The notes under the pieces: model-generated
What the model was told of the DNA's origin: nothing
Databases searched by the model: none
The model's input: only the letters and a program-made list of their open reading frames with translations
Part shown: piece by piece, positions 1-64,000 of the stretch
Position numbering within the stretch: the stretch's first letter is position 1
How the letters are laid out: every line of letters begins with the position of its first letter
Translations under genes and position numbers: made by a program
Assembly: GCA_943359455.1 (NCBI GenBank)
Contig: CALRHL010000002.1
Coordinates: 7,665-71,664 of the forward strand
Source of the DNA: Candidatus Uhrbacteria bacterium RIFOXYB12_FULL_58_10
GTDB lineage: Bacteria; Patescibacteriota; Patescibacteriia; UBA9934; GWF2-40-263
Reading direction: 5' to 3'
Length of the DNA: 64,000 bases

Positions 1-1394
1 AGTTTAGCGATTTCGAGAAGAAAATCATCGAAGACGGCAACCTTGCTGAGGCTAGCTGTCGCAAGCTCTTTCCCGAAGGAATGTTGATTGAATCGTCGGG
101 TCAACGGGCAATCACCGATACAAAAAAGGCCATCGAAGACGGTGTTCAGACTCTCTTTCAGGCTACGTTTCAAGATGACGTTTTCTTCATTCGTGCCGAC
201 ATTTTGCGGTATAGCCCTGAGCTTCAAGGCTGGGAGCTATTTGAGGTCAAAGCGACAAACGAGGTGAAGCGCAAAGTACCGCACCATCATGTAAATGACC
301 TTGCCTTCCAAAAGCTTGTGATCGAGCGTTGCGGATTACGAGTCGTTAGAGCGTCGGTGATTCATCTCAATCGTGAGTACATCAAACAAGGCAAAGTGAA
401 TTATCACGAGCTATTCGTTTACGCCGATCTCACGGAAGAGGTTGTTGAAGCCGAAATGCAGGTACGGGAAGAGATGCAGAACGAAAAAACCTATCTAAAC
501 TCCCTCGAAGAAGAAGGCTGTCTTTGTGTCTACGAAGGAAGATCAAATCATTGCCCTACCTTCGCACATTCAAATCCTCAAATTCCTGAATACTCGGTTC
601 ATGATTTGAATCGAATCGGCATGAGCAAAAAGAAGCTTACTGATTGGATCGATCGAGGGGAGCTGTCTTTGGTAGACATCCATAATCCAGAGGATTTAAA
701 CGAAACACAGCGCATTCAATACGATGCACATACGCTGAGCAAGGCGATTATTAACAAAGATGCGATCCATGAAGTGCTGAGTGGCCTTGTTTTTCCTCTG
801 CAGTTCTTTGATTACGAAGGATATTCAAGCGCAATCCCGCTCTTTGACGGCTTCGGGGCGTATGAGCAAGTGCCATTTCAATACTCCCTCCATATCCTGC
901 ACAAAGACGGGGAGATAGAGCATAAAGAATTTCTCATTACCGATCCGAGCGGTGATTTGACGCTTCCCCTTATCGAGCGCATGAAGGCGGACATAGATCC
1001 CAAAGGAACCGTTATTTCATGGTATAGCTCATACGAAAAACAGCGTAACAGTAAGCTCGCCGAGCTTCATCCCGAACATGCGCCGTTTCTTGAAGAGCTG
1101 AACGATAAGATGTTTGACCTGATGAAAGTTTTTTCGGATAACCACTACGTCGATCCTGCCTTCAAGGGGAGTGCGAGTATCAAGAAGGTTCTCCCTGTCA
1201 TCGTCCCTGCGCTATCCTATAGCCTCCTGAACATCTCTAAGGGCGATCAGGCGAGTGAGCGTTGGGAAAAGCTCATCTCTGCTGAAACTCCCCAGGCACA
1301 GAAAGACAAAATTGCTAAAGATTTGCTTGAATACTGCAAACTTGATACTTGGGCGATGGTTGAGATATATCGCTCACTTCTTCGGCTGGTCTAA
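1..1394 (+). CDS. DUF2779 domain protein (PD-(D/E)xK/Cas4-like nuclease N-terminus plus DUF2779 C-terminus); 5' end truncated by window
   Basis: Reading frame is open from nt 3 to the first listed Met at 81, so the gene starts upstream of the window. The C-terminal half (FDYEGYSSAIPLFDGFGAYEQVPFQYSLHIL...DTWAMVEIYRSL) matches the DUF2779 signature as I recall it; the N-terminus (ELFEVKAT...) resembles a RecB/Cas4-like nuclease. Confidence 0.7.
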   Translation, partial: FSDFEKKIIEDGNLAEASCRKLFPEGMLIESSGQRAITDTKKAIEDGVQTLFQATFQDDVFFIRADILRYSPELQGWELFEVKATNEVKRKVPHHHVNDLAFQKLVIERCGLRVVRASVIHLNREYIKQGKVNYHELFVYADLTEEVVEAEMQVREEMQNEKTYLNSLEEEGCLCVYEGRSNHCPTFAHSNPQIPEYSVHDLNRIGMSKKKLTDWIDRGELSLVDIHNPEDLNETQRIQYDAHTLSKAIINKDAIHEVLSGLVFPLQFFDYEGYSSAIPLFDGFGAYEQVPFQYSLHILHKDGEIEHKEFLITDPSGDLTLPLIERMKADIDPKGTVISWYSSYEKQRNSKLAELHPEHAPFLEELNDKMFDLMKVFSDNHYVDPAFKGSASIKKVLPVIVPALSYSLLNISKGDQASERWEKLISAETPQAQKDKIAKDLLEYCKLDTWAMVEIYRSLLRLV

Positions 1395-1396
1395 TT

Positions 1397-2188
1397 ATGA
1401 AAGATACGAGTAAGATTTATCGTCTTTATATTGATGAATCTGGAAATCATAGTTACGGGTGTACGGATTCCATCCAAGGCAGATACTTGGCACTATGTGG
1501 AATCATGTTCTCGCAGTTTCAGAATGAGAATTATATCGCCCCTAAATTTGAAGAGATGAGATCGATCTTTACCGAAGATGTCGATGATCGCCCCACCTTC
1601 CACTACACCGATCTGATCAATAAAAATGGTCATTTCGCTAAACTGAACGATGCGAGTGTAAAAGCGTCATTTAATGGTATCTACATTAACTTTTTAGAGA
1701 GTTCCGAATTTACTATTTGTTGCATTGTAATAGACAAGAAAGCCCACAAAGAGAGGTACGGGCAACCGATGCATCCTTATCATTATTGCCTGAATCTTCT
1801 TCTTGAACGCTATGTTCAATTTCTGAGACGTATCGACAGTAAGGGTGACGTTATGGCCGAAGGTAGAGGAGGAAAAGAAGATCAACTATTAAAATCTGAG
1901 TTTCAGAATTTCTTTAACAACGGAACTTCCTATCTTGATAGCGACAAAATCCAACTGAGGCTATCCTCAAAAGAGATGAAGATTAAAACAAAAGAGGCTC
2001 GTATTGCTGGCCTTGAATTAGCTGATCTGCTGGCTACTCCATTGAAATTTTTAACCTTATATCAAAATAAGGTTATAGATAAACTCGATGATAACTTTTC
2101 AAGGCAGGTACTCAAACTAGTTTGGCCGAAGATACGATCAGCCCCATCTGGGAAGAAAAACGGTTACGGGTTGAAGCTGATTAAATAG
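1397..2188 (+). CDS. DUF3800 domain protein
   Basis: N-terminal IYRLYIDESGN motif is typical of DUF3800. Start lies 3 nt after the upstream stop (taATTatg), so the pair is probably an operon. Confidence 0.7.
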   Translation: MKDTSKIYRLYIDESGNHSYGCTDSIQGRYLALCGIMFSQFQNENYIAPKFEEMRSIFTEDVDDRPTFHYTDLINKNGHFAKLNDASVKASFNGIYINFLESSEFTICCIVIDKKAHKERYGQPMHPYHYCLNLLLERYVQFLRRIDSKGDVMAEGRGGKEDQLLKSEFQNFFNNGTSYLDSDKIQLRLSSKEMKIKTKEARIAGLELADLLATPLKFLTLYQNKVIDKLDDNFSRQVLKLVWPKIRSAPSGKKNGYGLKLIK

Positions 2189-2214
2189 AAAAGCCAGCTT
2201 GCGCTGGTTTTCTA
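2189..2214 (+). terminator. Rho-independent terminator after the DUF3800 gene
   Basis: AGCCAGC-TTGC-GCTGGTT hairpin followed by TTTCT. Confidence 0.55.
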
Positions 2215-2336
2215 CGATGCTATTTCAGACATCCACCTCCGATAAACGGATTAAATACATAATACAGGGATATACATCTTCTGCGTAGGGATAACTCATT
2301 TTAAGCTTTATTAGCAGGGTAACAACAGTTTTTTTC

Positions 2337-2365
2337 TTGACCAAAATCTATTTCTCAGCTATAGT
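2337..2365 (+). promoter_or_regulatory. Sigma70-like promoter (TTGACC, 17-nt spacer, TATAGT)
   Basis: Near-consensus -35 and -10 with ideal spacing, about 200 nt upstream of the HD-domain gene. Confidence 0.55.
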
Positions 2366-2372
2366 GTAAGAG

Positions 2373-2566
2373 TAAAAGTGAAGAGGATAGTTCGTCCCAT
2401 AGACGAACCTCGTACCGCTCCCACTCGTGGGTAGGCAATCAGGGAAGTCTGCTGAGAGCCACATGCGTTACCGAGACTGATCACGAAAGTGGTTGGGAGA
2501 TTTCATCCAGTTTTTCTGGATCAATCTCTCGGCCACTTTTCGTTTATTCATCATTATTTACACTAT
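2373..2566 (+). ncRNA. Structured ~195-nt 5' leader; candidate riboswitch (weak THI-box/TPP-like motifs) with a terminator-like expression platform
   Basis: Hairpins GTTCGTC/GACGAAC and CCCACTCGTGGG. Ordered motifs GCTGAGAG (2451-2458), ACC, CTGATC, CAC-GAAA-GTG, GGGAG. A 19-bp imperfect stem at 2484-2542 (CGAAAGTGGTTGGGAGATT / AATCTCTCGGCCACTTTTCG) is followed by TTTATTC. Confidence 0.3.
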
Positions 2567-3136
2567 ATGACACTGGGAGAAGCATACGAACAATTCGAAA
2601 GATTGAACCCTATCGCTGAGGCGTTAGTAAAAGAGAGGATCAGAGGCACACGAAAAGGCTTACCAGACGAGCAGAACTACTCGCACTCCCTTCGAGTGCA
2701 GCGGCTCGTCATGGACTGTCATCATTGGGATGATCCCGATCATGACGTTTTTCTCGCCGCTCTCTTGCATGATGTGATTGAGGACGGGGGCGTAACGTTC
2801 GAGGAATTGCAGGCCATGGGCTTTACCAGCCGTACAATCGACCTCGTGAGGCTCTGTACGCACCCTCTTGCCGTCGAGAACTCTACGGAGCGTTGGACGC
2901 TCATGATGGCTAAACTCGTTGAGGCGAGGGACGACGACGCTTGGCGGATCAAACTCGCTGACCTTACGGATAACCTTAGGCAGTCGGTAGGATTAACGCC
3001 TGAAAATCGAAAGTTTATGGTTGAAGTAAAAGCACCACTGATGTTGCGTCTTACCGAGCGGTATATCTTCATCGAGGAAGCGTGGCGTGTGTTATGGAGG
3101 GAGATGGAGAAACAGCGCAAAGAGATGGCGATCTAA
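2567..3136 (+). CDS. HD-domain phosphohydrolase (RelA/SpoT-like HD fold)
   Basis: HSLRVQRLV...AALLHDVIEDGG matches the H..H...HD..ED metal-binding pattern of HD hydrolases. The listed ORF starts at 2489; the internal Met at 2567 is preferred because it lies downstream of the structured leader. Confidence 0.7.
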   Translation: MTLGEAYEQFERLNPIAEALVKERIRGTRKGLPDEQNYSHSLRVQRLVMDCHHWDDPDHDVFLAALLHDVIEDGGVTFEELQAMGFTSRTIDLVRLCTHPLAVENSTERWTLMMAKLVEARDDDAWRIKLADLTDNLRQSVGLTPENRKFMVEVKAPLMLRLTERYIFIEEAWRVLWREMEKQRKEMAI

Positions 3137-3236
3137 TCTCCCAGTAGCTATGCTGAGCAAAGCTCAGTCATTCCACTAAACTGGAACTCTTGCTCAAAGG
3201 CACGCCAGTTCACGGTTCGGAACGCGTCCAATAGAG

Positions 3237-3265
3237 GGAGCCATGCACCGTCTGGTGCATGGCGG
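3237..3265. repeat. Hairpin repeat A copy 1 (GGAGCCATGCACC-GTCT-GGTGCATGGCGG)
   Basis: Near-identical copy at 8468-8496. Confidence 0.8.
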
Positions 3266-3314
3266 AGCCATCGAGTGGTGGTTTCGCTGTGCTTAGACAT
3301 TAAGGTGAACTAGG

Positions 3315-3350
3315 AAAACCGTCTTGGTAAATCTAGACGGTTTTCTTTTT
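3315..3350. terminator. Bidirectional Rho-independent terminator
   Basis: AAAACCGTCT-loop-AGACGGTTTTCTTTTT. Confidence 0.6.
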
Positions 3351-3366
3351 GGTATAATTACGTCGT

Positions 3367-3627
3367 ATGTTTTACGTTTATATACTCTTATGTGCGGACA
3401 AAAAGTTTTATGTTGGGTTTACAGAAGATTTAAGGAATAGAATTGATCTTCATAAGAATGGACATGTAGCTTCCACGCGACCACGTCGACCAATTAATCT
3501 TATTTTTTATGAAGCATATCTGGATAAGTATGATGCATTACGAAGAGAAATCTATTTGAAAACGAGTAAAGGAAAAACGACATTGCGGTCTATGCTACGA
3601 GAATACTTATCAAAATATCTGGTGTGA
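3367..3627 (+). CDS. Small GIY-YIG nuclease superfamily protein (86 aa)
   Basis: FYVYILLC...FYVGFTEDLRNRIDLH...STRPRRP is the GIY-YIG core. TATAAT lies about 10 nt upstream of the ATG. Confidence 0.75.
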   Translation: MFYVYILLCADKKFYVGFTEDLRNRIDLHKNGHVASTRPRRPINLIFYEAYLDKYDALRREIYLKTSKGKTTLRSMLREYLSKYLV

Positions 3628-3677
3628 ATTGAGAAATATAAATCTTCACATCATCATAACCGGACCCCATAACCGTG

Positions 3678-3713
3678 CTGGATAATTCCGTTATCCGGAC
3701 CTGACCCCGACTG
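3678..3713 (-). repeat. Dispersed 35-nt hairpin repeat B, copy 1
   Basis: CTGGATAATTCCGTTATCCGGACCTGACCCCGACTG. Identical copy at 8570-8605, inverted variants at 13212-13267, diverged copy at 60510-60535. Internal stem GGATAA/TTATCC. Confidence 0.8.
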
Positions 3714-3962
3714 GACATTTTTCTTCATCGGAAAAAAAGATTTTCCGCAACGCCATGAATATAATTGAGGGAAAAATCTGACAAAGCGATTCTCCGCGAA
3801 AGCGGAGATATTATCAATGCATTATTTCTCATTGTATTTTCTGCAGGCATGGTTGCCTCGGCGGTATACGCCTTTAACAGAAAAGGTTAATCCACACATG
3901 CTTGACTTCTTTATTATTTTGCCATATACTGAGAATCTCTAATGATTTGATCATCTAACTTT

Positions 3963-4394
3963 ATGCCGAATACCAATATCGAACAACTTATTTCATTGAT
4001 TATTACCACCACTCGTCTTATTCGGGAACACACTAAACATCGAGAAAAAATTGATCCCCTTTCCTATCTTCAATTGGGAACGCTTCGTTATGTGGCTGAA
4101 AAAAACAACCCACCCATGAAAGATGTTGCCGACCACCTCTGCATTACCCCTCCTTCCGCAACTTCTCTCATCAACAATTTGACAAAAATGAAGCAGCTTG
4201 AACGCATCTATGATAAAGATGACCGCAGACTTATCAGGCTTGCTATTACTGCCAAAGGCAGGAAAACGCTTGAGGATGGGTTTAAGAAAATAACAATACG
4301 AATGCAAAGAGTGTTAAGCAAGCTCAGCGAAAAAGAAAGAAGCGATTTTATTAAAATCCTGGAAAAACTCTCCCGCGCGTATAGTAATAAATAA
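3963..4394 (+). CDS. MarR family transcriptional regulator
   Basis: 143 aa with a winged-HTH MarR-like pattern (LSYLQLGTLRYVAEK...DDRRLIRLAITAKG), immediately upstream of the efflux operon. Confidence 0.75.
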   Translation: MPNTNIEQLISLIITTTRLIREHTKHREKIDPLSYLQLGTLRYVAEKNNPPMKDVADHLCITPPSATSLINNLTKMKQLERIYDKDDRRLIRLAITAKGRKTLEDGFKKITIRMQRVLSKLSEKERSDFIKILEKLSRAYSNK

Positions 4395-4399
4395 TTTTA

Positions 4400-6151
4400 A
4401 TGAAGATTATGATCCAAGTTCCAAAAAGACCAATTATTATTGTGTTACTCGTCATTGTTCTTGGAGGAGTTATTGGTAGTTACATCTATTTCGGCGGGGA
4501 CAGCGCTCTGGCATATGATTTTATTGTCGCTGAAAAACGTGACCTCGTTCAGGACGTAAGTGTCACGGGACGCGTTAAGCCGGCAGAGAGCGTTGATCTT
4601 GCATTTGAGAAAAGCGGAAAAGTTGCACTGGTCACTGCGAATATCAGTGATAAGGTGAGGCCTGGCCAAATACTTGTCACTCTTGAAAATTCAGAACTCT
4701 TGGCGGAACTCTCCCAGGCAGAAGCCGGAGTGGAGAGTGCTGAAGCCCAACTTAAGCAATATCAAGCATCTGTTGAAACGGAGCAGGCAAGCCTTGCCGA
4801 ACTGGAGCAAGGTACAAGGCCTGAAGAAATACAAATTGCAGAAACAAAAGTTTCAAATGCGCAAAATTCAGTTGAAGATGCGGAACTGAACCTCAATAAT
4901 GTACAAAGTAAAGCTAGTAACGATTTAGTAAATGTCTATGGAGACACCATGGATATATTAAATGATGCATATACCAAAGCAGATAATGCCTTGCATGCTC
5001 AAATTGACGAGATGTTTAATAATGATGATGGTAGTAGTCCTAAATTGACCTTCATAGTAACTAATTCCCAAGCTGAGATTGATGTAGAATTGCAGCGGTT
5101 CATTGCAGGAAATGAACTGGAGGATTTTAAGGTGGAACTAGACACTTTTTCAACTTCTGACTTCCCATCACTTGACCAAGCACTTGTAAATGCAGAAGGT
5201 CATTTAGTTATTATTAGGGATTTTCTTAATCGTCTTGGTGACGCAATAAATAGTTCTGCTGGGATATCTTCAAGCACGGTCAGTATATACAAAAGCAACT
5301 TGAATGTAGCGCGTGTCAATGTCAATACAGTTATCTCCAATAGTAACAACCAAGAACAAATTATTGCTACACAAAAGGAAATCAACCAGAGTAGTGTCAC
5401 TACTGCTGAAGCTCAAGTTAACGATGCTCAATATGCTCTCTTGTCCGCAGAAACAGAATTGACTCTCAAAAAAGCTGGTTCAACTCTCGAGCAAATTACT
5501 GCCCAAAAAGCACAGGTTGAACAAGCCGAAGCCAATGTCACCTCTCAGGAAGCTCAAATAAAGCAAACGAAAGCAAATGTCCAAAACATCGAAGCGCGAC
5601 TTTCAAAAACAATCGTTTACTCACCAATCAATGGAATCATTACAACACAAGACGCTAAAGTTGGTGAGATAGTTTCTGCCAACACTATTATTGTTTCTCT
5701 AATTTCAGAAGCAAAATTTGAAATCGAAGCCAATGTGCCGGAAGCGGATATCGCAAAAGTAAGCGTGGGTAACACCTCGTTGGTTACGCTTGACGCCTAC
5801 GGCAGAGATGTTGTTTTTGAAGCGAAAGTGGTTGCTATTGATCCAGCGGAAACCATTGTGGACGGCGTTGCAACCTACAAAGTGACATTTCAATTTACCA
5901 AAGAGGATGAGCGCGTTAAGTCAGGAATGACCGCGAATATCGATATCGCAAGCGACCGCAGGGTAAATGTTATTGCTGTGCCACAGCGATCCATCATCAG
6001 GAAAAACGGAGATAAATTCGTAAGAATATTAAACAGTGAAGATTTTGAAGAGGTAAAAGTAGAAACAGGGCTCCGCGGTTCTGATGGAAATATTGAGATT
6101 ATAAAAGGAGTCAATGATGGTGACAAAGTAATAACTTTCAGCGAAGAATAG
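4400..6151 (+). CDS. HlyD/MacA-family efflux periplasmic adaptor subunit
   Basis: N-terminal TM segment, long coiled-coil (repeated AELSQAEAGVESAEAQL-type heptads), C-terminal beta-barrel region. Confidence 0.8.
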   Translation: MKIMIQVPKRPIIIVLLVIVLGGVIGSYIYFGGDSALAYDFIVAEKRDLVQDVSVTGRVKPAESVDLAFEKSGKVALVTANISDKVRPGQILVTLENSELLAELSQAEAGVESAEAQLKQYQASVETEQASLAELEQGTRPEEIQIAETKVSNAQNSVEDAELNLNNVQSKASNDLVNVYGDTMDILNDAYTKADNALHAQIDEMFNNDDGSSPKLTFIVTNSQAEIDVELQRFIAGNELEDFKVELDTFSTSDFPSLDQALVNAEGHLVIIRDFLNRLGDAINSSAGISSSTVSIYKSNLNVARVNVNTVISNSNNQEQIIATQKEINQSSVTTAEAQVNDAQYALLSAETELTLKKAGSTLEQITAQKAQVEQAEANVTSQEAQIKQTKANVQNIEARLSKTIVYSPINGIITTQDAKVGEIVSANTIIVSLISEAKFEIEANVPEADIAKVSVGNTSLVTLDAYGRDVVFEAKVVAIDPAETIVDGVATYKVTFQFTKEDERVKSGMTANIDIASDRRVNVIAVPQRSIIRKNGDKFVRILNSEDFEEVKVETGLRGSDGNIEIIKGVNDGDKVITFSEE

Positions 6152-6152
6152 T

Positions 6153-6872
6153 ATGCCGCTCATCGATGTCAAAAACATAGGAAAAACCTATTACAACGAT
6201 CGTGTGGAAACACATGCTCTTCGTGATGTGTCTTTTGAAATTAACGAGGGAGAATTCGTTGCTATCATGGGGCCTTCGGGATCAGGCAAATCAACCTTGC
6301 TTCATATCTTGGGTTTCTTGGACAGACACACCAATGGAAAGTACCGCTTTGACGGCAAAACCATTGACGACTATTCAAAAGAAGAAATTGCCCATGTACG
6401 AAATAAAAAAATGGGGTTTGTTTTTCAATCATTCAATCTGCTTGCAAGAACGACCGTTCTTGAGAATGTAAAACTGCCGCTTCTCTATTCTGACGTTAAA
6501 AAATCTATGCGCGACGAGATCGCGCTCAAAGCCATTGAGTCAGTGGGGCTTTCTCATCGCATCAGTCACGAATCCTCTCAGTTGTCAGGTGGCGAAAAAC
6601 AGCGCGTAGCAATCGCCAGAGCGCTAGTGAATAAACCCAATGTAATATTTGCAGACGAGCCAACGGGCAACCTTGATTCTAAATCAGGAAAAATGGTAAT
6701 GGAGTTTATTCAAAAACTGAATGAAGAAGAAGGGCATACTATTATTCTAATTACCCACGAAACCTATACTGCTGAACACGCCCAGCGAATTATTAGAGTC
6801 CTCGACGGCAATATAGAAAGTGATACAAAGGTAAATCACCGCCACAGGGCTCGCGATCATTTTGAGAAATAA
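6153..6872 (+). CDS. ABC transporter ATP-binding protein (MacB-type)
   Basis: Walker [13 protein letters not shown] signature [15 protein letters not shown], Walker B IFADEPT. Confidence 0.9.
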
Positions 6873-6895
6873 CTACTGGTGAATGTATTCAAACT

Positions 6896-8134
6896 ATGAT
6901 ATTTAGCGACAGTTTTACAACAGCCCTCGGTGGGCTTCAAACAAACAAATCTCGATCCGCACTTACCATACTCGGCATTGTTATTGGCATTACCGCCATT
7001 ATTTTAGTGATGTCCGTCGGCCAAGGAGCTGAAGACCTTATTTTAAATCAAGTACGGGGTTTGGGTTCTCAAACAATTATTATTGAACCCGGCAGAGAGC
7101 CGACGGGCCCTTCGAGTTTTGCCGAGCTTTTTACCGATTCTCTAAAACCAAAAGATGTGGATGCGTTGCGGAAACCTTCCAATGTGCAGGGGTTAAAAGA
7201 ATTAACTCCAATGGTCATGCAAGTGGCCGCTGTCACTTTCGAAAATGAAACAGTCAGGACAAATGTCATCGGCGCCTCTGAGCTTATCGCTAAGATTCTT
7301 GATATTTTTCCGAACAAGGGATCATTTTTTACCGATGAAGATATTAGGCAAAAAGCGAATGTTGCGGTTATAGGATCAGAAATCAAGAGCAAACTCTTTG
7401 GCCCTTCCGAGGCCCTTGGAGAGAAAATAAAATTAAAGGGGCGAACCTTTCGCATTGTCGGCATACTGCCCCCGAAAGGACAGGTTGCCCTCTTTAATGC
7501 TGACGATATGGTGGTGGTACCCTATACAACCGCCCAGCAGTACCTTTTTGGCATTAATCATTTTAATACCATTCTTGCTCAAGCTGAGACCGAAGACATG
7601 ATGCCCCGCGTAGTGCGGGACATTGAGCTCACTCTGCGTGAGACACACAACATTGACGACCCCGACAAAGATGATTTTCACGTAACCACGCAAGCCGACG
7701 CGGCCGAACGGGTTCAGACCATCACGGGAATACTAACTGTTTTGTTAGTTTCCGTTGCCGCGATTTCTCTTATTGTCGGCGGGATCGGCATTATGAACAT
7801 CATGTTGGTTTCGGTATCTGAACGAACGCGCGAAATAGGCCTGCGCAAAGCTCTGGGAGCGACAGAAAAAGACATCATGACGCAATTCCTTTTAGAAGCA
7901 GTGATGCTTACCGCGCTCGGCGGAGTTGTCGGAATAGCTCTCGGCGCCGCTTTTTCTTTTCTTGCCTCACTTATCCTTAGCAGAATTGTCGCTCTCGGTT
8001 GGGTATTTACCTTTCCTATCGCGGCCGCCCTTTTGGGGTTGGGAGTGGCGGCGTTCGTAGGGCTTGTGTTCGGCCTCTATCCCGCCCGCCAAGCCTCCCT
8101 TAAAAGCCCGATGGAAGCTCTGCGCTATGAGTAG
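6896..8134 (+). CDS. ABC transporter permease (MacB/FtsX-like) with periplasmic domain
   Basis: N-terminal TM, large periplasmic domain, C-terminal FtsX-like 3-TM bundle (RKALGAT motif). Confidence 0.85.
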   Translation: MIFSDSFTTALGGLQTNKSRSALTILGIVIGITAIILVMSVGQGAEDLILNQVRGLGSQTIIIEPGREPTGPSSFAELFTDSLKPKDVDALRKPSNVQGLKELTPMVMQVAAVTFENETVRTNVIGASELIAKILDIFPNKGSFFTDEDIRQKANVAVIGSEIKSKLFGPSEALGEKIKLKGRTFRIVGILPPKGQVALFNADDMVVVPYTTAQQYLFGINHFNTILAQAETEDMMPRVVRDIELTLRETHNIDDPDKDDFHVTTQADAAERVQTITGILTVLLVSVAAISLIVGGIGIMNIMLVSVSERTREIGLRKALGATEKDIMTQFLLEAVMLTALGGVVGIALGAAFSFLASLILSRIVALGWVFTFPIAAALLGLGVAAFVGLVFGLYPARQASLKSPMEALRYE

Positions 8135-8467
8135 GAATGTAAAATTATTCAAGGGAGTTTCTTAATGTCGTCCACGCACGGGTGCGGTGGGGAAAAAGCG
8201 ACTGTAAAAATAGATAGCCTCGCCCGAAAAAATTTGTGCCGTCCGTCCCCGCCTTCGCTAAAGCTACAGACGGGCAGGTGAGGGTGGGATACTACGAGCG
8301 AAGCGAGCAGTAATCTTCCAATTTATAGGAATTTTTAATAAGTAAGTTCGAGCTTGGCTGTATAGATACACCAACGAATCAATAAGCCGAATCCGTCGTC
8401 GTCAGGATTGGTATCACAAGATGCCTCTCAAAAACTGAAATCGCAGTTCTAACATCCTCCACGACGC

Positions 8468-8496
8468 GGAGCCATGCACCGTCTGGTGCATGACGG
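8468..8496. repeat. Hairpin repeat A copy 2
   Basis: GGAGCCATGCACCGTCTGGTGCATGACGG. Confidence 0.8.
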
Positions 8497-8569
8497 ATCC
8501 ACAACGCTCGCTTTGAAAAAAGTGAGCGTTGTTATAATATAGGGGTCATGTATGCAGAATCAGTATCAG

Positions 8570-8605
8570 ATTTGGGTACTGGATAATTCCGTTATCCGGA
8601 CCTGA
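8570..8605 (-). repeat. Dispersed 35-nt hairpin repeat B, copy 2
   Basis: Identical to the copy at 3678-3713. Confidence 0.8.
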
Positions 8606-8923
8606 CCCCGACTGCAATTTCGATAAACTGCCCAAGCCACCTGCATTTGAGCCGACTTATTGTGCAAAATGTGGCGAGAGAATCAATTTGCCTAACGGCG
8701 GGTATTCTACGTTATGCGGTGTCTACCACTGCGACCTCTGTCCGATCTCTGATAAAGAGCGGGCGAAAATTATTCGCGATTACAAAAAAGCCAGTCATCT
8801 CTGAGTGGAACTTTTTATGCAACTATAGACGGCAAATCTCTAGTTGAGATGGAACGGTAAAAGTTGTATTGCTCTATCTGCTATTTACTGATATAATCTG
8901 ATATATAGCTTATATCAGTAAAT

Positions 8924-9991
8924 ATGCAGGATAATAAGGCAAATTTTGATAAACGTCTCAGAACACCCGAACCTCACATCGTGGCTCTTTTGGCTCAAAT
9001 TGATGGGATTCGTGGAGAGTTCAAATCGGGGCTTCGGATGACCCCTCAGGCCATAACCAATCTCAAGCGATCCACACTTGTGACGTCAGCTGGTGCTTCT
9101 ACCCGTATTGAGGGTGCAAAGCTCACCGACAATGAGGTGCAGAAAATCATGCAGGGTCTGGCGGTTTCGAAATTTGCGGATCGAGATTCGCAGGAGGTGC
9201 AGGGCTATCTGGAGACATTGCAAAATGTTTTTGATAGCTTCGAGACGTTACCGCTTCGTGAGAGCACGATTCAATCACTTCACAAGGAACTTCTTAAATA
9301 TTCCACGAAGGATGAACGACAACGCGGAGCATACAAGAAAAAAGAAAATACTGTTGGCGTGCTCGGTCCTGATGGCCAGGTTGCGCGTATCATGTTCGAA
9401 ACGACTCCAGCCTACCTGACGCCAAAAGAAATGCAGGAGCTCGTGGAATGGACGGCTGATGCGTTCGACAACAATCGATTCCATCCGCTTCTCATCATCG
9501 CAAACTTCATCGTGGAGTTCCTAAAGATTCACCCGTTCGAGGATGGAAACGGTCGTCTTTCGCGAGTCCTGACCAACTTTCTGTTGCTTCGATCCGGATA
9601 CCAGTTTGTGCAGTACGCCTCTCATGAGCAACTTGTTGAGAAGCGTAAGGATGAATACTACGTTGCACTCCGTAAGTCGCAGGAAACTTTCCGGACCCAA
9701 GGCGATACGATCTCTCCTTGGCTGAACTTTTTTCTTGCAGTGGTAAAAGAGCAAGCGACAAGAGCGTTGGTTTATCTCGAAGAAGAAAAAGTCGAAGACA
9801 CGCTTTCGCCAAAACAATACGAGGTCTGGAAATTCATCTCCTCTGTTAGTGAAGCAAGCCCGAGCGAGGTTGTAAAAGGAACAGGCATACTCATGCCGAC
9901 GGTTCGTCAAGGACTGACTCGGTTGATTGAGCTTGGAAAAGTGAAACGAATCGGAAGAGGTCGAGGAACTCGGTATGTGAAGTTGTATTAA
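8924..9991 (+). CDS. Fic/DOC family protein with C-terminal winged-HTH
   Basis: Canonical Fic motif HPFEDGNGRLSR; C-terminal region (LTRLIELGKVKRIGRGRGTRY) looks like a wHTH. Confidence 0.85.
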   Translation: MQDNKANFDKRLRTPEPHIVALLAQIDGIRGEFKSGLRMTPQAITNLKRSTLVTSAGASTRIEGAKLTDNEVQKIMQGLAVSKFADRDSQEVQGYLETLQNVFDSFETLPLRESTIQSLHKELLKYSTKDERQRGAYKKKENTVGVLGPDGQVARIMFETTPAYLTPKEMQELVEWTADAFDNNRFHPLLIIANFIVEFLKIHPFEDGNGRLSRVLTNFLLLRSGYQFVQYASHEQLVEKRKDEYYVALRKSQETFRTQGDTISPWLNFFLAVVKEQATRALVYLEEEKVEDTLSPKQYEVWKFISSVSEASPSEVVKGTGILMPTVRQGLTRLIELGKVKRIGRGRGTRYVKLY

Positions 9992-10048
9992 AAGTTTGAG
10001 ACCAGGTAATTAAATGTTCAGAACTGCTAAGATAGCTTTAGCCAATTT

Positions 10049-10999
10049 ATGACAAACGAAGAAAACGGAAAAATTCTTATCACAGACAGTCTATTTATTT
10101 ACCCAGAGCATGAAAAAATGCTTATTAATGCTGGATATGAAATTGAACGTTTGGACAAACCTGACGCGAGCGAGGAAGAGCTCATTGTCGCAGTAAAAGG
10201 AAAGGTTGGTTATATTCTCGGCGGCGTGGAAAAAATTACCGATAAAGTTATCGAGGCCGCAGATCAGCTTAAGGCTATTGCTTTCACAGGATCTGATCAT
10301 CGCTCTTTTATTCCAGGAGCTGATTTAGCAACAAAGAAAGGGATTGCTATATCGAGTACACCTGGAGCAAACACATACGCTGTTTCGGAATATACACTCG
10401 CCATTATCCTTGCGATGACACGAAATCTTTTTGAATTAGGTCGCACTGGTAACAAGAAATTTCAAACCGTACACTCTCTCAATGATCTTACGGTCGGTAT
10501 TGTGGGTATGGGGCATATTGGTACCCGCATGGCAAACCTGCTTTGTTATATGGGTACGAAAAAGATCATTTACTTCACACGTACTCGTAAGCCAGGGGTG
10601 GAGAAAGAAACAGGAGTAGAATTTGCTGATCTCAACACACTTCTTCGCGAAAGTGACATCGTGACACTGCATGCGTCAAAAGAGATTGGTGATAATTTTA
10701 TCGGGAAAGACGAATTGGCAAAGATGAAGAATGGTGCCCTGCTCATGAACTGCGGTTTCACTGGAGCGTTAGATAAAGACGCCCTCTTTGAAGAGCTTCA
10801 GGCAGGGCGTCTGCGAGCCGCACAGGATGATCCTATGGGAGACAAGAGATTCGATACCCTTCCGCTTTCGAATTGGTTTAACTCAAATTCCCACACGGCT
10901 TACAACACATTTGAAGCAAATAAAACAGCGAGTGATATGGCGATTTCATCTCTTCTTAATCTACTTGCAACTGGAGTAGACCAATATAGGGTAAACTAA
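10049..10999 (+). CDS. D-isomer-specific 2-hydroxyacid dehydrogenase family protein
   Basis: NAD-binding GxGxxG (VGIVGMGHIGTRMA) and catalytic-domain layout of the PGDH/LDH-D family. Confidence 0.8.
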   Translation: MTNEENGKILITDSLFIYPEHEKMLINAGYEIERLDKPDASEEELIVAVKGKVGYILGGVEKITDKVIEAADQLKAIAFTGSDHRSFIPGADLATKKGIAISSTPGANTYAVSEYTLAIILAMTRNLFELGRTGNKKFQTVHSLNDLTVGIVGMGHIGTRMANLLCYMGTKKIIYFTRTRKPGVEKETGVEFADLNTLLRESDIVTLHASKEIGDNFIGKDELAKMKNGALLMNCGFTGALDKDALFEELQAGRLRAAQDDPMGDKRFDTLPLSNWFNSNSHTAYNTFEANKTASDMAISSLLNLLATGVDQYRVN

Positions 11000-11057
11000 A
11001 AATGACTCCGTCCCCAATTTGGTTCCGCGAGTCTAATATCGTTATCTTTCAATTCTT

Positions 11058-12131
11058 ATGAAATCATCGACAATATTGATTATCGTGGCGCTTGTGGCTG
11101 TTGCAACCCTGGGTGGCATCGTCGGATGGAATGTGTTGAACGGTCGAGAGGATGTGCCAAATGCTGCAATGCCAACGCAGACAGGATCGTCAGTCGCTTC
11201 GGAAGTTTCGGAACTATCAAAGCCCTCCGTTGCCACGGAGCCGGCCGTTACGGCGCTGCCCGATTTGTCCGACTATGTATGGAAGGCAATCGCCTCGGTG
11301 GTTGGCAAATCAGTTGGCAATGAGAAAGATGGAAATGTGCTCATGGCCGATGTTGTTCTGCTTCCGGACGGCACGTATCGTATGTATTATAACGCCGGCG
11401 GGAAAGGGACGGGCTCGATCAAATTCGCTAACTCCGTCAACGGAGACACGTGGACGGCGGGTGGGACCGCGCTTCAAGGCGGTTCCAGTCCGACGGACGA
11501 TGATTATATCATCGGTGGCTCGCGAGTACTGCAATTGAAGGACGGCTCCTACCGAATGTATTACCGTGCCACACCCGAACATGAAGGCAGTATTCCGTCT
11601 TATTCCGTCTATATGGCACAGTCCGACGACGGCAAAACATTCACCAAGTACGGAGTGGTCATTCCAAATACACGCGAGGATGCCGCAAGCACACTGGTGC
11701 TCGCTGGCCATGGGGCGTTTTACCAGATGGAGGACGAAACCTTCGCCGGATTTGTTTCTGGGAACGCTGTGGCATCGAACAGTGTTCCAAGTGATTTATT
11801 CTTTACCACCTCCGCAGACGGGGTTTCTTGGAAAACACCAACCGTCGCGTACGTTGGGTACCATGATCCGACAGTGGTAAAAACAAGCGATGGATATTTT
11901 CTATTGGCGATGTATTTGAAAAAATGGGTGGGGATCGGATTTTCCGCCGATGGAATCGATTGGTCGGTTGCGCTTGAACCGGTGGAATTGCTCGGGACAG
12001 ACGGAAAGACCGCGGATCTCCAGCCGATCGGGGACCTATCAACAGTTGTCGCGCCAGATGGTTCTCTGCTGCTCTTCAGCAATTACGGCAATCCAGGAGA
12101 CCGTTCGATCATGCGATACGTTCAACAATAG
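11058..12131 (+). CDS. Membrane-anchored BNR/Asp-box repeat beta-propeller protein (sialidase/glycoside hydrolase-like)
   Basis: N-terminal TM/signal anchor. Four Asp-box motifs: SVNGDTWT, SDDGKTFT, SADGVSWK, SADGIDWS. Confidence 0.6.
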   Translation: MKSSTILIIVALVAVATLGGIVGWNVLNGREDVPNAAMPTQTGSSVASEVSELSKPSVATEPAVTALPDLSDYVWKAIASVVGKSVGNEKDGNVLMADVVLLPDGTYRMYYNAGGKGTGSIKFANSVNGDTWTAGGTALQGGSSPTDDDYIIGGSRVLQLKDGSYRMYYRATPEHEGSIPSYSVYMAQSDDGKTFTKYGVVIPNTREDAASTLVLAGHGAFYQMEDETFAGFVSGNAVASNSVPSDLFFTTSADGVSWKTPTVAYVGYHDPTVVKTSDGYFLLAMYLKKWVGIGFSADGIDWSVALEPVELLGTDGKTADLQPIGDLSTVVAPDGSLLLFSNYGNPGDRSIMRYVQQ

Positions 12132-12132
12132 A

Positions 12133-12150
12133 GACTTTTGCAGAGGTCTC
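12133..12150. repeat. Solo terminal inverted repeat of the 161-bp MITE (GACTTTTGCAGAGGTCTC)
   Basis: Matches the right TIR at 43922-43946, 2 nt after the stop codon. Confidence 0.6.
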
Positions 12151-12427
12151 AATCACCAAGCGCCGCTCGCGCAAGAGGGGGTGATAAGAGCCGACAAAGA
12201 GGGTAGACACACAGTTTGAGATCTTGCCAAGTAATACCATCTCTCACTAACCATCCGGCACCATCCCATTCAAAATTGGGCTCCAACTTTGAGAAAAGTC
12301 TTCAACATATCTACGGATATGCTTCAGACTTTTCTCTTCGTTTCGCCTCAATTATGAACGGGCTATGCCGGAGCGTTAGCAAGAGATGGTATAAAAACGT
12401 CCCGACGATTTGTCGAGACGCAGTGAG

Positions 12428-12973
12428 TCAGCTGATCTTTTTTGTGTCGTAGGCGTAGAGCGCGTACCACCCGACGAGCCAGGTTGAGAGTGTGGCTGGA
12501 AGCTCGACGAGCAGATCGTTGGATGTCTCCGGAAGGACGCTGTGCTCGAAGTACGGGAGGGCGAGCGCAGCGCGATGCGCGGCGAATGGGCCAAAGTTGC
12601 TTGTGGCACGAAGGATGGATCGAGCCGTTTCGCGTGACGGAATGAGGAAGACGTGACAGGTCAAGTCTGAGCCGAACGTTCCGATGAGTCCGAGATTCTC
12701 GTCGCTTTGTGTCGGGGCGAGCGCAATCACGAGTCTGGGCTTCCACTGCGCAAAGTCTGGTCGGCTATTGGCATGACGGACATACTCCGTCAAATGAAGG
12801 ATGAGTCCTGGGTAGTCACCTCCAAGCGAGGAGATTTGTCCAAGCTCCTCCTCGGAAGGAATTTCGTTTCGTGCAAGCTCGAGCACCGCGACTCCGGGCG
12901 GATCAGGACTCAGATTTCCGTTTGCGTCGCGATACATTCCACCAACGAGCGGTGTGATTTTTCTGTAAATCAT
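12428..12973 (-). CDS. Hypothetical protein (181 aa)
   Basis: Longest coherent frame in a locally high-GC patch. Overlapping ORFs on the plus strand are R/S-rich and look like antisense artefacts. No family recognised. Confidence 0.45.
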
Positions 12974-13211
12974 GGATTTCTCCCTTGAGAATATCTATCA
13001 TGAATCATTAAAAATGACTATAGATGTGCTACATTCTAACAGAATCGCTTTTCATTTCGCTATGCCAAATCATCGGATTTACACAATCAGTTTCGCGCGT
13101 GTTTATCCGCTTTATGTTGCGAAGGCAGAGAAAAAAGGACGCACGAAAATGGAAGTTGATGAAATCATTCGTTGGCTGACAGGATACACTCAAATTAGGG
13201 TCAGCCTTTAG
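12972..13211 (+). pseudogene. DUF2200 family protein, C-terminally truncated at the repeat B copy
   Basis: [36 protein letters not shown] matches the DUF2200 N-terminal half as I recall it. The ORF ends after 79 aa immediately before the repeat at 13212. Confidence 0.5.
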
Positions 13212-13267
13212 GGGTCAGGTCTGGATAGTGGATTATCCTGTTAATTTGTTATCCAGATTTGACCCTA
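13212..13267 (+). repeat. Repeat B copy 3: inverted copy followed by a partial forward copy
   Basis: GGGGTCAGGTCTGGATAGTGGATTATCCTG...TTATCCAGATTTGACCCTACG. Covariation in the hairpin relative to copies 1 and 2 (GGATAgtGGATTATCC versus GGATAAttccgTTATCC). Confidence 0.7.
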
Positions 13268-13279
13268 CGATCCATCATA

Positions 13280-13576
13280 TTACCGTTTCAATTTTTCAAA
13301 AGGATTCTTTCCGGTCGCAATCATATAGAGACCGGACGGAATAAGGACGAGAGGAATCGCAATGAGGTAGGCAAAGATGCTTCCTGTTTGTTGGAAGCCG
13401 ATAAATTGGCCGATTGCTACGGCGCAACCGACGAGGAAGAGGATCACACCAGCGCTGCGATGGGTTTGAGTTGGGCTTGGCATAAAATGTTCAGGCAAAG
13501 AATCCAAAAGGGAGTACGAGTGCGGACGCGCCAAAGAGAAGTATTGCGGTACCGAACAACCCAACAAACCATCCAA
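13280..13576 (-). CDS. Membrane protein segment (C-terminal part of the same gene if frameshifted)
   Basis: Two TM helices; the reading frame stays open upstream into the overlap with the 13491..13976 ORF. Confidence 0.4.
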   Translation of the reverse strand: MDGLLGCSVPQYFSLARPHSYSLLDSLPEHFMPSPTQTHRSAGVILFLVGCAVAIGQFIGFQQTGSIFAYLIAIPLVLIPSGLYMIATGKNPFEKLKR

Positions 13577-13976
13577 ACGCTTTCGCTGTCACCCCTCGTA
13601 TGCACAGCGCGGTCCCTCTGCCGGAGAATTTGTATTCCCCCTTTATCGCCGTTGAGAATCCCGTGACGGCAATGATGACCCCGATAAGAACAATGAAAAG
13701 ACCGATCGGTCGCACGTAATCTCCCTCTGTCGCGGAGATCCATCCAAGGATCGGGATCAGGAGAAGGAGTGAGATGTTACGCATTCGGCGAAAAAATCGT
13801 AGGGTACGTTTTTTGTCGTCAGAGAGGATGAGGGGAGTTTTCGGATTCCATACGTCCAATCCACGATCACGCAAAAAGAAAAGAAGAAAAATCGGAAGGC
13901 TCACTCCGAGCACAATGAGAACGCTTATGAGAATTTTGACGGTCGCAGACATATTGCCATGGCAATGATATCCCAC
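13491..13976 (-). CDS. Multi-pass membrane protein, N-terminal part of a possibly frameshifted gene
   Basis: Five predicted TM helices. Its 3' end overlaps by about 85 nt the +1 frame of the next membrane ORF. Confidence 0.5.
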   Translation of the reverse strand: MGYHCHGNMSATVKILISVLIVLGVSLPIFLLFFLRDRGLDVWNPKTPLILSDDKKRTLRFFRRMRNISLLLLIPILGWISATEGDYVRPIGLFIVLIGVIIAVTGFSTAIKGEYKFSGRGTALCIRGVTAKAFGWFVGLFGTAILLFGASALVLPFGFFA

Positions 13977-14180
13977 CTGGCGCGGAACGTCTATTGCGTT
14001 TCACGACTTCCCAGACCCATCGAGAGAGGAGTTGCCTGCGGATCTCTATCTGTACGCCTTTGTTTCGTTTGTCATCCCTTAACTACTCACAGCATCCAGA
14101 CTCTATTTCCATTTGTGTGATGTATGTGTACCAGACCATCCTGTTCAGTTAATGGGGTGTTGTTATAATAGACCTGTTTT

Positions 14181-14999
14181 ATGAAAAAAATCCTGTTGAT
14201 CGTGGCTGGTACGACTATCATCAGTGCCCTGATAGTTATTTTTGTTTTGAAAAATGATACCTCTAAAAAAAGTACCCAAACCCTGCCGACCGAAGTTACC
14301 TGGGAGTTGCGGGAAAGCAATATATGGAAGCCAACGGGCACACCGCCAGCCTGCGCCGATCCGTTTACCCTTACTTCACCGGTTGATATATCAAAGGTGA
14401 CCGCTATTTTATATCCTGGTCAAGTTCGCGGAGATGCTTATAAACCACATGGCGCATTTCGTTTTAGCGAAGACTCGAATAATCAAGTGATAGTAACCGT
14501 GCCGTTTGACGCGCAAATTATTCGCGGTTCTCGTGCCTTTCGTAATGGTGAAAACCAGTATTCTTTTGAATTTATTGTTCCTTGCGGGATCTGGTATTCT
14601 TTTGGCCACTTGCTTGAACTGAGTCCAAAGTTTCTTGAGATTGCTAATAAATTACCACTGGTTGATGATGATGCCGAAGGATTTCACGTTCAGCAGTTCT
14701 ATGATGTACGTCCGCCTGTAGCGGTAAAAACAGGTGAAGTGATTGCTACAGCGGTTGGTTATGCGAAACAAAAAAACGTGTTCGTTGATTTTGGTGTACT
14801 CGATTTGCGTCACAAAAATGGTAATACTATTCGTTCAGAATGGGCAGCTAAATATAGCCCACAGTTTGATGAGTACGCGGTGTGCTGGATGGATTTATTA
14901 CCTGCTGTTGATCGCGAACATCTCCGTAGTTTGTTTGGGAGCGGAGACGTGGAAAGCGGCGTCAAAAGTGATTACTGCCACTATCCAGAGAATAAATAA
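14181..14999 (+). CDS. Hypothetical membrane-anchored/secreted protein
   Basis: N-terminal hydrophobic anchor (LLIVAGTTIISALIVIFVL); no recognisable domain; AT-richer than neighbours. Confidence 0.5.
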   Translation: MKKILLIVAGTTIISALIVIFVLKNDTSKKSTQTLPTEVTWELRESNIWKPTGTPPACADPFTLTSPVDISKVTAILYPGQVRGDAYKPHGAFRFSEDSNNQVIVTVPFDAQIIRGSRAFRNGENQYSFEFIVPCGIWYSFGHLLELSPKFLEIANKLPLVDDDAEGFHVQQFYDVRPPVAVKTGEVIATAVGYAKQKNVFVDFGVLDLRHKNGNTIRSEWAAKYSPQFDEYAVCWMDLLPAVDREHLRSLFGSGDVESGVKSDYCHYPENK

Positions 15000-15062
15000 T
15001 TTCAGATTTCGTTCGAACCAAACTTTATAGTGTTCTCACAATTTTGACTAACTTTATAAAGT

Positions 15063-16016
15063 TTGCTAAATTGGGCTGGTATGACGACTCGTCAAAAACT
15101 CGTGATTATCAAGAGTTCCTTGGGAGTGACCCAGACAAAGTTAGCCGAACGATTTGGTGTTTCATTTGCGGCGTTCAATAGTTGGTGGAATGGCAAGTCT
15201 GTACCGCGTCCGAGAATGCGTGCAGCTATTGAAGAACTTTTTTTGGAAGTGACTGGGCAGAAGGTTATTTCAGATGTTCAGCTTGAGGCAAAAAAGAAAA
15301 TGTTGAGACAGAAGTCGACCGAGCATAAAAATGTTGTTGCTGAAATCCTAAAGTATGCAGACATTCGCGATCAATTCATCCTCAAACTTACCTATCATAC
15401 GAATCGGATCGAGGGAAGTACACTGACCGAACCTGACACAGCAGCTATTCTTTTTGATAACGCCGCACTGCCAGATAAGAGTTTGACGGAGCATCTTGAA
15501 GCAAAAAATCATCAAACCGCTCTGAACTTCTTGTTTGAGCATGTATTAAAGAACGAAAAGCTCAATGAGGATTTTGTCCTCAAGCTTCATGGTATTCTCA
15601 TGAATGGTATACAACCGGATGCTGGGTTGTATCGTCGCCACGCGGTTCGCATCGTCGGTGCGAATGTTCCGACGGCCAACTACTTGCGTATACCCACGTT
15701 GATTCCGAGCGTTATACAAGAAGCGGCAATGGCGAAACGTACGAACGATATCGTCGGTCTTTCAGCGAATGTACATGCTCGGTTTGAACAGATTCATCCG
15801 TTTTCAGATGGCAACGGCCGCGTTGGACGTCTACTTTTGACTGCGATGCTCCTTGTCGCGAACTTCGCTCCTGCCGTTATTCGTCAGGAACAAAAGCGAT
15901 TGTATTATACCTATCTTCATAAAGCCCAGACGCAAGGCGATCTCAGTCAACTTGAGGATTATCTTTGCGATGCCGTGAGAGATGGTTTCGAGATTCTAGA
16001 ACGCGTGGATATGTAA
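15063..16016 (+). CDS. Fic family protein with N-terminal XRE-like HTH
   Basis: Fic motif HPFSDGNGRVGR; N-terminal TQTKLAERFGVS... HTH. Confidence 0.85.
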   Translation: MLNWAGMTTRQKLVIIKSSLGVTQTKLAERFGVSFAAFNSWWNGKSVPRPRMRAAIEELFLEVTGQKVISDVQLEAKKKMLRQKSTEHKNVVAEILKYADIRDQFILKLTYHTNRIEGSTLTEPDTAAILFDNAALPDKSLTEHLEAKNHQTALNFLFEHVLKNEKLNEDFVLKLHGILMNGIQPDAGLYRRHAVRIVGANVPTANYLRIPTLIPSVIQEAAMAKRTNDIVGLSANVHARFEQIHPFSDGNGRVGRLLLTAMLLVANFAPAVIRQEQKRLYYTYLHKAQTQGDLSQLEDYLCDAVRDGFEILERVDM

Positions 16017-16051
16017 AGAAAATAACAATTTTTATTCATTGAAAGATTTTT

Positions 16052-16195
16052 ATGAAATCATGCATCACATGCAGTATGCCACTTGTTGGAGCGCACGAGG
16101 CGGATGTTGGATTTGTCAGTCCAGAAGGAACAGTGTGTCGGTTTGAAGCGGTTGACGACGTGGTCAAAACCAGCACAGAGATTTTTGAGGTATGA
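16052..16195 (+). CDS. Small zinc-ribbon-like protein (47 aa), translationally coupled to msrA
   Basis: [11 protein letters not shown]...[11 protein letters not shown] has C-x2-C...C spacing. Its stop overlaps the msrA start (ATGA). Below the ORF-track length cutoff. Confidence 0.35.
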
Positions 16196-16686
16196 ACGCC
16201 GTGCTTGCAGGAGGTTGTTTTTGGGGGATGGAAGAGTTGATTCGTGCTCTGCCAGGCGTTACGGATACGACGGTTGGATATACAGGGGGAGAGAACACGG
16301 ATCCGACATACGACAACCATCCCGGTCATGCGGAAGCGGTTCAGATTACGTACGATCCGTCGCGTACGTCGTTTCGCGATCTGCTCGATTTCTTTTTTCA
16401 GGTACACGATCCAACCACGCTCAATCGTCAAGGAAACGATCAAGGAACGTCCTATCGATCCGCGATCTTCTACGGGAGTGAGGAAGAGAAACAGATAGCC
16501 GAGCAATTCATTCAGATCGTGAACGCATCCAAGCGCTGGCCAGGTCCCGTCGTCACGACGGTCGAACCGCTCCGTGTATTTTATCCCGCTGAAGATTACC
16601 ACCAAGCGTATCTTCAAAAACATCCGGACAGTTACACCTGTCATTTTATCCGTCCGGGTGGAAGTTATATAATAAATTCCGTATGA
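16192..16686 (+). CDS. msrA: Peptide-methionine (S)-S-oxide reductase MsrA
   Basis: GGCFWGMEE active-site motif and overall MsrA length and sequence. Confidence 0.9.
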
Positions 16687-16707
16687 TTCGTCCTTTAGCT
16701 ATTTTTG

Positions 16708-17130
16708 TTATTCTCTGACCGTTGTTTTTTTCTGGTTTCGTCCAAATATAAAAAAACCTACCGTTGCGCCGATCAGTCCGTTGAGAAAGTCGCCGATGGT
16801 GTCTGCGACGGAGAGTTGGGTTACGGCGTGGGCATAGTTTAGAACGATGGAACGGTCGATGATGAATTCGTGGAATTCCCAGACGATTGCAATGAGAGAA
16901 ACAAAACCGAGCGTGAACAGGAGGTCGTACCAGCGCGGTGTTCGTCCTATTTTGTGCTTGTGCTTGAAGTCATCATGAACCGCAATCGCAAGCATGGCAG
17001 CAGCAAATCCTCCAGCGAGATGGAGGGGGATGTCGATGTTTGGATGCGTTTCATACACTCCAAATCCAATATTGAGAAGATTCGTTCCAAATACAGTCGC
17101 AAGTGCAAGAAATGCTGTTTGATATCTCAT
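16708..17130 (-). CDS. Hypothetical membrane protein (140 aa)
   Basis: Four hydrophobic segments; no family recognised. Confidence 0.5.
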   Translation of the reverse strand: MRYQTAFLALATVFGTNLLNIGFGVYETHPNIDIPLHLAGGFAAAMLAIAVHDDFKHKHKIGRTPRWYDLLFTLGFVSLIAIVWEFHEFIIDRSIVLNYAHAVTQLSVADTIGDFLNGLIGATVGFFIFGRNQKKTTVRE

Positions 17131-17160
17131 AGAGGCGTCAGCATAGTTTACCTCAAACGA

Positions 17161-17180
17161 GAGACCCCTGCAAAAGTCTC
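17161..17180. repeat. Variant of the MITE TIR motif (GAGACCCCTGCAAAAGTCTC), itself palindromic
   Basis: Resembles GAGACCTCTGCAAAAGTCCAG at 43786. Confidence 0.35.
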
Positions 17181-17240
17181 AGTGACGTCGATCGTTGTTT
17201 CTGATACGATAGAATTGTTGTAAGAATTCTTATCCTCTTT

Positions 17241-18416
17241 ATGAAACCATTACGACTTTTCATCTCGTTCGCCTTCGTGCTTCTGGCAGGGATGCTTATT
17301 TTTTTCTTCCTTGCCCGGCATGCGAAAGTTAAACGCATGCAATTGATATCGGAGCCTGTGGGAATAGAGACGTCCACAAAGCCAGCTTTGACCGTGACGG
17401 TTCCAGAAGCAGCCGTTGTATCTGCAGGGAATATTGACACGCACATGCATTTGGGTGGAAAACTTTCCTCGGGAGAGATGAAGAGTTTGTATGCGAGGGC
17501 GGCGGAGTATCTTATTGAAAACATGGATGCTATTGGACTCGAAAAGGCTGTTCTTGTTACGGTTATCAGTCCATCAGCGACGATGGGTGGTGAGGCAATT
17601 GAACAGCTCACCGCTGCAACGATCGCTTTGTATCCTGATCGTTTGTTTCGCATGGCTGGCGGGGCACAACTTGGGACGATTATTGAATCAACAGATCCAG
17701 ATGCGGTCACATCGTCCATTCAACAATCATTTCGAACGCAAGCAACCGCCCTGTTAGATGCTGGTGCGATTGGTTTTGGAGAGATGATTACGTTACACCC
17801 ATGTCTCGGTTCTAAACACAACTATCAGTTTGCACCGCCAGACCATCCATTGTTTCTCCTGCTTGCAGATATTGCAGCGGAGCGTGGTGTCCCGATCGAT
17901 CTTCATGCAGAGGCGGTTGCAGAAACGCGCACGATGCCAGAAAATATTCAGCGCGTTTGTGATCAGAATCCCGAGACACTCGAAGCGACCATTCCCGCGA
18001 TCGAAACACTTCTTTCGCACAATCGTTCTGCAAATATTGTTTGGCAACATATTGGTTGGGATAATACAGGCGAAATGACCGTCGAGCTTCTCCGTCGACT
18101 TCTCGATACGCATCCGAATTTATTTATGGCGTTGAAAGTTGAAGAGCGCGGGTTTCAAGTAGGAACAAACAGTCAGGTCTCAATGCCAAATCGTATCGTG
18201 GATTCAAGCGGCCGCATTGAACAGGATTGGCTCGATCTATTTGAAGATTTTCCTGATCGATTTATGGTTGGTGCCGATGAGTTTGTAGATGCGACTGGCG
18301 AACAGCCAGTTGGTGCTGCATCCCTTGATGCCACCTGGAAAATGGTCGATCAACTTCCGGCAGATCTTGCGCAAAAATTTGGTTCAGAAAATGCCGCGCG
18401 CGTGTATGGTCTGTAA
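17241..18416 (+). CDS. Amidohydrolase-family TIM-barrel metal-dependent hydrolase, membrane-anchored
   Basis: N-terminal TM. DTHMHLGG and HxH/D metal-ligand motifs typical of the amidohydrolase_2/TatD-like superfamily. Confidence 0.6.
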   Translation: MKPLRLFISFAFVLLAGMLIFFFLARHAKVKRMQLISEPVGIETSTKPALTVTVPEAAVVSAGNIDTHMHLGGKLSSGEMKSLYARAAEYLIENMDAIGLEKAVLVTVISPSATMGGEAIEQLTAATIALYPDRLFRMAGGAQLGTIIESTDPDAVTSSIQQSFRTQATALLDAGAIGFGEMITLHPCLGSKHNYQFAPPDHPLFLLLADIAAERGVPIDLHAEAVAETRTMPENIQRVCDQNPETLEATIPAIETLLSHNRSANIVWQHIGWDNTGEMTVELLRRLLDTHPNLFMALKVEERGFQVGTNSQVSMPNRIVDSSGRIEQDWLDLFEDFPDRFMVGADEFVDATGEQPVGAASLDATWKMVDQLPADLAQKFGSENAARVYGL

Positions 18417-18792
18417 GAGCCTGTTGAAAAACTTCTACCTACCACAATTCCCTGAGCGAAGCGGAGCGTAGTCGAAGGGCATCCCCATTGTCCGAGAGCG
18501 ATTAGGGTCGGGATTTGGGAATTTTCAGTAATCCGAACCTGTCCCAAGTCTTTTCCAAATCAAATTCTTGTCCAACAGAAAAGAAAAAGCGCACCCGACG
18601 GCGGCTAGGAGAACTGAGATTGCGCTCGTTCTCTGCAGAACGGTAGGAGCTTCTGGCTGCTCCGCACTTGCCATCCGCTTCGTCTTCTCCGCTCTTCTCG
18701 AACTGCGAACGAAGAGATGGTATAAGCATCGCGGGCGGCGACCGATGCGACGATCGACGAGCTGGTCGGTTCTGTGAGAGAATGAGGTTCGT

Positions 18793-19485
18793 ATGAATAG
18801 ACCAGAAACAACCCTGTTTATGCTGATGTCCGTCGATGGAAAAATTTCCACTGGCGATACGGATGCCATGGATTTTGATCGTGACTTGAAAATGATTACT
18901 GGTGTTAAGGAAGGCTTGCATCAGTATTACGATCTGGAACAGCAAACCGACCTCGTGTCACTGAATACTGGTCGTGTGATGGCCAAAATTGGGATTAATG
19001 AACGGACGAATGAGCCAGAAAAAATTCCGGTGAGTTTTGTAATCATCGACAATGAGCCACATCTCACTGTGCAAGGTGTCGAGTATTTGTCGAAATGGGT
19101 TACGACCCTCTATCTCGTAACAACGAACAAGGCTCATCCAGCTCTGACCGCACCGAATGAAAACATCGTTGTGCTTACATACGAAGGCTCTATTGATCTC
19201 CCTGACCTATTTCGTCGTCTCCACACAGAGTTTAATATTGAACGTATCACTGTTCAGTCAGGAGGTACGCTGAACGCTTCGCTCATTCGTTCAGGACTCA
19301 TTGATCATCTCTCAATCGTCGTTGCTCCTATTGTTGTTGGAGGTATGTCCACTCCATCACTCATGGATGGCGAATCGCTGCATTCAGTAGAAGAGTCTCG
19401 TAAATTGCGAACGGTCACTTTGATTCATTCAACTGTTTTAAAGGATTCGTATTTGCATCTCCAATACGATGTGCAGAATGGATAA
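18793..19485 (+). CDS. RibD C-terminal domain / dihydrofolate reductase-like reductase
   Basis: LFMLMSVDGKI and ITVQSGGTLNASLIRSGLIDHLSIVVAPIVVGG match the RibD_C/DHFR-like fold signature. Confidence 0.7.
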   Translation: MNRPETTLFMLMSVDGKISTGDTDAMDFDRDLKMITGVKEGLHQYYDLEQQTDLVSLNTGRVMAKIGINERTNEPEKIPVSFVIIDNEPHLTVQGVEYLSKWVTTLYLVTTNKAHPALTAPNENIVVLTYEGSIDLPDLFRRLHTEFNIERITVQSGGTLNASLIRSGLIDHLSIVVAPIVVGGMSTPSLMDGESLHSVEESRKLRTVTLIHSTVLKDSYLHLQYDVQNG

Positions 19486-20704
19486 AATTATGGACAAACC
19501 AACTCACACATCGAAACAAGAGCTTATTGATCGGACGGGAGAGTTGTTTCGGGAACAGAAGGAACCTAGGTTTCCGACGGTTCGGGAGAAACTTTTGAGC
19601 GGAGTGGTGAAGCCGGATGCGCAGGTGTTTTTTTCGAGTTTTGATCATTTGAACCCGGCATATCCGAGTCGTATTGTGACGGGAAAGTTGCGTGCGGATG
19701 GAATTGTCTCAGCATTGCAGAATGAAAAAGTTGAAGGGGTAAGCGTTATGCTCGACTTGATTTCTCCCGAGAGTGATCGACAGAATGAAGGTGGTGGGTG
19801 GAGTCTCGGACTTGGAATCGTTCCAGATCAGCTGACGCGTATTTTGCGTGATCGGGAAACTTTTTATGCAAAAAATGAGTTGATTGCCCTTGATCAAGAA
19901 ACAATCCTCCGTGCGTTTTCATTGCAGATAGCAGACGCACTTCTTCCCACCCACCTTACAGGACCAGAACAAGAAACGTATGTGTCACAAATGCTCTGTC
20001 GTTTGTCCACAACGCTTGGGATATACAATTTTGCAGTTGGCGAAGCCCTTCGACGTGGACTTTCTGGCTCAGAGGCGATTGTAGAGTTACGCAATAGTGT
20101 CGAACAGGCGATTGGCCTCGATACTCGTTGGATTCAGGAAGTTCGTCAATCAACGATGCTCAAAAATATCGCGGATGCGCTGGAAGAAATGACACGGGTG
20201 GGATATCCATTTTGGAAAATGCCAGGACAGGAAGGAACTTCTTTCCTTCGTTTTATAACGGAGAAGGGGACAGAGGGAGGAAATGTCATTCACGACAGAG
20301 CCAGCTTTACTTTTTTTGATCGTCATAAAAAACCTGGCAGGACGATTCGTGAGAGTGCGATCTTTGACTTGATGCGCAAAGGAGAAGTGATTCCACGGAC
20401 AAATTTGTTGTTATTTGCCATTATGAGTGCACCAGAAATTCCACACTTTGGAAACACGTATGCACTTGAGCAAGCAAGTGTCGACTGGTTGAACGTTCAG
20501 GGAGATCGCTTAAAGATCGAACCGGATTTTCAAAATTCGATCCCGCTTGGACATGTGGCGATCGGAGGAAAAAAATCGCGATCACTTCTTCCTCTTAGCA
20601 TGCTTCATTTCCCACGTGAGCGATTGCGTGAGATTATCAAGCAAGTTTCAGAAACAGGGGTGATGCCAGACGAAGCTCCGTTTGGTCAAATGAATGCAAG
20701 TTGA
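19469..20704 (+). CDS. Hypothetical protein (~407 aa)
   Basis: Long ORF overlapping the previous stop; probable start at MDKIMDKP (19481). No domain recognised. Confidence 0.5.
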   Translation: MCRMDKIMDKPTHTSKQELIDRTGELFREQKEPRFPTVREKLLSGVVKPDAQVFFSSFDHLNPAYPSRIVTGKLRADGIVSALQNEKVEGVSVMLDLISPESDRQNEGGGWSLGLGIVPDQLTRILRDRETFYAKNELIALDQETILRAFSLQIADALLPTHLTGPEQETYVSQMLCRLSTTLGIYNFAVGEALRRGLSGSEAIVELRNSVEQAIGLDTRWIQEVRQSTMLKNIADALEEMTRVGYPFWKMPGQEGTSFLRFITEKGTEGGNVIHDRASFTFFDRHKKPGRTIRESAIFDLMRKGEVIPRTNLLLFAIMSAPEIPHFGNTYALEQASVDWLNVQGDRLKIEPDFQNSIPLGHVAIGGKKSRSLLPLSMLHFPRERLREIIKQVSETGVMPDEAPFGQMNAS

Positions 20705-21690
20705 GTATGTACGCTGACGCCCATTGTGATATTTCTGACAGCATTTTGTATGTTTATCCCGAAAAACGGGAACAATTCGAGTTATTTCGTCCGACAGAAG
20801 CTCGTTGGTCGCCACATCAAATTGATATCGATGGAATTCGGAAAGCAGGAACGAAACTCATGGTCTGGTCCATGTGTCCGATTGATGTGGACACGAAACC
20901 AATGCGCGTGTCGAGTCGATATGATGAGTTTCGTCGCCATCTCGATTTGTATCAAGAATTACTGTCGCGATTTGACGATCATTTCACTCTCATTTCGTCC
21001 GCGCATGATCTCAATGAAACATTTCTCGCGCATGATCGAGTTGGTGTTATTTTGCATATCGAAGGAATGGATTGCGTCGCGAATGCAAAGCATGTTGAAG
21101 AACTGTACCATCTTGGGGTTCGTTCTTTTGGTCTCGTTGGGATTAGTGGAAATCAAATCGCGACTAGCGCAACAACTCACACGGATGATCCGACACCGAT
21201 CTCAGAGCTCGGCAAGCAAATCATCGCGGTGCTTGAAACGCTTCCAGTCGCTCTCGACTGTGCGCATTTGAACACCGTCGCTTTCAACGATGTCGCCGAA
21301 CAGTCAAAAAAACCCTTGTACGTTTCCCACACAAACTGTCGTTCACTTTGTCCGGATCGAGGACAAAATCTCACGGACACACAGCTAAAACTCGTCGCCG
21401 ATCACAACGGCCTTGTGGGACTTTCTTTTTTCCCAAAGCTTTTGACCGGTTCGGAAGCAGGGACCGACGATCTCATCCACCACCTCGATCATGCTCTCAC
21501 GATTCTCGGACCCGATCATCTCTGTTTCGGTTCTGACTTCGACGGCATGTCGCATCCGGCGATGGTTGGTCTTGAGACGATCTCCCAGATTCCTCAACTG
21601 TTTGATGCGCTCCGTGATCACGTATCACCAGAGCATTTACACAAAATTGCGTTTGAAAATTTATTCCGCTATTTTCAAAAGGTGTTGTGA
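20701..21690 (+). CDS. Membrane dipeptidase (peptidase family M19)
   Basis: N-terminal HCD motif and C-terminal GSDFDG motif characteristic of renal-dipeptidase-family enzymes. Confidence 0.75.
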   Translation: MSMYADAHCDISDSILYVYPEKREQFELFRPTEARWSPHQIDIDGIRKAGTKLMVWSMCPIDVDTKPMRVSSRYDEFRRHLDLYQELLSRFDDHFTLISSAHDLNETFLAHDRVGVILHIEGMDCVANAKHVEELYHLGVRSFGLVGISGNQIATSATTHTDDPTPISELGKQIIAVLETLPVALDCAHLNTVAFNDVAEQSKKPLYVSHTNCRSLCPDRGQNLTDTQLKLVADHNGLVGLSFFPKLLTGSEAGTDDLIHHLDHALTILGPDHLCFGSDFDGMSHPAMVGLETISQIPQLFDALRDHVSPEHLHKIAFENLFRYFQKVL

Positions 21691-22601
21691 CTTCTGAATT
21701 TGAAATTATTATTTTCTACAAATACACTTTCATTGCTGATCCAGTGGGTTTTGTGCGTTGGCAAAAAAAGATCTGTGAGGAGATCGGAATTTTTGGACGG
21801 ATTTTGATTGCACAAGAAGGGATAAATGGAACGGTGGAGGGGACAGTGGAGCAGATTCAGGATTATGAACGGCGGATGCATGCACAGGATGGCTCGCGTG
21901 GAACGTTTGGGAATTTTTCGGATGTTTGGTTTAAATCCAGTCCTGGAACCGGGAAGGCGTTTAAGAAATTGAAGGTGAAAGCACGTTCGGAAATTGTGAG
22001 TACAGGACTGTTACAGCATGCAGATATTGATCCGAACAAAGTGACAGGATCTCACATTGACGCAGAGGAGTTAAAATCCTGGATCGATCAAGGAGTCGAG
22101 TTTGAAATTGTGGATATGCGCAATGACTACGAATTTGCGGTCGGACATTTTACGGGGTCACATTCAAGTGGGATGAGAAATTTTCGTGACCTTCAAAAAA
22201 TAACCTCGACTTTGGTCGCTTTCAAAAATAAAAAAGTTCTGACCGTTTGTACATACGGAGTTCGCTGCGAAAAAGCTTCCGGTTACTTACTTCAACAGGG
22301 ATTTAAGGATGTTTATCAACTGCATGGTGGCATTGGATCGTATATGAAAAAATATCCCGGACAGGATTTTCATGGGTCCCTTTATGTTTTTGATGAGCGA
22401 ATGACGGAACAATTTACACCGAACTATACAGTGGTTGGAGTTTGTGTACGTTGTCAGACAAAAAGTGAACGGTTCGGAAACTGTGCGTGGAGTGAGTGTC
22501 ACAAGCAACTCATTATTTGTGAAGCTTGCGGGGTTCAAAATATATTCTGCTCAACCCCTTGCTCTTTTTCAAAAAAGAGTGTACCTTCCATTGATTCCTA
22601 A
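21687..22601 (+). CDS. trhO: tRNA uridine(34) hydroxylase TrhO (UPF0176/YceA, rhodanese domain)
   Basis: ILIAQEGINGT motif, rhodanese catalytic Cys loop (CTYGVRC), C-terminal Cys-rich tail. Confidence 0.8.
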   Translation: MTSEFEIIIFYKYTFIADPVGFVRWQKKICEEIGIFGRILIAQEGINGTVEGTVEQIQDYERRMHAQDGSRGTFGNFSDVWFKSSPGTGKAFKKLKVKARSEIVSTGLLQHADIDPNKVTGSHIDAEELKSWIDQGVEFEIVDMRNDYEFAVGHFTGSHSSGMRNFRDLQKITSTLVAFKNKKVLTVCTYGVRCEKASGYLLQQGFKDVYQLHGGIGSYMKKYPGQDFHGSLYVFDERMTEQFTPNYTVVGVCVRCQTKSERFGNCAWSECHKQLIICEACGVQNIFCSTPCSFSKKSVPSIDS

Positions 22602-22618
22602 ATCGCGCAATTATTACT

Positions 22619-22957
22619 ATGGGATTTACACCTCGTGCAGGCGGGTCAAAGGGAGGAAAAAAGTTTGGTGGACCACCACCTTGGAAGAAGCGTGGAGGAG
22701 CAGATACAGAACGCTCCATGTTATTTCCCGCGACGTGCGCAACATGCGGCAAAGACTGTCAGGTGCCGTTTAAACCAAACGGTCGAAAACCTGTTTTGTG
22801 CAGCAACTGTTTTGAAACAGACGGTCCATCAGAGTCTCGACATTTTGATCACCGCAAGCCGGAGCGAGCTGAATCTTCTTTAGCAGACGCGCAGTTGAAA
22901 TCGATTCATGTAAAGCTTGATGCGATTCTCAAAATACTCAATGACGCGACATTGTAA
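22619..22957 (+). CDS. Small zinc-ribbon protein (CxxC...CxxC)
   Basis: Gly/Lys-rich N-terminus, then CATCGKDCQVPFKPNGRKPVLCSNCF. Confidence 0.5.
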   Translation: MGFTPRAGGSKGGKKFGGPPPWKKRGGADTERSMLFPATCATCGKDCQVPFKPNGRKPVLCSNCFETDGPSESRHFDHRKPERAESSLADAQLKSIHVKLDAILKILNDATL

Positions 22958-22960
22958 ATT

Positions 22961-22990
22961 AAAAACACTCCGAAATTTTCGGAGTGTTTT
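22961..22990. terminator. Rho-independent bidirectional terminator (AAAAACACTCCG-loop-CGGAGTGTTTT)
   Basis: Perfect 10-bp stem flanked by A and T tracts. The same stem sequence recurs at 57084-57112. Confidence 0.7.
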
Positions 22991-23162
22991 CTGTCAGACG
23001 AATCTGACTATGCGGCTGTCTCTTCTTCCGTTGGGGCTGGTGTCGCAACTTCTGCTTCTTCGGTTGCTGGGATCTGTGTGTCGTCCATAAAATTTACGGT
23101 TAACAGATTTAGACCAGAAGCATACGTGGGCAAGAACGTTTCGTCAATGGGCATAGAGACCT

Positions 23163-23606
23163 CTAGGTACGACGCATCGGTTTCAACTGTGCGATGATAA
23201 CGATGGCGAGGGATACGAGGACGAGGTTTTTTATGATGTATTGTCCTTCGAGTGTTGGGACGAGGAAGGATTGCCAAGTGATGCTTGGGAGAACAAAAAG
23301 TGGTAAAGCGGTTGTGAGCATGTGCAGGAAAAAAAAGGGAATAACGAGGCGGGAATATTTTGGGATAAGAAACAGGATGCCGATTGTCATTTCGAATAAG
23401 CCGAATAGCACAATGAATTGTGAGAAGGTGAGGAAGGGAAGTGCGGATTCCATGAGTGACTCGACGAGTGCGTTGGCAGGACTCATTCCGAATACTTTGA
23501 GAATTCCGAACCAAAAAAAGACGATGAAGAAAGCAATACGGGCTATGAGGATTCCATAGTGTTTGGAAAAGTCGATGATACATTGATCAAAAGTGGCGAG
23601 ATTCAT
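23163..23606 (-). CDS. DoxX-like small membrane protein
   Basis: Four TM helices with a DoxX/YphA-like pattern (low certainty). Confidence 0.5.
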   Translation of the reverse strand: MNLATFDQCIIDFSKHYGILIARIAFFIVFFWFGILKVFGMSPANALVESLMESALPFLTFSQFIVLFGLFEMTIGILFLIPKYSRLVIPFFFLHMLTTALPLFVLPSITWQSFLVPTLEGQYIIKNLVLVSLAIVIIAQLKPMRRT

Positions 23607-23611
23607 ATGTT

Positions 23612-24862
23612 CTAGTATACATTTTCTCCGGCTAAATGTCCGGTTGCCCAGGAGGCTTGGAGATTGAATCCGCCGGTGTAGCCGTCGATATCGAGGATTT
23701 CGCCGGCGAAGAAAAGTCCCGGGCAGAGGCGGGATTGCATGGTGAGGGGATCGACTTCATTAAGGTTCACGCCACCAGCGGTCACGAATTCATCTCCGGC
23801 ACCGCGCTGAACAACGGAGAGCGGGATTGCTTTCAGCCATTGCGCCGTTTTTAACATTTCTTTTTTTGCGATTTGATTTCCGCGTTTTGTTTCACTGATG
23901 TTGAGTTCGCGAACGATGAGTTCTGCCAACGATTTTGGGACGAGTGTATGAATAATGTTTGAGAATTGTTTATTTGGATTTTCAGTCGTGTACGTTTCGA
24001 TTTTTGCTCTCAGTGAGTCTACTGTCTGTGTTGGGAATAGGTCGATCGTGATCAGAAGCGGATCGGTCGCGTCGTATTTTTCGAATGCGACGAGCGATGA
24101 GAGAGCGAAAACTGCTGGACCGCTGACTCCTTTATGGGTGAACAGAAACGGGCCAGTAAATGATGGAGACTCAGTTCGTTTCGCCGTGATTTTCGCGGAT
24201 TCAAATGACAGTCCGGAAAGTTCTTTAGGCCACGTCTCGCGTGTGAAAAACGCATTGAGACTTGGAGCGAGAGGAGTGATTGAATGTCCGAGAGATTGTG
24301 CAAAGGCGTATCCGTCACCGGTTGAGCCTGTGTGACGGTATGCTTGTCCACCGGTCGTGAGGACGAGTGTGTCGACGATCATCGGATCAGGATTTCCTTT
24401 GACCGTGATCGCGAATCCGTCCTTGCGTTTCTTTACTCCTGTCACCGCTGATTTGAGCAGGATATGAAAATGTGGATCGACAAATAGTCGCTCAAAGGCA
24501 CCAACAATGTCATGTCCATCGTCCGAAACAGGAAACACACGTAAGTCATCTTGTGTTTTCAGTGGCACACCACGTGATTCAAACCACTCGATGACAGCGG
24601 AAGGGGGAAAGCGAAACATTGCAGATGATAAAAATTTTCCACCACGCGGATATTTCGTGAGGACTTCTTTGACATCCAAAATCCCTGTTGTCACATTACA
24701 TCGACCTCCTCCTGAGATGATCACTTTTTTTCCGAGTCCATCGTTTCGATCAAACAAAAAAATTTCGGCGTCTGGATGCGTTTCAAAAATAGTCGCCGCG
24801 CACATGAGTCCTGCGGCTCCTGCACCGATGATTCCAACTCTCATACGCTTACACGTAACCAT
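23612..24862 (-). CDS. NAD(P)/FAD-dependent oxidoreductase, HI0933/BaiN-like
   Basis: GxGxxG motif (VGIIGAGAAGLMCA) at the N-terminus and an HI0933-like flavoprotein fold pattern. Likely start is MRVGII at 24844. Confidence 0.8.
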   Translation of the reverse strand: MVTCKRMRVGIIGAGAAGLMCAATIFETHPDAEIFLFDRNDGLGKKVIISGGGRCNVTTGILDVKEVLTKYPRGGKFLSSAMFRFPPSAVIEWFESRGVPLKTQDDLRVFPVSDDGHDIVGAFERLFVDPHFHILLKSAVTGVKKRKDGFAITVKGNPDPMIVDTLVLTTGGQAYRHTGSTGDGYAFAQSLGHSITPLAPSLNAFFTRETWPKELSGLSFESAKITAKRTESPSFTGPFLFTHKGVSGPAVFALSSLVAFEKYDATDPLLITIDLFPTQTVDSLRAKIETYTTENPNKQFSNIIHTLVPKSLAELIVRELNISETKRGNQIAKKEMLKTAQWLKAIPLSVVQRGAGDEFVTAGGVNLNEVDPLTMQSRLCPGLFFAGEILDIDGYTGGFNLQASWATGHLAGENVY

Positions 24863-26619
24863 TCTTTTTCCACTTGTTCAAGCTCCTCGTCGATTTCTGC
24901 AAGGCGTTGCGCTTTTGCAGGAGCATAATCCGTTGGGTTTTCGAAGAAGTAAGCATGGATCGCACTTTTTTCCTTATCAAGTACTTGTATCCGATCTTCA
25001 CACTTCTGTTTGATGCGAAGTTGTGTGCGTCGCTCCTGGTGTCGGTTGGCAGAGGGTGTGAAGGTTCCGAGGTTCTTAGGTTCTGAGAGACAAGGCTCTT
25101 CGAACTTCAGACCCTTACCCTCCTTTTCCCCTTCTGTTTCTTCCATGAGATTCCCAACATATTCTTCATACGTCCCCGTGTAATGCCTGACCGTCCCGTC
25201 ACCGACTTCGTAGATCTGATCGACGAGTGCGTTCATAAACGTTCGTGCATGAGAAACAACAAGGACCGTGCCTTGATAAGCCTTGAGAGCTCGAGCGAGC
25301 ACTTCGACCGTCTCTGTGTCGAGGTGGTTTGTTGGTTCGTCGAGGATGAGGACGCTATGTTCATGCAACACAAGCATCGCAAGACGGACTCGCGCTCGTT
25401 CACCTCCTGAAAGAACGCGACACTTTTTTTCTAAATCGTCCTGTCGAAATAAAAATGCACCCGCTGCGGCGAGAATGCGTTCGCCAGAAGCGTCGGCGGG
25501 AGCAGCCTGTGTGAGAACATTCAACACCGTTGCATCAGGATGAAGTGTTTCTTCAGAAAGCTGTGAGAAGTATCCAATGTCTGCGCGATGCCACCATTTA
25601 AGTGATCCAGAAATAGGAGGGAGAAATCCCGCGAGTGTTTTGAGAAGCGTAGATTTTCCGCGTCCATTTTCTCCAACGATCGCCACCTTGGCCCCGCGTG
25701 AAATTTCAAGGGTAATATCGCGTGCAATAACCGTATCGCCATATCCAATCGCCAAATCTCGGCACACCACTGCTGGACCAGAAGCCACGTGTGGACAGGG
25801 AATGCGAAACGCGGCCGTTGGCAGATCGGTACCAATTTCTTTTAGCTGTTTACGCAATTTGGTGATATGTCGCAGCTTGCTTTGCGCACGTGTTGCCAAT
25901 GATGCCTTTGCCCGAAATCGATCTGCAAATGCTTGGGCAGACGCCATTTCTTTTCGGAGTCGTTTATTCGTTCGTTTTGCAAATTCGATCTGCTCATCTT
26001 TCCAGTCAAGATACGTTTCGAGGGTTCCTGGAAATTCTGATAACACTCCGCGTGAAATTTCCCATGTCGATGTACACACCGCCTGCATGGCTTCGCGATC
26101 GTGTGACGTCATCACAAACGATCCTGGATAATCGCGCAAAAATGATTCGAGCAGTAACAATGTTGGGAGGTCGAGATAGTTCATCGGTTCGTCGATGAGC
26201 AAGAGATTTGGATCATCGAGTAACATGCGAACAATTTTTACACGCATTTGATACCCACCGGAAAGGGAAGACGGTGGCTTTTGAAGATCGGTAGGTTTCA
26301 ATCCAAATCGTGACGCGCGTTTGGCGCATTCCCATTCTGGTTTTCCGCTCTGTTCCAGATAGGCAACCGTTGACTCATCATCGGGAAGTACTTCGTGTTG
26401 ACGTAAGACTCCAAGTTTTGTCCAAGGCATGAGTTTGTATTCGCCTTTGTCAGATCGCTCATCTCCCGACAATATTTTCAGCAATGTCGTTTTCCCAGAA
26501 CCATTTCTTCCAATCAAACCTATATGAGCTCCCTCAGAAATCACAAAAGATAGGTCGCCAAGCACGGTCTGTCGTCCATATGTTTTGGTAAGCCCAATGG
26601 CTTCAAGAAGCGGTTTCAT
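24841..26619 (-). CDS. ABC-F family ATP-binding cassette protein (tandem ABC domains, no TM)
   Basis: Two Walker A motifs (GRNGSGKTT, GENGRGKST), two ABC signatures (LSGGYQMR, LSGGERAR), inter-domain linker. Confidence 0.9.
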   Translation of the reverse strand: MKPLLEAIGLTKTYGRQTVLGDLSFVISEGAHIGLIGRNGSGKTTLLKILSGDERSDKGEYKLMPWTKLGVLRQHEVLPDDESTVAYLEQSGKPEWECAKRASRFGLKPTDLQKPPSSLSGGYQMRVKIVRMLLDDPNLLLIDEPMNYLDLPTLLLLESFLRDYPGSFVMTSHDREAMQAVCTSTWEISRGVLSEFPGTLETYLDWKDEQIEFAKRTNKRLRKEMASAQAFADRFRAKASLATRAQSKLRHITKLRKQLKEIGTDLPTAAFRIPCPHVASGPAVVCRDLAIGYGDTVIARDITLEISRGAKVAIVGENGRGKSTLLKTLAGFLPPISGSLKWWHRADIGYFSQLSEETLHPDATVLNVLTQAAPADASGERILAAAGAFLFRQDDLEKKCRVLSGGERARVRLAMLVLHEHSVLILDEPTNHLDTETVEVLARALKAYQGTVLVVSHARTFMNALVDQIYEVGDGTVRHYTGTYEEYVGNLMEETEGEKEGKGLKFEEPCLSEPKNLGTFTPSANRHQERRTQLRIKQKCEDRIQVLDKEKSAIHAYFFENPTDYAPAKAQRLAEIDEELEQVEKEWLRVSV

Positions 26620-26645
26620 GGATTAGATTCTATCACGCCCCTTGA

Positions 26646-26960
<315 letters not shown>

Positions 26961-27041
26961 TAACGCGACAGACTCCAAAATCCGCCCAGGAAACTGGACG
27001 GATTTTGATTTGTGCCAAGATGCGAGTATCATATCAATCGC

Positions 27042-28178
27042 ATGTTTTCCTCTCTTGAAAAGTTATCCCCTGATCCATTATTTCGACTGCTCGAGCAGTT
27101 TCAGGCCGATCAGAATCCAAACAAGCTGAACTTGGGAATCGGGGTGTACGCAACGGAGCAAGGGGAGCCGTATGTGTTGCCTGTGGTTCAGCAAGCTGCG
27201 CGAGAGGTGAGTGTAGCGAATTTTAATTATCTGCCGATCGGAGGAGACCCGTTATTTTTGAAACAGACCGCTCGGATTGTATTTGGAGACATGACTGATC
27301 AGAGTTCGTTTGTCAGTCAGGCAACGTGCGGTGGGACGCATGCCTGCGCGTTGTTTGCTGAACTTGCACGTCGAGGTGAGATAAAAAAAATGATCATCGC
27401 AGAGCCAACGTGGGTGAATCATCGTCATATTTTTTCTGGATTTGAACAGACGTCTATCAGCCATCTTGATCAGGAAGGGAATCCAAATATCGATGGGTAT
27501 CGCACGGCAATTGATCAGGTAACAGAACCGACCGTTTTGCTCCTGCATGGCGGTCCAACGCATAATCCTACTGGACGGAATCTGACGAAGGAGCAGATCA
27601 ATTTGCTCATTCAACTCATTCAATCCAAACCAATTTTCGTCTTCATCGATTTTGCGTATCTTGGTCTTGGGGATGGTTTTGAACAGGACGCGATTTCTGT
27701 CCGCGCGCTTTGGTCTCAACTCGAAAACGTCGCAGTCGGTGTTTCGTTTTCTAAGAACGCAACGCTCTATTGTCATCGAACAGGAGCGTTATTCGTGAAA
27801 ACAGCAGATGGTGCGACGGTGGAGTCCAATCTTCGTCGTATTATGCGGACAACGATTTCAAATCCACCTGCGTATGGTGAAAAAATTCTCGTGAACGTTT
27901 TTGAAAATCATTTCGATCAATGGAAAGGGGAAGTTGATGCCATGCGTCAGAGTGTCGAGCGAAGACGAAAGGAACTCGTTTCTCGAATTCCAACACTCGG
28001 ATATTTGAGCGACACGCGTGGATTGTTTGGTATGCTTCGCATCACACAAGAACAGATCGATACTCTCAAGGCAGACTATTCAATTTATATCCCTGAGGCT
28101 GGACGAATTAATTTGTCTGGAATCCGACTCGATCGAATGGATTATTTGGTGAAAGCTATAAACTCAATTATCACCTGA
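27042..28178 (+). CDS. Aspartate/aromatic aminotransferase (class I PLP-dependent)
   Basis: N-terminal PDPLFRLLEQFQADQNPNKLNLGIGVY typical of AspC/TyrB; PLP-lysine region SFSKN. Confidence 0.85.
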   Translation: MFSSLEKLSPDPLFRLLEQFQADQNPNKLNLGIGVYATEQGEPYVLPVVQQAAREVSVANFNYLPIGGDPLFLKQTARIVFGDMTDQSSFVSQATCGGTHACALFAELARRGEIKKMIIAEPTWVNHRHIFSGFEQTSISHLDQEGNPNIDGYRTAIDQVTEPTVLLLHGGPTHNPTGRNLTKEQINLLIQLIQSKPIFVFIDFAYLGLGDGFEQDAISVRALWSQLENVAVGVSFSKNATLYCHRTGALFVKTADGATVESNLRRIMRTTISNPPAYGEKILVNVFENHFDQWKGEVDAMRQSVERRRKELVSRIPTLGYLSDTRGLFGMLRITQEQIDTLKADYSIYIPEAGRINLSGIRLDRMDYLVKAINSIIT

Positions 28179-28182
28179 GTGA

Positions 28183-28255
28183 GCAAAGCGAGTCGAAGGC
28201 CGTTTCCTTCGGACAGCTAAGACGTCCTTCGACTTCGCTCTGCTTCGCTCAGGAA
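28183..28255. repeat. Large REP-like palindrome (TGAGCAAAGCGAGTCGAAGG...CCTTCGACTTCGCTCTGCTTCGCTCA)
   Basis: About 20-bp imperfect stem directly after the aminotransferase stop. Motif words recur at 18452-18480 and in the 102-bp tandem repeat at 57780. Confidence 0.6.
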
Positions 28256-28265
28256 GTATGCGTGT

Positions 28266-29315
28266 ATGAACACAAAACGTATTCAGGCTGAAGTTCTTAA
28301 AGATTTTGTTATTCGTGTTTTGAATTGTGTTGCTGTTCGTTCAAGCGATGCAGCAGCCGTGGCAGAGGTTCTCGTCGAAGCAGACATGCGAGGAATTTCT
28401 TCGCATGGGGTTTCTCGGCTTGGGAGATATGTGAGAGCGGTGAAAAAAGGTGAAATCGATGTTGGAGCAACGATGGTATTTTTGAGTGAACGTGGATCCA
28501 CGTCTGTGCTCGACGCGGCAAATGGATTTGGTCAGGTTGCAGGAGTCATGGCTATGGATAAGGCGATCGCGACCGCACAGGAGTATGGGATCGGAATGGT
28601 GTTCGTGCGAAACTCATCTCATTTTGGAATCGCAGGATATTATGCCGAACGAGCACTTCCAAATTCGATCGGGATCGCGATGTCAAATACATCTCCTCTC
28701 GTTGTCCCGACAAACGGAAAACAGGCCGTACTCGGAACAAATCCAATCGCCGTCGCGGCTCCCACCCGTGGCGATGCGTGGCTCATGGATTTTTCAACAA
28801 GCGCCGTATCACGTGGAAAAATTGAAGTGTGTCAGCGCGAGGGAAAACCACTTGACCCCACATGGGCTCTCGACGAGGACGGCCGACCTTGTACCGATGC
28901 TCAGCACGTTCTCGACCTGCTCAGTGCAAGAAAAGCAGGAGGAATCGCTCCGATGGCTGATTATAAAGGGTATGGATTGTCGTTTATGGTTGATTTGTTG
29001 AGTGGAGTTCTTTCGGGTTCTGCCTTCGGATTGGACGTTCATGAGCACGCGCACGCAAATGTCGGACATTGTTTTCTTGCGATCAATATTGAATTTCTTA
29101 TGTCACTCGATGTGTATCTTCTGCGCATGAATGGATTTTGTGAAATGATGCGTCGGTCGGCTGCGGATGGGAATTACGTGTTTCTTCATGGAGAAAAAGA
29201 ATCAATCGCTCGTCGTCAATCGATTTCAGATGGGGTTCTGATCAAACCAGAAACAGAGACGATCCTCCGCGCGCTCGCTGATGAGTTTGGTCTTGATCAA
29301 GCTCAGTTCGGCTAA
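28266..29315 (+). CDS. Ldh_2 family malate/L-lactate (sulfolactate/ureidoglycolate-type) dehydrogenase
   Basis: ISSHGVSRLGRY and HFGIAGYY motifs typical of the Ldh_2 family. Confidence 0.8.
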   Translation: MNTKRIQAEVLKDFVIRVLNCVAVRSSDAAAVAEVLVEADMRGISSHGVSRLGRYVRAVKKGEIDVGATMVFLSERGSTSVLDAANGFGQVAGVMAMDKAIATAQEYGIGMVFVRNSSHFGIAGYYAERALPNSIGIAMSNTSPLVVPTNGKQAVLGTNPIAVAAPTRGDAWLMDFSTSAVSRGKIEVCQREGKPLDPTWALDEDGRPCTDAQHVLDLLSARKAGGIAPMADYKGYGLSFMVDLLSGVLSGSAFGLDVHEHAHANVGHCFLAINIEFLMSLDVYLLRMNGFCEMMRRSAADGNYVFLHGEKESIARRQSISDGVLIKPETETILRALADEFGLDQAQFG

Positions 29316-29334
29316 AGTGGTATAATACAGCGGT

Positions 29335-30588
29335 ATGACGAAACTACGTCGAGACGCGCTTGCGGTATTGCACGCTGGGTTAAAAGCGATTCGAACCAAG
29401 GAAGCCGTTGCGAGTGTGGTTCATCTTAAGAAAGATGCTTTAACCGTCAAGAAACATCGGTTTGATCTGCGCGCGTTTGATCATGTTTACGTGATTGGAT
29501 TTGGAAAAGCATCGCTTGAGGCCGCACAGGCATTAGAAAAAATTTTAGGAAAGCGCATCACGGATGGAGTCGTGTTAGATGTGAAACGGGCGCCGCTTCA
29601 ATACATCAAAAGTTTTGCAGGGACACATCCATTTCCAAGTGAAAAAAATCGACGCGCGACCGGAAAAATTGTTGAAATTCTGAAAGGAGCAGATAGTCAT
29701 GATCTCATCATCACGATTGTGTCTGGTGGTGGTTCTGCCTTGCTGTGTCAACCGTATCAACTCACCTGTGCAAACATAACCATGATTACAAAAGAAATGA
29801 TGGCGCGGGGAGCAACGATTCAGGAATTGAACACGGTTCGGAAACATCTGTCAGAAATTTTGGGTGGACAATTTACGCGTATGGCGCATCCAGCGACCGT
29901 TCTTGGTTTGATTTTTTCAGACGTTCCAGGTGATGACCTTGATATGATTGCCTCTGGTCCAACGGTTATGGATACGACGACTGTTGCTGATGCAAAGAGA
30001 ATCATGAAACGGTACGATATTCTGAAAGCGTGTAAATTACCTGATTGCGCGTTGCGCGAAACACCAAAGGACCCGATTTATTTTCAACGCGTCACCAACG
30101 CGCTTATTGTCAGTAATAAAATCGCGCTTCATGCGATGCGAGATGAAGCAAAAAAACGTGGATACACGTCGCGGCTTTTCTCGCATGCGTTGACAGGAGA
30201 AGCGCGTGACATTGGTCGTGTGCTTGCCGGTCTTCCGAATCCTGGTGAGATGGTGTTTGCGGCTGGTGAGACAACGGTGACGATTATGGGAAAAGGGAAA
30301 GGTGGTCGTAATCAAGAAGTTGCTCTTGGGGCGCTCAGAACCATTTCTGATGATACACTCGTTTTATCTTGCGCTTCTGATGGAATTGATAACACCCCTG
30401 CGGCAGGAGCCATCGCGGATCGTGAAACAAAACGTCATGTGAAGCAGAAGAAATTGAATATCGGTCGCGCGCTCACGCAAAACGCATCGTATCGTTTTTT
30501 TCAGCAGTCAGGAGATCAGATTGTGACGGGAATTACAGGAGCAAACGTTTCAGATCTGATGATTGCAGCGAAGAGCGTTTCGCGGTAG
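29335..30588 (+). CDS. Glycerate kinase (MOFRL/GckA-type glycerate 2-kinase)
   Basis: GFGKASLEAAQAL N-terminal domain and IVSGGGSALL motif of MOFRL-family glycerate kinases. Confidence 0.75.
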   Translation: MTKLRRDALAVLHAGLKAIRTKEAVASVVHLKKDALTVKKHRFDLRAFDHVYVIGFGKASLEAAQALEKILGKRITDGVVLDVKRAPLQYIKSFAGTHPFPSEKNRRATGKIVEILKGADSHDLIITIVSGGGSALLCQPYQLTCANITMITKEMMARGATIQELNTVRKHLSEILGGQFTRMAHPATVLGLIFSDVPGDDLDMIASGPTVMDTTTVADAKRIMKRYDILKACKLPDCALRETPKDPIYFQRVTNALIVSNKIALHAMRDEAKKRGYTSRLFSHALTGEARDIGRVLAGLPNPGEMVFAAGETTVTIMGKGKGGRNQEVALGALRTISDDTLVLSCASDGIDNTPAAGAIADRETKRHVKQKKLNIGRALTQNASYRFFQQSGDQIVTGITGANVSDLMIAAKSVSR

Positions 30589-30601
30589 TGTTCCTTAACC
30601 T

Positions 30602-31609
30602 ATGTATGAAAAGATTTCCATCAATATCGTTGCTTGGAACAGCATGGAATTTATTCCGGAGTTGTTGAAGTCAATTTCAGAACAGACGTTTCGGGATTTT
30701 CATGTGCTGATTATTGATAATGGATCGTCGGATGGTGTGGAAGCATTTGTTCGTGCAAACTATCCGCAAGTGACGTTCCTTCGGAATGCGCGAAATCTTG
30801 GGTTCTCACCGGCGCACAATCAAGCAATCCGTTACGCGATCGATCGATGGGAAGGGGATGACCTCGCCGATCGTTTTCTGCTTGTCACGAATCCAGACGT
30901 TATTTTTTCTGCAACATTTTTAGAGGAACTGATGAAAGGGGTTGTTGCACATCCGACCGTCGGATCGTTTCAAGGGAAACTCATGCGTGCGATGATAGAG
31001 AATGGACAGGATGAAGCGCTCAAAGAAACAGTCAAATCGGACCTGATCGATTCAACAGGACTTGTCTTGAATCGTAACCGGACGTGCACCGATCGTGGGG
31101 CGGGGGAATTGGATACAGGACAATTTGATGCAAAAAACGATCTGTTTGGTGTCACAGGTGCGCTTGCGTTGTATCGAGCAAATGCATTGAAGGAGATTGG
31201 GAGAAAAGATGAATATTTTGATACAGATTTTTTTCTGTACAAGGAGGATGTCGATCTTGCGTGGCGTTTAGATAAGAAAGGATGGAAAGCACGATTTGTT
31301 CCAAGCGCCGTTGCGTACCATCATCGTGGGGCGTTTGGAAAAGAAAAAATGAATTGGATAGAACGTATTCGCAATCGCAGAAGGAAGTCGAGTATGCGAA
31401 ACTGGTATTCGACAAGAAATCATATCTTGCTTCTTGTAAAAAATCAGCCGTTCTGGAGCGGTGTCGTGGCCTCACCTTGGATTTTCTGGTTTGAAATTCG
31501 ACGGTTTGTATACACCTGTTTGTTTGAACCGAGAAATCTGTCTGCGTATTTGTCTGCGATTGGACTTGTTCCAAGGATGCTCAAGAAACGGTTTACGAAA
31601 TACCCGTAA
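30602..31609 (+). CDS. Glycosyltransferase family 2
   Basis: GT-A fold motifs: N-terminal nucleotide-binding region, DxD-like (DADL), YHHRGAFGKEK. Confidence 0.8.
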   Translation: MYEKISINIVAWNSMEFIPELLKSISEQTFRDFHVLIIDNGSSDGVEAFVRANYPQVTFLRNARNLGFSPAHNQAIRYAIDRWEGDDLADRFLLVTNPDVIFSATFLEELMKGVVAHPTVGSFQGKLMRAMIENGQDEALKETVKSDLIDSTGLVLNRNRTCTDRGAGELDTGQFDAKNDLFGVTGALALYRANALKEIGRKDEYFDTDFFLYKEDVDLAWRLDKKGWKARFVPSAVAYHHRGAFGKEKMNWIERIRNRRRKSSMRNWYSTRNHILLLVKNQPFWSGVVASPWIFWFEIRRFVYTCLFEPRNLSAYLSAIGLVPRMLKKRFTKYP

Positions 31610-31694
31610 CCACCCCCAACCCCTCCTTGAAAAGGAGGGGAGATTATCTCAAAATCTGTTCCCCTCCTTTTCAAGGAGGGGCTAAGGGGTGGTT
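31608..31694. repeat. Nested palindromic element: two 21-nt hairpins inside an outer 9-bp stem
   Basis: AACCACCCC...[CCCCTCCTTGAAAAGGAGGGG]...[CCCCTCCTTTTCAAGGAGGGG]...GGGGTGGTT between the two GT2 genes. Confidence 0.7.
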
Positions 31695-32498
31695 ACTGCC
31701 CAGTTCTGTATGGATCTCTCCGTTCTCATCATCGGTTATAAAAACCATCGCCTTGTGCGGCAGACACTCAAGGGGATTCTTCGTGTTGCACCGGTCTTGT
31801 CCTATGAAGTGATTGTCGTAGAAAACGATCCATCGGGGACAACGACGAAAATGTGCACGGAGTTTCCGACGGTAAAAGTAATTGATCATCGAAAAAATAT
31901 CGGGTTTGGAAACGGAATGAATTTGGGGATTAAGGAGTCACAAGGTCGATACATTTTAGTGTTCAATCCAGATGTCATTGTTTTGCCGGGGGCGTTTGAA
32001 GAGCTCGTTCGTTATCTTGATGAGCATAAAGATGTTGGAATGGTCGGTCCACAGCTGCACAATCCAGATGGGACGCTACAGTACAGTTGTTACAAGTTTA
32101 TGGAGCCTAAAACGGTTCTCTATCGACGCCTTCCTTTTATCCGTCGACTAAAAAGTGTTCGTCAACATCTCGATGCGTATGTGATGGCTGACTGGGATCA
32201 TGCACAAACAAGAGAGGTCGACTATCTCCTCGGTGCCGCAATGCTTATTCGTCGAGAAGTGCTCGACCAAGTTGGGGGATTCGATCCAGCGTATTTTATG
32301 TACTTCGAAGATCAAGATCTGTGTCGCCGTTTCTGGAATGCAGGATGGAAAGTCATCTACCATCCCACGTCAAAACTCATTCACTATCACCGCCGTGAAA
32401 CCGCAGACGGCGGATTTCTCCAACAACTCTTTCATCCCCTCACGCGCATTCAAATCAAAAGTGCGTTATACTATTTTAAGAAACATAAAAAAGTGTGA
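31689..32498 (+). CDS. Glycosyltransferase family 2
   Basis: GT2 motifs (VVENDPSG, DVIVLPG, YFEDQDLC). Probable start at MDLSVLIIGY (31710). Confidence 0.8.
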   Translation: MVTAQFCMDLSVLIIGYKNHRLVRQTLKGILRVAPVLSYEVIVVENDPSGTTTKMCTEFPTVKVIDHRKNIGFGNGMNLGIKESQGRYILVFNPDVIVLPGAFEELVRYLDEHKDVGMVGPQLHNPDGTLQYSCYKFMEPKTVLYRRLPFIRRLKSVRQHLDAYVMADWDHAQTREVDYLLGAAMLIRREVLDQVGGFDPAYFMYFEDQDLCRRFWNAGWKVIYHPTSKLIHYHRRETADGGFLQQLFHPLTRIQIKSALYYFKKHKKV

Positions 32499-34528
32499 GT
32501 CACTCCATCAATTTTCTTCATCAAATCGAACCAGAAAAGATACATCGCGCGCATCAAAAACGGCGGATGTTTCATTTTGCTTGGATGGGGGTTGTCGTTC
32601 TTTTCATTGCTTGGCTTCTCCTGCTTCTTTTTGCTTCTGGACAGGTGATCGCCGCATCGCTTGATGGACGAGATGCTCTTGTTCGGGCGCGGGAGTCAGC
32701 CATGAAACTTGATTTTGAAAGGGCTTCGACGGAATTAGCTGAAGCAGGTGATCAGTTTAGTTCCGCAGAGCGTGGATTCGTGTTGCTTTCGAGTGCAAAG
32801 GTTATCCCATGGGTTTCGAATCAGGTGAATGCGATTGAAACGCTCATTGTTTCTGGAACGCGTATTATCGACGCGTTGCAATCGATCGTGGATCTTGGTG
32901 CGGAACTTGTTCGATTGGCTGGGTTTACGATGCAGGAATTGAATGATATGTCAGAAGGGATTCTTCCTACGGCGACCTTTGATGATCTTTCAAGTGAAAC
33001 AAAACAGGCGGTTCTTGAGCGTCTCGCTGCTGCGGCTCCCGATCTGCAATTGCTTTCTGCTCAGATCGCGATTGCTCGTTCAGACGTTGAACAGATTCAC
33101 GCTTCAGATTTGATCGGACCTCTTGCAGACATTCTCATTCCACTTGATGAAAAGCTTGCACAAGCACAAGAAATGATTCGTACACTTTCTATCGTTTCCG
33201 AACTGCTTCCAGAACTTGCGGGACTTGGAGAGGAGCGCACACACCTTGTGTTGCTTTTGAACAATACAGAATTGCGACCAGGTGGAGGATTTATCGGAAC
33301 GTTTGGTGTATTGAAAATGCTGAACGGAGATATTACTGTTCTCGAAACAGGTGATTCTTATGCGATCGATGGACTTGCGGAAATAGCAGGGTCGTATCAG
33401 CAAGATCCACCCGCACCACTTGGACGATACAATGCAACGAGCAATTGGTTTTTTCGCGATGCCAACTGGTCTCCAGACTTTGCGGTGAGTGCACAGGAAG
33501 CACTTCGCCTGTATGGACTCGAACTCGCGTCTGTCACACCAGAAACACGAGCAGTCGCTGGTGTTTCATCGCAAACGTTTGATGGGGTTATTGGATTGAC
33601 GCCAAATATTATTCAAGCACTGCTTGGAGTAACAGGTCCAATTACAATAGGAAGCCAAACGTTTTCTGCGGACAATGTAACGGACAAGCTCGAGTATCAA
33701 GTAGAAGTTCAGTACATTGGAGATGGTGTCCCTGAACATCAGCGCAAGGAAATCATTGCGGATCTCATGAATGAATTAAAAACAAGACTGTTTTCGCTTT
33801 CTCTCACAGATGCATCTCGACTGATCTCTGTTTTCGAAACGCTCATTCAAGAAAAACAACTCGTCTTCATGAGTGGAAACCAGGATGTTGAGGACACGCT
33901 TACAAAAGTAGGATGGGGAGGTCGTATTGTGCCATCAACAGGTGACCTTCAACTTCTTGTGGATGCAAATCTTGCGAGTCTAAAATCAGATCCAAAAGTT
34001 TCACGAGCGATGCGGTACGAGATTTTTAAAAATACGAGTGGAGAATATGTTGGTCGGACAACCATTCGCTATACGCACACAGGGTCATTTGATTGGAAAA
34101 CAACTCGGTATCGAACGTACACGCGATTGTACGTTCCAGATGGATCAGAGCTTGTAAATGTGGAAGGTTCCATGCTCAATGACTCGCTTCATAATCCAAC
34201 AGGTGCCAAAGGACCAGTGGATGTTGCGAACGACCTTGGACTTACCTCGTTTGGAACGTTCATTTCTATCGAGCCAGGGGAAAGTCGTTTGCTGACATTT
34301 GAATATCTCCTCGCTCCAGAAGTTGTTACACAGATTCAGAACGGGATGTATGAACTCACTGTCCTTAAACAAATTGGCGCGCAAAATAATCAGTTGACGC
34401 TCGACCTTGATTTTGATAAGAATGTCATGCACGCAGAGATTCCAGAAGATCGAGGAGAATGGGGAGATGATGTGTATCGGTTGAATACAAAAGTTGATCA
34501 AGACCTGAGTTTCGAGATAGGCCTGTAG
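32495..34528 (+). CDS. DUF4012 domain membrane protein (cell-envelope associated, common in CPR next to glycosyltransferases)
   Basis: N-terminal TM, 677 aa, architecture consistent with DUF4012 from memory (moderate certainty). Confidence 0.55.
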   Translation: MSHSINFLHQIEPEKIHRAHQKRRMFHFAWMGVVVLFIAWLLLLLFASGQVIAASLDGRDALVRARESAMKLDFERASTELAEAGDQFSSAERGFVLLSSAKVIPWVSNQVNAIETLIVSGTRIIDALQSIVDLGAELVRLAGFTMQELNDMSEGILPTATFDDLSSETKQAVLERLAAAAPDLQLLSAQIAIARSDVEQIHASDLIGPLADILIPLDEKLAQAQEMIRTLSIVSELLPELAGLGEERTHLVLLLNNTELRPGGGFIGTFGVLKMLNGDITVLETGDSYAIDGLAEIAGSYQQDPPAPLGRYNATSNWFFRDANWSPDFAVSAQEALRLYGLELASVTPETRAVAGVSSQTFDGVIGLTPNIIQALLGVTGPITIGSQTFSADNVTDKLEYQVEVQYIGDGVPEHQRKEIIADLMNELKTRLFSLSLTDASRLISVFETLIQEKQLVFMSGNQDVEDTLTKVGWGGRIVPSTGDLQLLVDANLASLKSDPKVSRAMRYEIFKNTSGEYVGRTTIRYTHTGSFDWKTTRYRTYTRLYVPDGSELVNVEGSMLNDSLHNPTGAKGPVDVANDLGLTSFGTFISIEPGESRLLTFEYLLAPEVVTQIQNGMYELTVLKQIGAQNNQLTLDLDFDKNVMHAEIPEDRGEWGDDVYRLNTKVDQDLSFEIGL

Positions 34529-34596
34529 GCCCAGAGGAAAAACCCCTCCCGGTCTTCCGGCTCAAAGCCTCCTGGCCTCCTGTACCCGTTCTATCT

Positions 34597-35601
34597 ATGT
34601 TCCAAAAGAAAATCGCTATCGACCTTGGTACGACCTCTGTCCTCGTTTATGTCCCGAAACGAGGTATTATTATCAATGAACCATCTGTAGTTGCGGTGTC
34701 GTATGCGGACAAGAAAGTATTGGCAGTGGGGAAGGAAGCAAAAGACATGATTGGTCGCACACCAGACACGATTGTTGCTCGTCGACCACTGAAAGACGGC
34801 GTCATTGCCGATTACCGAACAACCGAAGCAATGCTTCGTTATTTTATTAATAAAGCATTAGGAGGAGTACGTTTGTTTCGTCCTGAAGTGATGGTTGCGG
34901 TCCCTGGTGGAATTACTTCAACAGAACGTCGTGCAGTTATCGACGCGACACTTTCCGCTGGAGCTAAAGCCGCGTACATCATCAAAGAACCAATCGTTGC
35001 CGCGATCGGCGCAAACATTCCAATCGGCTCTCCGTCTGGTCACATGATTATCGACATTGGTGGTGGAACATCCGAAATGGCCGTCATCTCACTCGGTGGA
35101 ATAGTGGCGTCTGAGTCTGTTCGCATCGGGGGCGTAAAACTCGATGCCGCGATTTCCGAATACGTTCGTCGCAAGTACGGTCTCGCGATTGGAGAACGAA
35201 CCGCCGAAGATATCAAAATTCAAATCGGTTCGGCGATGTACATGCCGGACAAACTTTTCATGCAAATTAAAGGACGAGACATGATTACAGGCCTACCAAA
35301 AATCGTCGAAGTCTCATCCGACGACGTCACGACCGCCATCCAACACGAACTCGACGGTATTATCGCCACCGTAAAAGAAGTGCTCAACAAAACCCCACCA
35401 GAACTGTCTGCAGACGTCATGGACAAAGGCATCATGCTCTCTGGTGGCTCGTCTCAACTCAGAAATCTTGATACACTTATCGCCGAAGCCACCGGCGTCC
35501 CAACATTCGTCGCCGAAGATCCACAAATGTGTGTGGCAAAAGGAACCGGCATCGCACTTGAGAATTTGGAAGCGTACAAGAGATCGATTTTTACGAGTTA
35601 G
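34597..35601 (+). CDS. mreB: Rod shape-determining protein MreB
   Basis: IAIDLGTTSVLVY phosphate-1 motif, actin-fold motifs throughout, 334 aa. Confidence 0.92.
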   Translation: MFQKKIAIDLGTTSVLVYVPKRGIIINEPSVVAVSYADKKVLAVGKEAKDMIGRTPDTIVARRPLKDGVIADYRTTEAMLRYFINKALGGVRLFRPEVMVAVPGGITSTERRAVIDATLSAGAKAAYIIKEPIVAAIGANIPIGSPSGHMIIDIGGGTSEMAVISLGGIVASESVRIGGVKLDAAISEYVRRKYGLAIGERTAEDIKIQIGSAMYMPDKLFMQIKGRDMITGLPKIVEVSSDDVTTAIQHELDGIIATVKEVLNKTPPELSADVMDKGIMLSGGSSQLRNLDTLIAEATGVPTFVAEDPQMCVAKGTGIALENLEAYKRSIFTS

Positions 35602-35613
35602 AGTTCCTTCTGT

Positions 35614-35886
35614 ATGGGGGATTTTTCACAACGAGATACAGGACACACGGTGTTCGATGCGAGAGCGCAAGCAACTCGTCCTCTTGATGTTTTTGGGATC
35701 CATGAAAATCCACCGAAGGCACGTACACCGCAGGAAGTCGCACGACTAAAAGAACGCATTGTTTTTATTGCTCGCGTGTTTGCGAGACAATATAAAATGG
35801 AGCTCTACCCATCGCCAAGTGGTGGATGGGCGTGTGGAGTGGATGAGAGCGTTTATCCAAAAATTGAAGCATATATTAAAGGATAG
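35614..35886 (+). CDS. 90-aa ORF in frame with the downstream vWA gene, separated only by a TAG at 35884-35886
   Basis: Same frame as 35965..37935. The 78 nt after the TAG are open and encode TDVLGLTTEDLQPRRLYYDIKDIEGK before the listed Met. Confidence 0.4.
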   Translation: MGDFSQRDTGHTVFDARAQATRPLDVFGIHENPPKARTPQEVARLKERIVFIARVFARQYKMELYPSPSGGWACGVDESVYPKIEAYIKG

Positions 35887-35964
35887 ACGGATGTATTAGG
35901 TTTAACGACAGAAGACCTTCAACCGCGACGACTGTATTACGATATCAAGGATATTGAAGGGAAG

Positions 35965-37935
35965 ATGTCGGAGGATGAAGCCATTGGTGTCATTCGGCAC
36001 GAAGTAGGACATGCGAATCACACCGATTATCGGTTGTTTTTTGAAGGTCAACGTTTCGCACAACAAGAAGGATCCATGCCAAGTGCATGGGCATTTGTGT
36101 GGAATTCGCTCGAAGACCCATGGGTGAATAATCGTGAAATTGCCGGATCTGATGCGGTGCGAGAAAGTTTGTCTGCGTTGTATCGAAAGTGGCTTCCGGA
36201 AACACGCGCGTTTATTCATACGCAAACGCCATTGCGTCAACTTGGTCTTTGCGTGATTCATTATTGGTTGACAGGTGAACCTATTGCTGAAATTCAAGAT
36301 AAAAAGGTGTTGGAAATTTTTGAAAAGATTCGTTCTGCGGCGGATGCGTATATCGCAGCGGAGACCGCAGAGAAATCGCACAAAGTGATGCAAGAACAGA
36401 TCTGGCCAGCAGTAAAGCCACTCGTTGACGAGGCGCAAAAACAGGAAGAGATGAAACAGAAGATGCGAGAGATGGGTGGTGAGGGACAGGGAGGAGCGCA
36501 AGGTGCCGTGCAAGGCGCGATTGATAAACTTCGCAACATGCTTGGGCTTGGTGGATCGAAACCTGCTCCATCGTCTGGACAAACACCCGGAGGTGAGTCA
36601 CTTCAACAAGCTGTTCGAGATGAACTGAATCGGCAAAAAAACTCGAACACGGAGGCACGGCAAAAACTTTCGCAGGAAGGTTCTGCGCAAGGACGCATGG
36701 ATGATGAGATTGACCTAAGCGCACTTCCTAAAGATTTGCGAGAACAACTTGAACAGGCTATTCGTCAGCTGTCGGAAGCGGATCGGAAAAAATTAGAAGA
36801 TGCGGCGAAGAAATCACTCGACAAAAAAATGGCAAAGGCGGCAAATGAAAGTTTACCGACTGGTTTGAAGTTTGAAGAAGATCCAAAAACAGGGGAGCAA
36901 ACGCTCACCATGAAGCAGGAAGACAAGAAGGGGGGGGAAGCGATCAAGAAGGCGGTCGATGAGCATGTGGATGCGCAAGTGCAAGAAGAGCAGAAAAAAG
37001 CAGTGGAGGACGCTCGTGCAGATGAGGAACGGCTTGCACAGATTCGTGAGGAAGAAAAAAAGAAACGCGAGCGTGCCGAGATACAAAAGGCCGGGTTTGA
37101 TCCAGACAACGAGGAAGATCGCGAGCTCTATCGCGAGTTTCGCGCATTGGAGCTTTTCATGGAATCCGCGGTGCAACGATTTATGAAGGTTATGGAAGCC
37201 TATCTGCCAAAGCGCGGAGAGATGGTGCATGAAGGGGAATATTACACGGGGAGCAAGATAAATAAGCGGGCATTGTTAAAGCGGGCGCCGCTTGAGGATT
37301 ATCGGATATTTCGTCGTCGCGAACTGCGGGAATCAAACGATCCGAAACTGTTTGTGACACTGCTTATCGATAACAGCGGCTCCATGCAAGGACAAAAAAT
37401 GCAGGAGTCTCGCAAAACCGCGATCTTTTTCGCGCGCGTGCTTGCGAGGTTTGATATTCCGTTTGCCATCAAGGCATTCGGCGATCAGGTGGAAGAAGTG
37501 GTATCATTTGACGAAGGATGGGACGATCCAACCGTAAAAGCCAAACCACGTCTCATGCGAAAGACAAACGCGTCGGGCGGTTCCACCGACATGGCGTCCG
37601 GGCTATTGGAAACCATGAAAGAAATGAATTCTGCCAAACGCGAATATCCCGGATGTCACGGAGCGGTGATCGTGATCTCGGATAGCGGCGCAAATGCAGG
37701 CCCCATGGTCGGGCCCGCACTTGGCGAGTATGTATCGCGCATGCAAAAATCGCACACCATTTTGAATTTGTTGTTGAGCGGTTCCGCTTCCGACAAACAG
37801 GCCTCCGCCGTCATTTTCGGCGAACGACATGTCGCGGTTGCCGAAGATTTTCAAACGCTCCCAACCGAAGCGTTTCGACTCCTGCGCATCGTCTTACAAC
37901 GCATCCTTAAAACAAACATCCTCGAAACGTTTTAA
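35965..37935 (+). CDS. vWA (MIDAS) domain protein with N-terminal HExxHxxH zincin-like motif and a long charged low-complexity linker
   Basis: HEVGHANH at aa 12-19. E/K/Q-rich coiled/low-complexity middle. C-terminal vWA with intact MIDAS (LIDNSGSM ... SGGSTDM ... VISDSGANAG). Confidence 0.75.
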   Translation: MSEDEAIGVIRHEVGHANHTDYRLFFEGQRFAQQEGSMPSAWAFVWNSLEDPWVNNREIAGSDAVRESLSALYRKWLPETRAFIHTQTPLRQLGLCVIHYWLTGEPIAEIQDKKVLEIFEKIRSAADAYIAAETAEKSHKVMQEQIWPAVKPLVDEAQKQEEMKQKMREMGGEGQGGAQGAVQGAIDKLRNMLGLGGSKPAPSSGQTPGGESLQQAVRDELNRQKNSNTEARQKLSQEGSAQGRMDDEIDLSALPKDLREQLEQAIRQLSEADRKKLEDAAKKSLDKKMAKAANESLPTGLKFEEDPKTGEQTLTMKQEDKKGGEAIKKAVDEHVDAQVQEEQKKAVEDARADEERLAQIREEEKKKRERAEIQKAGFDPDNEEDRELYREFRALELFMESAVQRFMKVMEAYLPKRGEMVHEGEYYTGSKINKRALLKRAPLEDYRIFRRRELRESNDPKLFVTLLIDNSGSMQGQKMQESRKTAIFFARVLARFDIPFAIKAFGDQVEEVVSFDEGWDDPTVKAKPRLMRKTNASGGSTDMASGLLETMKEMNSAKREYPGCHGAVIVISDSGANAGPMVGPALGEYVSRMQKSHTILNLLLSGSASDKQASAVIFGERHVAVAEDFQTLPTEAFRLLRIVLQRILKTNILETF

Positions 37936-37942
37936 TATTCGT

Positions 37943-40900
37943 ATGCCAGACCCAGCCCGTGGACAAACACCTCCCCAGGACCAGGAACCGGTTCGCGACC
38001 GGGATGCGGTTGAAGTTAAAATCACCGTCCAACCACCAGAGGTGTTTGAAGGAAACGAAAAGGCAATCACCTACGATATCGCCGTCACCGATAAATTCGT
38101 TCTCGCCTATCAGTTGCGTGATCAGTTTTTTCAGTACGTGCTTTATGACGCAACTGGGAAGCCAGTCAAAGACGAGTTTCCCTCGGGTTTTTTTGAAAAG
38201 TTTTATACATCGAAAGTGCTGGAAATAGCTCAAGGTTCAATGAGAGGACTGGGGTCCATCTATCCATCACATCAGAATCTAAATGAAGTGAGTTACAAAT
38301 CAATCAATATTTTTATTAAAAAAATATTTCCTAGTTTTTCGGATGAACAGATACGTTTTTTGATAAAAAGATTTGATTCACGATTTCCTAATGGTTACCA
38401 ATGCAACACAGACGTTGCGTCTGATCGTAATTTCATCCTATTTTATCCTCAAGTTTCAATTTCTTCGGATTCAACTCGAAAAGTATTTGTCCTGTCTGAT
38501 GGTACAAATGCCGTAAGCTATCCAACAGAAGAAAAAGGGGTTGCGATAAATCCAAAAAAAATGGATGAGGGATGTTATCCCTTTAAGCTCGATGCAAGCC
38601 CGATTGGGGAGGCTGCGGCGGTAAAGGAATTTTTAACAACCACGCGCGGGACGCCAGTTCCTGGAACGGATGTTGCCGCGAGTTGCGAGCGTGGAGTGTT
38701 TAATATTGTGAATGTGAAAACGGGGGATCGGTTGTTTTCTGATTCTGCGGTTGGTTTTGTGTTTGATCGGGTGACGGATGGAGTCTTGTATTATCTTGAT
38801 CAAGGAACGAATCAAGTTTGCAAAATGGATGCAAAAAAACTGACGCTTGGAATGGCGCCGGATGTGGAGAGGACTGTTTTACCGTTTCAGGGGATCGTGA
38901 AAGATTTTACTTTTGATCAGAACGGGAATTTTTTTCTTGTGCTCGTTGAGGTGGCGGGGAAATCAACGCTCAAGGTTTTGGAAAAAGATACCATGCGCGT
39001 GGCGTATGAACTTGAGGGGGTGAAATCCACGATGGATTTGGATAGCGTTGGGAATCTGTATTTTATTGATGAGAAGGATCGTCTCCGTTTGGCAAATACG
39101 AATTTTGCGGAATACCCGAAAGGCGGACTTGAAGGAGCGCGTGCGAAACGGACGGAAAAGTTACGGTTATTACGAGAGCGATTGGAAAAGGGGATTAATA
39201 TTAAAAAGACAACCCCGGCCGCGGATGAGGAAACCGCGCTGATCGATGAGCTGAAACAAAAACTGGATGGGATTTTTGGGACGGCGATTCAAGACGCGAC
39301 GACAACCGACGAACTGAATGCGATCGGGGCGCAGATGGAATCAATGGCAAAAGAGGATGAATGGAAGGCGTATCCTTCGGTATTTGACAGGGTAAAAGAT
39401 CGGTTGGTTGCTCGCGACACGCAGATGAAAACAGATCGACTGGACACATTGGCCGTCGAAGCAGAGACCCTGCTTGATTCTGTGTCAGGACCAGACCAAT
39501 TGATGGATCTTGATCGGATCGTATCGGAATTACGGGCGACTCGTCGGACGACTCCACTGCGCGACGCGAAGGCTCGCAAGGCGGTTGACGAACGATTGAA
39601 ACAGATCGAAATGCGTCAGGCAGAAGTGATTGCGCGCGAGCGAAAAACGATTCAAGATTTGCTCCCGTCGTTGTTTGATGAATGGAGCGCCGCTGTTCGT
39701 GAATCGGCGACACGCGAAGAGCTGACCGAAATGCAAGGCTCGCAGGAAGCGCTCCGACTGGAAGGAGCATTCAGTTTGCTTGGTCGCGAGACTGCTTCCG
39801 AATGGAAAGGGAAGAGACAAGAAGTGATCGCGCGAAGAGAAACGGAATTGCGCTCAGCGGAAATGCGCGAGGAAGAACAGCGTCGGGTGGAGCAAGCCGA
39901 GCGGGTGGAGCAGGCTCGAGAACTTCTGCGCGAGATTGAATCTGCGTTTGACACGCAGGTGACTGATCCGCGCGTGATCGATCGCTGGCTTTCTGGAAAC
40001 CCGCTTGTCAAGCGGTTTCGTGCGGTTGTGGTCGGACTTCCTGATGATTTGCGGCGCGATGAAGATCAACGGTTTGAAACATGGCTGAAGGAGAAGCGAC
40101 GTGATTTTATTCATCGCGACACTCTGCACATTCCCAAACATGGGGAAGAAGTCGATTTTGGGGAGGCAAAATTTCCGGTGTTTCATGCTCCCAAAACCGT
40201 GTGGCGACCAAAGATCGAATCCATTGCCGAAGGAAGCGCGTTCGGTCGGCTCGTGTTCGAAGATTCGTTTGGTCGTCGGTTCGAACCAGCGGTTGGCGCG
40301 GTGCCGATCGATGAGTTTAACGAAGACACGCAGGCAACGATTCGCGCCTTCGAACAAAACGCTCGGACATTTTTCGACGCGCTCAAACGAGAAGTTCCGC
40401 GGTTTGACGAACGGTGGGTGCTCACTCCGCATTTTCGATCAGAACTTTCCGGCATCGCGCGGTTGTTCAAAACTCAAATGGAAAATCAGGAAAAAATTTT
40501 GATTTTGGAAGGGGAAGCAGGCGTGGGAAAAAATGTGCTCATTGATATGTTTGCGCATTTTACCAATCGCGAAGTGTTCACCTTCTCTTGCAATTTTCAG
40601 ACGGAAAAGGAAGATCTCACATACGCGTTCAAATTTGAACCATCGCGTGGAACGTACACAGTGGACTCGCGACTGATCACCGCGCTTCAAACTCCTGGTT
40701 GTGTGATCATGCTTGATGAAATCAACACCCTTCCGCCTGGCGTCACCAAAATGCTCAATCCATTATTCGATTATCGACGCTGTCTGAATTTACCAGACGG
40801 TCGCGTGATTAAAACGCATCCAAGCGTTTTGCTTGTCGGGGCCATGAACCCACAAAATTATCTCGGGGTTAAGCCGCTTGCACAGGAAGTAAAGTCGCGC

Positions 40901-41344
40901 GCGCGGTTTAAGCCAGTGGATTATCCACCAGAGCGTCGCAATAATGCCTTTGCCCATGATGAAGCGGCGGTGCTCGCGAAATACATCCCCGGACTTTCCG
41001 ATCTTTCCGCGGAGGCATTTGCCGCGCTTTGGGATCTCACGATCAATAACAATCGCACGGCTGGCGGTGATCGTCATGCAACCGCTCCACGGGTGGAAGC
41101 ATGCAAAAAATTGCGCGAAATTATAAAAACCGCTTCTCGTGTTCGTGATGCCTATCGAGCATTTCGCACGGGTGCATCCAATGACCCGATCGAGTTTGTA
41201 TTTTCCATGCGCGAAACAACCGACATTGCGCTTGAAATTGCGCATCAGCCTAACTTGAAAAAAGCGATTCAGAATGTTGTTCTTCCAAAAATTGGCGATC
41301 CGGAGGAACGAGAACGCGTGAAGGTGATAATTGATAATGCGTAA
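37943..41344 (+). CDS. Giant MoxR-like AAA_5 ATPase (1133 aa): N-terminal beta-propeller-like region, ~400-aa coiled coil, C-terminal AAA_5 module
   Basis: AAA_5 core at about aa 855-1010: Walker A GEAGVGKN (non-canonical N after K), Walker B VIMLDEIN, sensor-1 LLVGAMNP. The listed ORF starts at 37829 and overlaps the upstream gene; the Met at 37943 lies 8 nt after the vWA stop. Confidence 0.75.
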   Translation: MPDPARGQTPPQDQEPVRDRDAVEVKITVQPPEVFEGNEKAITYDIAVTDKFVLAYQLRDQFFQYVLYDATGKPVKDEFPSGFFEKFYTSKVLEIAQGSMRGLGSIYPSHQNLNEVSYKSINIFIKKIFPSFSDEQIRFLIKRFDSRFPNGYQCNTDVASDRNFILFYPQVSISSDSTRKVFVLSDGTNAVSYPTEEKGVAINPKKMDEGCYPFKLDASPIGEAAAVKEFLTTTRGTPVPGTDVAASCERGVFNIVNVKTGDRLFSDSAVGFVFDRVTDGVLYYLDQGTNQVCKMDAKKLTLGMAPDVERTVLPFQGIVKDFTFDQNGNFFLVLVEVAGKSTLKVLEKDTMRVAYELEGVKSTMDLDSVGNLYFIDEKDRLRLANTNFAEYPKGGLEGARAKRTEKLRLLRERLEKGINIKKTTPAADEETALIDELKQKLDGIFGTAIQDATTTDELNAIGAQMESMAKEDEWKAYPSVFDRVKDRLVARDTQMKTDRLDTLAVEAETLLDSVSGPDQLMDLDRIVSELRATRRTTPLRDAKARKAVDERLKQIEMRQAEVIARERKTIQDLLPSLFDEWSAAVRESATREELTEMQGSQEALRLEGAFSLLGRETASEWKGKRQEVIARRETELRSAEMREEEQRRVEQAERVEQARELLREIESAFDTQVTDPRVIDRWLSGNPLVKRFRAVVVGLPDDLRRDEDQRFETWLKEKRRDFIHRDTLHIPKHGEEVDFGEAKFPVFHAPKTVWRPKIESIAEGSAFGRLVFEDSFGRRFEPAVGAVPIDEFNEDTQATIRAFEQNARTFFDALKREVPRFDERWVLTPHFRSELSGIARLFKTQMENQEKILILEGEAGVGKNVLIDMFAHFTNREVFTFSCNFQTEKEDLTYAFKFEPSRGTYTVDSRLITALQTPGCVIMLDEINTLPPGVTKMLNPLFDYRRCLNLPDGRVIKTHPSVLLVGAMNPQNYLGVKPLAQEVKSRARFKPVDYPPERRNNAFAHDEAAVLAKYIPGLSDLSAEAFAALWDLTINNNRTAGGDRHATAPRVEACKKLREIIKTASRVRDAYRAFRTGASNDPIEFVFSMRETTDIALEIAHQPNLKKAIQNVVLPKIGDPEERERVKVIIDNA

Positions 41345-41347
41345 TGT

Positions 41348-42418
41348 ATGTCTACGATTGCGATTGATGAGAGTTCGACGAAAAAGGTAAATCGTTCTGG
41401 GGTTGAATGGTATGCGTACCATCTCATTGAGGCGATTAAGAAACAGTCGCTTGCAGATGGCGAGAAGGTTGTTTTTTATTCTTCGGAGAATTTGAAATGG
41501 TGGTTGCCGTTTGGATGGATGAAGGGGAGAGTGAGTTGGGAAATGTGGCGACGGAAGCCAGATGTTCTTTTCGTGCCTGCGCAAGGACTCCCATTGTGTG
41601 GGAAGCGAGTGGGGGTTGTCCATGACGTGGGATTTCGGCGTGTTGCGTCGGTGTATGAATCAGGTGATAGACGACGACAGGAAAGAGAGATGAAACGCAT
41701 GGTGAAACGTGCGGCGAAGATTTTTTGTGTTTCGGAGTTTACGAAGAGAGAGATGATTGAGCTGTTTAAGGTGAGTCAGGATCGGATCGTCGTTGCTCCG
41801 AATGCGGTGGATACCAATGTGTACCGTCCGATGGACGAATCTGCGATTGCTCCGGTGTTACAGAAATATCGTCTTGGACGGCATTTTTTCTTGTATGTTG
41901 GACGCATGGATGCAAAGAAAAATGTGAAGACCATTATCCGCGCGTTTGAGCTGTTCAAAGCAAGTCGCGGGCTTGGAGATCCGTTTGAACTCGTCCTTGT
42001 TGGCTCACCCGGATTTAAATTTTCTGAAATCAAAACGTATGTTGAACGGTCAAATGCGAAACAAGCGATCAAGTATCTTGGCTATCTTCCTGAAACAGAA
42101 AATGCTGCTCTTATGAATGCAGCGACCGCGTTTCTTTTTCCATCTTGGTACGAAGGGTTTGGTGTTCCTCCCCTTGAAGCCGCCGCATGCGGCGCGCCAC
42201 TCATTATTTCTGACATCGGTGCGCATCGAGAGGTTTTGCAAGACGCGGCGATTTTTGTGAAACCAACTGAACCAGAAGCTTGGGGAAAAATCCTTATGCA
42301 GTTCGCGGCAGATCCTTCAATCGGACAAGCCTTGCGACCGAAAGGATTTGAGCGTGCCGCAGCATATTCCTGGGATGCGACTGCAAAGATTGTTTTGGAA
42401 ACGTTGCGGCGGGTGTAG
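41348..42418 (+). CDS. Glycosyltransferase family 1/4 (GT-B)
   Basis: C-terminal EGFGVPPLEAAACGAPLI motif of GT4 enzymes. Confidence 0.8.
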   Translation: MSTIAIDESSTKKVNRSGVEWYAYHLIEAIKKQSLADGEKVVFYSSENLKWWLPFGWMKGRVSWEMWRRKPDVLFVPAQGLPLCGKRVGVVHDVGFRRVASVYESGDRRRQEREMKRMVKRAAKIFCVSEFTKREMIELFKVSQDRIVVAPNAVDTNVYRPMDESAIAPVLQKYRLGRHFFLYVGRMDAKKNVKTIIRAFELFKASRGLGDPFELVLVGSPGFKFSEIKTYVERSNAKQAIKYLGYLPETENAALMNAATAFLFPSWYEGFGVPPLEAAACGAPLIISDIGAHREVLQDAAIFVKPTEPEAWGKILMQFAADPSIGQALRPKGFERAAAYSWDATAKIVLETLRRV

Positions 42419-42424
42419 ACATGG

Positions 42425-43002
42425 CAGGGGTCCTGGGATGTACAGATCGGATACAGTGGTACAGATATACAGATGTACAGATGTGAAGAGTTGTTTATTG
42501 ACCTGTTCGGATCAGCACATCTGTATATCTGTACTTTTTCTGTACATCCCGTAACAACGAATCCGTATGGAGTTTGTTTATCAAGACCTGAGTTATAAAA
42601 TAAACGGAGTTCTATTTGAAGTTTATAATGAATTGGGTCCTGGATTAAAGGAAAACACTTATCAACGAGCGATTGCAGTTGCCTTATCACACACTGGCCT
42701 CAAGTTTAAGGAACAGGTATACTTTCCATTGAGGTTTAAAAATGAAGTTGTAGGATCACTCTATTTTGATTTCTTGATTGATGAAAAGATCGTTCTCGAA
42801 TTGAAAGTTGGTGAGTATTTTTCACGAAGGAATATAGAGCAAGTTCATCAGTATTTACTCTATTCAGGTTTACATCTCGGACTACTTGCAAACTTCACTC
42901 TTCACGGAGTGAAAATTAAACGCGTCGTCAATTTACAAAATAAATAATCAAATCTGTACATCTGTATATCTTGTACAGATCTGTACATCCCAGGACCCCT
43001 GC
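42425..43002. mobile_element. MITE-like 578-bp element with 24-bp perfect terminal inverted repeats carrying a GxxExxY gene
   Basis: Left TIR GCAGGGGTCCTGGGATGTACAGAT (42425-42448). Right TIR is its reverse complement (42979-43002). Internal GTACAGAT micro-repeats. Confidence 0.7.
42567..42947 (+). CDS. GxxExxY family protein (PD-(D/E)xK-like)
   Basis: GVLFEVYNELGPG matches the GxxExxY signature; 126 aa. Confidence 0.7.
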   Translation: MEFVYQDLSYKINGVLFEVYNELGPGLKENTYQRAIAVALSHTGLKFKEQVYFPLRFKNEVVGSLYFDFLIDEKIVLELKVGEYFSRRNIEQVHQYLLYSGLHLGLLANFTLHGVKIKRVVNLQNK

Positions 43003-43011
43003 TTTATCTGT

Positions 43012-43785
43012 ATGTCGAATCTCATTCAAGAACTCGGACAATTTGGTCTTTCAGAAAAAGAAGCGTCGGTGTATCTTGCCTCGCTTGAACTTGGACCTTC
43101 TCCTGTGCAGGATATTTGTCATAAAGGAAAGGTGAATCGGGCAACCACCTATGTGATGATCGAATCACTCATGAACCGTGGGCTCATGAGTTCGTTTGTG
43201 CGCGGCAAGAAACGATTTTATGTTTCGGAGTCGCCGGAACGGTTGCGCGCTGTGTTGCGAGTTCAGCGAAGAGATCTTGAAAGCAAAGAAGAGCAGTTTG
43301 AAAAAACATTCCCGATGCTCGCGGCACTGTATAACGCCGAAGGAGCAAAGCCGCAGATTCGGTATATGGAAGGGATGGAGGGAGTGAATACGGTGCGAGA
43401 ATTATTTCGAAAGCTCGACGGGGAGATTATTCAGTTTTCTCCGTTTCAACCAGCAACACCTGCTGACGAACTTGCGGAAGGATTAAACGAACATTTAAAA
43501 GAAATGGCAGCCCAAGCAATTCCTTATCGAATCCTGATTTCAATGGATTCACTGCATGTCGATCGCGTTCCAAAATTACCAAACATGGAGATGCGTATTT
43601 TGCCACCAAATCTTTTTCCTACCGAAGCGGAAATTACTGTCCGTGGGACGACAATCTGTATGTATTCTCTCAAGTCAGCCATTTTGGCGATTGTCATTAC
43701 AAGTAAGGAAATGGCTGATGGATTTCGTTCGCTTTTTGAACTCGCGTGGAAAGGGGCAGAAGAATATCCTGTTCGAAAGTCTTAG
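43012..43785 (+). CDS. TrmB family transcriptional regulator
   Basis: N-terminal FGLSEKEASVYLASLELGPSPVQDI wHTH typical of TrmB, plus a C-terminal sensor domain. Confidence 0.7.
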   Translation: MSNLIQELGQFGLSEKEASVYLASLELGPSPVQDICHKGKVNRATTYVMIESLMNRGLMSSFVRGKKRFYVSESPERLRAVLRVQRRDLESKEEQFEKTFPMLAALYNAEGAKPQIRYMEGMEGVNTVRELFRKLDGEIIQFSPFQPATPADELAEGLNEHLKEMAAQAIPYRILISMDSLHVDRVPKLPNMEMRILPPNLFPTEAEITVRGTTICMYSLKSAILAIVITSKEMADGFRSLFELAWKGAEEYPVRKS

Positions 43786-43946
43786 GAGACCTCTGCAAAA
43801 GTCCAGCACGGCTCCAAATCGGCCATCTTCGCACTGGACACATTCACGATTCCTCAATGATATCTGCATATCACCTCGAAATCGTTCATGTGCCCAGTAC
43901 GAATCTGACTCGATTTGGCCTCGTACTGGACTTTTGCAGAGGTCTC
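43786..43946. mobile_element. 161-bp MITE-like element with 25-bp TIRs (1 mismatch)
   Basis: GAGACCTCTGCAAAAGTCCAGCACG ... CGTACTGGACTTTTGCAGAGGTCTC. Nested inner IR CCAAATCGGCC/GGCCAAATCG-like. Solo TIR at 12133-12150. Confidence 0.65.
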
Positions 43947-44048
43947 TTAGAAATAAAAAACGGCTCATGCGTTTTCTTTTCGCTGAGAGCCGTCGAGGAG
44001 AGAGAGGTACGTGCAGAGGCGTACCTTTTTTGGGGAGGAGGATTCGAC

Positions 44049-44483
44049 CTAGAATTGTACGGGAATGAACGTACGCGGATCTCGATGTCGGAGTAGTTCG
44101 AGCAAACCGCTCACGGGTGCGCACCCGGGACCGAGGAAGCCGAGATGCATTCCGATTTCTTGAGACTGATTCTCGCCATGGACATACAGCGCGGTTCCTT
44201 CTTCGTCCCCTGGCTCGGCTACTTCGCGAGCAGGGATTCGAATTTTGGTCCAGTCGAGCGAGCTGTCGGCATCCTTCGATCCAGTCTCGGATCGATTGGT
44301 CGCTTCGCCGTCGTCCATCTCGGACGAGCACATCGACCAGATTGGACTGCCAGCCGTGTCGTCGGCGTCGGCGTCGGCGTCGTCAAGGTCGCGGGAACTG
44401 TCCGTGTCGACCGATCGGGGTGGGGATCCGTCAAGTTGACGGGAACGATTTTCCGGAACAAGTCCGGCCTGTAGAAGAAACAT
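44049..44483 (-). CDS. Hypothetical acidic protein (144 aa), high-GC island
   Basis: GGAG 6 nt upstream of ATG. D/S/E-rich disordered N-half. Confidence 0.45.
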   Translation of the reverse strand: MFLLQAGLVPENRSRQLDGSPPRSVDTDSSRDLDDADADADDTAGSPIWSMCSSEMDDGEATNRSETGSKDADSSLDWTKIRIPAREVAEPGDEEGTALYVHGENQSQEIGMHLGFLGPGCAPVSGLLELLRHRDPRTFIPVQF

Positions 44484-44865
44484 GTTGTACTCCGAGTAAT
44501 CGGAGAACGACCTGCTTCTGTTTGAGGCATCTGCATGCCGTCCTCCTTGTCACTCTCTACAATGTCCTCCCCCAAGATCGACGAAGTTCACCGTAGCGAG
44601 GACGCACTGTATCAAAAAGCCTAGGATTTGTCAAGGTCATTGGAGGTCTAATCCAGCTAGCTCTGACAGATAATTTCTCCAATTTCCCTTTTAATTCCAT
44701 TGATTTATCTAATTCTGTCCCAGATAATCTGGCTCTACTTGACAAATCTTTCCATTTCCATTACTCTTGTCAGTTCCCAAAACCCTCTGGGTATATGACT
44801 GGAGGGTCTTGGGGGCACAAATGAACTATTCAGACAGGGGAGAGACCCAAAGAGAGCTCTGCAAA

Positions 44866-44895
44866 GCAAAAATCCGCCTTATGGCGGATTTTTGT
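44866..44895. terminator. Rho-independent bidirectional terminator (AAAAATCCGCC-TTAT-GGCGGATTTTT)
   Basis: Perfect 9-bp GC-rich stem with flanking A/T tracts; similar to 58297-58322. Confidence 0.7.
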
Positions 44896-45312
44896 TGAGG
44901 GGAGAGACTCAGTGGGTGTAACCACGAGGTTTATCCCACATGTTCGGAGGCAAGGGATGCAGTGACTTCTCTTGCGAGGAGTGTGCACCATGGTTGTCGG
45001 GCGTATGGGGGGAGTCAGACCTAGGTCCGAGTCCACACATTTGGCAACCCCCGATTCAGTGTTTTAAAGCACCGAACCGGTTTGCTCTCTCCTCCGAGCA
45101 TGTGAGAACCTCCTCACTACGAATTTTTTCTGAGATTTTTTCTGCGAATAACGAATCGGCTACACATCTTACAAATAGCTACGTATTACTACGAATGGTT
45201 CGTTGAAATTTGTTGCTATTTGTATGATATGTGGGAGATTTGTAGTTCGCAGGAAAAATTCGTAGTGAGGGGGTGGGGAAGAGCTCGTGTTACGAGATTC
45301 CCCAGAGTCGGT

Positions 45313-45621
45313 TTACGCCGCGTACTGTCGCGATGCACGAGTCGTGTCTTTCCACGACTTGGTTTGCTGGGGCGACGGCAAGAACCAGTTCGAAACGGTC
45401 ATGCTTTCGGTAACCGTGTTGCCACCTGCGATGACCCCGCTGTCGTAGTGCTCGACGTACGACCGACGCTGCGGCTCAGGCACGAGCTTCACTTCGATTT
45501 CACCGGGACGTGAGTCGCTCTGACAGATCATCGTTCTCGAACGTGCGACGATCGAGCCGTCACCGATCTTCAGAGGACGGCACGAGCCGTCGAAACCGCG
45601 CCAAGAGCTGATTCGGGACAT
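45313..45621 (-). CDS. Hypothetical protein (102 aa), high-GC island
   Basis: AGGAG 4 nt upstream of ATG at 45621. The longer listed ORF 45313..45966 probably extends spuriously upstream. Confidence 0.45.
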   Translation of the reverse strand: MSRISSWRGFDGSCRPLKIGDGSIVARSRTMICQSDSRPGEIEVKLVPEPQRRSYVEHYDSGVIAGGNTVTESMTVSNWFLPSPQQTKSWKDTTRASRQYAA

Positions 45622-46049
45622 GAATCTCCTTTCGCCTATCGAGAGGCGAGTTGTTGGGTGAGGGTGGAAGAAATGATCGTGATGGGAACGTAGAACAACG
45701 CTCCGATCATGAGAGAGAACACGACCGCGATTCCCGCGAACGTGAGGATGGGCTATTTCAGCGATGCCTTTGCGTCCCGGAAATATGGGGAGCGGTGTGG
45801 TGTGGCAGTCGCCTTGCTCTGCACAGCGTGATTGCTTTGCAGTACTGACTAATGGAGTTCGCTTTCTGTCGCGACCTCCTCGAAGGGTTGGATAATTGAT
45901 CCAGCGCTTTGAGGAAGTCTGGGTTACTAGCGGAGTTCCGCGTTCACCCAGCAGTCCATTTGTCATTGACCTCCATGACGAGGAGCATTCTCTTGAACCA
46001 CGTGCGAGACGTGATCACGGGGCTTATGCACAAACCCGTTCGAGAAGAA

Positions 46050-47207
46050 TTACTTCTTCTTGCCTTTGGCCTTGTCCGCTTGACGATCACGCTTCGATTT
46101 GGAACCGCCGGATTTCTCCGACTGCACCATTCCGGGCGTGACTTCACGCGCCTTCTTGAAGGCTGCGTCCAGTCCACCGAAACCTTCGAGCTTTCGCCCG
46201 TCGTCTCGCGGCTTGGCCGGAGCCTGCACTTGCGGTGCGGCCTTCGGCGGATCCTGACGCTTGGGAGCGTTCGAGTCCGTCCTCCCGGCGATCTTGGCTT
46301 CGCGGAAGAGTCCGCCGATCTTTCCGCCACCTTCGATGATCTTGTTGATGTTTGCTTCGGACTCAGCTTTCGCCTTGGCCGCCATCGCCTTGATCGCCTC
46401 GAGCAGGGGGAACCACCTGTAGCTTGTGTCTCGACTCGCGAGTTGGCAACCCGCGACGGAGATGAGTTCCTCACGGGTCGGATCGCGGTCACCGATCCCG
46501 AGCTTCTGCTGGACCGGGAAGATCGGTGGAACGAACGCATCCACCAACCGGATCTGGTGTGTCTGGCATCCTTTCGCCGTACACGTCACCATCTCCTCCG
46601 GCGGTTGCTCCTTCTTTGGGGGAGCCGAAGGAGGCTTTCCACCACCACCGTTCTGGGTTCGCGACGCAAGCGCCGCGATCGCCAGACTCCGGACGGCATC
46701 TTGGATGCTCGGCCGGCTCGGGGTCGGAGCGGGTTGCTCGATCGAGGCCACGGTGACCACTTCTGCGACCACCACCGATTCCTCCGGCATTTCGATCGGG
46801 GCCGAAGCTTCCGCCTCGTCCTCGATGAAACGTGCCGGGGCCTGTTCGGATTCGAGGAGCTGGACGCCAGTTTCCTCGGCTGCGGCCTCGATCACGATCT
46901 CGGCCACGGGGGCCTCGATCCTGGCCGCCGCCGCCATTTGCTCGAGCCGATCGGATGCCGCCTTGCGGTCGGCGCGATACACTTCGAGCATGGATTGAAT
47001 TTCCTCGATCGGAATCTCGAGAAGCTTCGTCCTTCCGCGGATCTCCTCGTACTTGACGAGCAGACCGGCTTTCTTGAACTCACTCCGAAGCGCGGCTCGA
47101 TCCTGCCGTACGTTGCCGTGTGCACTGAGTGCAACGACTCCGCTACGGATTTCTTCGCGACGCTCTTCGACACTGCTCGCAGAGCGAGCTTCAGATTCGT
47201 GCAACAT
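46050..47207 (-). CDS. Hypothetical protein (385 aa) with lysine-rich C-terminal tail, high-GC island
   Basis: AGGAG 6 nt upstream of ATG at 47207. Plus-strand ORFs over the same DNA are R/L-rich antisense artefacts. Ends ...KSKRDRQADKAKGKKK. Confidence 0.6.
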   Translation of the reverse strand: MLHESEARSASSVEERREEIRSGVVALSAHGNVRQDRAALRSEFKKAGLLVKYEEIRGRTKLLEIPIEEIQSMLEVYRADRKAASDRLEQMAAAARIEAPVAEIVIEAAAEETGVQLLESEQAPARFIEDEAEASAPIEMPEESVVVAEVVTVASIEQPAPTPSRPSIQDAVRSLAIAALASRTQNGGGGKPPSAPPKKEQPPEEMVTCTAKGCQTHQIRLVDAFVPPIFPVQQKLGIGDRDPTREELISVAGCQLASRDTSYRWFPLLEAIKAMAAKAKAESEANINKIIEGGGKIGGLFREAKIAGRTDSNAPKRQDPPKAAPQVQAPAKPRDDGRKLEGFGGLDAAFKKAREVTPGMVQSEKSGGSKSKRDRQADKAKGKKK

Positions 47208-47685
47208 GGTGGACTCCTACGGGGGGCACTCGTTTGGACAGTTGTTCCCGAGCTTGGGATTCAGCTCGCACTCGCGAGCTTACAGAACTGTGGCGCTTCG
47301 TCCTTGACAGCGCTTCTTTGAAACACGAGCGTTCAGCTCCTGCATCAGAGAAGCGCGGGGACTCCTTCACCCTCTTCCGCCGTCAATACTCCCACACGAC
47401 TCTTGCGAGCCAGGAGGATTTTCGACGGAGGAAGAGGATGCTGATCAGAGTTGGGATCAGCTCCAAGGGTTTATCGTTCTTGCGAACATTCGGTACCCCT
47501 TACCGTTTGATGGCTTCAGTTTCGCGTGCCATCGGTGAGCTTGGAGACAGTCTCTTACGAGACGGAATCATGCTCGACGCAGCGTGTCCGGGTTACAACC
47601 CTACGATCACGACTTTGCCAGCGGAAGGAGCTCGTCTCCCTCTACGCTGGCCTGACTCGGTTCCGAGAGAACGGTTACGAAGGTT

Positions 47686-48111
47686 CTACCCCTCCGTCCC
47701 CGTCGACTCGACCACCTGCTCGGCGGGGGCGCTCGTCGCCACATTCGCCGCCTTGGCCGCGTCCTGTTCCGCCTTCCACTTCTGGTCGGCGGCGCGGGCT
47801 TCCTCGAGGCGTCCGCGGAACTTTGCGAGGTCTTCCTGCGCGGTACGGAGCTGTTCGCAGACCTGGTACTTCGTGACACGAATGCCACGGTTTTGGCAGT
47901 CCGAGAAGTTCTCGCGCGCGATCCGTTCCTCGTTGCCACAACGGCTTTCGAGGGCCGAGTCGAGGATGCTCGTGAAGAGGATCACAGACTCGGGGGAGCC
48001 CACGATTTCCTTCCGCGAAAGGTTCACCAGGACGCCACCGAAGTGACGAATGGCGGCCTCGACAACATTGCGCTCGTTCTTGCCAATCCAGACAATTTGG
48101 GTCGTTTCCAT
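47686..48111 (-). CDS. Hypothetical protein (141 aa), high-GC island
   Basis: AGGAG 8 nt upstream of ATG at 48111 (METTQIVWIGKNERN...). Confidence 0.5.
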   Translation of the reverse strand: METTQIVWIGKNERNVVEAAIRHFGGVLVNLSRKEIVGSPESVILFTSILDSALESRCGNEERIARENFSDCQNRGIRVTKYQVCEQLRTAQEDLAKFRGRLEEARAADQKWKAEQDAAKAANVATSAPAEQVVESTGTEG

Positions 48112-48738
48112 GGTGAAAGCTCCTGTAGTGGCGTAATCGACGGAGTGTCGAATAGTGGCCAGAGCGGGATGGATGCCTTTTACAGACATACATTCCGCTC
48201 TGGCCTACTTATCCTCACCAACCTAGAGGCGTGGTGAGACTCGGTTTCTAGACGTGCAAGCACGGTTCGAATCGAGTCTCTTGGATCCAGTTGGTATGCA
48301 CTGAGTTAGCCGAGGCCAAGGCAGTGCATTTAGGACCCACATCTTCCGCGGCCCGAGGGCGTAGGAAGAATGTTTATCTCTCTCCTCCAGGTTGCTAGGG
48401 ATAAGAAGTAGTTGGGGGGGGTGGAACAAAAAACCGGTTTCTGTACGTATCTAAAGAGAGACGTGTACAAAAACCGGTCTTTCTGCCGTTGGGCGCGGGC
48501 AGGCGCGTTCTCTCTCCCCATCAATTGTGAGAGCCACATGATCGCTTCGTACGATCAGGTAACCCACTGCAATCTATCGGAGAGTAATAGTATCATAATT
48601 TGGTGGAATTGTCAAGAGTGGAGTGTGGATTCTGTGCTAGGTTGACAGAAATATAAGTGTCAGGATGAGCTGGAATAGATAAGGTTTGAAGGGTCGGATG
48701 GTCGGAGGTTTAATGAGACGTGTTATAATCCTTCCGAT

Positions 48739-49602
48739 ATGTTCTCCTCCATCATTGGTCATCAAAACGTCTGTTCTGTCCTGTCCCGCCAGATTGAAAC
48801 TGGACAGATGGCGCATGCCTACCTGTTTGTTGGTCCAGAAGGCGTGGGGAAGAGTGCGGTAACGAGCGAGTTCATAGGGACTTTAGTCCCGTCGGGTACG
48901 GACGCCACTAAAGTGGCTAGGAATTTTGACGAAAAAACAGAAAAATTGAAAAGTTCGATTTCTGTCGAGCAGATTCGAGAACTGCGTGAAAGGCTTTCCC
49001 TCACTTCGTTTGATGGATCAAAAAAAATGGTTTTTATTGAAGAGGCGGATTATTTATCCGATAGTGCCGCGAATGCACTTCTGAAGACTCTCGAAGAACC
49101 ACGAGGAGATACTTGCATTATTTTGCGCGCAGAAACCGTTGAGTCTGTTGCTGAAACAATCGCGTCTCGATGTCAGATTCTGCGATTTCATCTTGTGCCA
49201 GAAAAAATAATCCGTGATGCACTTCGCACACGAGGCCTTGAACAAGAAGAAGCGATGAAAATAGCAACGATGTCTCGTGGTCGTCCTGGTGTTGCCCTTC
49301 GACTGATTCGAGATGGTGCCTATCGAGCACAACGAGAAACAGCGCACGCGACCTTTCAAACAATCATGTCTTCTTCACTTCCAAAACGTTTAGGACTTGT
49401 TGCAAGCCTTCTTCCAAAAACCGAAACAGACAAATCTTCCGCTCTCGAAAAAATCCTCGATACCTGGGAAGAGGTCGCTCGTGATAGAATGCTGGACGGA
49501 GATTCTCGGTTCACACCAATCCTTGACAGGATACGCGAATCAAGAGAAGCAATGGAGTTTAATATAAATCCTCAGCTCGCCCTCGAGCACGTCGTTATTT
49601 AA
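48739..49602 (+). CDS. holB: DNA polymerase III subunit delta' (HolB)
   Basis: AHAYLFVGPEGVGKS Walker-A-like, ...LLKTLEEP... clamp-loader motifs. Confidence 0.85.
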   Translation: MFSSIIGHQNVCSVLSRQIETGQMAHAYLFVGPEGVGKSAVTSEFIGTLVPSGTDATKVARNFDEKTEKLKSSISVEQIRELRERLSLTSFDGSKKMVFIEEADYLSDSAANALLKTLEEPRGDTCIILRAETVESVAETIASRCQILRFHLVPEKIIRDALRTRGLEQEEAMKIATMSRGRPGVALRLIRDGAYRAQRETAHATFQTIMSSSLPKRLGLVASLLPKTETDKSSALEKILDTWEEVARDRMLDGDSRFTPILDRIRESREAMEFNINPQLALEHVVI

Positions 49603-49605
49603 CAT

Positions 49606-50664
49606 ATGCGCATTTCAAAAATCATTATTCTCTTTTCAAGCTTCGCGCTTATCGGCGCTGGATGCTTTGGTGGTGGAACAAAATCTACAGGAGCGGATGG
49701 TGGAGTTTTTAAAACGTTGGATGCAGGAGCGACATGGTCACAGAAAGCAGCGATTGTTTCTTCTTCTGGGGTTGGTTCTATCGCTTCGACGAATATCCTC
49801 AATTTGGAAATCGATCCGCAAGATTCTCGAACGTTGTATGCGGGGAGCTTTGAGCATGGAATGTTTTATACGATCGATGGAGCAACAACATGGCAACAGC
49901 CTCGAGAAGCTGGACTGAAGGAAGGAACGATTTCTGCTATAGAAGTTGATCCGAAAGATGTGTGCACGGTTTACGTTGCAAAAGGTCAGCGACTGTTTAA
50001 GTCATTCGATTGTTTGCGATCGTTCACTTCAGAGGCATACATTGAAACTCGCACGAATGTGAGTGTGCGTCGCATTGCCGTTGATTGGTATAATCCACTC
50101 ATTGTGTGGATGGGACTTTCAAATGGAGATGTCCTCAAAAGTGAGGATGGTGGGGTGCGTTGGCAGTCGTCGCTCGCTGGAAAAAGTGCGGTTACAGGGA
50201 TCTTGGTGAACAATGCTGATAGTCGTGTTGTGCTTGTGGCAACCGAGGGTGGTGGGTTTTACAAAACGATCGATTCGGGTGTGACATGGACGCATGTGAG
50301 CGATGAGTTGAAAGATTTCAAAAAAGGAGCTAGTGTATCAACGATCGTGCAAAATAAAGATGGAAGTGTTCTTATTGCCGCGACAGGTTACGGACTTCTG
50401 CGATCAAAAGATTTTGGCTCAACCTGGGAAGGGATCACATTACTTTCCGCGCCAGGACAGGTAGAAATTTTCTCGATCGCGATGGATACCGCAAATACAG
50501 CCACGATCATGTATGCATCTGGAACGACATTCTATCGATCAATCGACAGTGGCGTCACCTGGACAACAGCAAAAATTTCCTCCGCGCGCACTCCTATGGC
50601 TATGTTGTTGGATCCATCCGATGCAAATAGTATCTATCTTGGCGTGATGAGCACGGAAAAATAA
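49606..50664 (+). CDS. BNR/Asp-box repeat beta-propeller lipoprotein (Ycf48-like)
   Basis: Lipobox LIGAGC. Six or more Asp-box motifs (LDAGATWS, IDGATTWQ, EDGGVRWQ, IDSGVTWT, KDFGSTWE, IDSGVTWT). Confidence 0.75.
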   Translation: MRISKIIILFSSFALIGAGCFGGGTKSTGADGGVFKTLDAGATWSQKAAIVSSSGVGSIASTNILNLEIDPQDSRTLYAGSFEHGMFYTIDGATTWQQPREAGLKEGTISAIEVDPKDVCTVYVAKGQRLFKSFDCLRSFTSEAYIETRTNVSVRRIAVDWYNPLIVWMGLSNGDVLKSEDGGVRWQSSLAGKSAVTGILVNNADSRVVLVATEGGGFYKTIDSGVTWTHVSDELKDFKKGASVSTIVQNKDGSVLIAATGYGLLRSKDFGSTWEGITLLSAPGQVEIFSIAMDTANTATIMYASGTTFYRSIDSGVTWTTAKISSARTPMAMLLDPSDANSIYLGVMSTEK

Positions 50665-50720
50665 TAAACAATAATCAGGTTCGTAGGTCCGTAGCGGTTC
50701 GTAGGTCCGTATCAAATTCT

Positions 50721-51275
50721 ATGCATCCATTTGTTCAGTCAAAGAAAGCAGATTATCAAGCATCACTCGATCATTTGCACAATGAGCTTGCTTCGTTGCG
50801 CACTGGAAGAGCCTCTCCTCAACTTGTTGAGAATATTCGCGTGGAAGCGTACGGATCAAACATGGAATTAAAATCAACCGCATCGATTACGGTGCAGGAT
50901 GCAAAAACGATCATCATCGAACCGTGGGACAAGTCGCTTCTGCAAACGATCGAAAAAGCGATTCGCGATGCCGACATCGGAGTTAATCCGGCGGTTGATG
51001 GTCAGATCATACGCATCAACCTTCCTCAGATGACAGAAGAAACGCGAAAAAAATTGGTCAAGATTTTGAAGGAAAAATGCGAAGAGACAAAAATTGCTTT
51101 GCGTGGAGTACGGGAATCTTGTCGGGACGCCGTCATGAAGCAGGAGAAGGAAAATGAAATTGCGGAGGATGTGAAGTTTAAGATGCTTGAGGAGTTGGAT
51201 AAGCTTACGAAAGAGTTTGTGGAAATGGTTGAATCGATTGCGGATAAAAAAGAGGCGGAGATTATGACGGTGTAA
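50721..51275 (+). CDS. frr: Ribosome recycling factor
   Basis: 184 aa with a typical RRF sequence (…VENIRVEAYGSNMELKS…DGQIIRINLP…). Confidence 0.9.
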   Translation: MHPFVQSKKADYQASLDHLHNELASLRTGRASPQLVENIRVEAYGSNMELKSTASITVQDAKTIIIEPWDKSLLQTIEKAIRDADIGVNPAVDGQIIRINLPQMTEETRKKLVKILKEKCEETKIALRGVRESCRDAVMKQEKENEIAEDVKFKMLEELDKLTKEFVEMVESIADKKEAEIMTV

Positions 51276-51434
51276 CGAGGGGCAACGGGGCCGACGTATA
51301 TGGGGCCCCGCTACGGAACACCCCGCTATCCTCACTTCGTCCAGTTACGGTGAGACTTCGCTCCGGTGAGCGGGGACCCCGTTCCTCCGCCCCCATATAC
51401 TCCACGAGTTTCTGTAATAGATTATTGAACGATT

Positions 51435-52838
51435 ATGTCTGAACAGGTCACAATGGAAAAAATTGTTGCGCTTTGTAAGCAACGGGGGTTTGTTTTTCCG
51501 GGGTCGGAAATTTATGGGGGGCTTGCGAATTCTTGGGATTATGGTCCTTTGGGAGTTGAATTGAAAAATAATTTGAAACAAGCTTGGTGGAAGATGTTTG
51601 TGCATGAGCGTTTGGATATGGTTGGGCTTGATGCGGCGATATTGATGAACCCGCGTGTGTGGGAGGCGTCGGGGCATGTCGGTTCGTTTACCGACCCGCT
51701 TGTGGATTGTAAGGCATGTCATCAGCGGTTTCGTGGAGATAAGTTATTGGAAGATAAATTAGGTGTTGATTTGGTTGCGGGAATTAAACTTGAAGATGTG
51801 CAACCACGCATGATGTTAGAAAAAATTGGTTGTCCGGCCTGTAAGAAAATTGACTGGACTGAGGCCAAGCGATTCAATCTCATGTTCAAGACAAAGCAAG
51901 GAGTGATCGACGGTGAGGGTGCAGATATTTATCTGCGACCGGAAACCGCACAAGGTATTTTTGTAAATTTCAAAAATGTCGTACAAAGTCAGCTTATGCG
52001 TTTGCCATTTGGAATCGCGCAAATTGGAAAATCGTTTCGTAATGAAATTACTCCAGGAAATTTTACCTTCCGCACGCGGGAGTTTGAGCAGATGGAAATT
52101 GAATATTTTTTCGATCCAGAAGCGACTCCCTGGGAGCCGTTATTTGAAGATTGGAAAAAACAAACATGGGCGTTTATGTCCGAGGTGGTCGGATTAAAAG
52201 CAGATGAATTGCGATTCCGAGATCATGCCGCGGACGAGTTATCTCACTACTCAAAAGGAACAACAGATATCGAATTCGCCTTCCCGTGGGGTTGGGGAGA
52301 GTTGTGCGCGGCCGCGGCGTATCGCACCGATTACGACTTAACTCAGCATGCAGAGTTTAGCGGGGAGAATTTGCAGTATACCGATCCCGACGATAACAAG
52401 CGCAAGTTAACTCCCCACGTGATCGAGCCATCGTTTGGTCTCGATCGAACGTTGCTCGCACTTCTTTTGTCCGCGTACACCGAAGAAAAAGCACCAACCG
52501 CGGATGGGGGTGAAGATGTACGTGTGGTCATGAAATTTCCGTATCGCTTGGCTCCCGTGAAGATCGCTGTTCTTCCATTGTCAAAGAAGGATGAGTTGAC
52601 GTCGATTTCTCTTCCCCTTGCGGGACGTTTATCGAAACGATGGAGAGTTGATCATCATTCGTCACAATCTATCGGCAAACGGTATCGCCGACAGGATGAG
52701 GTTGGCACTCCCTACTGCATCACCGTCGACTTTGACACGATCACAGATCAGGCTGTCACCGTTCGCGATCGGGATACAATGAAGCAGGAGCGTATAAAAA
52801 TTGATGAACTTGAAAATTACTTCTCTCAAAAACTATGA
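51435..52838 (+). CDS. glyQS: Glycine--tRNA ligase (single-chain class II, GlyQS)
   Basis: N-terminal CKQRGFVFPGSEIYGGLANSWDYGPLG is conserved in alpha2-type GlyRS; class II motifs follow. Confidence 0.9.
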   Translation: MSEQVTMEKIVALCKQRGFVFPGSEIYGGLANSWDYGPLGVELKNNLKQAWWKMFVHERLDMVGLDAAILMNPRVWEASGHVGSFTDPLVDCKACHQRFRGDKLLEDKLGVDLVAGIKLEDVQPRMMLEKIGCPACKKIDWTEAKRFNLMFKTKQGVIDGEGADIYLRPETAQGIFVNFKNVVQSQLMRLPFGIAQIGKSFRNEITPGNFTFRTREFEQMEIEYFFDPEATPWEPLFEDWKKQTWAFMSEVVGLKADELRFRDHAADELSHYSKGTTDIEFAFPWGWGELCAAAAYRTDYDLTQHAEFSGENLQYTDPDDNKRKLTPHVIEPSFGLDRTLLALLLSAYTEEKAPTADGGEDVRVVMKFPYRLAPVKIAVLPLSKKDELTSISLPLAGRLSKRWRVDHHSSQSIGKRYRRQDEVGTPYCITVDFDTITDQAVTVRDRDTMKQERIKIDELENYFSQKL

Positions 52839-54106
52839 AAAAACCAATCGTTCTTTCCAATGGAATGCGAGTGCATATGCTGCCATTTTCTGGAACAGAG
52901 GCGGCGACCGTTCTTGTGTTAGTCAAAGTCGGTTCGCGTTATGAGTATCCTGCGATCAATGGCGCGTCGCATTACATCGAACATCTCATGTTCAAAGGAA
53001 CAAAGCGTCGACCGACCACGCTCGATATTTCTCGTGGACTTGATGCGGTTGGAGCTGAGTATAATGCGTTTACCGGAAAAGATTATACAGGATACTACAT
53101 CACGATCGAAGCAGGGAAGTTGCCGCTCGCAGTCGACATGCTCCACGACATGATGTTTCATTCGAAATACGATCCGGTTGAAATGGATCGTGAACGTAGC
53201 GTGATTATTGAGGAGATCAACATGTATCACGATAATCCGATGATGCATGTCGAAGAATTGCTCGAGCAAATTATGTTTGATGGTTCGACGCTTGGCTGGG
53301 ATATTGCAGGGTCACCGCAGACGATGCGCACCATGACGCGCGAACAGGTGATTGAGTTTCGCGATGCGTATTATGCTCCGTCCCGGATCGTGATTGGGGT
53401 TGCAGGGAAGGTGAATAAACAAACACTTGCTCTGATTAAAAAAACGTTCGGATCTGTTAAAGCAAAGTCAGAACCAGCATCGTTTGTGCCCCACACACAT
53501 CGTGCTTCTCATGCAGACGTCCCGTGCATGGTTCAGAATAAACCCGTTGATCAGTTGCAGGTCGCGCTTGGTTTTCCGTCGTTTGGCGCGGATGATACAC
53601 GTAATGCCGCTGTTGCAATTCTCTCAACAATTCTTGGGGGCACGATGTCGTCACGTCTATTTATTTCGGTTCGTGAGCGAAAAGGTCTCTGTTATTTCGT
53701 CCGTGCAGAAAATTCTTCGTACGACGATGTTGGTGTTTTTCAAATTCGATCCGGTCTTGATAAATCGCGTTTGAAAGAAGCAGTGAAAACGATTCTTGCA
53801 GAGGTTGAAAAAGTCAAAAAATCTGGCGTAACGACGCGTGAACTTAAAGAAGCAAAGGATAATTTTCGTGGTCGTATTTTACTCAAGCTTGAAGAGTCGA
53901 GCAATCGTGCGGATTGGTATGCACGACAAGAATTGATTCTAGACAGAGCAAAAACTCCAGAAGAGCGTATGGCAGAGATTGACGCAGTGACGGCGAGCGA
54001 GGTAAAAAAAGTAGCGAAAGAGATTTTAGATTTGAAACGCATGTCCGTAGCAGCGATCGGTCCATTCAAAAATGGAAAAGCATTTCTGAAGGCAGCAGGA
54101 CTATGA
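52835..54106 (+). CDS. M16 family zinc peptidase (pitrilysin-like)
   Basis: Inverted zinc motif HYIEH(LMFKGT) and downstream Glu. Confidence 0.85.
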   Translation: MKKPIVLSNGMRVHMLPFSGTEAATVLVLVKVGSRYEYPAINGASHYIEHLMFKGTKRRPTTLDISRGLDAVGAEYNAFTGKDYTGYYITIEAGKLPLAVDMLHDMMFHSKYDPVEMDRERSVIIEEINMYHDNPMMHVEELLEQIMFDGSTLGWDIAGSPQTMRTMTREQVIEFRDAYYAPSRIVIGVAGKVNKQTLALIKKTFGSVKAKSEPASFVPHTHRASHADVPCMVQNKPVDQLQVALGFPSFGADDTRNAAVAILSTILGGTMSSRLFISVRERKGLCYFVRAENSSYDDVGVFQIRSGLDKSRLKEAVKTILAEVEKVKKSGVTTRELKEAKDNFRGRILLKLEESSNRADWYARQELILDRAKTPEERMAEIDAVTASEVKKVAKEILDLKRMSVAAIGPFKNGKAFLKAAGL

Positions 54107-54885
54107 AAACAATCATCGGAAACTGGAAAATGAACGTTGGAACACGCGAATCTGTTGCGCTTGTTCGTGGGGTGTTGTTGGCGTTGCGGGGAAAAAAAAT
54201 GTTGCCGGAGGTGGTTGTGTGTCCGTCGTTTATGGCACTTGGAGAGGTGAGAAAAATTATTGCACATAGTCATGTTTTTCTTGGGGCACAGAATGTGCAT
54301 TTTGAAGATCACGGAGCGTTTACCGGAGAGATTTCTTCGCGCATGTTGTCTGAAGTAGGGGTGACACATGTGTTGCTCGGACATTCGGAACGACGAAATT
54401 TGTTTGGAGAAACCGATGAGATGGTGAATAAGAAATTGATTCATGCGTTGGCGGTTGGGTTGGTTCCGATTTTGTGTGTAGGGGAAGGTCAGGAGGCCCG
54501 AAGGCCAGGAGGCACAGAGGAAGCACAGAAAGTTGTTGCTGGTCAGTTACGAGGTGCGTTTAAGGGGTTGCATTTGCGTCATAAAGAGCGAATTCTGATT
54601 GCGTACGAACCTGTCTGGGCGATTGGGACTGGGGTTGCCGCTAAACCAGCGGATGCGGTTTCGATGCATGTGTTTATTCGCTCGCTTGTGCCAGATTTAT
54701 TGCCGGGAATTAAATCATCACAGTTCTCGATTCTCTATGGGGGAAGTGTTGATGGAGCGAATGCGTATGATTTTTTGCGTGAAGATGAAGTCGATGGCTT
54801 GCTCGTTGGTGGTGCATCCGTAAAACTGTCAGAATTTACCAAAGTCCTGCAATCCGCGATGGATGTCATCGAAGCGCGAGCATAA
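54103..54885 (+). CDS. tpiA: Triose-phosphate isomerase
   Basis: IIGNWKMN start and GHSERR catalytic motif. Confidence 0.92.
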   Translation: MKTIIGNWKMNVGTRESVALVRGVLLALRGKKMLPEVVVCPSFMALGEVRKIIAHSHVFLGAQNVHFEDHGAFTGEISSRMLSEVGVTHVLLGHSERRNLFGETDEMVNKKLIHALAVGLVPILCVGEGQEARRPGGTEEAQKVVAGQLRGAFKGLHLRHKERILIAYEPVWAIGTGVAAKPADAVSMHVFIRSLVPDLLPGIKSSQFSILYGGSVDGANAYDFLREDEVDGLLVGGASVKLSEFTKVLQSAMDVIEARA

Positions 54886-54888
54886 CGT

Positions 54889-55707
54889 ATGTGGTTATTT
54901 TTTTCTCTCCTCATTTTGATCGGTTCTCTTCTCACGATGACTCTGGTTATCGTTCTTAAAATTTCACAGCTTCGCATGATTGATGCCGCATCGATTCCAA
55001 CCGAACGTGTGAAGAGGATTAAGGAGCAAATAATTTTGCAGAAGTTCGAACGCATTGGGGCGCAAAAGATCGGTGTTGCGGCAAAAGTTGCCCGTCAGGC
55101 CGTGACAAGTGTTTCTAAAACAGGACGTCGCGCCGTGCAAAAGCTGTACGCGATGGAGCAGTATTATCAAAAACTAAAACACACCGCACCAGATGGCGCG
55201 CACGCGATTAATCCTGAAACCGTGAAGCGACTGCTGGATGAAGCGGATGATCTTGTTCGGCAAGAAGAATATATTCCTGCAGAGAAGCGTTATATTGAAA
55301 TTATCAGTCACAATCCAAAACATGTAAAGGCGTATGAGGGCCTTGGGAACTTGTATTTGCTTAACAAGCAATACAGTCAAGCGCGTGAGACATTATTGTT
55401 TACATTGCGATTGTCACCGGAAGATCCAAGTGTGTACATGAGTTTGTCTGAGGTCGAACAAGACGATGGAAACGAACATAAAGCCACAGAGTATTTGCGC
55501 AAAGTGGTCGCATTGCGCCCAACCAGCCCAAAATTTTTAGATCGCTATATCGAATCCGCCCTCGCGTCGCAATCAAGCGAAGATGCACAGAAAGGCCTCG
55601 CACTTCTCAAAGAAGCCAACCCAGAAAACCAAAAAATCCCCGAGTTCGAAGAACGCATAAAAGAACTCACAGGCGAGTCTTCCCAACAAGAAGCGCCTTT
55701 GATATAG
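54889..55707 (+). CDS. Membrane-anchored tetratricopeptide repeat protein
   Basis: N-terminal TM then TPR-like repeats (AYEGLGNLYLLNKQYSQARE...). Confidence 0.65.
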   Translation: MWLFFSLLILIGSLLTMTLVIVLKISQLRMIDAASIPTERVKRIKEQIILQKFERIGAQKIGVAAKVARQAVTSVSKTGRRAVQKLYAMEQYYQKLKHTAPDGAHAINPETVKRLLDEADDLVRQEEYIPAEKRYIEIISHNPKHVKAYEGLGNLYLLNKQYSQARETLLFTLRLSPEDPSVYMSLSEVEQDDGNEHKATEYLRKVVALRPTSPKFLDRYIESALASQSSEDAQKGLALLKEANPENQKIPEFEERIKELTGESSQQEAPLI

Positions 55708-55731
55708 TTCCGGGACATTATTATTCTGTTA

Positions 55732-55854
55732 CACAAACACTGTAAAATTGTGAGGTGTTGGTGCGCAGCGAGCAGCGCAGTAAGGCGTACAAAGATGTAC
55801 GTCGTCGAGCAGCACAGCTGCAAACCAACAGATCGCAATTTTACAGTGTTTGTG
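55732..55854. repeat. Perfect 19-bp inverted repeat (CACAAACACTGTAAAATTG / CAATTTTACAGTGTTTGTG) enclosing ~85 nt, abutting the tRNA-Thr 5' end
   Basis: 19/19 complementarity. Inner GCGCAGCGAGCAGCGCAG-type repeats. Confidence 0.75.
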
Positions 55855-55929
55855 CCGTCATAGCTCAGTTGGTAGAGCGCATCCATGGTAAGGATGAGGT
55901 CATCGGTTCAATCCCGATTGACGGCTCCA
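55854..55929 (+). tRNA. tRNA-Thr (anticodon GGU), CCA encoded
   Basis: Manual fold: acceptor GCCGTCA/TGACGGC, D-arm GCTC...GAGC, anticodon stem CATCC/GGATG with loop ATGGTAA, T-arm ATCGG-TTCAATC-CCGAT. Confidence 0.85.
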
Positions 55930-55975
55930 AAAAGAACTCTCGCGAGAGGGTTCTTTTTATTTGTAAAGGTGATGC

Positions 55976-56479
55976 TCATATCTGTTCCTTCCACGATTCG
56001 TACGTTCCATTTTTTTTGAGGTTGTAGAAAACAAAACTTGCAACTGTGTTACCCCAACCTTCGCTTCCCTCGTTGTAGACCACCCCGTCATATCCTTGCT
56101 GCATCATAAAATCTGAGAACATGTATGCCCATGTCGGGGATGTAATGTTCGGACTCTTGAGTTTTACGCTACCCATCGTTCCGAGAAGAACACGTAAATC
56201 GATTGCAGATTCTTTCAGCGCTCTCTCGAGAAACGATACATAATCAATTTCTTGTGCATCAAATATTGCAGCGATATTGCCTTCACGTGGTTTTTTCTCA
56301 CGAAAATATTTCATGAAGGCAGTACGCCACGCCTCGGCAAGTTCATGCGGAAGGGGCGCATTAAACCCTTTTGCGTCTTTCCATCGGAGGTCTACTTCCG
56401 TGGAACAGCACATCGGGAGACCGTTCAAATTCCTCTCGCGACAATGTGCGAGGATCGCGCTCGCCGAGCATTCGTTCAC
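55976..56479 (-). CDS. Hypothetical protein
   Basis: The C-terminal ~110 aa look protein-like. Start uncertain (listed GTG start). An upstream ATG at 56534 is in another frame. Confidence 0.4.
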   Translation of the reverse strand: MNECSASAILAHCRERNLNGLPMCCSTEVDLRWKDAKGFNAPLPHELAEAWRTAFMKYFREKKPREGNIAAIFDAQEIDYVSFLERALKESAIDLRVLLGTMGSVKLKSPNITSPTWAYMFSDFMMQQGYDGVVYNEGSEGWGNTVASFVFYNLKKNGTYESWKEQI

Positions 56480-57083
56480 CGACAGCTTCGCGTGCCTCCA
56501 GTGGGATTACCTCATCCGTTTCGATTGATTTCATAGGTTTTTCTTGTGTTACATGTTTTCTCTGGCAATAAACCGTTTTATGTTGTTTTCAACAAGGCAA
56601 GAAATTAATCCATCGTTAATTTAACGAAGAAACTTTTCGTATGGATATTTATAAGAAAAGTTTAGCATCTAACTTAAAATATATAAAACCATTCTCAAAT
56701 TTCGGTGCTGTTAGTTATTGTGATGAAGAAGAAACAATGGTTTGATGTATCGTGCAGTATAGAAGAAAGGATTTTACAACTTTTCTATGCTCAACTTAGC
56801 CAATATTTAAGATAGTTTCTAAATTGATTGTGAGAAATCAGGTTATTTCATGAATCGAGACACATCGCAATCGGTAATCAGTTTTGTACTCTAACTTCAA
56901 TATATCAGCGCATTAGTACGACTTATTAAAAGTTATCGGCCAAACTTTGAATAAGCGAATCCATCAGAAAAGTTTTCTCACATTCTTCCCAAGCACACAG
57001 CGGCGTCGATGGAGAAAAACCCTCTGATATCAGATGATTTAGCTCATCGGGTGCGCTCTTGCTTTTGTAATGGACAAATCCCC

Positions 57084-57112
57084 TCTAAAAAAACACTCCG
57101 TATGGAGTGTTT
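57084..57112. terminator. Rho-independent terminator overlapping the stop of the minus-strand gene (AAACACTCC-GTAT-GGAGTGTTT)
   Basis: Same stem sequence as the terminator at 22961-22990. Confidence 0.65.
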
Positions 57113-57647
57113 AGATGCCGAGCTGTTCGAAGCCTTCTTCTTCGAGCTGCATGATTTCATCTGAGGTGAATGGACGCATGGAGCTTGGGGGTTGCCAGTT
57201 TCGCTCCGTGGCAACGGTTACAAGCATGTAGGCCGCGAGTGCATCAAATGCGGTCATGCGCGATTCGTTTTCGAATCGACGACAGGTGTGGTACAGTGCC
57301 GTCTTGATGACCAAGTAACGCTTGATCAACGCGTCAGGATTTTTCGACTTCAAGAGGAAATCCTGGAGTGGAGTGGCGACTGCCATGAATCCGTCGATCG
57401 CAATGAGCCAGCCCGCGACGAGCAATGCGACGTCTTCGTAGTTTTTTACGTTTGCTGATCCAATCGAACCGATTGAGATAGCAATGACCTGCGTGCGTTC
57501 TTCGGGCGGCAAAGACATCGTTTCCATGATCGATTCAGGAGTCATGGGACATGCAGGATTGAGCGTTGAGTACATCTTTTCTCCATGAGTCGTGTCACGA
57601 AATGTGACAAAGAAGCATAGCAGATAAAAGAGTATCTGTCTAGACAT
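57111..57647 (-). CDS. Hypothetical protein
   Basis: 178-aa ORF; probable start at MYSTLNP (57575). Hydrophobic segments present; no family recognised. Confidence 0.5.
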   Translation of the reverse strand: MSRQILFYLLCFFVTFRDTTHGEKMYSTLNPACPMTPESIMETMSLPPEERTQVIAISIGSIGSANVKNYEDVALLVAGWLIAIDGFMAVATPLQDFLLKSKNPDALIKRYLVIKTALYHTCRRFENESRMTAFDALAAYMLVTVATERNWQPPSSMRPFTSDEIMQLEEEGFEQLGI

Positions 57648-57685
57648 TCAAATGTAGATCATTTATAATCGCGTTTGCAAGCCAT

Positions 57686-57771
57686 GGGCAGATACTCAAG
57701 CGGTCAACGAGGAGAGACTGTAAATCTCTTGGCTCACGCCTTCGAAGGTTCGAATCCTTCTCTGCCCACCA
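57686..57771 (+). tRNA. tRNA-Tyr (anticodon GUA), class II long variable arm, CCA encoded
   Basis: Acceptor GGGCAGA/TCTGCCC, anticodon stem AGAGA/TCTCT with loop CTGTAAA, variable stem-loop GGC-TCAC-GCC, T-arm GAAGG-TTCGAAT-CCTTC. TTTATAAT -10 just upstream. Confidence 0.85.
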
Positions 57772-57779
57772 TCCCACTT

Positions 57780-58005
57780 CGCTCTTCGAGCTACGTTAGG
57801 GATGTATCCCACAGAACAGGCGAAGTGGGATGCCCCTAACGAAGCTTGAGCAAAGCGAAGTGGGGCTCTGTTTCTATCCTTCGCTCTTCGAGCTACGTTA
57901 GGGATGTATCCCACAGAACAGGCGAAGTGGGATGCCCCTAACGAAGCTTGAGCAAAGCGAAGTGGGGCTCTGTTCCTATCCTTCGCTCCTCAATCACCAG
58001 AAAAA
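57780..58005. repeat. 102-bp tandem repeat, about 2.2 copies, between tRNA-Tyr and tRNA-Thr
   Basis: Unit CGCTCTTCGAGCTACGTTAGGGATGTATCCCACAGAACAGGCGAAGTGGGATGCCCCTAACGAAGCTTGAGCAAAGCGAAGTGGGGCTCTGTTTCTATCCTT. Copies at 57780-57881 and 57882-57983 differ by 1 nt. Internal hairpins ATCCCAC/GTGGGAT and CGTTAGGG/CCCTAACG. Confidence 0.85.
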
Positions 58006-58008
58006 CCC

Positions 58009-58083
58009 GCCGCTTTAGCTCAGTGGTAGAGCAACACTTTTGTAAAGTGAAGGTCCCCGGTTCGAGCCCGGGAAGCGGCTCCA
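58009..58083 (+). tRNA. tRNA-Thr (anticodon UGU), CCA encoded
   Basis: Acceptor GCCGCTT/AAGCGGC, D-arm GCTC-AGTGGTA-GAGC, anticodon loop TTTGTAA, T-arm CCCGG-TTCGAGC-CCGGG. One A.A mismatch at 27:43. Confidence 0.8.
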
Positions 58084-58142
58084 TTCGACTCCTTGACCAA
58101 TCTAGGCTGATTTGATACTGTTCTGGCATTGAAAAAACTATT

Positions 58143-58298
58143 ATGTCTCAAGATAACATCATTAAACTCGAATGCTCAACCTGTAAGAATGTTGGGTATA
58201 TGAGTCACAAGAATAAAAAGATGCTGAAGGAGCGTCTGGAGCTTAAGAAGTTTTGCAAGTGGTGTAAAACGCATATTCCTCACAAGGAAACGAAGTAA
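58143..58298 (+). CDS. rpmG: 50S ribosomal protein L33
   Basis: 51 aa MSQDNIIKLECSTCKNVGYMSHKNKKMLKERLELKKFCKWCKTHIPHKETK with the L33 zinc-ribbon pattern. Below the ORF-track size cutoff. Confidence 0.85.
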   Translation: MSQDNIIKLECSTCKNVGYMSHKNKKMLKERLELKKFCKWCKTHIPHKETK

Positions 58299-58322
58299 AA
58301 CCGCCTTTTGGCGGATTTTGCT
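58297..58322. terminator. Rho-independent bidirectional terminator (AAAACCGCC-TTTT-GGCGGATTTTG)
   Basis: Perfect 9-bp stem and T-tract. Serves rpmG and the convergent minus-strand gene. Confidence 0.7.
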
Positions 58323-58369
58323 TAAAAAAAGACCACGTGGCAACGCGACGTGGCAAGGAAGGGCGTGCG

Positions 58370-58921
58370 CTACCTCGAGTGGTACGCGATGGCGGTCTTG
58401 AGGTCTTCGAGATTGTGGGAGGGACCGCGGTTCGGTTTCGTCAGGCTATCGATCGACTTCCAGACGATCTTTCCGTTGACGATGAGGAGCAGACCGTTGC
58501 GGATGCGGTTTTGTTCTTCCTTCGGGATGTGAACATCGAGAAGGATTGCGAACTCGTGGCTCGGGATGAGTACCTGTTTTGCTCCACTGATACATTTGGC
58601 GTAGTGGATGTAGCTTCGGTACGCGTTGCCGTAGGTCGTTGGTTCGCCTGCGAGTATGTGAACCGTAACTGTTTCATTCGCGAATCTTTCCATGAGCGCC
58701 TGCATGGCGACACGGAAGTCGACGAGATCCTTGAACGTGGCGATGACCACGATTCCGTCACCCGAAGCGAGCTCGCTCGCATGTTTTCCATTCTCGACCG
58801 TTCCGGCGTGCCGGAATGTTGCCTCGGAAGGGAAGTTGATGAGCTCGTTGCTCGGGCCAGAAGTATCGATGCGGAGAGAATCCTCACCTTGATCGGCGAG
58901 GGGAGGGAGAGCGGTAGACAC
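58370..58921 (-). CDS. Hypothetical protein (183 aa), weak thioredoxin/peroxiredoxin-fold resemblance, locally high GC
   Basis: Coherent minus-strand frame. The overlapping 250-aa plus-strand ORF is R/D/V-rich antisense. Pattern GKHASELASGDGIVVIATFKD...FAILLDVH...LLLIVNGKIVW loosely resembles redoxin topology but has no CxxC. Confidence 0.45.
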   Translation of the reverse strand: MSTALPPLADQGEDSLRIDTSGPSNELINFPSEATFRHAGTVENGKHASELASGDGIVVIATFKDLVDFRVAMQALMERFANETVTVHILAGEPTTYGNAYRSYIHYAKCISGAKQVLIPSHEFAILLDVHIPKEEQNRIRNGLLLIVNGKIVWKSIDSLTKPNRGPSHNLEDLKTAIAYHSR

Positions 58922-59073
58922 GTGCGTGACCTCATGACCGTTGTTTCAGAACGTGCTTCGAGCGGATCCCGAAAACACGAGGCGGAGTGTACCCTGCTTC
59001 TTGCGATGGGTCAAGATCGGTTTAAGCTGGCATGTTGGAACTACATAGGTTATGTGGTATACTTTGGTTTGAT

Positions 59074-59748
59074 ATGGCACATCTCTTAAAAAAGAAAACA
59101 GATGCGATCTTATTGAGAAAGAAAGGAGCGTCAGTTCCTGCGATCGCTCAATCGTTAGGAATTGCGAAAAGTACGACGTGGTTATGGGTAAAACATGTAG
59201 TTCTTTCAGAGAGACAAGTGGCGGATCTTGTAAAAAATTCTGTTGATGGTCGCAATACTGGAAAGCAGGTGCTTGCGGCAGTTCGTTTAGCACACCAAGT
59301 TGTAAGACAAAAAAATGCAAAAACGATAGTTTCAGATCTATTAACAGTGCAACCAGATTCGTTTTGGAAAGTTTTCGCAGCAATCTTATTCTGGTGTGAA
59401 GGAGGTAAGCGACATTTAACATCAGTAAGATTTACGAATTCAGATCCGGAACTCCTCCGTGTATTTTTATATGCTTTTCGTAAAGGTTTCGACCTTGATG
59501 AAAGGAAATTTCGTGCGGTTGTACACATTCATGGATACCATGATGATTTAAAACAAAAGAAATTTTGGTCAGAAGTAACAGGGGTTTCAATGAAACAGTT
59601 TTCAAAATCATACGTAAAACCGAATACAGGGAAACGGGTACGTCAAAACTATCAAGGGTGTCTATCGCTTCGATATAATGATGCAGCCCTTGCTCGGATG
59701 CTAGACGCCTTGTATCATGCATTCGCAGCACAGATAGGGGCTTGGTGA
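59074..59748 (+). CDS. HTH-domain protein with possible LAGLIDADG-like segment
   Basis: N-terminal LRKKGASVPAIAQSLGIAKSTTWLWVK HTH. AAILFWCEGGKRH...VRFTNSDPELLRVFLYAF loosely resembles a LAGLIDADG motif and following helix. The 3' end overlaps the tRNA-Trp 5' end by 13 nt. The listed ORF starts at 59032. Confidence 0.45.
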   Translation: MAHLLKKKTDAILLRKKGASVPAIAQSLGIAKSTTWLWVKHVVLSERQVADLVKNSVDGRNTGKQVLAAVRLAHQVVRQKNAKTIVSDLLTVQPDSFWKVFAAILFWCEGGKRHLTSVRFTNSDPELLRVFLYAFRKGFDLDERKFRAVVHIHGYHDDLKQKKFWSEVTGVSMKQFSKSYVKPNTGKRVRQNYQGCLSLRYNDAALARMLDALYHAFAAQIGAW

Positions 59749-59809
59749 AATGGTATCACGACTCTCTCCAAAAGAGTTGTCGCAGGTTCGATCCCTGCAG
59801 CCCCTGCCA
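59736..59809 (+). tRNA. tRNA-Trp (anticodon CCA), CCA encoded
   Basis: Acceptor AGGGGCT/AGCCCCT, D-arm GTGA-AATGGTA-TCAC, anticodon stem ACTCT/AGAGT with loop CTCCAAA, T-arm GCAGG-TTCGATC-CCTGC, discriminator G. Confidence 0.85.
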
Positions 59810-59909
59810 CGTCGCTCGCGAGCGACGTGGCCTGCCACTCGGATTGAGAAGCGGGTCACGTCACTCACGGACGATGTCGATACAAATACGTCGCTCGCGA
59901 GCGACGTGG
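59807..59909. repeat. Two copies of a perfect GC-rich palindrome (CCACGTCGCTCGCGAGCGACGTGG); the first includes the tRNA-Trp CCA end
   Basis: 24-nt perfect palindrome at 59807-59830. 20-22-nt copy at 59888-59909. Flanking GGCCTGCC / GGCAGGCC are mutual reverse complements. Confidence 0.8.
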
Positions 59910-60007
59910 CAGGCCACTCGCTTTGGGTGACAGGCCAGTAGGTCGTGTCAACATGACTCAAAAGAACGCTGAAAGGCGCTCTTTTGTTGTGGTAGAATGA
60001 TTTTGGT

Positions 60008-60271
60008 ATGTGGTACTTCTATATCCTCCAAAGCCAGAAGGACAAAGAATATTTCTACAAGGGATCAACGGGAGATTTGAAGAAAAGATTTACTCAGCAC
60101 AATAAAGGTGAAGTGGATTCGACGAGGCCCCGTGGTCCATGGCAGCTCGTTTACTACGAGGCGTATGTTTCAGAGAAAGCCGCACGACTTCGGGAATCAG
60201 CAGTGAAACAAAGCGGTTCGATTTCCGTACCATTACTTCGAAGGATAAAATCTAGTCTTAATAATCTATGA
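60008..60271 (+). CDS. Small GIY-YIG nuclease superfamily protein (87 aa), paralog of 3367..3627
   Basis: WYFYILQS...FYKGSTGDLKKRFTQH...STRPRGP is the GIY-YIG core. Confidence 0.75.
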   Translation: MWYFYILQSQKDKEYFYKGSTGDLKKRFTQHNKGEVDSTRPRGPWQLVYYEAYVSEKAARLRESAVKQSGSISVPLLRRIKSSLNNL

Positions 60272-60509
60272 ATCTTGGCAATCTGAAACTGGAATAAAAC
60301 CACCAGAACTCTCTCCTGAGAATCTGTGGGAGGCCGCATTGTCATTCGGTGTGATTTTATCCACGAAAGACGATGAGATGACCAACAGGAAAGAGCGAAA
60401 TTTTAAAAAACCAACAGTTCATTAGCTTGCAGTGTCGCAGTCTGTACATGTCACTGCGAGGCCCTAAGCTGCCTGCTGGCAGGGGCCAGGCAGCATTCTC
60501 TCGAAATCC

Positions 60510-60557
60510 CAATAATCCAGTATCCAGACCTGACACGTCGTTCACGAACGACGTGTC
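60510..60557 (-). repeat. Repeat B copy 4 (diverged) fused to a perfect 12-bp-stem palindrome
   Basis: CAATAATCCAGTATCCAGACCTGACA then GACACGTCGTTC-AC-GAACGACGTGTC. Confidence 0.55.
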
Positions 60558-60853
60558 CTGGTCCCAAATGCCGGCGGAGATTTTTTGTTGGGGCAACGAA
60601 GATTCGAACTTCCATAAATGAAAAACGCTTCGGACAAGTGTCTCGAAGCGGACGTAGAGAGGATTATGATTTGAAGTGTGACTCGCTGCCACCGGGCGCG
60701 GCTCCTTCAGGAAGCCGATCGCGCCGTACGAGGGTCGGTCGCACGTGGATGACCTTTGGAGCGTTCGGATCGTCTCCATGGCCAGACGCTCGGCGCCAGT
60801 GTCCCCTGCGATAGTGTGCACGAACCTGGCCAGATGGGTATTACACAGGACCG

Positions 60854-61789
60854 TTGATCGACACACATTTGCATATCGCAAATATTCCAGACGCGGATCT
60901 CGACGCAACCGAGGAGGAATTGGCTGAAGAGGCAGGTGGTCGTCCGTCGCTTGGGGTGAATGTGACGATTCCGGAGATTGCCTGCGTGCTACAGCAGGAA
61001 GGAACCACCTCCGCCCTTTCATTTTTTCCCGTTTATCCTGACGTAGAAAATCTTGCAAAACACATGGTTGACGTTGCCACACGTACCATGGAACTATACC
61101 CCGATCTTTTTATTCCGTTCATTATGCCACCGGATGACGATGGCAGTCCCGATGGGTTTCCAACGGTTGACGCAACGACATTGGAAGAGATGCTTGCGTT
61201 TGATCCAGATGTATTCGTTGGATATGGAGAAATAGGGTTGTACGAACGTGATGGTGGAGCAGCTGAATTATTGCCGGATGCCGACCGACTGATGGAGATT
61301 TACCCGATTCTCGACGAGCAACAGATCGCGGTTTACTTCCATCCAGGTGATGAAATGGGTGACAACATGGAGACGGTCCTTGAAGCCTATCCAAACACGA
61401 TTTTTATTGTGCACGGGGATCAGATCGCGCCTTATATTATCGACCTCATGGACAACTACGAGAATATTTATTTCACCATGAATGATTTGTATGGTGATGA
61501 ATGGTTATTGCGTGATGAAGTAGGGAAGGATGGGTTTTTGGAGTACTTTGACGAAAATGGATTCGATGATATGATACAGGAAGACCTTGCCCTCTACGAG
61601 GACATGATCAACGCGCATCCAGATCGTTTTATGTGGGGAACAGATCGCGGCGGAGAATCGCCTTGGACATACGACATTGAGGTCGGACAGATGCTCGCGG
61701 ATTATGGTCGCGCCTTTATCGGGAGTCTTGATGAGGATGTCCAAGAAAACTTTGCCTATAAAAATGCTCAACGTATTTTTGCATTTTGA
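60854..61789 (+). CDS. TatD/amidohydrolase-like TIM-barrel metal-dependent hydrolase (very acidic)
   Basis: N-terminal IDTHLHI metal-binding motif, internal HxD/E pattern (FIVHGD), acidic composition. Confidence 0.6.
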   Translation: MIDTHLHIANIPDADLDATEEELAEEAGGRPSLGVNVTIPEIACVLQQEGTTSALSFFPVYPDVENLAKHMVDVATRTMELYPDLFIPFIMPPDDDGSPDGFPTVDATTLEEMLAFDPDVFVGYGEIGLYERDGGAAELLPDADRLMEIYPILDEQQIAVYFHPGDEMGDNMETVLEAYPNTIFIVHGDQIAPYIIDLMDNYENIYFTMNDLYGDEWLLRDEVGKDGFLEYFDENGFDDMIQEDLALYEDMINAHPDRFMWGTDRGGESPWTYDIEVGQMLADYGRAFIGSLDEDVQENFAYKNAQRIFAF

Positions 61790-62163
61790 TCATTCGAATG
61801 ATTAGATCTGGAGCTTATACAGCAACAGGTCTATTAGCAGAATCGGTAAACAGGATGAATATGCACAACACAGATTCACTTTTGGTAATTGAAAGACAGC
61901 TAGATATTGCAGGGATTTCCGGGGCCGCGAAGGAAGCGGTCATGAGTCAATTTGTTGCCATTCCAGAAACAGATCCGCGCTTCCAGGCTTTCTTACAGTT
62001 CCTACAAGAGTTTATCCGGCTGCAAAAAATAGACAGTATCGAAATTGAGGAACAGATAAAAATAGAAAAAATTGCTTGGACAGAAGCTAAAGACGATATT
62101 TGGAAACGGGCGCAAGGACGTCTTGATTCGGTGATGAAAAAATATGACAAAGAAACATCCTAG
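61786..62163 (+). CDS. Hypothetical protein (125 aa)
   Basis: ORF with 4-nt overlap to the upstream gene; no family recognised. Confidence 0.4.
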   Translation: MIIRMIRSGAYTATGLLAESVNRMNMHNTDSLLVIERQLDIAGISGAAKEAVMSQFVAIPETDPRFQAFLQFLQEFIRLQKIDSIEIEEQIKIEKIAWTEAKDDIWKRAQGRLDSVMKKYDKETS

Positions 62164-62356
62164 TTCTGCGCCTCAAACAGAAGAGGAGAAATGGAAAGAA
62201 AAAATGTTGACCAAAGTCATGCATGAATTTGAGGCAAAAATGCGCATGTTAAAAAAGAAGAAAGCGTTATTGAAAAAAACGATCGTCCACAAACAGACAA
62301 TGGAAAAAATTTCACGTGTCAGAGCACACATTGCTAAAAAGTTTGTAGATTCTTGA
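62144..62356 (+). CDS. Hypothetical lysine-rich small protein (70 aa)
   Basis: Overlaps the previous gene's end; K/E-rich, likely helical. Confidence 0.35.
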   Translation: MTKKHPSSAPQTEEEKWKEKMLTKVMHEFEAKMRMLKKKKALLKKTIVHKQTMEKISRVRAHIAKKFVDS

Positions 62357-62357
62357 T

Positions 62358-63416
62358 ATGAATGAATCTTCTTTTCGGTCACCGAACAGGGAACAATTAA
62401 AGGTACAAAGAGAAGTTTTGGTTCCTCGTGAACAGTCTTCCACCGTCGAGATCTCTTTACGTTCCTCAAATGAACAGGTTGGAGAGTTTACGCAAGATCT
62501 GATTCGTTCATTATGCAACGATTCTGAAGGCGGTTCTGTTTCTCTTGACGAGAGAAAACTGACAGTGACCATCGTTGCTGATGCCTTTTTTTCTCAAGAC
62601 GATCTGCTTAACCAAATGACCGAGATTGAGACGAGTGCCCATACATCCGTTCAGACTGAACGTGCTCGAAAAGAAGGCGAGAATCGAAACAGAGATGAAA
62701 CGACATCAAGCGTTCTTTCTTCTGTCGTGGACGAGTTGAACCTGCGTGCAAGGGGATACTTTTTAGGGGAACACGTGCAAGATGAACGGGGAACTCTTAC
62801 GAAAAAGGAAGCAGATGCGAATGCAATTGCTGTTGTCATTGAGGAGGTAGCGATTGTCACAAAGTTATTTACGGGCGTTTCTTTTTATACGGATCTTTTT
62901 GTGCGTGGTGCTCAAGAAATCTTCATTAAGCCTCAAGAGCGTAGAGCTATTTTGGAAACACTTAAAAAAGAATCAGAAACTTCATCGAGTTTTCAAAAAC
63001 AATGTGCAGAACAATATAAAGCATTGGTTACACGCCTTTTATCTTCAGAGCATCTTACTCCAGAAGAAATGACCTCTGCTTTAGATGAGTTGCGTCAGGT
63101 CATGTTCGAGACGTATCGGGAACAACAGACCGTTGATGTACTCGTACTGAATCGCGTCGAGGAGATTTTGGAAAGACACATTCAACCTCGCATTACTGTA
63201 AAAGATCTTGCGGTATCTGCGGCAAAAACAGCACTCGTCACTTCCACTCTTCCGATTAGCGGTGCTCTTTATTTGAAGTCTCTCTACAAACTTATTAAGT
63301 TAGGTATTAAGGTCCACGGAACGGTAAAGAAGATGGATGCACGTGTCGGGAAAATTCGCGATATCTATGCGAGACATGAGACACACCCAACATCAGAACT
63401 TGCCGCGGCGGCATAG
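62358..63416 (+). CDS. Hypothetical protein (352 aa)
   Basis: Starts 2 nt after the previous stop; no family recognised. Confidence 0.5.
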   Translation: MNESSFRSPNREQLKVQREVLVPREQSSTVEISLRSSNEQVGEFTQDLIRSLCNDSEGGSVSLDERKLTVTIVADAFFSQDDLLNQMTEIETSAHTSVQTERARKEGENRNRDETTSSVLSSVVDELNLRARGYFLGEHVQDERGTLTKKEADANAIAVVIEEVAIVTKLFTGVSFYTDLFVRGAQEIFIKPQERRAILETLKKESETSSSFQKQCAEQYKALVTRLLSSEHLTPEEMTSALDELRQVMFETYREQQTVDVLVLNRVEEILERHIQPRITVKDLAVSAAKTALVTSTLPISGALYLKSLYKLIKLGIKVHGTVKKMDARVGKIRDIYARHETHPTSELAAAA

Positions 63417-63646
63417 AGTCATGGGAATAAAAAAATGAGCCATGAGGCTCAAAGATGGTATCGGTCTTCGTCTAGTTGACTACACTGGTGTGGACAGAAT
63501 CTGTGTTCTGGCAAGACTTTTCTAGCAAGACAATTAAAGGCCAGTAGGCTTTAGGCATGAGGCCAGTAGGGAAGACTCGAAGTTTTCCTTCGGGCTTAAA
63601 GTCTCCTGGTCGATCACAACAGAATTTCTGTGGATAAGAAAACATG

Positions 63647-63672
63647 TTGACATGTTTTTTTTCTGCTATAAT
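63647..63672 (+). promoter_or_regulatory. Promoter with extended -10 (TTGACA ... TGcTATAAT)
   Basis: TTGACA at 63647-63652, a short 14-nt spacer, TGC-TATAAT at 63664-63672. Confidence 0.45.
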
Positions 63673-63708
63673 CAAACTAATTTAATGCTTATTTAATTTC
63701 GTCGATGT

Positions 63709-64000
63709 ATGTCTACCACGTTTTTATCGTGGCCGTCTCTTTTGAAGAGAGGGTTATTTTCGTTTTTAATTTTCGCAATTGCGCTTGGAGCGCAGGCAAG
63801 TTTATTTGCTGGGCTTGCACAAGCGGTTGTTAACTCGGACCAGCCACAGTTTTCCGTGACGACCTGGAAGAATGGTCAAACAAAGTTAGTTCTTACATTT
63901 GACATGCCAGTTACGGGAGTTGGCGGAACTGATTTGACGATAGAAGATTTTACCGTCGAAGGAGCAAACGCGATTAATATCTCGGCAATCGACCACGTTG
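63709..64000 (+). CDS. Secreted protein, 3' end truncated by the window
   Basis: MSTTFLSWPSLLKRGLFSFLIFAIALGAQA signal peptide (AQA-S cleavage-like). Frame open to the window end. Confidence 0.5.
   Translation, partial: MSTTFLSWPSLLKRGLFSFLIFAIALGAQASLFAGLAQAVVNSDQPQFSVTTWKNGQTKLVLTFDMPVTGVGGTDLTIEDFTVEGANAINISAIDHV

Follow-up and report, generated by a model that had tools for sequence, protein, structure and literature searches.

A conserved, structured leader of ~175 nt that ends in an intrinsic terminator lies directly 5′ of the gene for a predicted HD-domain hydrolase in the 64,000-nt stretch of DNA that was analyzed (the window); promoter, leader and terminator together occupy positions 2337-2548. 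The leader belongs to a family with covarying helices, a hairpin that is compatible with the sequence and competes with the terminator, and a consistent position in front of co-directional genes. We propose that it is an uncatalogued cis-regulatory element that acts as a conditional terminator, and that it is probably a riboswitch of the ON type, with a phosphorylated nucleotide, for example (p)ppGpp or (p)ppApp, as its putative ligand.

Promoter, fold and conservation of the leader

A sequence-only reading of this region had described a near-consensus promoter, TTGACC-17-TATAGT, ~230 nt before the ATG of the HD gene, followed by several stems and a long imperfect hairpin with a U-run, and each of these elements was recovered. 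The promoter is present at 2337-2365 and the ATG at 2567. The stems GTTCGTC/GACGAAC (2390-2396/2402-2408), CCCA..TGGG (2420-2431) and CAC-GAAA-GTG (2482-2491) were all found, as was the long hairpin, at 2483-2542, with TTTTCGTTTATT at 2537-2548. The features of the region are as follows.

1397-2188: DUF3800 gene, the upstream neighbor of the leader
2337-2342 and 2360-2365, + strand: sigma-70-type promoter, TTGACC and TATAGT separated by 17 nt, with a 10/12 match
2390-2408, + strand: P0, the 5′ hairpin GUUCGUC-CCAUA-GACGAAC, whose sequence differs between copies
2409-2475, + strand: three-way junction, the aptamer-like core, from the RNAalifold consensus and covariation
2409-2418 with 2465-2475, + strand: P1, ~10 bp
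2420-2423/2428-2431, + strand: P2 hairpin
2434-2442/2452-2460, + strand: P3, which contains an internal loop and closes a conserved loop
2442-2451, + strand: P3 loop word GGGAAGUCUG (family consensus GGGAAAUCUG)
2477-2496, + strand: candidate antiterminator hairpin CUGAUCAC-GAAA-GUGGUUGG, 2477-2484 pairing with 2489-2496
2491-2505, + strand: switching strand GGUUGGGAGAUUUCA, which is the family's most conserved word and supplies the 5′ half of the terminator
2483-2548, + strand: intrinsic terminator with core 2489-2502/2523-2536, apical stem 2505-2510/2516-2521 and U-run UUUUCGUUUAUU at 2537-2548
2567-3136, + strand: HD_4 or RelA/SpoT-hydrolase-like gene, 189 aa, with an ORF conserved from its ATG

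The TTGACC-17-TATAGT element (10/12 match) is the best promoter-like site between 1800 and 3800. Because the DUF3800 gene upstream (1397-2188) is closed by a small terminator-like hairpin of its own at 2194-2207, this promoter opens a separate transcription unit, with a predicted transcription start near 2372. In relatives, a -10 box is located at the equivalent place, 133-146 nt 5′ of the GGUUGGG word, and a promoter with no more than 2 mismatches in 12 positions was detected in 47% of the 112 copies listed, compared with 2.5% of shuffled sequences.

Conservation of the leader upstream of HD-gene orthologues was evaluated at loci fetched from genomes and a protein collection via the HD protein alone. 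The leader was present at nine of the 12 loci retrieved in this manner (L001-L005, L007, L131, L250 and L251), the lowest amino-acid identity of the protein among these being 48%, and was absent at three (L129, L130 and L252), in all of which the HD gene is operon-internal. Two words, GGGAARUCUG and (G/A)GUUGGGAGAUUUCA, are unchanged in eight of the nine protein-retrieved copies. A DNA pattern composed of these two words matched at least 120 metagenome contigs, which provided at least 120 further copies, one per locus. A covariance model built from the relatives (R1) identified exactly one copy in the window (2386-2545, 133 bits, E = 5e-27) and one per related locus; no second copies were found per locus or in the window, the minus-strand matches corresponding only to the palindromic hairpin. 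Among the relatives, one is named, a Candidatus Uhrbacteria MAG (Parcubacteria group, Patescibacteria); the metagenome contigs are unassigned to taxon or habitat. A phage or plasmid origin was rejected: only one true copy was found among the viral contigs of IMG/VR, no BLAST match was obtained in phage and plasmid collections, and 80 phage loci with HD_4 relatives, which served as a negative control, contained no copy of the motif.

The window leader folds with a z-score of -5.2, and none of 200 shuffled sequences folded as well. Members of the family share a common order of elements: P0, the P1-P2-P3 junction, a short J3/1, the P1 3′ strand, 'GA', CURRYY(NN), an A-rich loop, (NN)GGUUGG-GAGAUUUCA, a variable apex, AAAUCUC-YYRRCC(NN) and the U-run. 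P0, which stands outside the scored consensus structure, has compensatory variants in relatives (e.g., GUUUGUG/CACAAAC in L001). RNAalifold analysis of 65 simple copies gave 39 pairs, 24 of which exhibited compensatory changes. When 100 of the listed copies (mean pairwise identity 66%) were aligned to the model, 96% of cells were paired as compared with 82% in column shuffles, 28 of the 39 pairs were changed on both sides, and compensatory cells numbered 540; none of 500 shuffles reached the observed values. Sliding the partners by 1-3 columns reduced pairing to 36-49%. Helices 1-4 were 91-99% paired in these 100 copies, with 18 of their 20 pairs varying on both sides, and helices 5-6, which form the terminator, reached 93-99% pairing, their GC/AC/GU base showing compensatory changes.

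An ORF beginning at GTG-2489 continues in frame into the HD gene, and many HD homologues have been extended by gene callers to 200-290 aa. A coding explanation for the conservation was rejected because invariant nucleotides are located beside covarying stems and the spacing to the ATG is variable.

Neither RF00059 nor any other model of the full Rfam 15 library matched the leader at E ≤ 10. Only four tRNAs were returned when the whole window was run through cmscan with gathering thresholds, and a permissive scan of 2150-2750 (E ≤ 10) gave only noise, for example microRNA precursor models on the hairpin. The motif also had no Rfam match in 14 related loci or in the best-scoring family member. 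At E ≤ 10 no match was obtained to RF00442 (the ykkC-yxkD model) or, presuming that their models are in Rfam 15, to DUF3800-I through DUF3800-XI, drum, skipping-rope and FuFi-1; the motifs of Weinberg 2017 are presumably included in that release. The T-box, ANTAR and other Rfam cis-regulatory models were likewise without a match to the leader. No description of the motif was found in the literature outside subscription journals. Since Rfam 15, the phage and plasmid collections and this literature yielded no match, the leader is treated as an RNA family new to Rfam 15, of the terminator/antiterminator type, and as a riboswitch candidate.

The sequence-only reading had also called the leader a candidate riboswitch and pointed to words resembling those of the THI box. 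The former is upheld insofar as a structured, covarying leader with a terminator platform precedes HD orthologues; the resemblance to TPP riboswitches is not. The words GCTGAGAG, ACC, CTGATC and GGGAG are indeed present, but they are located in covarying stem strands. CUGAGAG of the window is the P3 3′ strand, which covaries with the strand opposite and is CGGAAAG in the majority of copies, and CUGAUC supplies the antiterminator 5′ strand (CURRYY). Sensor elements of the TPP riboswitch, which are conserved, unpaired and of the CUGAGA and ACCUGAUCUGGAUAAUGCCAGCG types, were not encountered in the family.

Proposed competing partners of the switching strand

In the mechanism that we propose, the constitutive-looking promoter at 2337-2365 would start an RNA near 2372, and the nascent RNA would form P0 and the three-way junction P1-P2-P3. 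The invariant strand GGUUGGGAGAUUUCA (2491-2505) would then have two competing sets of partners. Pairing with the upstream partner CUGAUCAC (2477-2484) would generate the antiterminator hairpin, possibly together with a pseudoknot involving the P3 loop (2444-2450), whereas pairing with the downstream partner AAUCUCUCGGCCAC (2523-2536) would generate the long hairpin that, with the U-run, would end transcription before the HD gene. A bound effector would stabilize the upstream pairing and allow polymerase to read into the operon, as in an ON switch.

The switching strand is unaltered in the protein-retrieved copies except for AGUUGGG in L007 and GGUUGGGAGAUUCCG in L131. Its 3′ partner in the terminator varies, and Watson-Crick or G-U pairing is always kept. 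At least five U residues are present within 9 nt 3′ of the terminator stem in 114 of the 122 unique copies listed. Formation of the candidate antiterminator hairpin would exclude pairing at the terminator base. Among the 107 unique copies listed, the antiterminator hairpin is 6-11 bp long in 105 and 4 and 5 bp in the other two. Its 5′ strand is CURRYY in every unique listed copy, the four variable positions being limited to purine/purine or pyrimidine/pyrimidine choices that keep the pairing with GGUUGG. This hairpin is 99.8% pair-compatible, with one-sided wobble changes and a single double change opposite an invariant partner strand; a 2-bp extension of it exhibits a few double changes. The dinucleotide that precedes GGUUGG (GC, GU or AC) pairs with the terminator 3′ strand in 107 of 107 copies, with 15 double changes, and in 68 of these copies it can additionally pair with the upstream strand.

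Folding predictions also distinguish the two states. The minimum-free-energy structure of a transcript truncated at 2506 is the antiterminator hairpin 2477-2484/2489-2496, whereas the full-length transcript folds into the terminator instead. The terminator hairpin is much more stable than the 8-bp antiterminator, which counts against the proposed mechanism. We consider it likely that the leader is a cis-acting conditional terminator.

A further contact may be made by the P3 loop. In the window copy, the loop segment GAAGUCU (2444-2450) is complementary to AGAUUUC (2498-2504), and the family version of the loop, GAAAUCU, is the exact complement of AGAUUUC in the switching strand; the two segments possibly form a pseudoknot or a second antiterminator contact. 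This candidate pairing is 99.7% compatible and contains no double changes. With neither strand varying, covariation cannot prove the pseudoknot, and in the metagenome set both words were fixed by the DNA search pattern itself. In the divergent L131 copy, a U-to-C change in the candidate pseudoknot is matched by an A-to-G change, and two other positions are broken. The P3 loop and CURRYY together mimic the terminator 3′ strand in the same 5′-to-3′ order, which suggests that they could constitute a bipartite antiterminator or a pseudoknot.

The terminator 5′ strand is among the best-conserved parts of the leader, so the effector-bound fold is expected to contain it, in the form of antiterminator plus pseudoknot, as in an ON switch. 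If the leader is a switch, this polarity is likely. The ZTP, fluoride and guanidine-I switches follow an ON logic in which the effector-bound fold holds the terminator 5′ strand. With ON-type transcriptional riboswitches in which the terminator 5′ strand is overlapped by the aptamer 3′ strand or by a pseudoknot (e.g., ZTP/pfl, fluoride, guanidine-I and the PRPP/ppGpp switches of ykkC subtype 2) the leader shares a promoter of its own, a covarying multi-stem domain that resembles an aptamer, a most conserved strand that doubles as the terminator 5′ half, a candidate upstream pairing that would exclude the terminator, and downstream genes that plausibly remove the ligand. Unlike these riboswitches, to which it has no sequence or structure match, its antiterminator is a separate small hairpin located after P1, its cargo is unusually varied, and its ligand is putative.

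Downstream genes and candidate effectors

The 189-aa product of the gene downstream of the leader matched Pfam HD at 1.3e-4 (22.7 bits, just over the 22-bit cut-off), Pfam HD_4 at 1.7e-5 (25.1 bits, under the 27.2-bit gathering cut-off) and NCBIfam spoT_relA at 8e-10; PHROGs returned only the generic 'metal-dependent phosphohydrolase'. Among proteins of solved structure, it is closest to Mesh1 (3nqw), to Rel/SpoT hydrolase domains and to a (p)ppApp hydrolase. Residues R29, K30, H40, H68, D69, E72, D73, R109, D132 and N136 are 94-100% conserved among 70 motif-linked homologues, or 97-100% when R109 is left aside. These residues (R-K...H...HD...ED...D..N) we take, from the Rel(Seq) structure, to be the full 3′-pyrophosphohydrolase catalytic set, and the protein is predicted from its sequence to be a small alarmone hydrolase-like enzyme. 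Mesh1-type relatives are reported to be able to act on NADPH as well (PMC9765508).

At the listed loci, the motif is always directly 5′ of, and co-directional with, an ORF, with ~20-130 nt separating the U-run from the start codon (20 nt in the window). Gene association was scored at the 102 listed loci with at least 900 nt of downstream sequence. An HD_4-like gene was first in 42 of these and second, after a small ORF of unknown function, in 27-28; HD_4-like genes with the catalytic set intact were present in ~70 of the 102 operons. By Pfam, HD_4 was assigned to 46 of 116 first genes at the listed loci. The remaining 32 of the 102 loci had no HD_4 within the available sequence, and among them were found four His_Phos_1 genes, one HAD gene and one Exo_endo_phos gene. 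An orthologous operon that lacks the motif joins His_Phos_1 and HD_4.

The occurrence of three unrelated phosphohydrolase superfamilies behind one RNA suggests that the signal would be a phosphorylated compound that those enzymes remove. Because most of these enzymes are RelA/SpoT-type hydrolases and the others are phosphatases, the likeliest effector would be (p)ppGpp, pGpp, (p)ppApp or a similar compound. Many first genes encode unrelated small proteins without known domains, a variety that is unusually diverse for a metabolite riboswitch, and ~30% of the operons contain no phosphohydrolase in the available sequence; both observations count against the proposed reading. We judge the chances that the leader is a small-molecule riboswitch to be about even, and an alarmone-type ligand is offered as a tentative suggestion. 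Comparably tentative is the full proposal of a new riboswitch class, largely of Patescibacteria/CPR, that would sense an alarmone-type nucleotide and switch on hydrolases, phosphatases and small proteins.

A functional analogy is provided by the ppGpp riboswitch (ykkC subtype 2a, RF00442 lineage), which combines alarmone sensing with control of termination; the fold of the leader is unrelated to it, RF00442 is unmatched, and the ligand of the leader is putative. To our knowledge, the known ppGpp riboswitches are associated with Firmicutes genes for amino-acid biosynthesis or transport and not with alarmone hydrolases.

Genomic setting and alternative explanations

The loci that carry the leader are variable, and restriction-modification genes, DUF2726, RhuM and recombinases abound in them. 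In the window, the neighbors are DUF2779 and DUF3800 proteins upstream and a GIY-YIG protein downstream. DUF2779 is present upstream at 18 of 81 loci, a linkage that has the appearance of synteny and not of a functional necessity. DUF3800-like genes were detected by a local iterative HMM search near only three of 129 listed loci, and a DUF3800 linkage was rejected. Variable, island-like loci would fit a defense or mobile-element role as well, and the combination of restriction-modification-rich neighborhoods with many uncharacterized small cargo proteins would be compatible with a defense- or stress-related role. Membership in a defense system was rejected on the basis of PADLOC, which gave no match for the HD protein, the DUF2779, DUF3800 and GIY-YIG neighbors, or three motif-linked homologues.

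Terminators of this general kind can also respond to macromolecules, as exemplified by the T-box, PyrR, TRAP, ANTAR and LoaP-type systems, and the leader could be an attenuator whose invariant loops are read by an RNA-binding protein, a tRNA or another RNA. The long invariant words GGGAAAUCUG and GGUUGGGAGAUUUCA suit recognition by a protein or RNA as well as they suit a ligand pocket, and the very varied downstream cargo points in the same direction. In 47% of copies a semi-conserved GUCG box follows the U-run at a distance of 5-13 nt; this box, which recurs in many apical loops, could offer a further site for binding. RSH-type hydrolases, moreover, include enzymes that repair pyrophosphorylated 3′ ends of tRNA. 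Nevertheless, no conserved gene for an RNA-binding protein is linked to the leader, whose neighbors are DUF2779, methylases and similar genes; the T-box, ANTAR and other cis-regulatory models of Rfam are unmatched; and a three-way junction with short conserved junctions resembles an aptamer. We regard a macromolecular effector as unlikely.

It is quite unlikely that the leader is a stand-alone, trans-acting sRNA of ~175 nt whose association with HD_4 and other island genes is one of joint function or of synteny alone, those genes being independently expressed. A strong promoter and a highly stable terminator bracket the RNA, as they would a free-standing small RNA, in a variable, island-like context, and the window copy directly follows a DUF3800 gene; a number of DUF3800-linked RNA motifs that end in terminators and are unrelated to one another have been reported (PMC5737381). 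Those motifs resemble the leader in their high conservation, in a complex fold that ends in an intrinsic terminator and in their largely metagenomic distribution, but they are rarely 5′ UTRs and occur in either orientation (PMC5737381), whereas the leader is consistently a 5′ UTR directly before a co-directional ORF, is linked to HD_4, and is near DUF3800 genes at three loci only. Moreover, a plain sRNA would have no use for the universal alternative hairpin, whose formation would disrupt the terminator base, and the window shows no sign of another promoter within the 20 nt that separate the U-run from the ATG.

The order of promoter, structured RNA, terminator and effector gene also resembles the ToxIN layout, and the leader has in common with type III toxin-antitoxin systems an island-like setting. 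Under this explanation the RNA would serve as the antitoxin, or as a gatekeeper, within a module for toxin-antitoxin function or abortive infection, and the HD hydrolase or the small proteins would be the toxic effectors. Neighboring genes include restriction-modification, Abi_C, AAA_13, DUF2726, SduA_C and SocA/Panacea genes. The leader contains no tandem repeats, however, its protein partners are variable, and the HD hydrolase does not belong to the endoribonuclease toxin family. A single RNA precedes dozens of unrelated proteins and could not neutralize all of them by binding. The absence of PADLOC matches among the HD protein, its neighbors and the three homologues, and the near absence of the motif from viral contigs, also speak against such a module, which we consider very improbable.

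Finally, a divergent TPP (THI-box) riboswitch can be dismissed on the grounds of sequence analysis: CUGAGAG, ACC, CUGAUC and GGGAG follow the order of the TPP aptamer, and a three-way-junction-like leader followed by a terminator is shared with RF00059, but this is a chance likeness of a few short words that are not conserved as such, RF00059 is unmatched at E ≤ 10 in both the window and its relatives, and the genes downstream of the motif include none for thiamin biosynthesis or transport.

If the leader is a riboswitch, as we propose, it would represent a widespread new class with at least 120 copies, and one that comes from CPR/Patescibacteria, a group poor in known regulatory RNAs, and its gene set points to a signaling nucleotide rather than a building-block metabolite. 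Should the effector be an alarmone, the leader would form part of an RNA-based circuit for alarmone detoxification or reset in organisms whose regulation is almost unknown. Identification of the ligand could show whether, and how, minimal cells run a stringent-type response or withstand alarmone-producing toxins. The many unannotated small proteins encoded under the motif would gain a functional context, and the aptamer could serve as a biosensor. Even with a protein or tRNA as the effector, the leader would be a covariation-rich terminator/antiterminator switch that is missing from Rfam 15.

Variable parts of the leader

Among related loci, the apex of the terminator hairpin at the 3' end of the leader exists as a number of distinct variants into which sub-hairpins such as AAGAGAUAGCAAUAUCUUU and CUUAAGAGGUAUAAGUCUUAAG are inserted (examples include L009, L010, L019, and L037), and L111 keeps only a minimal hairpin, with UUUCAC as its loop. 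Because discrete sub-hairpin versions exist and the L111 form is minimal, we conclude that the apex is modular and dispensable. A short (G)GUCG box lies 5–13 nt past the U-run in 47% of motif copies, and 39% of P4 apical loops also carry a GUCG box, in the form nGUCGr; examples of these boxes are L003 2891–2900 and L005 3021–3027. The (G)GUCG box is complementary to the conserved CGAC within the segment ..ACGACUAAYC.., and the window copy has no GUCG box at either the post-U-run or the apical-loop site. Two of the related loci also encode LOOT RNAs (RF03000) a few kb away from the motif:

L099 7502–7629, LOOT RNA, 84 bits
L109 2235–2360, LOOT RNA, 61 bits

Boundaries and surroundings of the HD gene

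A GTG codon at window position 2489 is in frame with the HD gene (frame 2489–3136, which reaches into the leader), which allows gene callers to start the HD protein inside the leader. Among the database homologues (P0004–P0072), many are listed at 200–290 aa, as compared with a true length of ∼190 aa, and these over-long entries probably reflect the same annotation artefact. The region that follows the HD stop codon, and the genes beyond it, contain these features in the window:

3137–3352, intergenic region of 216 nt that separates the HD stop codon from the gene after it
∼3314–3349, terminator within this intergenic region
3350–3358, extended -10 promoter TGGTATAAT of the GIY-YIG gene, directly after the HD terminator
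3367–3627, small GIY-YIG protein gene, 86 aa
3963–4394, MarR-family regulator (Pfam)
55854–59806, plus strand, four tRNA genes, all within 4 kb

The intergenic region is predicted to fold very stably (z = -5.75, with 0 of 200 shuffles equally good) and includes a perfect 10-bp hairpin, GCCAUGCACC/GGUGCAUGGC. Its block CGGUUCG..AC..CCUCGA..GGAGCCAUGCA is partly common to L001 and L003, where it occupies an equivalent position. This may represent a 3' UTR element or, alternatively, a tRNA/att remnant. Farther downstream, the region 3963–8134 holds the MarR gene followed by three more genes, which, judged by eye, look like a putative periplasmic adaptor, an ABC ATPase, and an FtsX-like permease of a MacAB-type efflux system.

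Genes associated with the motif

The genes upstream of the leader form one operon (window 81–2215), which is closed by a small terminator-like hairpin at 2194–2207:

81–1394, DUF2779 gene (Cas4-like plus exonuclease)
1397–2188, DUF3800 gene

Of the 81 loci with enough sequence, 18 carry a DUF2779-like gene immediately 5' of the motif and in the same orientation, and DUF3800 occupies that upstream position in only three loci. More than 30 unrelated small-protein families (60–260 aa) occur as first genes after the motif, frequently preceding the HD gene, and these small proteins had no match in Pfam, PHROG, or PADLOC. Examples of such first genes, and a related operon fetched via the HD protein alone, are:

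L061 2719–3474, first gene
L070 655–1179, first gene
L116 1524–2195, first gene
L089 5973–6668, first gene
L129 1180–2995, leader-less operon with the gene order His_Phos_1 - unknown - HD_4

A further uncharacterised family, with an FSFIPHRLEI...NNFPFN motif, is a later operon member in nine loci. In L129, the HD_4 orthologue is the third gene of the operon. Because they share this leader-less operon, the His_Phos_1 and HD_4 families are linked independently of the RNA.

Follow-up and report, generated by a model that had tools for sequence, protein, structure and literature searches.

The analysed window is a single stretch of DNA with a length of 64 kb. In this window, an exact 36-mer, CTGGATAATTCCGTTATCCGGACCTGACCCCGACTG, is present at two sites, 3678-3713 and 8579-8614, and it was obtained in 0 of 100 shuffles. 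The block common to the two sites extends to 39 nt with 97% identity (3675-3713 and 8576-8614). Read on the opposite strand, the repeat unit is GGGGTCAGGTC-CGGATAA-CGGAATTA-TCCAG. A dispersed family of four loci, beyond what chance would give, had been proposed in a preliminary description of this DNA, and all of the four loci are present. A profile HMM was built solely from 18 ends of other genomes, namely terminal inverted repeats (TIRs), and run on the window. It returned exactly these four loci with the E values listed below (5e-8, 5e-8, 5e-6, and 8e-6), and the next match had an E value of 1.1. The copies and the genes that they touch are as follows.

3655-3668, minus strand: partial second copy beside copy 1 in direct orientation (GGGGTC-CGGTTATG); weak, read from the sequence
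3675-3713, minus strand: copy 1, a solo TIR of the C type (GGGGTCAGGTC CGGATAA CGGAATTA TCCAG); profile HMM of foreign TIRs, E 5e-8
8542-8575, plus strand: degenerate inverted partner of copy 2 (GGGGTCATGTATGCAG...); fold -13 kcal/mol, z -2.9
8576-8614, minus strand: copy 2, a TIR identical to copy 1, tip at 8609-8599; profile HMM, E 5e-8
8610-8804, plus strand: fragment of a zinc-ribbon-like ORF, lacking its start, that sets in at the outer edge of copy 2; 64 homologues
13062-13193, plus strand: truncated DUF2200 gene, residues 1-44 of about 117; homology to full-length relatives
13197-13206, plus strand: partial third tip beside copy 3 (AGGGTCAGCC), exactly where the DUF2200 homology stops
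13211-13238, plus strand: left arm of copy 3, a TIR of the T type (GGGGTCAGGTC TGGATAG TGGATTA TCC); profile HMM, E 5e-6
13248-13266, minus strand: right arm of copy 3, a degenerate inverted TIR (AGGGTCAAATCTGGATAAC); hairpin with the left arm, z -4.8
18504-18545, strand not given: probable fifth locus, a degenerate dimer with the left arm AGGGTC GGGATTT GGGAATTTT; E 1.1
60509-60534, minus strand: copy 4, a TIR of the T type (..GTCAGGTC TGGATAC TGGATTA TTGG); profile HMM, E 8e-6

Copies 1 and 2 had been described as identical and placed at 3678 and 8570. Their identity was confirmed and the second position was corrected, since copy 2 lies at 8579, nine bases away. The tip of copy 1 corresponds to 3708-3698, and copy 2 also shares the next 5 nt outward (3709-3713). 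Beyond the 39-nt block, the two loci show no likeness except for a second block at 3210-3270 and 8441-8501 (75%). The partial copy at 3655-3668 is missing the AGGTC unit of the tip. Copy 2 and its degenerate partner appear to constitute a dimer of about 68 nt with a terminal complementarity of 7 bp, GGGGTCA/TGACCCC. Copy 3 is an inverted pair, made up of the forward copy GGGGTCAGGTCTGGATAGTGGATTATCC and, opposite to it, a degenerate inverted copy (13211-13266). This agrees with the inverted copy and the partial forward copy that had been reported for this position. The diverged copy that had been noted near 60510 was also recovered as copy 4. Of 23 positions, 22 agree with the copy-3 arm, and an abutting palindrome (60535-60554) stands in the place of its GGGG tip.

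At the fifth position, the inner 16 nt of the left arm (18504-18525) are identical at 15 of 16 positions to the G-type TIR of another locus, L052, and an inverted partner follows at 18530-18545. This is probably a decayed locus of a third subtype, and its E value of 1.1 is not significant alone. The core GGTCAGGTCYGGATA was also searched in the window with at most three mismatches. The search gave 10 matches versus 1.8 expected, and five of the 10 are known arms. The count of the short tip GGGGTCA in the window revealed no enrichment outside the named loci. The arrangement of the copies is variable: dimers occur at copies 2 and 3 and possibly at 18504-18545, and singles at copy 4 and at copy 1, the latter with a partial tandem. 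Independent assemblies contain the same sequences: copies 1 and 2 recur in L036, copy 4 recurs in L044 and L045, and the truncated DUF2200 product is carried on three contigs. Therefore, the repeats are not an assembly artefact. A plasmid database search gave no match.

Two genes beside the repeats are incomplete. The DUF2200 fragment shows 89% identity to full-length relatives over residues 1-44. Its match ends at 13193, with three bases left to the first partial tip, and the missing C-terminal part of 72 residues is encoded nowhere in the 64-kb window. Copy 3 is thus located exactly at the DUF2200 cut, as had been claimed. The match of the ORF after copy 2 with its 64 homologues begins at query residue 2. 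In the homologues, at least 6-10 further residues precede the domain. The ORF thus lacks its start, and the description of copy 2 as preceding a start-less fragment is correct. In the simplest reading, the truncation of the genes would have been caused by an insertion and then an adjacent deletion.

The repeat was searched in other genomes. A scan of one genome per species with the pattern GTCAGGTCYGGATAN{5,6}TTAT produced 35 loci, mostly by chance. A subset of them carries an extra GGG, which is absent from the search pattern, together with a near-identical continuation, GGGGTCAGGTCCGGATAACGGATTAT. The subset includes six matches in five contigs of the MAG CAYPRR01, four copies in the Patescibacteria MAG JAHILS01, and the locus L030 of an Uhrbacteria MAG, which is a perfect inverted dimer of 53 nt. 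At L020 and L035, two inverted copies with the GGGG outward enclose an ORF of 283-285 aa, which is a Y1 transposase. The matches in L004, L005, L008, L021, and L025 (Bacteroidota, a Micrarchaeota MAG, and others) comprise the first 16-17 nt only and were rejected as probable chance, and the one in L008 lies inside a coding sequence. Further loci (L038, L040, and L042) were obtained from a metagenome scan, L040 and L042 being the same locus in two assemblies. Five additional loci (L047, L052, L060, L062, and L063) were picked as members of the transposase family regardless of their flanks. Inverted ends were found in all five of them, and these ends start with GGGGTCAGGTC or its variant with one mismatch.

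Both ends are therefore present at eight loci, mostly from Patescibacteria, and the gene is intact in seven (L020, L035, and the five picked by family). In L042, the gene is internally deleted, with residues 1-54 joined to residues 254-282, which makes a natural mini-element of 324 bp (3987-4313). The ninth locus, L038, retains a gene fragment and one end only. The flanking layout is as follows: the right tip is found 22-32 nt past the stop codon, and between the left end and the ATG stands a TGNTATAAT promoter. A run of 22 consecutive nt, GGGGTCAGGTCCGGATAACGGA, is common to copies 1 and 2 and to the ends of L020 and L035. By our own arithmetic, about 7e-9 such matches are expected in 128 kb. 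L063 contains three extra copies within 20 kb, and L060 contains a tandem end. The window copies are homologous to ends that flank the transposase gene in many genomes, and orphan singles, dimers, and tandems as well as the deleted mini-element exist in other Patescibacteria genomes.

The flanked protein is a Y1/HUH enzyme of 280-294 aa. It matches Pfam Y1_Tnp (1e-12) and NCBIfam NF047646, 'REP-associated tyrosine transposase' (RAYT), with 87.7 bits against a cut-off of 80. The HYH and Y..NPV motifs are invariant in 20 homologues. At the C-terminus, HTH_23, Bac_DnaA_C, and HTH_28 were all detected below the threshold. The top PDB match of its AlphaFold model (pLDDT 80) is 4ER8, E. coli TnpA-REP bound to a REP hairpin, with an E value of 8e-8, followed by the TnpA proteins of ISDra2 and IS608. 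A phmmer search against PDB sequences gave no match. The transposase family comprises at least 7999 clusters at E<1e-20, and the named members among the best 120 are nearly all from Patescibacteria. The host of the window is probably also a member of Patescibacteria or Uhrbacteria-like, since a cluster mate of its Fic protein bears the name Patescibacteria and the closest named homologue of its GIY-YIG protein, with 76% identity, is from Uhrbacteria; a Firmicute host was rejected on these grounds. No homologue of the enzyme is encoded within the 64-kb window. When seven enzymes were aligned, the presumed recognition helix varied with the half-site type of the ends; this correlation is suggestive, but it was set aside as a claim because the proteins are few and confounded by relatedness.

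Genes of this kind have been defined as TIRYTs, and the elements as TIRtrons, in which RAYT-like genes are flanked by long terminal inverted repeats and not by REPs (Di Nocera 2013, PMC3733652). The end motif of TIRtrons is GGGGWSAS, and their TIRs are dispersed as singles, dimers, and groups in 'moderately abundant families' (PMC3733652). Most TIRYTs were later placed in TnpA-Y1 subclass 2.1, which is characterised by long proteins, a C-terminal Bac_DnaA_C, HTH_23, or HTH_28-like domain, and no REPs nearby (Quentin 2018, PMC6006769). The family found here resembles TIRtrons in several aspects. The Y1/HUH transposase with a C-terminal helix-turn-helix (HTH), sub-threshold here, lies between inverted GGGGWSAS ends, and the ends are also scattered as singles, dimers, and groups. 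The elements are in both cases mostly found in genomes without classical REPs. The sequence GGGGTCAG, which begins copies 1 and 2 and the left arm of copy 3, fits GGGGWSAS, and the right arm of copy 3 begins with AGGGTCAA. On the other hand, the published cases come from Proteobacteria, Acidobacteria, and similar phyla, whereas the present family comes from Patescibacteria. It also has a near-invariant 11-nt tip and concerted half-sites, which are unmentioned in the accessible parts of PMC3733652 and PMC6006769.

The TIRtron of this family is a unit of about 0.9 kb, in which the gene of a TIRYT-type Y1/HUH tyrosine transposase is situated between two inverted ends, and the TIRYT is a relative of RAYT with a C-terminal helix-turn-helix. 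The repeats of the window are probably orphan copies of its terminal inverted repeat, in single, paired-inverted, and partial-tandem form. The unit is regarded as a TIR rather than a self-standing structured element because Y1-transposase genes of other genomes have this sequence as their inverted ends. The family is accordingly the orphaned end of an element class that is known (2013) but obscure. Chiefly new here are the invariance of its 11-nt tip from lineage to lineage and the tandem half-sites that change in concert. In the literature search, neither GGGGTCAGGTC as a bacterial repeat nor TIRtrons in Patescibacteria were found to be described.

The conserved part of the repeat is the outward-facing 11-nt tip GGGGTCAGGTC, which is nearly invariant, and two tandem direct half-sites of 7 nt come after it. 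Such ends include a CGGATAACGGAATTATCC type and a TGGATA type. The two half-sites differ between lineages but change in concert: CGGATAA/CGGATTA, TGGATAG/TGGATTA, TGGAATC/TGGAATT, GGGATAT/GGGAATT, and GGACTAC/GGACTTT. In every YGGA-type variant, the first four bases are equal in both halves. The half-site repeat is absent from the TATATA-type and TTGCTA-type ends and from the decayed right arm of copy 3. The only alternative mini-hairpin, TCCG/CGGA, would be weakened and not preserved by these changes, because they turn its G-C pairs into G-T pairs or mismatches. The concerted change of direct repeats points to one protein specificity reading both halves, or to homogenisation, and not to a stem.

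This observation bears on the first reading of the repeat, which was a self-standing RNA or DNA hairpin with its own cellular function, its stem GGATAA/TTATCC being kept by compensatory base changes. A stem of 6-8 bp is indeed possible in copies 1, 2, and 3, and REP-like hairpins 3' of genes can stabilise RNA or serve as terminators in other bacteria (PMC3733652). However, the check across 23 distinct ends did not reproduce the covariation. The 5' arm (GGATA) stays the same in every copy, and no pair is altered on both sides in any of the 23 ends. The 3' arm decays: six Watson-Crick pairs are made only in the mutually identical copies 1 and 2, 5+1 pairs in copy 3, 3+2 pairs in copy 4, where the stem is lost, and 4-5 pairs consisting of A/T only in 18 relatives. 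A solo copy folded as single-stranded DNA is no better than shuffles (z -0.9), and the repeat has no Rfam match at the gathering threshold or at E<=5. The changes that do occur in concert sit in the direct half-sites, and the best conserved part is the unpaired tip. Long hairpins are formed by paired copies, such as the two arms of copy 3 together (-11.5 kcal/mol, z -4.8) and the L030 dimer (z -10), because these are inverted duplicates. The strong hairpin at copy 4 is a separate, abutting palindrome. The hairpin is not conserved across the family, and the unit is a transposase end. The structured-hairpin reading, including the inferred functional structure, is largely refuted, and we regard a function of that kind as very improbable.

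Two other readings were considered. According to one, copies 1 and 2 are the boundaries of a single recombination or duplication event that imported a 4.9-kb MarR and MacAB-like efflux operon. These copies are direct repeats, identical over the 36 nt plus the 5 nt past the tip; each lies downstream of the second shared block, and together they bracket the genes at 3963-8134. Since copies 1 and 2 share these 5 nt and the second repeat, they may have spread by recombination or duplication rather than by transposition. However, the likeness is limited to the two short blocks, and the DNA that separates them is entirely different, namely 407 nt with a GIY-YIG gene at copy 1 and 77 nt at copy 2. 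Moreover, neither copy 3 or 4 nor the probable fifth locus is part of this segment, and the family is present in many genomes. Such an event, which we consider unlikely, could account for the origin of copy 2 but not for the identity of the repeat. The other reading takes the copies as classical REP/REPIN elements served by a canonical RAYT. The enzyme scores above the NCBIfam RAYT cut-off with TnpA-REP as its top fold match, and the inverted dimers are REPIN-like. As in the REP/REPIN-RAYT systems of E. coli and Pseudomonas, a homologous transposase gene lies between inverted repeats, and scattered non-coding copies include inverted dimers. In contrast, neither GTAG/CGTC nor any other tetranucleotide tag was found at the foot of the hairpin, and there is no conserved palindrome inside one unit, in keeping with the solo fold. 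The present enzyme is also about 120 aa longer. With about 285 aa and an HTH tail, it corresponds to the TIRYTs of subclass 2.1, for which no REPs were found (PMC6006769). The canonical REP/REPIN identity is hence highly unlikely. The orphan TIRtron end remains the preferred reading of the repeats.

Other identities were tried and rejected. The ends of the Tn3 family are inverted repeats of about 38 bp with a GGGG start and an ..ACGYTAAG finish, situated beside a DDE Tn3 transposase. The GGGG start of the present repeat suggested such an inverted repeat, but its inner part is unlike the TAAG-type and the flanked gene is a Y1 transposase. The sequence GGTCAGGTCCGGA resembles domain IV of the SRP RNA. 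No Rfam SRP match was obtained, and the likeness was taken as coincidence.

The TIRtron ends were also compared with two other types of mobile DNA. The enzyme shares the HUH/Y1 catalytic core with the IS200/IS605 family (IS608 and ISDra2; fold matches with E 1e-5). However, the ends of IS200/IS605 are subterminal hairpins in the same orientation and not inverted repeats, and their insertion site is located 3' of a short target sequence. Copy 3, L030, and L042 resemble MITEs in being short non-coding units with the inverted ends of an autonomous element. Unlike MITEs, no target-site duplication is visible at the copies, and several copies are single ends.

In the mechanism suggested by these comparisons, a cognate TIRYT, present elsewhere in the genome or formerly present, would have bound the ends in the window. 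Its HUH domain may act at the tip GGGGTCAGGTC and its HTH domain may bind the half-sites. Paired ends could have been copied or moved in trans by the TIRYT, as proposed for RAYTs with REPINs. A single end is unable to transpose alone; therefore, the solo copies would be remnants or products of another process. We know of no experiment on a TIRYT binding or moving its TIRs. It is conceivable, although we hold it for rather doubtful, that the tip GGGGTCAGGTC is the cleavage site and that the half-sites are a double-stranded dock for the DnaA-like HTH tail, a recognition mode that is not known for HUH/Y1 transposases. If this is true, TIRtrons would be mechanistically distinct from the hairpin-guided IS200/IS605 and REP/RAYT systems. 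In the very small genomes of Patescibacteria, the orphan ends would then be hot spots of deletion and rearrangement and in some cases portable promoters.

A repeat that might otherwise be taken for a riboregulator is given a correct label by the assignment as TIRtron ends. The assignment also widens the TIRYT/TIRtron class, which has been little studied, to Patescibacteria, where the transposase family is very large. The near-invariant tip and the co-varying direct half-sites bear on how the TIRYT class recognises DNA. From the two truncated neighbours, the ends are seen to coincide with lost genes in a genome that can spare little DNA.

Several observations were made at neighbouring features. 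In L063, a solo left end with a TGTTACAAT promoter (20206-20345) is located directly upstream of a YibE_F gene. This end is identical at 35 of 36 nt, with one gap, to the end before the TIRYT gene at 9960. It may be an orphan end that gives a promoter to a host gene. The operon between copies 1 and 2 (3963-8134) encodes MarR and a MacA/MacB-like ABC efflux system, and the TIRYT gene of L060 has a similar operon at a distance of 3.6 kb.

Small GIY-YIG genes (85-91 aa) are found just 3' of a tRNA gene, and the sites concerned in the window are 3233-3270, 8464-8501, and 59803-59846. The same layout was observed in L064, L065, and L066 (about 2240-2440), L074 (about 2360-2440), and L084 (about 2300-2400). 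The upstream order is the tRNA 3' end (e.g. GGAGCCA), the palindrome TGCACCGTCTGGTGCA, TGGC, and the tRNA 3' end again. This unit is often doubled, and it is followed by a hairpin, a TGNTATAAT promoter, and the ORF. The core in the window, GGAGCCATGCACCGTCTGGTGCATGGCGGAGCCA, is identical at 33 of 34 positions to an Uhrbacteria locus, whereas the GIY-YIG protein of that locus is only 76% identical. Between assemblies, the upstream context of the GIY-YIG loci varies and the downstream context is constant. The unit looks like a cassette that targets tRNA 3' ends, and it may be more novel than the TIR finding. Small GIY-YIG genes precede copies 1 and 4, but a general link with the TIRtron ends was rejected, as no end was present within 2.5 kb at three of three independent homologue loci. 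A CGTC-type palindrome, ACGTCGYTCRCGARCGACGT, occurs in four copies versus 0.03 expected (59809-59828, 59858-59877, 59888-59907, and 60535-60554). Its first copy is fused with the CCA end of tRNA-Trp, and its last is the one that abuts copy 4 and replaces the GGGG tip.

A second TIR-flanked mini-cassette with a GGGG tip and direct sub-repeats was found at 42424-43003. It carries a PD-(D/E)XK nuclease gene (PDDEXK_3, 'GxxExxY' type; 42567-42947, E 6e-30) between 58-nt inverted repeats, which start with GGGGTCCTGGGATGTACAGATC and contain several GTACAGAT sub-repeats. No copy of this repeat was present in any fetched locus. Between tRNA-Tyr and tRNA-Thr, a 102-nt unit is tandemly duplicated with 99% identity (57777-57980). 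The unit is rich in GCGAAG/CTTCGC, and its motifs recur in a 45-nt inverted pair at 18451-18495 and 28209-28253. Three further palindromes or inverted pairs are intergenic: 45135-45259 with 61-nt arms 3 nt apart, 43783-43949 with 39-nt arms, and 55732-55854 with 38-nt arms that end at the first base of tRNA-Thr.

Follow-up and report, generated by a model that had tools for sequence, protein, structure and literature searches.

A single amber codon splits a HExxH-vWA gene downstream of mreB in a Patescibacteria genome and most likely marks a young nonsense allele

Directly downstream of mreB in a Candidatus Uhrbacteria genome, two open reading frames of 90 and 656 codons are separated by an in-frame TAG, which raises the question whether they are two genes or one gene with an interrupting stop and, if one, whether the stop is a mutation, an error of sequencing or a codon that ribosomes read through. 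The original prediction argued from the common frame, the lone TAG, the 78 open nucleotides behind it and the closeness of a HExxH motif to the first annotated Met that the motif and the 116 upstream codons lie in one domain. All four observations hold in the window, i.e. the whole 64,000-nucleotide stretch of DNA analyzed here. The sequence and the ORF list place the ORFs 35614..35886 and 35965..37935 in one reading frame, as 35614 and 35965 both equal 1 modulo 3, and the TAG, which is followed by A (local context GGA-TAG-ACG), is the sole in-frame stop between them. The 78 nt after it make up 26 open codons with no ATG, GTG or TTG in frame before the ATG at 35965, and the first His of HEVGHANH is residue 12 of the 656-aa ORF. 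The stop of mreB lies 12 nt before the upstream ORF (Table 1). Given that two ORFs share a frame by chance with a probability of 1/3 and that 26 random codons stay open with a probability of about 0.29, frame geometry taken alone is weak evidence for one gene; homology is decisive.

Table 1. Positions of the interrupted gene, its parts and its neighbors in the window
Feature	Position	Strand	Basis
mreB, TAG-terminated control	34597..35601	+	Pfam MreB_Mbl, E = 5.8e-133
Two-gene cassette (HExxH-vWA + AAA_5), 5.7 kb, between mreB and GT4 gene	35602..41347	+	synteny, blastn
N fragment, codons 1-90 of the ancestral gene	35614..35883	+	ORF list, homolog alignments, AlphaFold
Amber codon TAG (codon 91), immediately past near-invariant Gly90	35884..35886	+	sequence
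26 open codons, residues 92-117	35887..35964	+	sequence, AlphaFold
C fragment, annotated 656-aa ORF, codons 118-773 plus TAA	35965..37935	+	ORF list, alignments
HEVGHANH; H129, E130 and H133 family-invariant	35998..36021	+	alignments; predicted helix 120-136
Invariant E167-D168, LEDPW motif, helix 156-176	36112..36117	+	alignments, AlphaFold
C-terminal vWA domain, MIDAS intact	37354..37863	+	Pfam, alignment, Foldseek
Partner gene, 1133 aa, intact	37943..41344	+	Pfam AAA_5, E = 2e-23

A HMMER search of 1.84 billion representatives returned 79 homologs, most of which are 700-930 aa long and run over the site in one stretch. The Patescibacteria protein P0001 aligns unbroken with residues 20-271 of the fused translation (52% identity, E = 3e-92) and carries Glu at the TAG column; the N fragment aligns with its residues 22-91 and with all full-length homologs. 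Alignment of the concatenated translation, proposed as a check in the original prediction, showed that 22 of the 22 aligned full-length homologs (700-929 aa) are likewise continuous at the site, where they carry Glu (7), Gln (6), Lys (4), Asp (2), Asn (2) or Thr (1). Thus, a stop at this column is absent from all 23 homologs that cover the site in the alignments (P0001 and the 22 full-length proteins), and codons for its commonest residues, Glu, Gln and Lys, are one base away from TAG. The fused ORF spans 773 aa and the closest homolog 777 aa, and Met118, the annotated start of the C fragment, is an internal Met that P0001 and P0004, the two homologs nearest to the protein, share with it (EGKM). 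In the alignment all 28 family-invariant residues are kept, those of the HExxH and MIDAS motifs included. Residues 37-90 are as conserved as in intact members, with 20 of the 23 other sequences scoring lower, and residues 92-117, which carry the family motif F/L-x-P-x-x-I/L-x-Y-D, lie on the low side of family similarity (3 of 23 others score lower) and within the range of intact members.

Homologs that naturally begin at the equivalent of Met118 would speak against a common origin, and the short members proved to be of another kind: P0057 owes its short N-terminus to a start-call artefact, P0058 is truncated by a contig end, and P0070 and P0043 are decayed copies, a verdict that covers the traceable members, P0062 being absent from the record. 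No naturally split homolog was found among those traced. In a search for an intact allele or nearer relative, the word-indexed search returned P0001 only, the scan of genome contigs the P0001-encoding contig only and the scan of metagenome contigs no match, a cluster look-up gave singletons, and the searched collections hold no record of a 773-aa intact allele. Together, the data indicate that the two ORFs descend from a single gene of 773 codons.

The single-ORF homologs and an AlphaFold model of the fused protein (pLDDT 88.7) also bear out the assignment of the 116 upstream codons to the gene and domain of the HExxH motif. The model predicts N-terminal disorder, a helix at 39-57, strands at 63-66, 73-75 and 106-109 and short helices at 78-88 and 111-117, all of which precede Met118 and pack ahead of the HExxH helix. 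The GGWAC motif falls within the N-fragment strand region 63-66/73-75, the TAG lies in a predicted loop (89-105), and the 26 open codons encode strand 106-109 and helix 111-117. The 656-aa ORF therefore lacks these elements modeled ahead of the HExxH helix, i.e. helix 39-57, the three beta-strands and the two short helices. The label of zincin is putative: the HExxH motif is invariant and lies on a predicted helix, but no significant match to a zincin structure or a Pfam peptidase was found. Matches to Pfam Peptidase_M48 all stayed below threshold (best E = 0.013; 14.8 bits, cut-off 20.3), a PDB profile search gave E > 1, and the best Foldseek PDB match to one (E = 0.37) was not significant. 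Sub-threshold Peptidase_M48 matches around the motif occur in 8 of 24 members, together with a local Ste24p match. The modeled order of backing helix, three-stranded sheet, HExxH helix and later helix with an invariant Glu is that of minimal gluzincin or M48-like domains, from which the model differs by extra helices, and E167-D168 is a candidate third metal ligand. HExxH domains with other chemistry exist, e.g. 8s5f, which is itself among the weak matches. We thus regard the N-terminal domain, which is without Pfam family or solved structural relative, as putatively zinc-binding and gluzincin-like, with a peptidase activity that is only putative.

The HExxH domain is followed by a long charged linker, helical or disordered, and by the vWA domain, the MIDAS motif of which consists of DNSGS at 37369-37383, T658 and D690, all invariant in the alignment. 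This domain matched Pfam VWA (E = 3.3e-8), VWA_2 and CobT_C (25.1 bits), and its best Foldseek matches in PDB were the vWA domain of NorD, as seen in NorQD complexes (E = 8.9e-9), and the MIDAS domain of Rea1/MDN1. The partner gene begins 8 nt past the C fragment. Its product carries a C-terminal AAA_5 ATPase domain of the MoxR/NorQ/CobS type (residues 853-986) behind an extension of ~840 aa without known domain, the N-terminal 420 aa of which found no homolog in a search, and it is 39% identical over its full length to the 1141-aa partner in locus L004. The same order of vWA gene and AAA_5 gene is found at L004, L005, the P0005 locus, L013 and L014, with flanking genes that vary from locus to locus. 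A protein of 700-930 aa with HExxH and vWA domains followed by an AAA_5 protein of ~1110-1160 aa makes up a module that counts 79 representatives when clustered at 50%, an uncharacterized MoxR/NorQ-like AAA+/vWA pair conserved across genomes.

In three related genomes (L007, L009 and L010), mreB is followed directly by the GT4 gene and TrmB, and the cassette is absent from this locus. By blastn, homology to these relatives ends at 35583-35604 and restarts at 41379-41513, depending on the relative, so that the cassette was either gained by the present lineage or lost by the relatives. Analysis of the flanks for repeats yielded short, chance-level matches only, and tblastn against 50,697 phage records, run to look for a phage origin, gave no match. 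Broken copies of the module exist elsewhere: at L014 it is frameshifted ~10 codons from the site equivalent to the TAG, the resulting two ORFs corresponding to one that is intact in the relative P0033, and L015 retains a relic marked by TGA and TAA as well as by a deletion.

Among the explanations that the original prediction left side by side, a nonsense-mutated pseudogene fits best, given homologs that are continuous and free of the stop and a TAG that is a genuine terminator. We consider it probable that the TAG is an ordinary, recent, lineage-specific nonsense mutation of an ancestral 773-codon HExxH-vWA gene and no recoding event. The lineage may have acquired the HExxH-vWA and AAA_5 pair as a 5.7-kb cassette, or its relatives may have lost the pair, and codon 91, which is Glu, Gln or Lys in relatives, would then have mutated to TAG in the present lineage. 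Since TAG is an ordinary terminator here, ribosomes would release a 90-residue fragment, and the downstream product would be scant at best, made by basal readthrough or by reinitiation at Met118; residues 92-117 are made only if the TAG is read through and stay untranslated otherwise. A product that starts at Met118 lacks the first helix, the three beta-strands and the two short helices, so that its HExxH domain is most likely disabled. The gene has thus probably lost its function, and the retention of the 28 invariant residues beside an intact partner suggests that the mutation is young. The locus most likely represents an accessory-module gene with a young nonsense allele, or an incipient pseudogene. 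The conserved N fragment and the lesion-free downstream ORF fit a very recent mutation and, equally, continued expression. The locus resembles the nonsense-disrupted genes surveyed in PMC7918605 and PMC9122581 in its single in-frame UAG within an accessory ORF supported by homologs, with open and conserved flanks; it differs from them in its host, an uncultured Patescibacteria bacterium, and from the Salmonella read-through stops of PMC9122581 in its +4 base, which is A here and most frequently C there.

Is the TAG real, and is it read as a stop? If the true base at 35884 gave a sense codon, the allele would be an artefact of sequencing or assembly, and as all data are metagenome assemblies, in which noise exists (L002, contig of GCA_943354615.1, shows three mismatches to the window near its end), such an error is conceivable. 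However, positions 35614-37935 are base-for-base identical in L001, a contig of the Logan assembly of ERR3719144 that is seen in 2 samples, and in L002, an NCBI MAG contig. A TAG identical in two other assemblies makes a random sequencing error, one of the alternatives raised before, unlikely. In NCBI, ENA and Logan alike the gene is recorded as this pair of ORFs, and a total of 5 contigs there encode the same 656-aa protein. The records include no intact 773-aa allele, and a substitution outside a homopolymer would be an atypical consensus error. The other assemblies may share the same or related samples; their agreement excludes random error and is compatible with an allele specific to one population. 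L002 was also considered as a diverged strain with the TAG and rejected, as its mismatches all fall within the contig's last 43 nt and resemble contig-end artefacts. Altogether, we hold an artefact to be very unlikely. Still less credible, to the point of being effectively refuted within the 64-kb window, is a change of the genetic code or dedicated recoding, i.e. a TAG read as an amino acid such as pyrrolysine or by a genome-wide suppressor, for which the open frame itself speaks and nothing further. Whether TAG is a normal stop elsewhere had been posed as a check, and it is: TAG terminates 16 of 57 long ORFs in the window, several of them with the next gene 1-20 nt away, and among them mreB, whose 334 aa are the length found in most of the 120 homologs listed. 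Furthermore, the window holds no second gene broken by a single in-frame stop, its tRNAs are those for Thr, Tyr, Thr and Trp only, without a suppressor of CUA anticodon in this sole part of the genome scanned, and the homologs carry Glu, Gln or Lys at the site instead of a conserved special residue. Programmed readthrough is likewise unsupported: the stop is not conserved in homologs and no stimulatory RNA structure was found after it (z = -1.13).

A milder possibility is that the stop is leaky or regulated, so that near-cognate readthrough yields a small but sufficient amount of full-length protein and attenuates a potentially costly module. Such a stop would account for a frame that is still open and family-like in all three segments (N fragment, 26-codon gap, C fragment), with every invariant residue retained. 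It also has precedent: in-frame stops in bacteria are reported to be often under purifying selection (PMC7918605), and Salmonella UAG pseudogenes give low levels of full-length protein, UAG being the stop most often read through there, with C as the favored neighbor (PMC9122581). In contrast, the present stop occurs in none of the homologs, A at +4 is the commonest context at ordinary TAG terminators in the window, neither downstream structure nor suppressor tRNA was found there, and the family likeness of residues 92-117 falls somewhat short of expectation; we therefore regard a leaky stop as quite unlikely. It is also possible that the pieces function apart, i.e. that translation restarts at Met118 to give a 656-aa linker-vWA adaptor serving the AAA_5 ATPase, with the 90-aa piece discarded or associated in trans. 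The linker and the vWA/MIDAS domain are intact ahead of an intact partner gene, and Met118 lies just 78 nt past the stop. Shine-Dalgarno motifs are missing from gene starts in the present genome, so that initiation is not dependent on them and a check for one before Met118 is uninformative; no promoter-like site was found on the plus strand after the TAG. A conserved N fragment followed by a less conserved gap is the pattern expected of a stable split, but the difference in conservation falls short of significance (3 of 23 lower). Met118, moreover, is an ordinary internal residue in the two closest homologs and not a dedicated start, natural splits are missing from the traced homologs, the only other two-ORF copy, at L014, being a frameshift, and a reinitiated product would be without strand 106-109 and helix 111-117 with their conserved motif, so that the two pieces could not reconstitute the HExxH domain. 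On balance, functional split products are unlikely. We give little credence to the further idea that the amber codon is maintained by selection as a conditional switch, which normally limits a costly HExxH-vWA effector to traces or else divides it between a 90-aa piece and a vWA-only adaptor. The full-length protein would then be made only under weakened UAG termination (e.g. RF1 limitation or the suppressor tRNA of an invading element), and the two other broken copies, L014 and L015, would reflect repeated selection for less HExxH domain activity and not random decay.

For annotation, the nonsense allele means that the 90-aa and 656-aa 'hypothetical proteins' in NCBI, ENA and Logan each represent part of a single gene, and the proper entry is a disrupted HExxH-vWA gene. 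The locus adds one case of an accessory cassette caught early in its decay, within a small Patescibacteria genome, and implies no new decoding phenomenon. As a by-product, an uncharacterized two-gene module was defined, a possible target for studies of MoxR-type remodeling in candidate phyla. As in NorQ-NorD, CbbQ-CbbO and CobS-CobT, a gene for an AAA_5 ATPase adjoins one with a C-terminal vWA/MIDAS domain (DxSxS...T...D), and weak CobT_C and PHROG CobT/CobS-like matches add to the likeness to CobS-CobT; unlike in these pairs, the vWA gene comes first and carries an N-terminal HExxH domain, and the ATPase bears the ~840-aa extension, which is without detectable relatives. No gene for a client enzyme (nor, cbb, cob) lies near the module. 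By this likeness, the HExxH-vWA protein probably acts as an adaptor for the downstream ATPase. In the MoxR-vWA ternary conflict systems (Kaur, Burroughs, Iyer and Aravind, eLife 2020; PMC7159879), rare metallopeptidase effectors are fused to the vWA component, effector domains lie C-terminal to vWA and the third component is VMAP, iSTAND, FtsH or a beta-propeller. The module shares with them the core of MoxR-type ATPase and vWA protein and a patchy accessory distribution, whereas its HExxH domain is N-terminal to vWA and only two genes are conserved across loci; PADLOC gave no match, and we do not claim membership in these systems. The module is sporadically distributed and sometimes decayed.

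The two ORFs downstream of mreB lie in a common frame, as predicted, with the TAG at 35884-35886 as the only stop between them and the following 78 nt open; no in-frame ATG, GTG or TTG occurs in these 78 nt ahead of the ATG at 35965. Given that the chance of a common frame is 1/3 and that of 26 random codons staying open is ~0.29, this geometry by itself could be a coincidence, and homology was thus the decisive test. A word-indexed search with the N-terminal 287 residues of the fused ORF (both fragments and the gap, residues 1-773) identified one relative, P0001, a partial protein of a Patescibacteria MAG, whose alignment is unbroken from residue 20 to 271 (52% identity, E = 3e-92), with Glu at the TAG column (YMKGEIPS versus YIKG*TDV). 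Seeded with this pair, HMMER was run exhaustively against 1.84 billion representatives and detected 79 homologs, most of them 700-930 aa long and matched in one stretch across the TAG site; the 90-aa and 656-aa products of the window itself came up as separate partial matches. Aligning the joined translation to homologs, a check proposed in the original prediction, thus gave continuity across the site in P0001 and in 22/22 full-length homologs, whose residues at the TAG column are E (7), Q (6), K (4), D (2), N (2) and T (1), preceded by a near-invariant Gly; codons of the commonest three, E, Q and K, are one base away from TAG. Among the full-length homologs P0004 is the closest, at 777 aa compared with 773 aa of the fused ORF. 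The 656-aa ORF is annotated to start at Met118, an ordinary internal residue that the two closest homologs, P0001 and P0004, share (EGKM). The aligned sequences indicate that the two ORFs are one gene, not two.

Positions of ORFs, predicted structural elements and compared segments (window nucleotides, or residues of the fused ORF)
Feature	Position	Strand	Remark
mreB	34597..35601	+	Pfam MreB_Mbl E = 5.8e-133; ends 12 nt upstream of N-fragment ORF
N-fragment ORF	35614..35886	+	90 codons + TAG
C-fragment ORF	35965..37935	+	656 codons + TAA
Long ORF in GC-rich stretch	45909..47321	+	among the longest there
Long ORF in GC-rich stretch	46050..47207	-	among the longest there
Elements before TAG loop	helix 39-57; strands 63-66, 73-75; helix 78-88		AlphaFold2 prediction
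Loop with TAG	residues 89-105		AlphaFold2 prediction
Elements after TAG loop	strand 106-109; helix 111-117; HExxH helix 120-136		AlphaFold2 prediction
Helix with invariant E167-D168	residues 156-176		AlphaFold2 prediction
Conservation segment	residues 37-90		20/23 other sequences below window score
Conservation segment, untranslated gap	residues 92-117		only 3/23 other sequences below window score
Conservation segment	residues 118-270		18/23 other sequences below window score

The putative zinc-binding HEVGHANH (35998-36021), whose first His comes at position 12 of the 656-aa ORF as annotated, had been considered too near the N terminus for a folded domain, and the upstream 116 codons had been assigned to the same domain. 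A confident AlphaFold2 model based on 24 sequences and covering residues 1-285 (mean pLDDT 88.7, pTM 0.82) agrees on both points, with a predicted helix, sheet and short helices encoded in the upstream part. Given that the predicted sheet and helices precede Met118, the 656-aa ORF alone would be incomplete, lacking the first helix, the entire sheet and two short helices. Modelled at full length (pLDDT 80.5), the protein also has a long helical/disordered linker and the C-terminal vWA domain.

The exact 656-aa product is present on five contigs (NCBI, ENA and Logan). A Logan contig assembled from run ERR3719144 and present in two samples (L001) matches 12,146 nt of the window exactly, and an NCBI MAG contig (L002, GCA_943354615.1) is identical across the whole gene. 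All three mismatches of L002 fall in its final 43 nt and resemble contig-end artefacts; as they are confined to this end, we rejected L002 as a diverged strain and regard it as another assembly. Word-indexed, cluster, HMMER and metagenome-contig searches retrieved no intact 773-aa allele. Because the TAG-bearing gene is identical in L001 and L002 and no intact allele is recorded, a random sequencing error, one of the alternatives offered originally, appears unlikely from these assemblies, and an artefactual TAG is the less likely reading. No feature points to decoding of the TAG either. TAG terminates 16 of the 57 long ORFs in the window, with the next gene often beginning within a few bases, and mreB itself ends in TAG at 334 aa, the length of most of its 120 listed homologs; the codon is therefore a normal stop here, which the original prediction had suggested checking. 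The window encodes tRNAs for Thr, Tyr, Thr and Trp only, a scan of it for open-stretch pairs parted by a single stop revealed no other convincing interrupted gene, and the RNA downstream of the TAG showed no unusual structure (z = -1.13). Low-level readthrough is plausible in general, as published work on in-frame stops supports (PMC7918605; PMC9122581), but the sequence context of this TAG is not the favoured one; TAG followed by A, as at 35884, is common among the window's ordinary TAG terminators.

Reinitiation at Met118 may yield a vWA-only adaptor. No plus-strand promoter-like site lies between the two ORFs. By eye, the 25 nt upstream of 49 gene starts in the window hold no obvious Shine-Dalgarno-like motif and many genes abut or overlap the preceding stop codon; this genome appears to initiate translation without SD sequences, and for want of such motifs the sequence before Met118 is uninformative either way. 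With homologs that have no stop at the site and TAG as an ordinary terminator, the nonsense-mutated pseudogene is favoured among the alternatives first proposed: we conclude with reasonable confidence that the accessory HExxH-vWA gene carries a genuine amber mutation specific to this lineage and, most likely, is an incipient pseudogene with a disabled HExxH domain. An amber-interrupted gene is an ordinary phenomenon. Of the residues invariant across the family, the window copy keeps 28/28, those of HExxH, E167/D168 and the MIDAS among them, and its partner AAA_5 gene is full length, with 39% identity end to end to the partner in locus L004. Segment conservation was scored as the mean BLOSUM score per column, window copy versus the other 23 sequences; for residues 92-117 the ratio to the C block is 0.59 versus a median of 0.77 (range 0.54-1.39), a low score that may hint at relaxed constraint and is statistically not significant. 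The simplest reading is that the lesion is recent.

The best MreB matches (90-95% identity) are named Candidatus Uhrbacteria. Three Uhrbacteria-like relatives have GT2, DUF4012, mreB, GT4 and TrmB at this locus, and in all three the HExxH-vWA gene and the 1133-aa AAA_5 gene (window ~35,602-41,347) are absent there; by blastn, homology ends at 35583-35604 of the window, varying among the relatives, and begins again at 41379-41513. A PDDEXK_3 gene (42,567-42,947) between GT4 and TrmB is also missing in two of them (L007 and L009). The two-gene pair recurs in L004, L005, the P0005 locus, L013 and L014 in unrelated neighbourhoods, and behaves as an accessory, mobile module. No repeats were found flanking the cassette, and no phage match to the module. 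In L013 (5180-6878) the module adjoins a Fic gene and a toxin-antitoxin pair (PhD/ParE), surroundings characteristic of accessory or defence islands. In L006 (702-1814) a reverse-transcriptase (RVT_1) gene lies directly upstream of the HExxH-vWA homolog P0057, whose true start is ATG 1736, giving 657 aa versus 611 aa as called. Directly after mreB, a terminator-like hairpin followed by a T-run (35605-35631; TCCTTCTGTATGGGGGA TTTTTCACAA) contains the ATG of the N fragment and, if functional, would restrict transcription into the cassette.

The C-terminal vWA domain (Pfam VWA, E = 3.3e-8; CobT_C, 25.1 bits) has an intact MIDAS motif; in structure comparisons it matched best the vWA domain of NorD in NorQD complexes (E = 8.9e-9) and the MIDAS domain of Rea1/MDN1. 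The partner carries an AAA_5 domain (E = 2e-23), and PHROGs matches are CobT-like and CobS-like. Pairs of MoxR-class ATPases and vWA adaptors are an established class (PMC7159879); by analogy, the target held by the vWA/MIDAS domain is probably what the ATPase remodels. In the predicted structure the N-terminal HExxH domain has a gluzincin-like topology; it gave no significant match in Pfam, NCBIfam, PADLOC, PDB sequences or Foldseek, and is a putative zincin peptidase. The module does not correspond to a ternary MoxR-vWA conflict system: it lacks a third component, and its extra domain lies on the N-terminal side of the vWA domain, whereas in those systems it lies on the C-terminal side. Though uncharacterised, the module can be recognised as a variation on the AAA+/vWA theme. 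In the AAA_5 protein, residues 1-852 (37943-40498) include an extension of ~840 aa with no Pfam domain, which aligns only to the module partners in L004, L013 and L005 (20-35% identity); its first 420 aa had no matches in a word-indexed search.

Checking short matches to the N-domain profile uncovered two other broken copies. In L014 (4001-6297; GCA_943356485.1, contig of 163,457 nt) the HExxH-vWA gene is called as 99-aa and 666-aa ORFs in different frames, and tblastn with the intact relative P0033 placed a frameshift near 4250-4273, ~ten codons downstream of the window's TAG column, where P0033 is intact. Given how the copies were found, the proximity of the two lesions, expected by chance in ~8% of cases, may be a sampling effect. 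L015 (1-1291; ENA ERZ27293342, contig of 1,614 nt) is a relic of the module: a deletion has taken out the vWA domain together with most of the ATPase, so that the N domain runs in frame into the final ~70 residues of the AAA_5 gene, and the copy carries a TAA in the linker and a TGA in place of the near-invariant Trp in GGWAC, a UGA-sense code being possible in that organism.

Elsewhere in the window, the stretch 43,800-48,300 has a GC content of 0.53-0.61 versus 0.41-0.50 in the rest, no Rfam matches, and overlapping ORFs in all frames, none convincing; the longest on the minus strand is of low complexity and rich in K/A/E/P. It may be of foreign origin or hold an unusual gene.

Follow-up and report, generated by a model that had tools for sequence, protein, structure and literature searches.

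The window, by which we mean the whole 64,000-nucleotide stretch of DNA analysed, carries on its forward strand two co-directional sets of open reading frames at 35614-37935 and 37943-41344, which according to the ORF list and translation are separated by 7 nt and together span about 5.7 kb. A sequence-only reading of this DNA had proposed a two-gene system of an AAA_5 ATPase and a vWA-MIDAS protein, and both genes were found, with Pfam matches to AAA_5 and VWA. The pair belongs to a tight co-directional run with mreB on one side and a GT4 glycosyltransferase on the other, an arrangement kept in the locus of the closest ortholog (L002). Its neighbors in the window are mreB, glycosyltransferases, DUF4012, a PD-(D/E)XK protein, and TrmB, and no genes for Rubisco, NOR, CODH, or the cobaltochelatase CobN were found in this neighborhood.

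The protein encoded by gene 1 consists, in order, of a zincin-fold peptidase domain, about 275 residues of charged sequence, and a C-terminal MIDAS-competent vWA domain. HEVGHANH is found at codons 129-136 (35998-36021), and its HEVGH portion (35998-36012), the zincin active-site motif, places HExxH on the active-site helix of a zincin fold. The HExxHxxH described in the sequence-only reading is thus present, with H129, E130, and H133 invariant in the family alignment, but its third histidine is not conserved. E167, D168, W170, N172, and N173, within the LEDPWVNN motif (36109-36132), are also invariant, and E167-D168 are a candidate for the third metal ligand, as in gluzincins. AF2 models were made of the N-terminal domain of each protein (zincin in gene 1, propeller in gene 2), and the two models had pLDDT values of 86 and 81. 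No curated peptidase family was matched above its cut-off, Peptidase_M48 being detected only at E 0.058-0.17 in four out of 14 members. DUF2201_N and DUF2201 make up zincin plus vWA-like proteins that adjoin MoxR ATPases; this identity was rejected, as none of the 14 members matched PF13203 or PF09967 when E values as high as 1 were admitted. The middle region (36469-37293), identified by composition and alignment, is rich in E, K, A, and Q, as the proposed E/K/Q-rich linker had been, but its length is about 275 rather than 350 aa and it contains conserved islands; it varies in length over the family and is 72.5% identical to that of the ortholog, with indels. The vWA domain (37354-37863) was matched by Pfam VWA (E 1.9e-8), VWA_2, and CobT_C, the last above its cut-off. 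Its MIDAS is complete, as had been claimed, with DNSGS at 37369-37383, the Thr in GGSTDM at 37576-37593, and the Asp in SDSGAN at 37678-37695; D580, S584, T652, and D684 do not vary across the family, and DxSxS was found in 9/9 loci.

Gene 1 had been taken for a single ORF, for which an in-frame TAG at codon 91 (35884-35886) was read through; the same-frame ORFs that result are 90 and 656 aa long. Since mreB ends with TAG (35599-35601), TAG is a genuine stop in this genome. The closest ortholog, P0003 in L002, is uninterrupted and has CAA (Gln) at codon 91. By the ORF list, translation, and ortholog comparison, the zincin-fold domain begins in the 5' fragment (90 codons, 35614-35886), which supplies its first helix and two of its strands; by the ORF list and Pfam, the remainder of this domain, including HExxH, lies in the 3' ORF (P0004, 656 aa, 35965-37935) together with the charged middle region and vWA/MIDAS. 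From the TAG to the next in-frame ATG, codons 92-117 (35887-35964) correspond to the third strand of the zincin sheet in intact orthologs and are probably no longer translated in the window copy. The 5' fragment is 88% identical to the L002 ortholog (pN 0.078 versus pS 0.68), while identity over codons 92-117 is 69% with 88% in both flanks, and D96, nearly invariant in the family, is Gly in the window copy. Elsewhere in the family, close pairs are as well conserved over this segment as over its N-terminal flank. In the window copy, codons 92-117 appear to be under relaxed constraint. The nonsense codon falls inside the peptidase domain, and the peptidase of this genome is probably impaired or functions as two chains; the vWA and ATPase parts remain intact despite the split. 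Both fragments of gene 1 and the whole of gene 2 are still open and under purifying selection, their pN against the ortholog being about 0.08 at a pS of 0.68 or more. The split gene calls for caution in annotation and offers a natural test of the need for the peptidase.

Gene 2 (P0001, 37943-41344) encodes 1133 aa, as stated in the sequence-only reading, and its start is backed by the N-terminus of the ortholog. In the ATPase, a seven-bladed propeller is connected to the AAA module by about 300 residues of charged sequence and then about 130 conserved residues. The propeller-like repeats that had been noticed at the N-terminus form a seven-bladed WD40-type fold covering approximately residues 1-395 (37943-39127), with a helical insert at residues 89-160. 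Within it lies a hypervariable patch (residues 77-235, 38171-38647), where orthologs share 38% identity against 82-88% in the flanks; because the two close orthologs have reached saturation at synonymous sites (pS about 0.7-0.8), this value is compatible with diversifying selection and relaxed constraint alike. Over the whole family, identity is 12-31% in the N-terminal region of gene 2 and 37-64% in the AAA module. What had been read as a coiled coil of about 400 aa is instead a charged region of about 300 aa (residues 396-700, 39128-40042) followed by the conserved segment. The charged region is rich in E, R, L, and A (38% D/E/K/R, 6% Pro+Gly) and presumably helical, and a periodicity scan detected no continuous heptad signal in it, thus lending no support to a coiled coil. 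The pre-AAA segment (residues 701-830, 40043-40432) contains blocks conserved in the alignment, such as FGxxxFPVF and GxLVFxDxxGR, and has no Pfam match.

The AAA_5 module with its C-terminal lid (residues 831-1133, 40433-41341) matches the Pfam profile at E 2.1e-23 (83.3 bits, curated cut-off 22), with a weak additional match of gene 2 to Sigma54_activat (E 3e-4). All the motifs listed in the sequence-only reading are present, namely Walker A GEAGVGKN (40511-40534), Walker B VIMLDEIN (40703-40726), which follows the hhhhDE pattern, and sensor-1 LLVGAMNP with Asn969 (40829-40852), together with the conserved Arg986 (within 40886-40909). The canonical Walker A, GxxGxGK[S/T], is varied rather than absent. 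That reading had raised the question of whether relatives keep the Asn that follows the Walker A lysine: among 34 full-length family representatives the residue is N in 28 and D in six, and never S or T, while G860, G862, K863, E926, N928, N969, and R986 are invariant. GK[N/D] is thus a hallmark of the clade. In 141 AAA segments, N was paired with Walker B DE in 70, D with NE in 36, D with GE, IE, or VE in five, and D with DE in two, counts that are not phylogenetically independent, the 36 D+NE cases coming mostly from one related family. The swap, as it reads in these segments, keeps one carboxylate and one non-acidic residue across Walker A and Walker B. Since the Walker A residue covaries with the first Walker B acid, the ATP site is rewired, not decayed, and the invariant catalytic Glu, sensor-1 Asn, and Arg together with this reciprocal covariation show that it is under selection. 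These observations bear on the idea that the ATPase is catalytically dead and the pair a passive scaffold, or that the window copy is a decaying pseudogene pair. The Asn in place of the Mg-coordinating Ser/Thr, the nonsense codon, and the apparently relaxed codons 92-117 are in its favor; nevertheless, invariance of the catalytic residues, covariation unlike that of decay, the open frames with their low pN, and 88% identity of the AAA module to the ortholog make it very improbable. A residue other than Ser/Thr after the Walker A lysine has a precedent, because sigma-54 activators are working AAA+ ATPases with GESGTGKE (PMC8871633), although they belong to another AAA+ clade, lack a vWA partner, keep Walker B DE beside the Glu, and act in transcription. 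The reciprocal swap, GKN with DE versus GKD with NE, is in effect a compensatory experiment made by nature, and it bears on the way in which Mg2+ is held by P-loop ATPases.

The two genes were found together, in the same order and with tight spacing, in 9/9 loci examined, so that the partner gene, the presence of which in relatives had been put forward as a check, was always there, while the surrounding genes are unrelated and differ in nearly every locus. The architecture is constant over these 9/9 loci; a third conserved component is absent, and effectors are not swapped. Neither protein is spanned over its full length by a family of Pfam, NCBIfam, or PADLOC, only the AAA_5 and vWA cores being detected, and PADLOC gave only weak hits to the AAA core. 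A search at E<1e-30 yielded 112 cluster representatives among 1.84 billion, the 90%-identity clusters of the family have one or two members each, and the viral contigs of IMG/VR yielded no member. Two members carry taxon labels, which are Patescibacteria and Oligoflexia. The family is a conserved, rare, and unannotated gene pair. In some loci the neighbors include Fic, MazE, a helicase, and the restriction-endonuclease-like MTES_1575 protein. Envelope genes (mreB, GT2, DUF4012, GT4, BacA) lie beside the pair in three loci, those of the window, L002, and L012. The zincin site is lost in L010. Some members (L010 and the L009 family) can do without the peptidase site, so that the core output may be something other than proteolysis.

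The pair is a variation on a known AAA_5-vWA theme, in an architecture that matches no characterized pair. That the combination was unfamiliar had been remarked in the sequence-only reading, and it is borne out by the lack of full-length family homology in Pfam, NCBIfam, and PADLOC and by PDB sequence matches that cover the AAA core only (CbbQ, 50.6 bits, E 1.9e-12; a single midasin AAA domain, 43.5 bits; NorQ, 39.9 bits, E 3.4e-9). As in NorQ/NorD, CbbQ/CbbO, and CobS/CobT, an AAA_5-class ATPase stands beside a vWA/MIDAS partner gene. The partner, about 770 aa, has the layout of NorD, in which an N-terminal domain and a long linker precede a C-terminal vWA/MIDAS, and its CobT_C match recalls CobT. 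One could regard the pair as a dedicated maturation chaperone of the NorQ/NorD, CbbQ/CbbO, CoxD/CoxE, or CobS/CobT type, which inserts metal into or remodels one enzyme or envelope complex and whose zincin-like domain handles metal or is structural. CbbQ and NorQ as the nearest single-domain PDB matches, the CobT_C match, the NorD-like layout, and the envelope genes of three loci fit such a role. On the other hand, no client enzyme gene is conserved beside the pair, the ATPase of 1133 aa carries a propeller and is four times the size of NorQ or CbbQ (about 270 aa), and a hypervariable propeller patch would not be expected for a fixed client; we consider this role unlikely. Further differences from the known pairs are the helical stalk and pre-AAA segment of the ATPase, its GK[N/D] Walker A, and the zincin at the N-terminus of the partner. 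Membership in the CbbQ/CbbO, NorQ/NorD, and CoxD/CoxE maturation pairs was rejected on the large multidomain ATPase and the absence of adjoining client enzyme genes.

Midasin (Rea1/Mdn1) likewise has a MIDAS domain and a long charged linker in addition to AAA_5 domains, and its substrates bear WD40 propellers. It gave the lowest whole-protein PDB E-value, which is summed over six AAA domains, whereas its best single domain scored below CbbQ; by these scores the gene 2 ATPase is not specifically midasin-like. Midasin has Walker A GKT, no zincin, and six tandem AAA domains with the MIDAS on one chain, and membership was rejected because a single AAA_5 stretch is present here and the MIDAS is on the neighboring protein.

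A tie to the vWA-MoxR conflict systems had also been suggested, and it holds thematically but not in the defining third components and architectures. Kaur et al. 2020 (PMC7159879) describe MoxR-vWA ternary systems of the VMAP, iSTAND, FtsH, and beta-propeller types. These systems and the Esr pathway (PMC13622651) share with our pair a MoxR-class ATPase and a vWA partner; the propeller types also have a variable propeller, and in some cases a zincin peptidase is linked. However, in the published propeller-type systems (PMC7159879) the propeller is fused to the vWA protein, whereas it is here on the ATPase rather than on a vWA protein or surface filament, and the vWA is C-terminal without downstream effector domains. 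Membership in the ternary systems was rejected, as neighbors differ by locus, the vWA is the C-terminal domain of gene 1, and PADLOC gave only weak AAA hits. It is nonetheless possible, if less probable than the reading we prefer, that the cassette is a threat-sensing or conflict module in which an invader or host protein is detected by the fast-evolving propeller, the signal is passed on by the AAA_5-vWA pair, and the zincin is the effector unleashed. The hypervariable patch and low N-terminal identity, the rare, patchy, and portable distribution, neighbors such as Fic, MazE, the MTES_1575 protein, and a helicase, the loss-of-function variants, the published pairs with propeller sensors, and the taxa of the labelled members all speak for this, while the PADLOC result, the constant architecture lacking a third component or effector swapping, the position of the propeller, the tight mreB-GT4 run kept in L002, and the absence of members from IMG/VR viral contigs speak against it. 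Mechanistically this overlaps with our preferred reading and differs in committing to immunity or antagonism.

We put at about one half the probability of that preferred reading, namely that the two genes form a self-contained cassette of an AAA_5-class (MoxR-type) ATPase and a vWA/MIDAS partner with an accessory role in recognition and processing. Rarity, unrelated neighborhoods, and the hypervariable propeller patch suggest an accessory role of this kind, not core housekeeping. If the analogy with NorQ/NorD, CbbQ/CbbO, and midasin holds, the ATPase would form a ring that engages the vWA domain of the partner, ATP hydrolysis would pull the partner's long linker, and the pull would couple a protein captured by the propeller or MIDAS to cleavage or remodeling by the tethered zincin; ring formation, vWA docking, and proteolysis are thus predicted from these relatives. 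FtsH-type AAA+ zincin proteases offer a functional analogy only, that of an AAA+ ring with an HExxH peptidase, since FtsH is a membrane protein of the classical AAA clade with the ATPase and M41 peptidase fused, whereas the pair would be two cytoplasmic proteins with an AAA_5 ATPase and a zincin outside assigned families. More speculatively, and rather doubtfully, the cassette could encode a cytoplasmic machine for surveillance or processing, of a class not described before, in bacteria that prey upon other cells or grow on them, in which a hypervariable propeller-AAA_5 motor recognizes a changing protein target and deploys the tethered zincin via the MIDAS partner, using a non-canonical Mg site with the metal-binding carboxylate on either Walker A or Walker B. 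AAA_5/MoxR-vWA pairs are widespread, and the mechanism is understood for few of them (NorQD, CbbQO, midasin); with a propeller on the motor and a protease fold on the vWA partner, this is a compact two-protein system that could allow recognition, force generation, and output to be mapped separately. The labelled members belong to ultra-small epibiotic bacteria and to a lineage with predatory bacteria in it, where 5.7 kb is a notable investment. The loss of the zincin site in L010 and its split in the window were counted toward the accessory character of the cassette.

Window positions 35614-41344 (+ strand) carry a conserved AAA_5-vWA gene cassette that is unannotated; its domain composition is established, its MIDAS is intact and its ATP site is under selection. 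Both the architecture and the ATP site are distinctive, and the mechanism can be proposed by analogy. The two genes are co-directional with tightly packed reading frames in the ORF list, directly downstream of mreB (34597-35601) and directly upstream of a GT4 glycosyltransferase gene (41348-42418). A 'GT4-conflict' Pfam match on this glycosyltransferase was dismissed as secondary (52 bits vs 102 for Glycos_transf_1). Upstream of mreB lies a gene for a DUF4012 protein (32495-34528), and a DUF5671 protein is encoded in one of the homologous loci (L005, 1-454); both families are common in Patescibacteria, which is consistent with, though not proof of, a patescibacterial origin of the window.

To define the family, we searched 1.84 billion cluster representatives exhaustively with HMMER and obtained 112 representatives at E<1e-30, about 45 of which are full-length proteins of 1100-1200 aa. 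Word-index protein searches gave few matches (at least 2 for gene 2, at least 18 for gene 1 and at least 1 for the zincin profile), since low-complexity charged regions filled their candidate lists. Scans of genome, viral and metagenome contig collections returned weak AAA-core matches only and no true family member, and no member was found among the IMG/VR viral contigs. Members carry only the database names 'hypothetical protein', 'AAA family ATPase' or 'MoxR-like ATPase', and the taxon labels found on them are only 'Patescibacteria group bacterium' and 'Oligoflexia bacterium'. Nine loci were examined: the window and the homologous loci L002, L004, L005, L006, L008, L010, L011 and L012. A gene-1 homolog of 740-1000 aa was located directly upstream of the gene-2 homolog in all nine; DxSxS was likewise present in 9/9, and HExxH in 8/9, the exception being L010 with RSEAGR in its place. 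The flanks were otherwise unrelated, comprising mreB with glycosyltransferases, dnaG with sigma-70, Band_7 with a two-component system, CoA biosynthesis, flgE with a helicase, Fic with MazE, and BacA with GT4. Across these nine loci, the pairing of gene 1 and gene 2 is obligate. The interpretation given in the sequence-only reading, an AAA_5 ATPase and a vWA-MIDAS partner in an unusual architecture, is supported.

In gene 1, whose residue numbers count through an in-frame TAG at codon 91, Pfam recognized only the C-terminal vWA domain (VWA E 1.9e-8; VWA_2; CobT_C above its cut-off). Among 14 full-length homologs with 32-49% identity, the MIDAS residues D580, S584, T652 and D684 were invariant, as were H129, E130 and H133 in the N-terminal domain and E167-D168 within a LEDPWVNN motif downstream of HExxH. 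The HExxHxxH motif described from the sequence alone therefore holds for its HExxH part and not for the third His, where H, N or K occur. The AlphaFold2 model of residues 1-285 of an intact ortholog was confident (pLDDT 86, pTM 0.81). No curated peptidase family matched the zincin domain, M48 reaching only E 0.06-0.17, and the gene 1 family members had no match to the DUF2201 families. E, K, A and Q predominate in the middle region (about 275 residues), whose length varies but which has conserved islands.

The sequence-only reading, which largely holds as an observation, missed the in-frame stop and took gene 1 as one ORF by translating through it. Codon 91 is TAG (35884-35886) and breaks the single frame into a 5' ORF of 90 codons (35614-35886, + strand) and a 3' ORF of 656 codons on the same strand, restarting at an ATG at 35965. 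The nearest ortholog, on a 7.4-kb contig from another sample (L002), encodes a continuous gene 1 protein of 767 aa with CAA (Gln) at this codon. Recoding of TAG was rejected, because mreB directly upstream ends with TAG, as does the mreB ortholog; the codon thus works as a real stop in this genome. A fresh assembly error is unlikely: a separately assembled Logan contig (L001) carries the identical TAG, although that contig might have been built from related reads, and the CAA of the ortholog is two changes away. An error is further disfavoured by the greater divergence of the stretch after the TAG relative to its flanks. Identity to the L002 ortholog is 88% both for the 5' fragment (pN 0.078, pS 0.68) and for the remaining zincin domain, but falls to 69% over the 26 codons that separate the TAG from the restart ATG; the numbers here are small (8 differences in 26 residues), and this stretch has lost the nearly invariant Asp96. 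In other close family pairs, it is conserved to about the same degree as the N-terminal flank. Judging from these comparisons, the nonsense codon appears to be genuine and to have arisen some time ago, and the pattern fits continued constraint on both fragments with a stretch between them that is no longer translated. In the model of the intact ortholog, the third strand of the zincin sheet falls within this stretch, so the peptidase of the window genome is probably impaired.

Gene 2 is an uninterrupted ORF starting at 37943, 7 nt past the gene-1 stop; the length of 1133 aa read from the sequence was borne out by the agreement of its N-terminus (MPDPARGQ) with that of the closest ortholog (MSDPTRGQ). 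Residues 1-402 gave a beta-rich AlphaFold2 model (pLDDT 81) in which residues 89-160 form a helical insert. In the region 396-700, charged residues make up 38% and Pro and Gly are scarce. A coiled coil had been proposed here, but a hydrophobic-periodicity scan of residues 400-700 found no sustained 3.5-residue periodicity, so we term the region a charged helical stalk and regard the coiled coil as unproven. A conserved segment without family assignment (701-830) precedes the AAA_5 match at residues 853-986 (Pfam, E 2.1e-23). A hypervariable patch at residues 77-235 (window 38171-38647) covers the helical insert and adjacent blades of the beta-propeller; against the closest ortholog it shows indels and 38% identity, compared with 82-88% in its flanks, and dS is saturated between the two orthologs. 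Family-wide, the N-terminal region is 12-31% identical, compared with 37-64% for the AAA module.

The unusual Walker A motif GEAGVGKN, noticed from the sequence together with a proposal to check the residue after the Lys in orthologs, proved to be a family trait: in 34 of 34 full-length representatives this residue is N (28) or D (6), and never S or T. E926, N928, N969 and R986 were invariant in the same set. We then counted Walker A/B combinations over 141 AAA segments from all matches of the HMMER search. N was combined with DE in 70 segments, and D with NE in 36, with GE, IE or VE in 5, and with DE in 2; these raw counts overstate independence, because a single related family of about 1290 aa (GHAGTGKD) contributes most of the D-plus-NE segments. 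T with DE occurred in 16 segments, from midasin-like multi-AAA proteins. The Walker B Asp is replaced differently (G, N, I, V) in separate subgroups, implying several independent events. We infer that the Mg2+ site depends on both positions jointly, one carboxylate being retained, and that the ATP site is rewired rather than dead and is under selection. Sigma-54 activators, with the Walker A GESGTGKE, have a working AAA+ site without Ser/Thr after the Lys (PMC8871633). The pair is unlikely to be a dead scaffold.

Variant members were also found. In L010 (345-3338), the 998-aa gene-1 homolog has an inactivated zincin site, with RSEAGR for RHEVGH and IDRC for LEDPW, but an intact MIDAS (DNTIS); some members can therefore dispense with peptidase chemistry. 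The related, more distant family of about 1290 aa is seen in L009 (3482-8777, GCA_040960375.1), with Walker A GHAGTGKD, Walker B NE and a reversed gene order, the ATPase first and the partner downstream; this partner has a zincin-like domain with DITTV replacing HExxH, followed by an acidic Gly-rich linker. In the GKD-type loci L008 and L010, the neighbours of the pair are a periplasmic binding protein and a large helicase or restriction-endonuclease-like MTES_1575 protein. In L008, flgE is present as well, and a close relative of the L008 ATPase (P0041) is labelled as from an Oligoflexia bacterium. In one protein of 2600 aa (P0088), an AAA_5 domain (Walker A GERGTGKN) with WD40 repeats after it occurs four times in tandem; it is another tie of the GKN branch of AAA_5 to beta-propellers, although it could also be an assembly or gene-call artefact.

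Midasin was rejected as the specific closest relative: its E values of 1e-25 to 1e-34 add up the matches to six AAA domains, and its best single domain scores 43.5 bits, below CbbQ at 50.6 bits. With NorQ at 39.9 bits, the AAA core lies at roughly the same sequence distance from all three. Like NorQ/NorD, CbbQ/CbbO and CobS/CobT, the pair combines an AAA_5 ATPase with a vWA partner, but without their small ATPase and client genes. A suggested link to the vWA-MoxR conflict systems stands as regards the AAA_5 and vWA combination, but the pair falls outside the published definitions of the MoxR-vWA ternary conflict systems, and PADLOC gave no real match for it. With its hypervariable propeller patch, it resembles a sensing pathway, recently described from Actinobacteria, that combines a divergent propeller with MoxR-vWA proteins (PMC13622651).

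In NorQD, the vWA domain inserts a finger into the hexamer pore, and the linker of the partner is remodelled by the ATPase (PMC13036017). By analogy, a ring of the gene-2 protein would engage the vWA domain of the gene-1 protein and pull on the long charged region of that protein. In this way the tethered zincin might be controlled or positioned with respect to a protein that the propeller or the MIDAS holds. The evidence points to an accessory recognition-and-processing function, because the family is rare, its neighbourhoods are portable, the peptidase is lost or split in variants, the propeller patch is hypervariable, and the N-terminal region is far less conserved than the AAA module. A dedicated chaperone for a fixed client is a less likely reading of the pair.

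Elsewhere in the window, the interval 45200-48200 has a GC content of 0.55-0.66, compared with about 0.46 elsewhere, and long ORFs overlapping in several frames on both strands; it gave no Pfam match in any long ORF, no Rfam match and no tandem repeat. A tRNA cluster is located at 55854-59809 (+ strand), with Thr(GGT), Tyr(GTA), Thr(TGT) and Trp(CCA). An assignment of EF-Tu at 58.3-59.7 kb is wrong: EF-Tu is not encoded by any of the ORFs between tRNA Thr(TGT) and Trp, one of which has an HTH_23 match.
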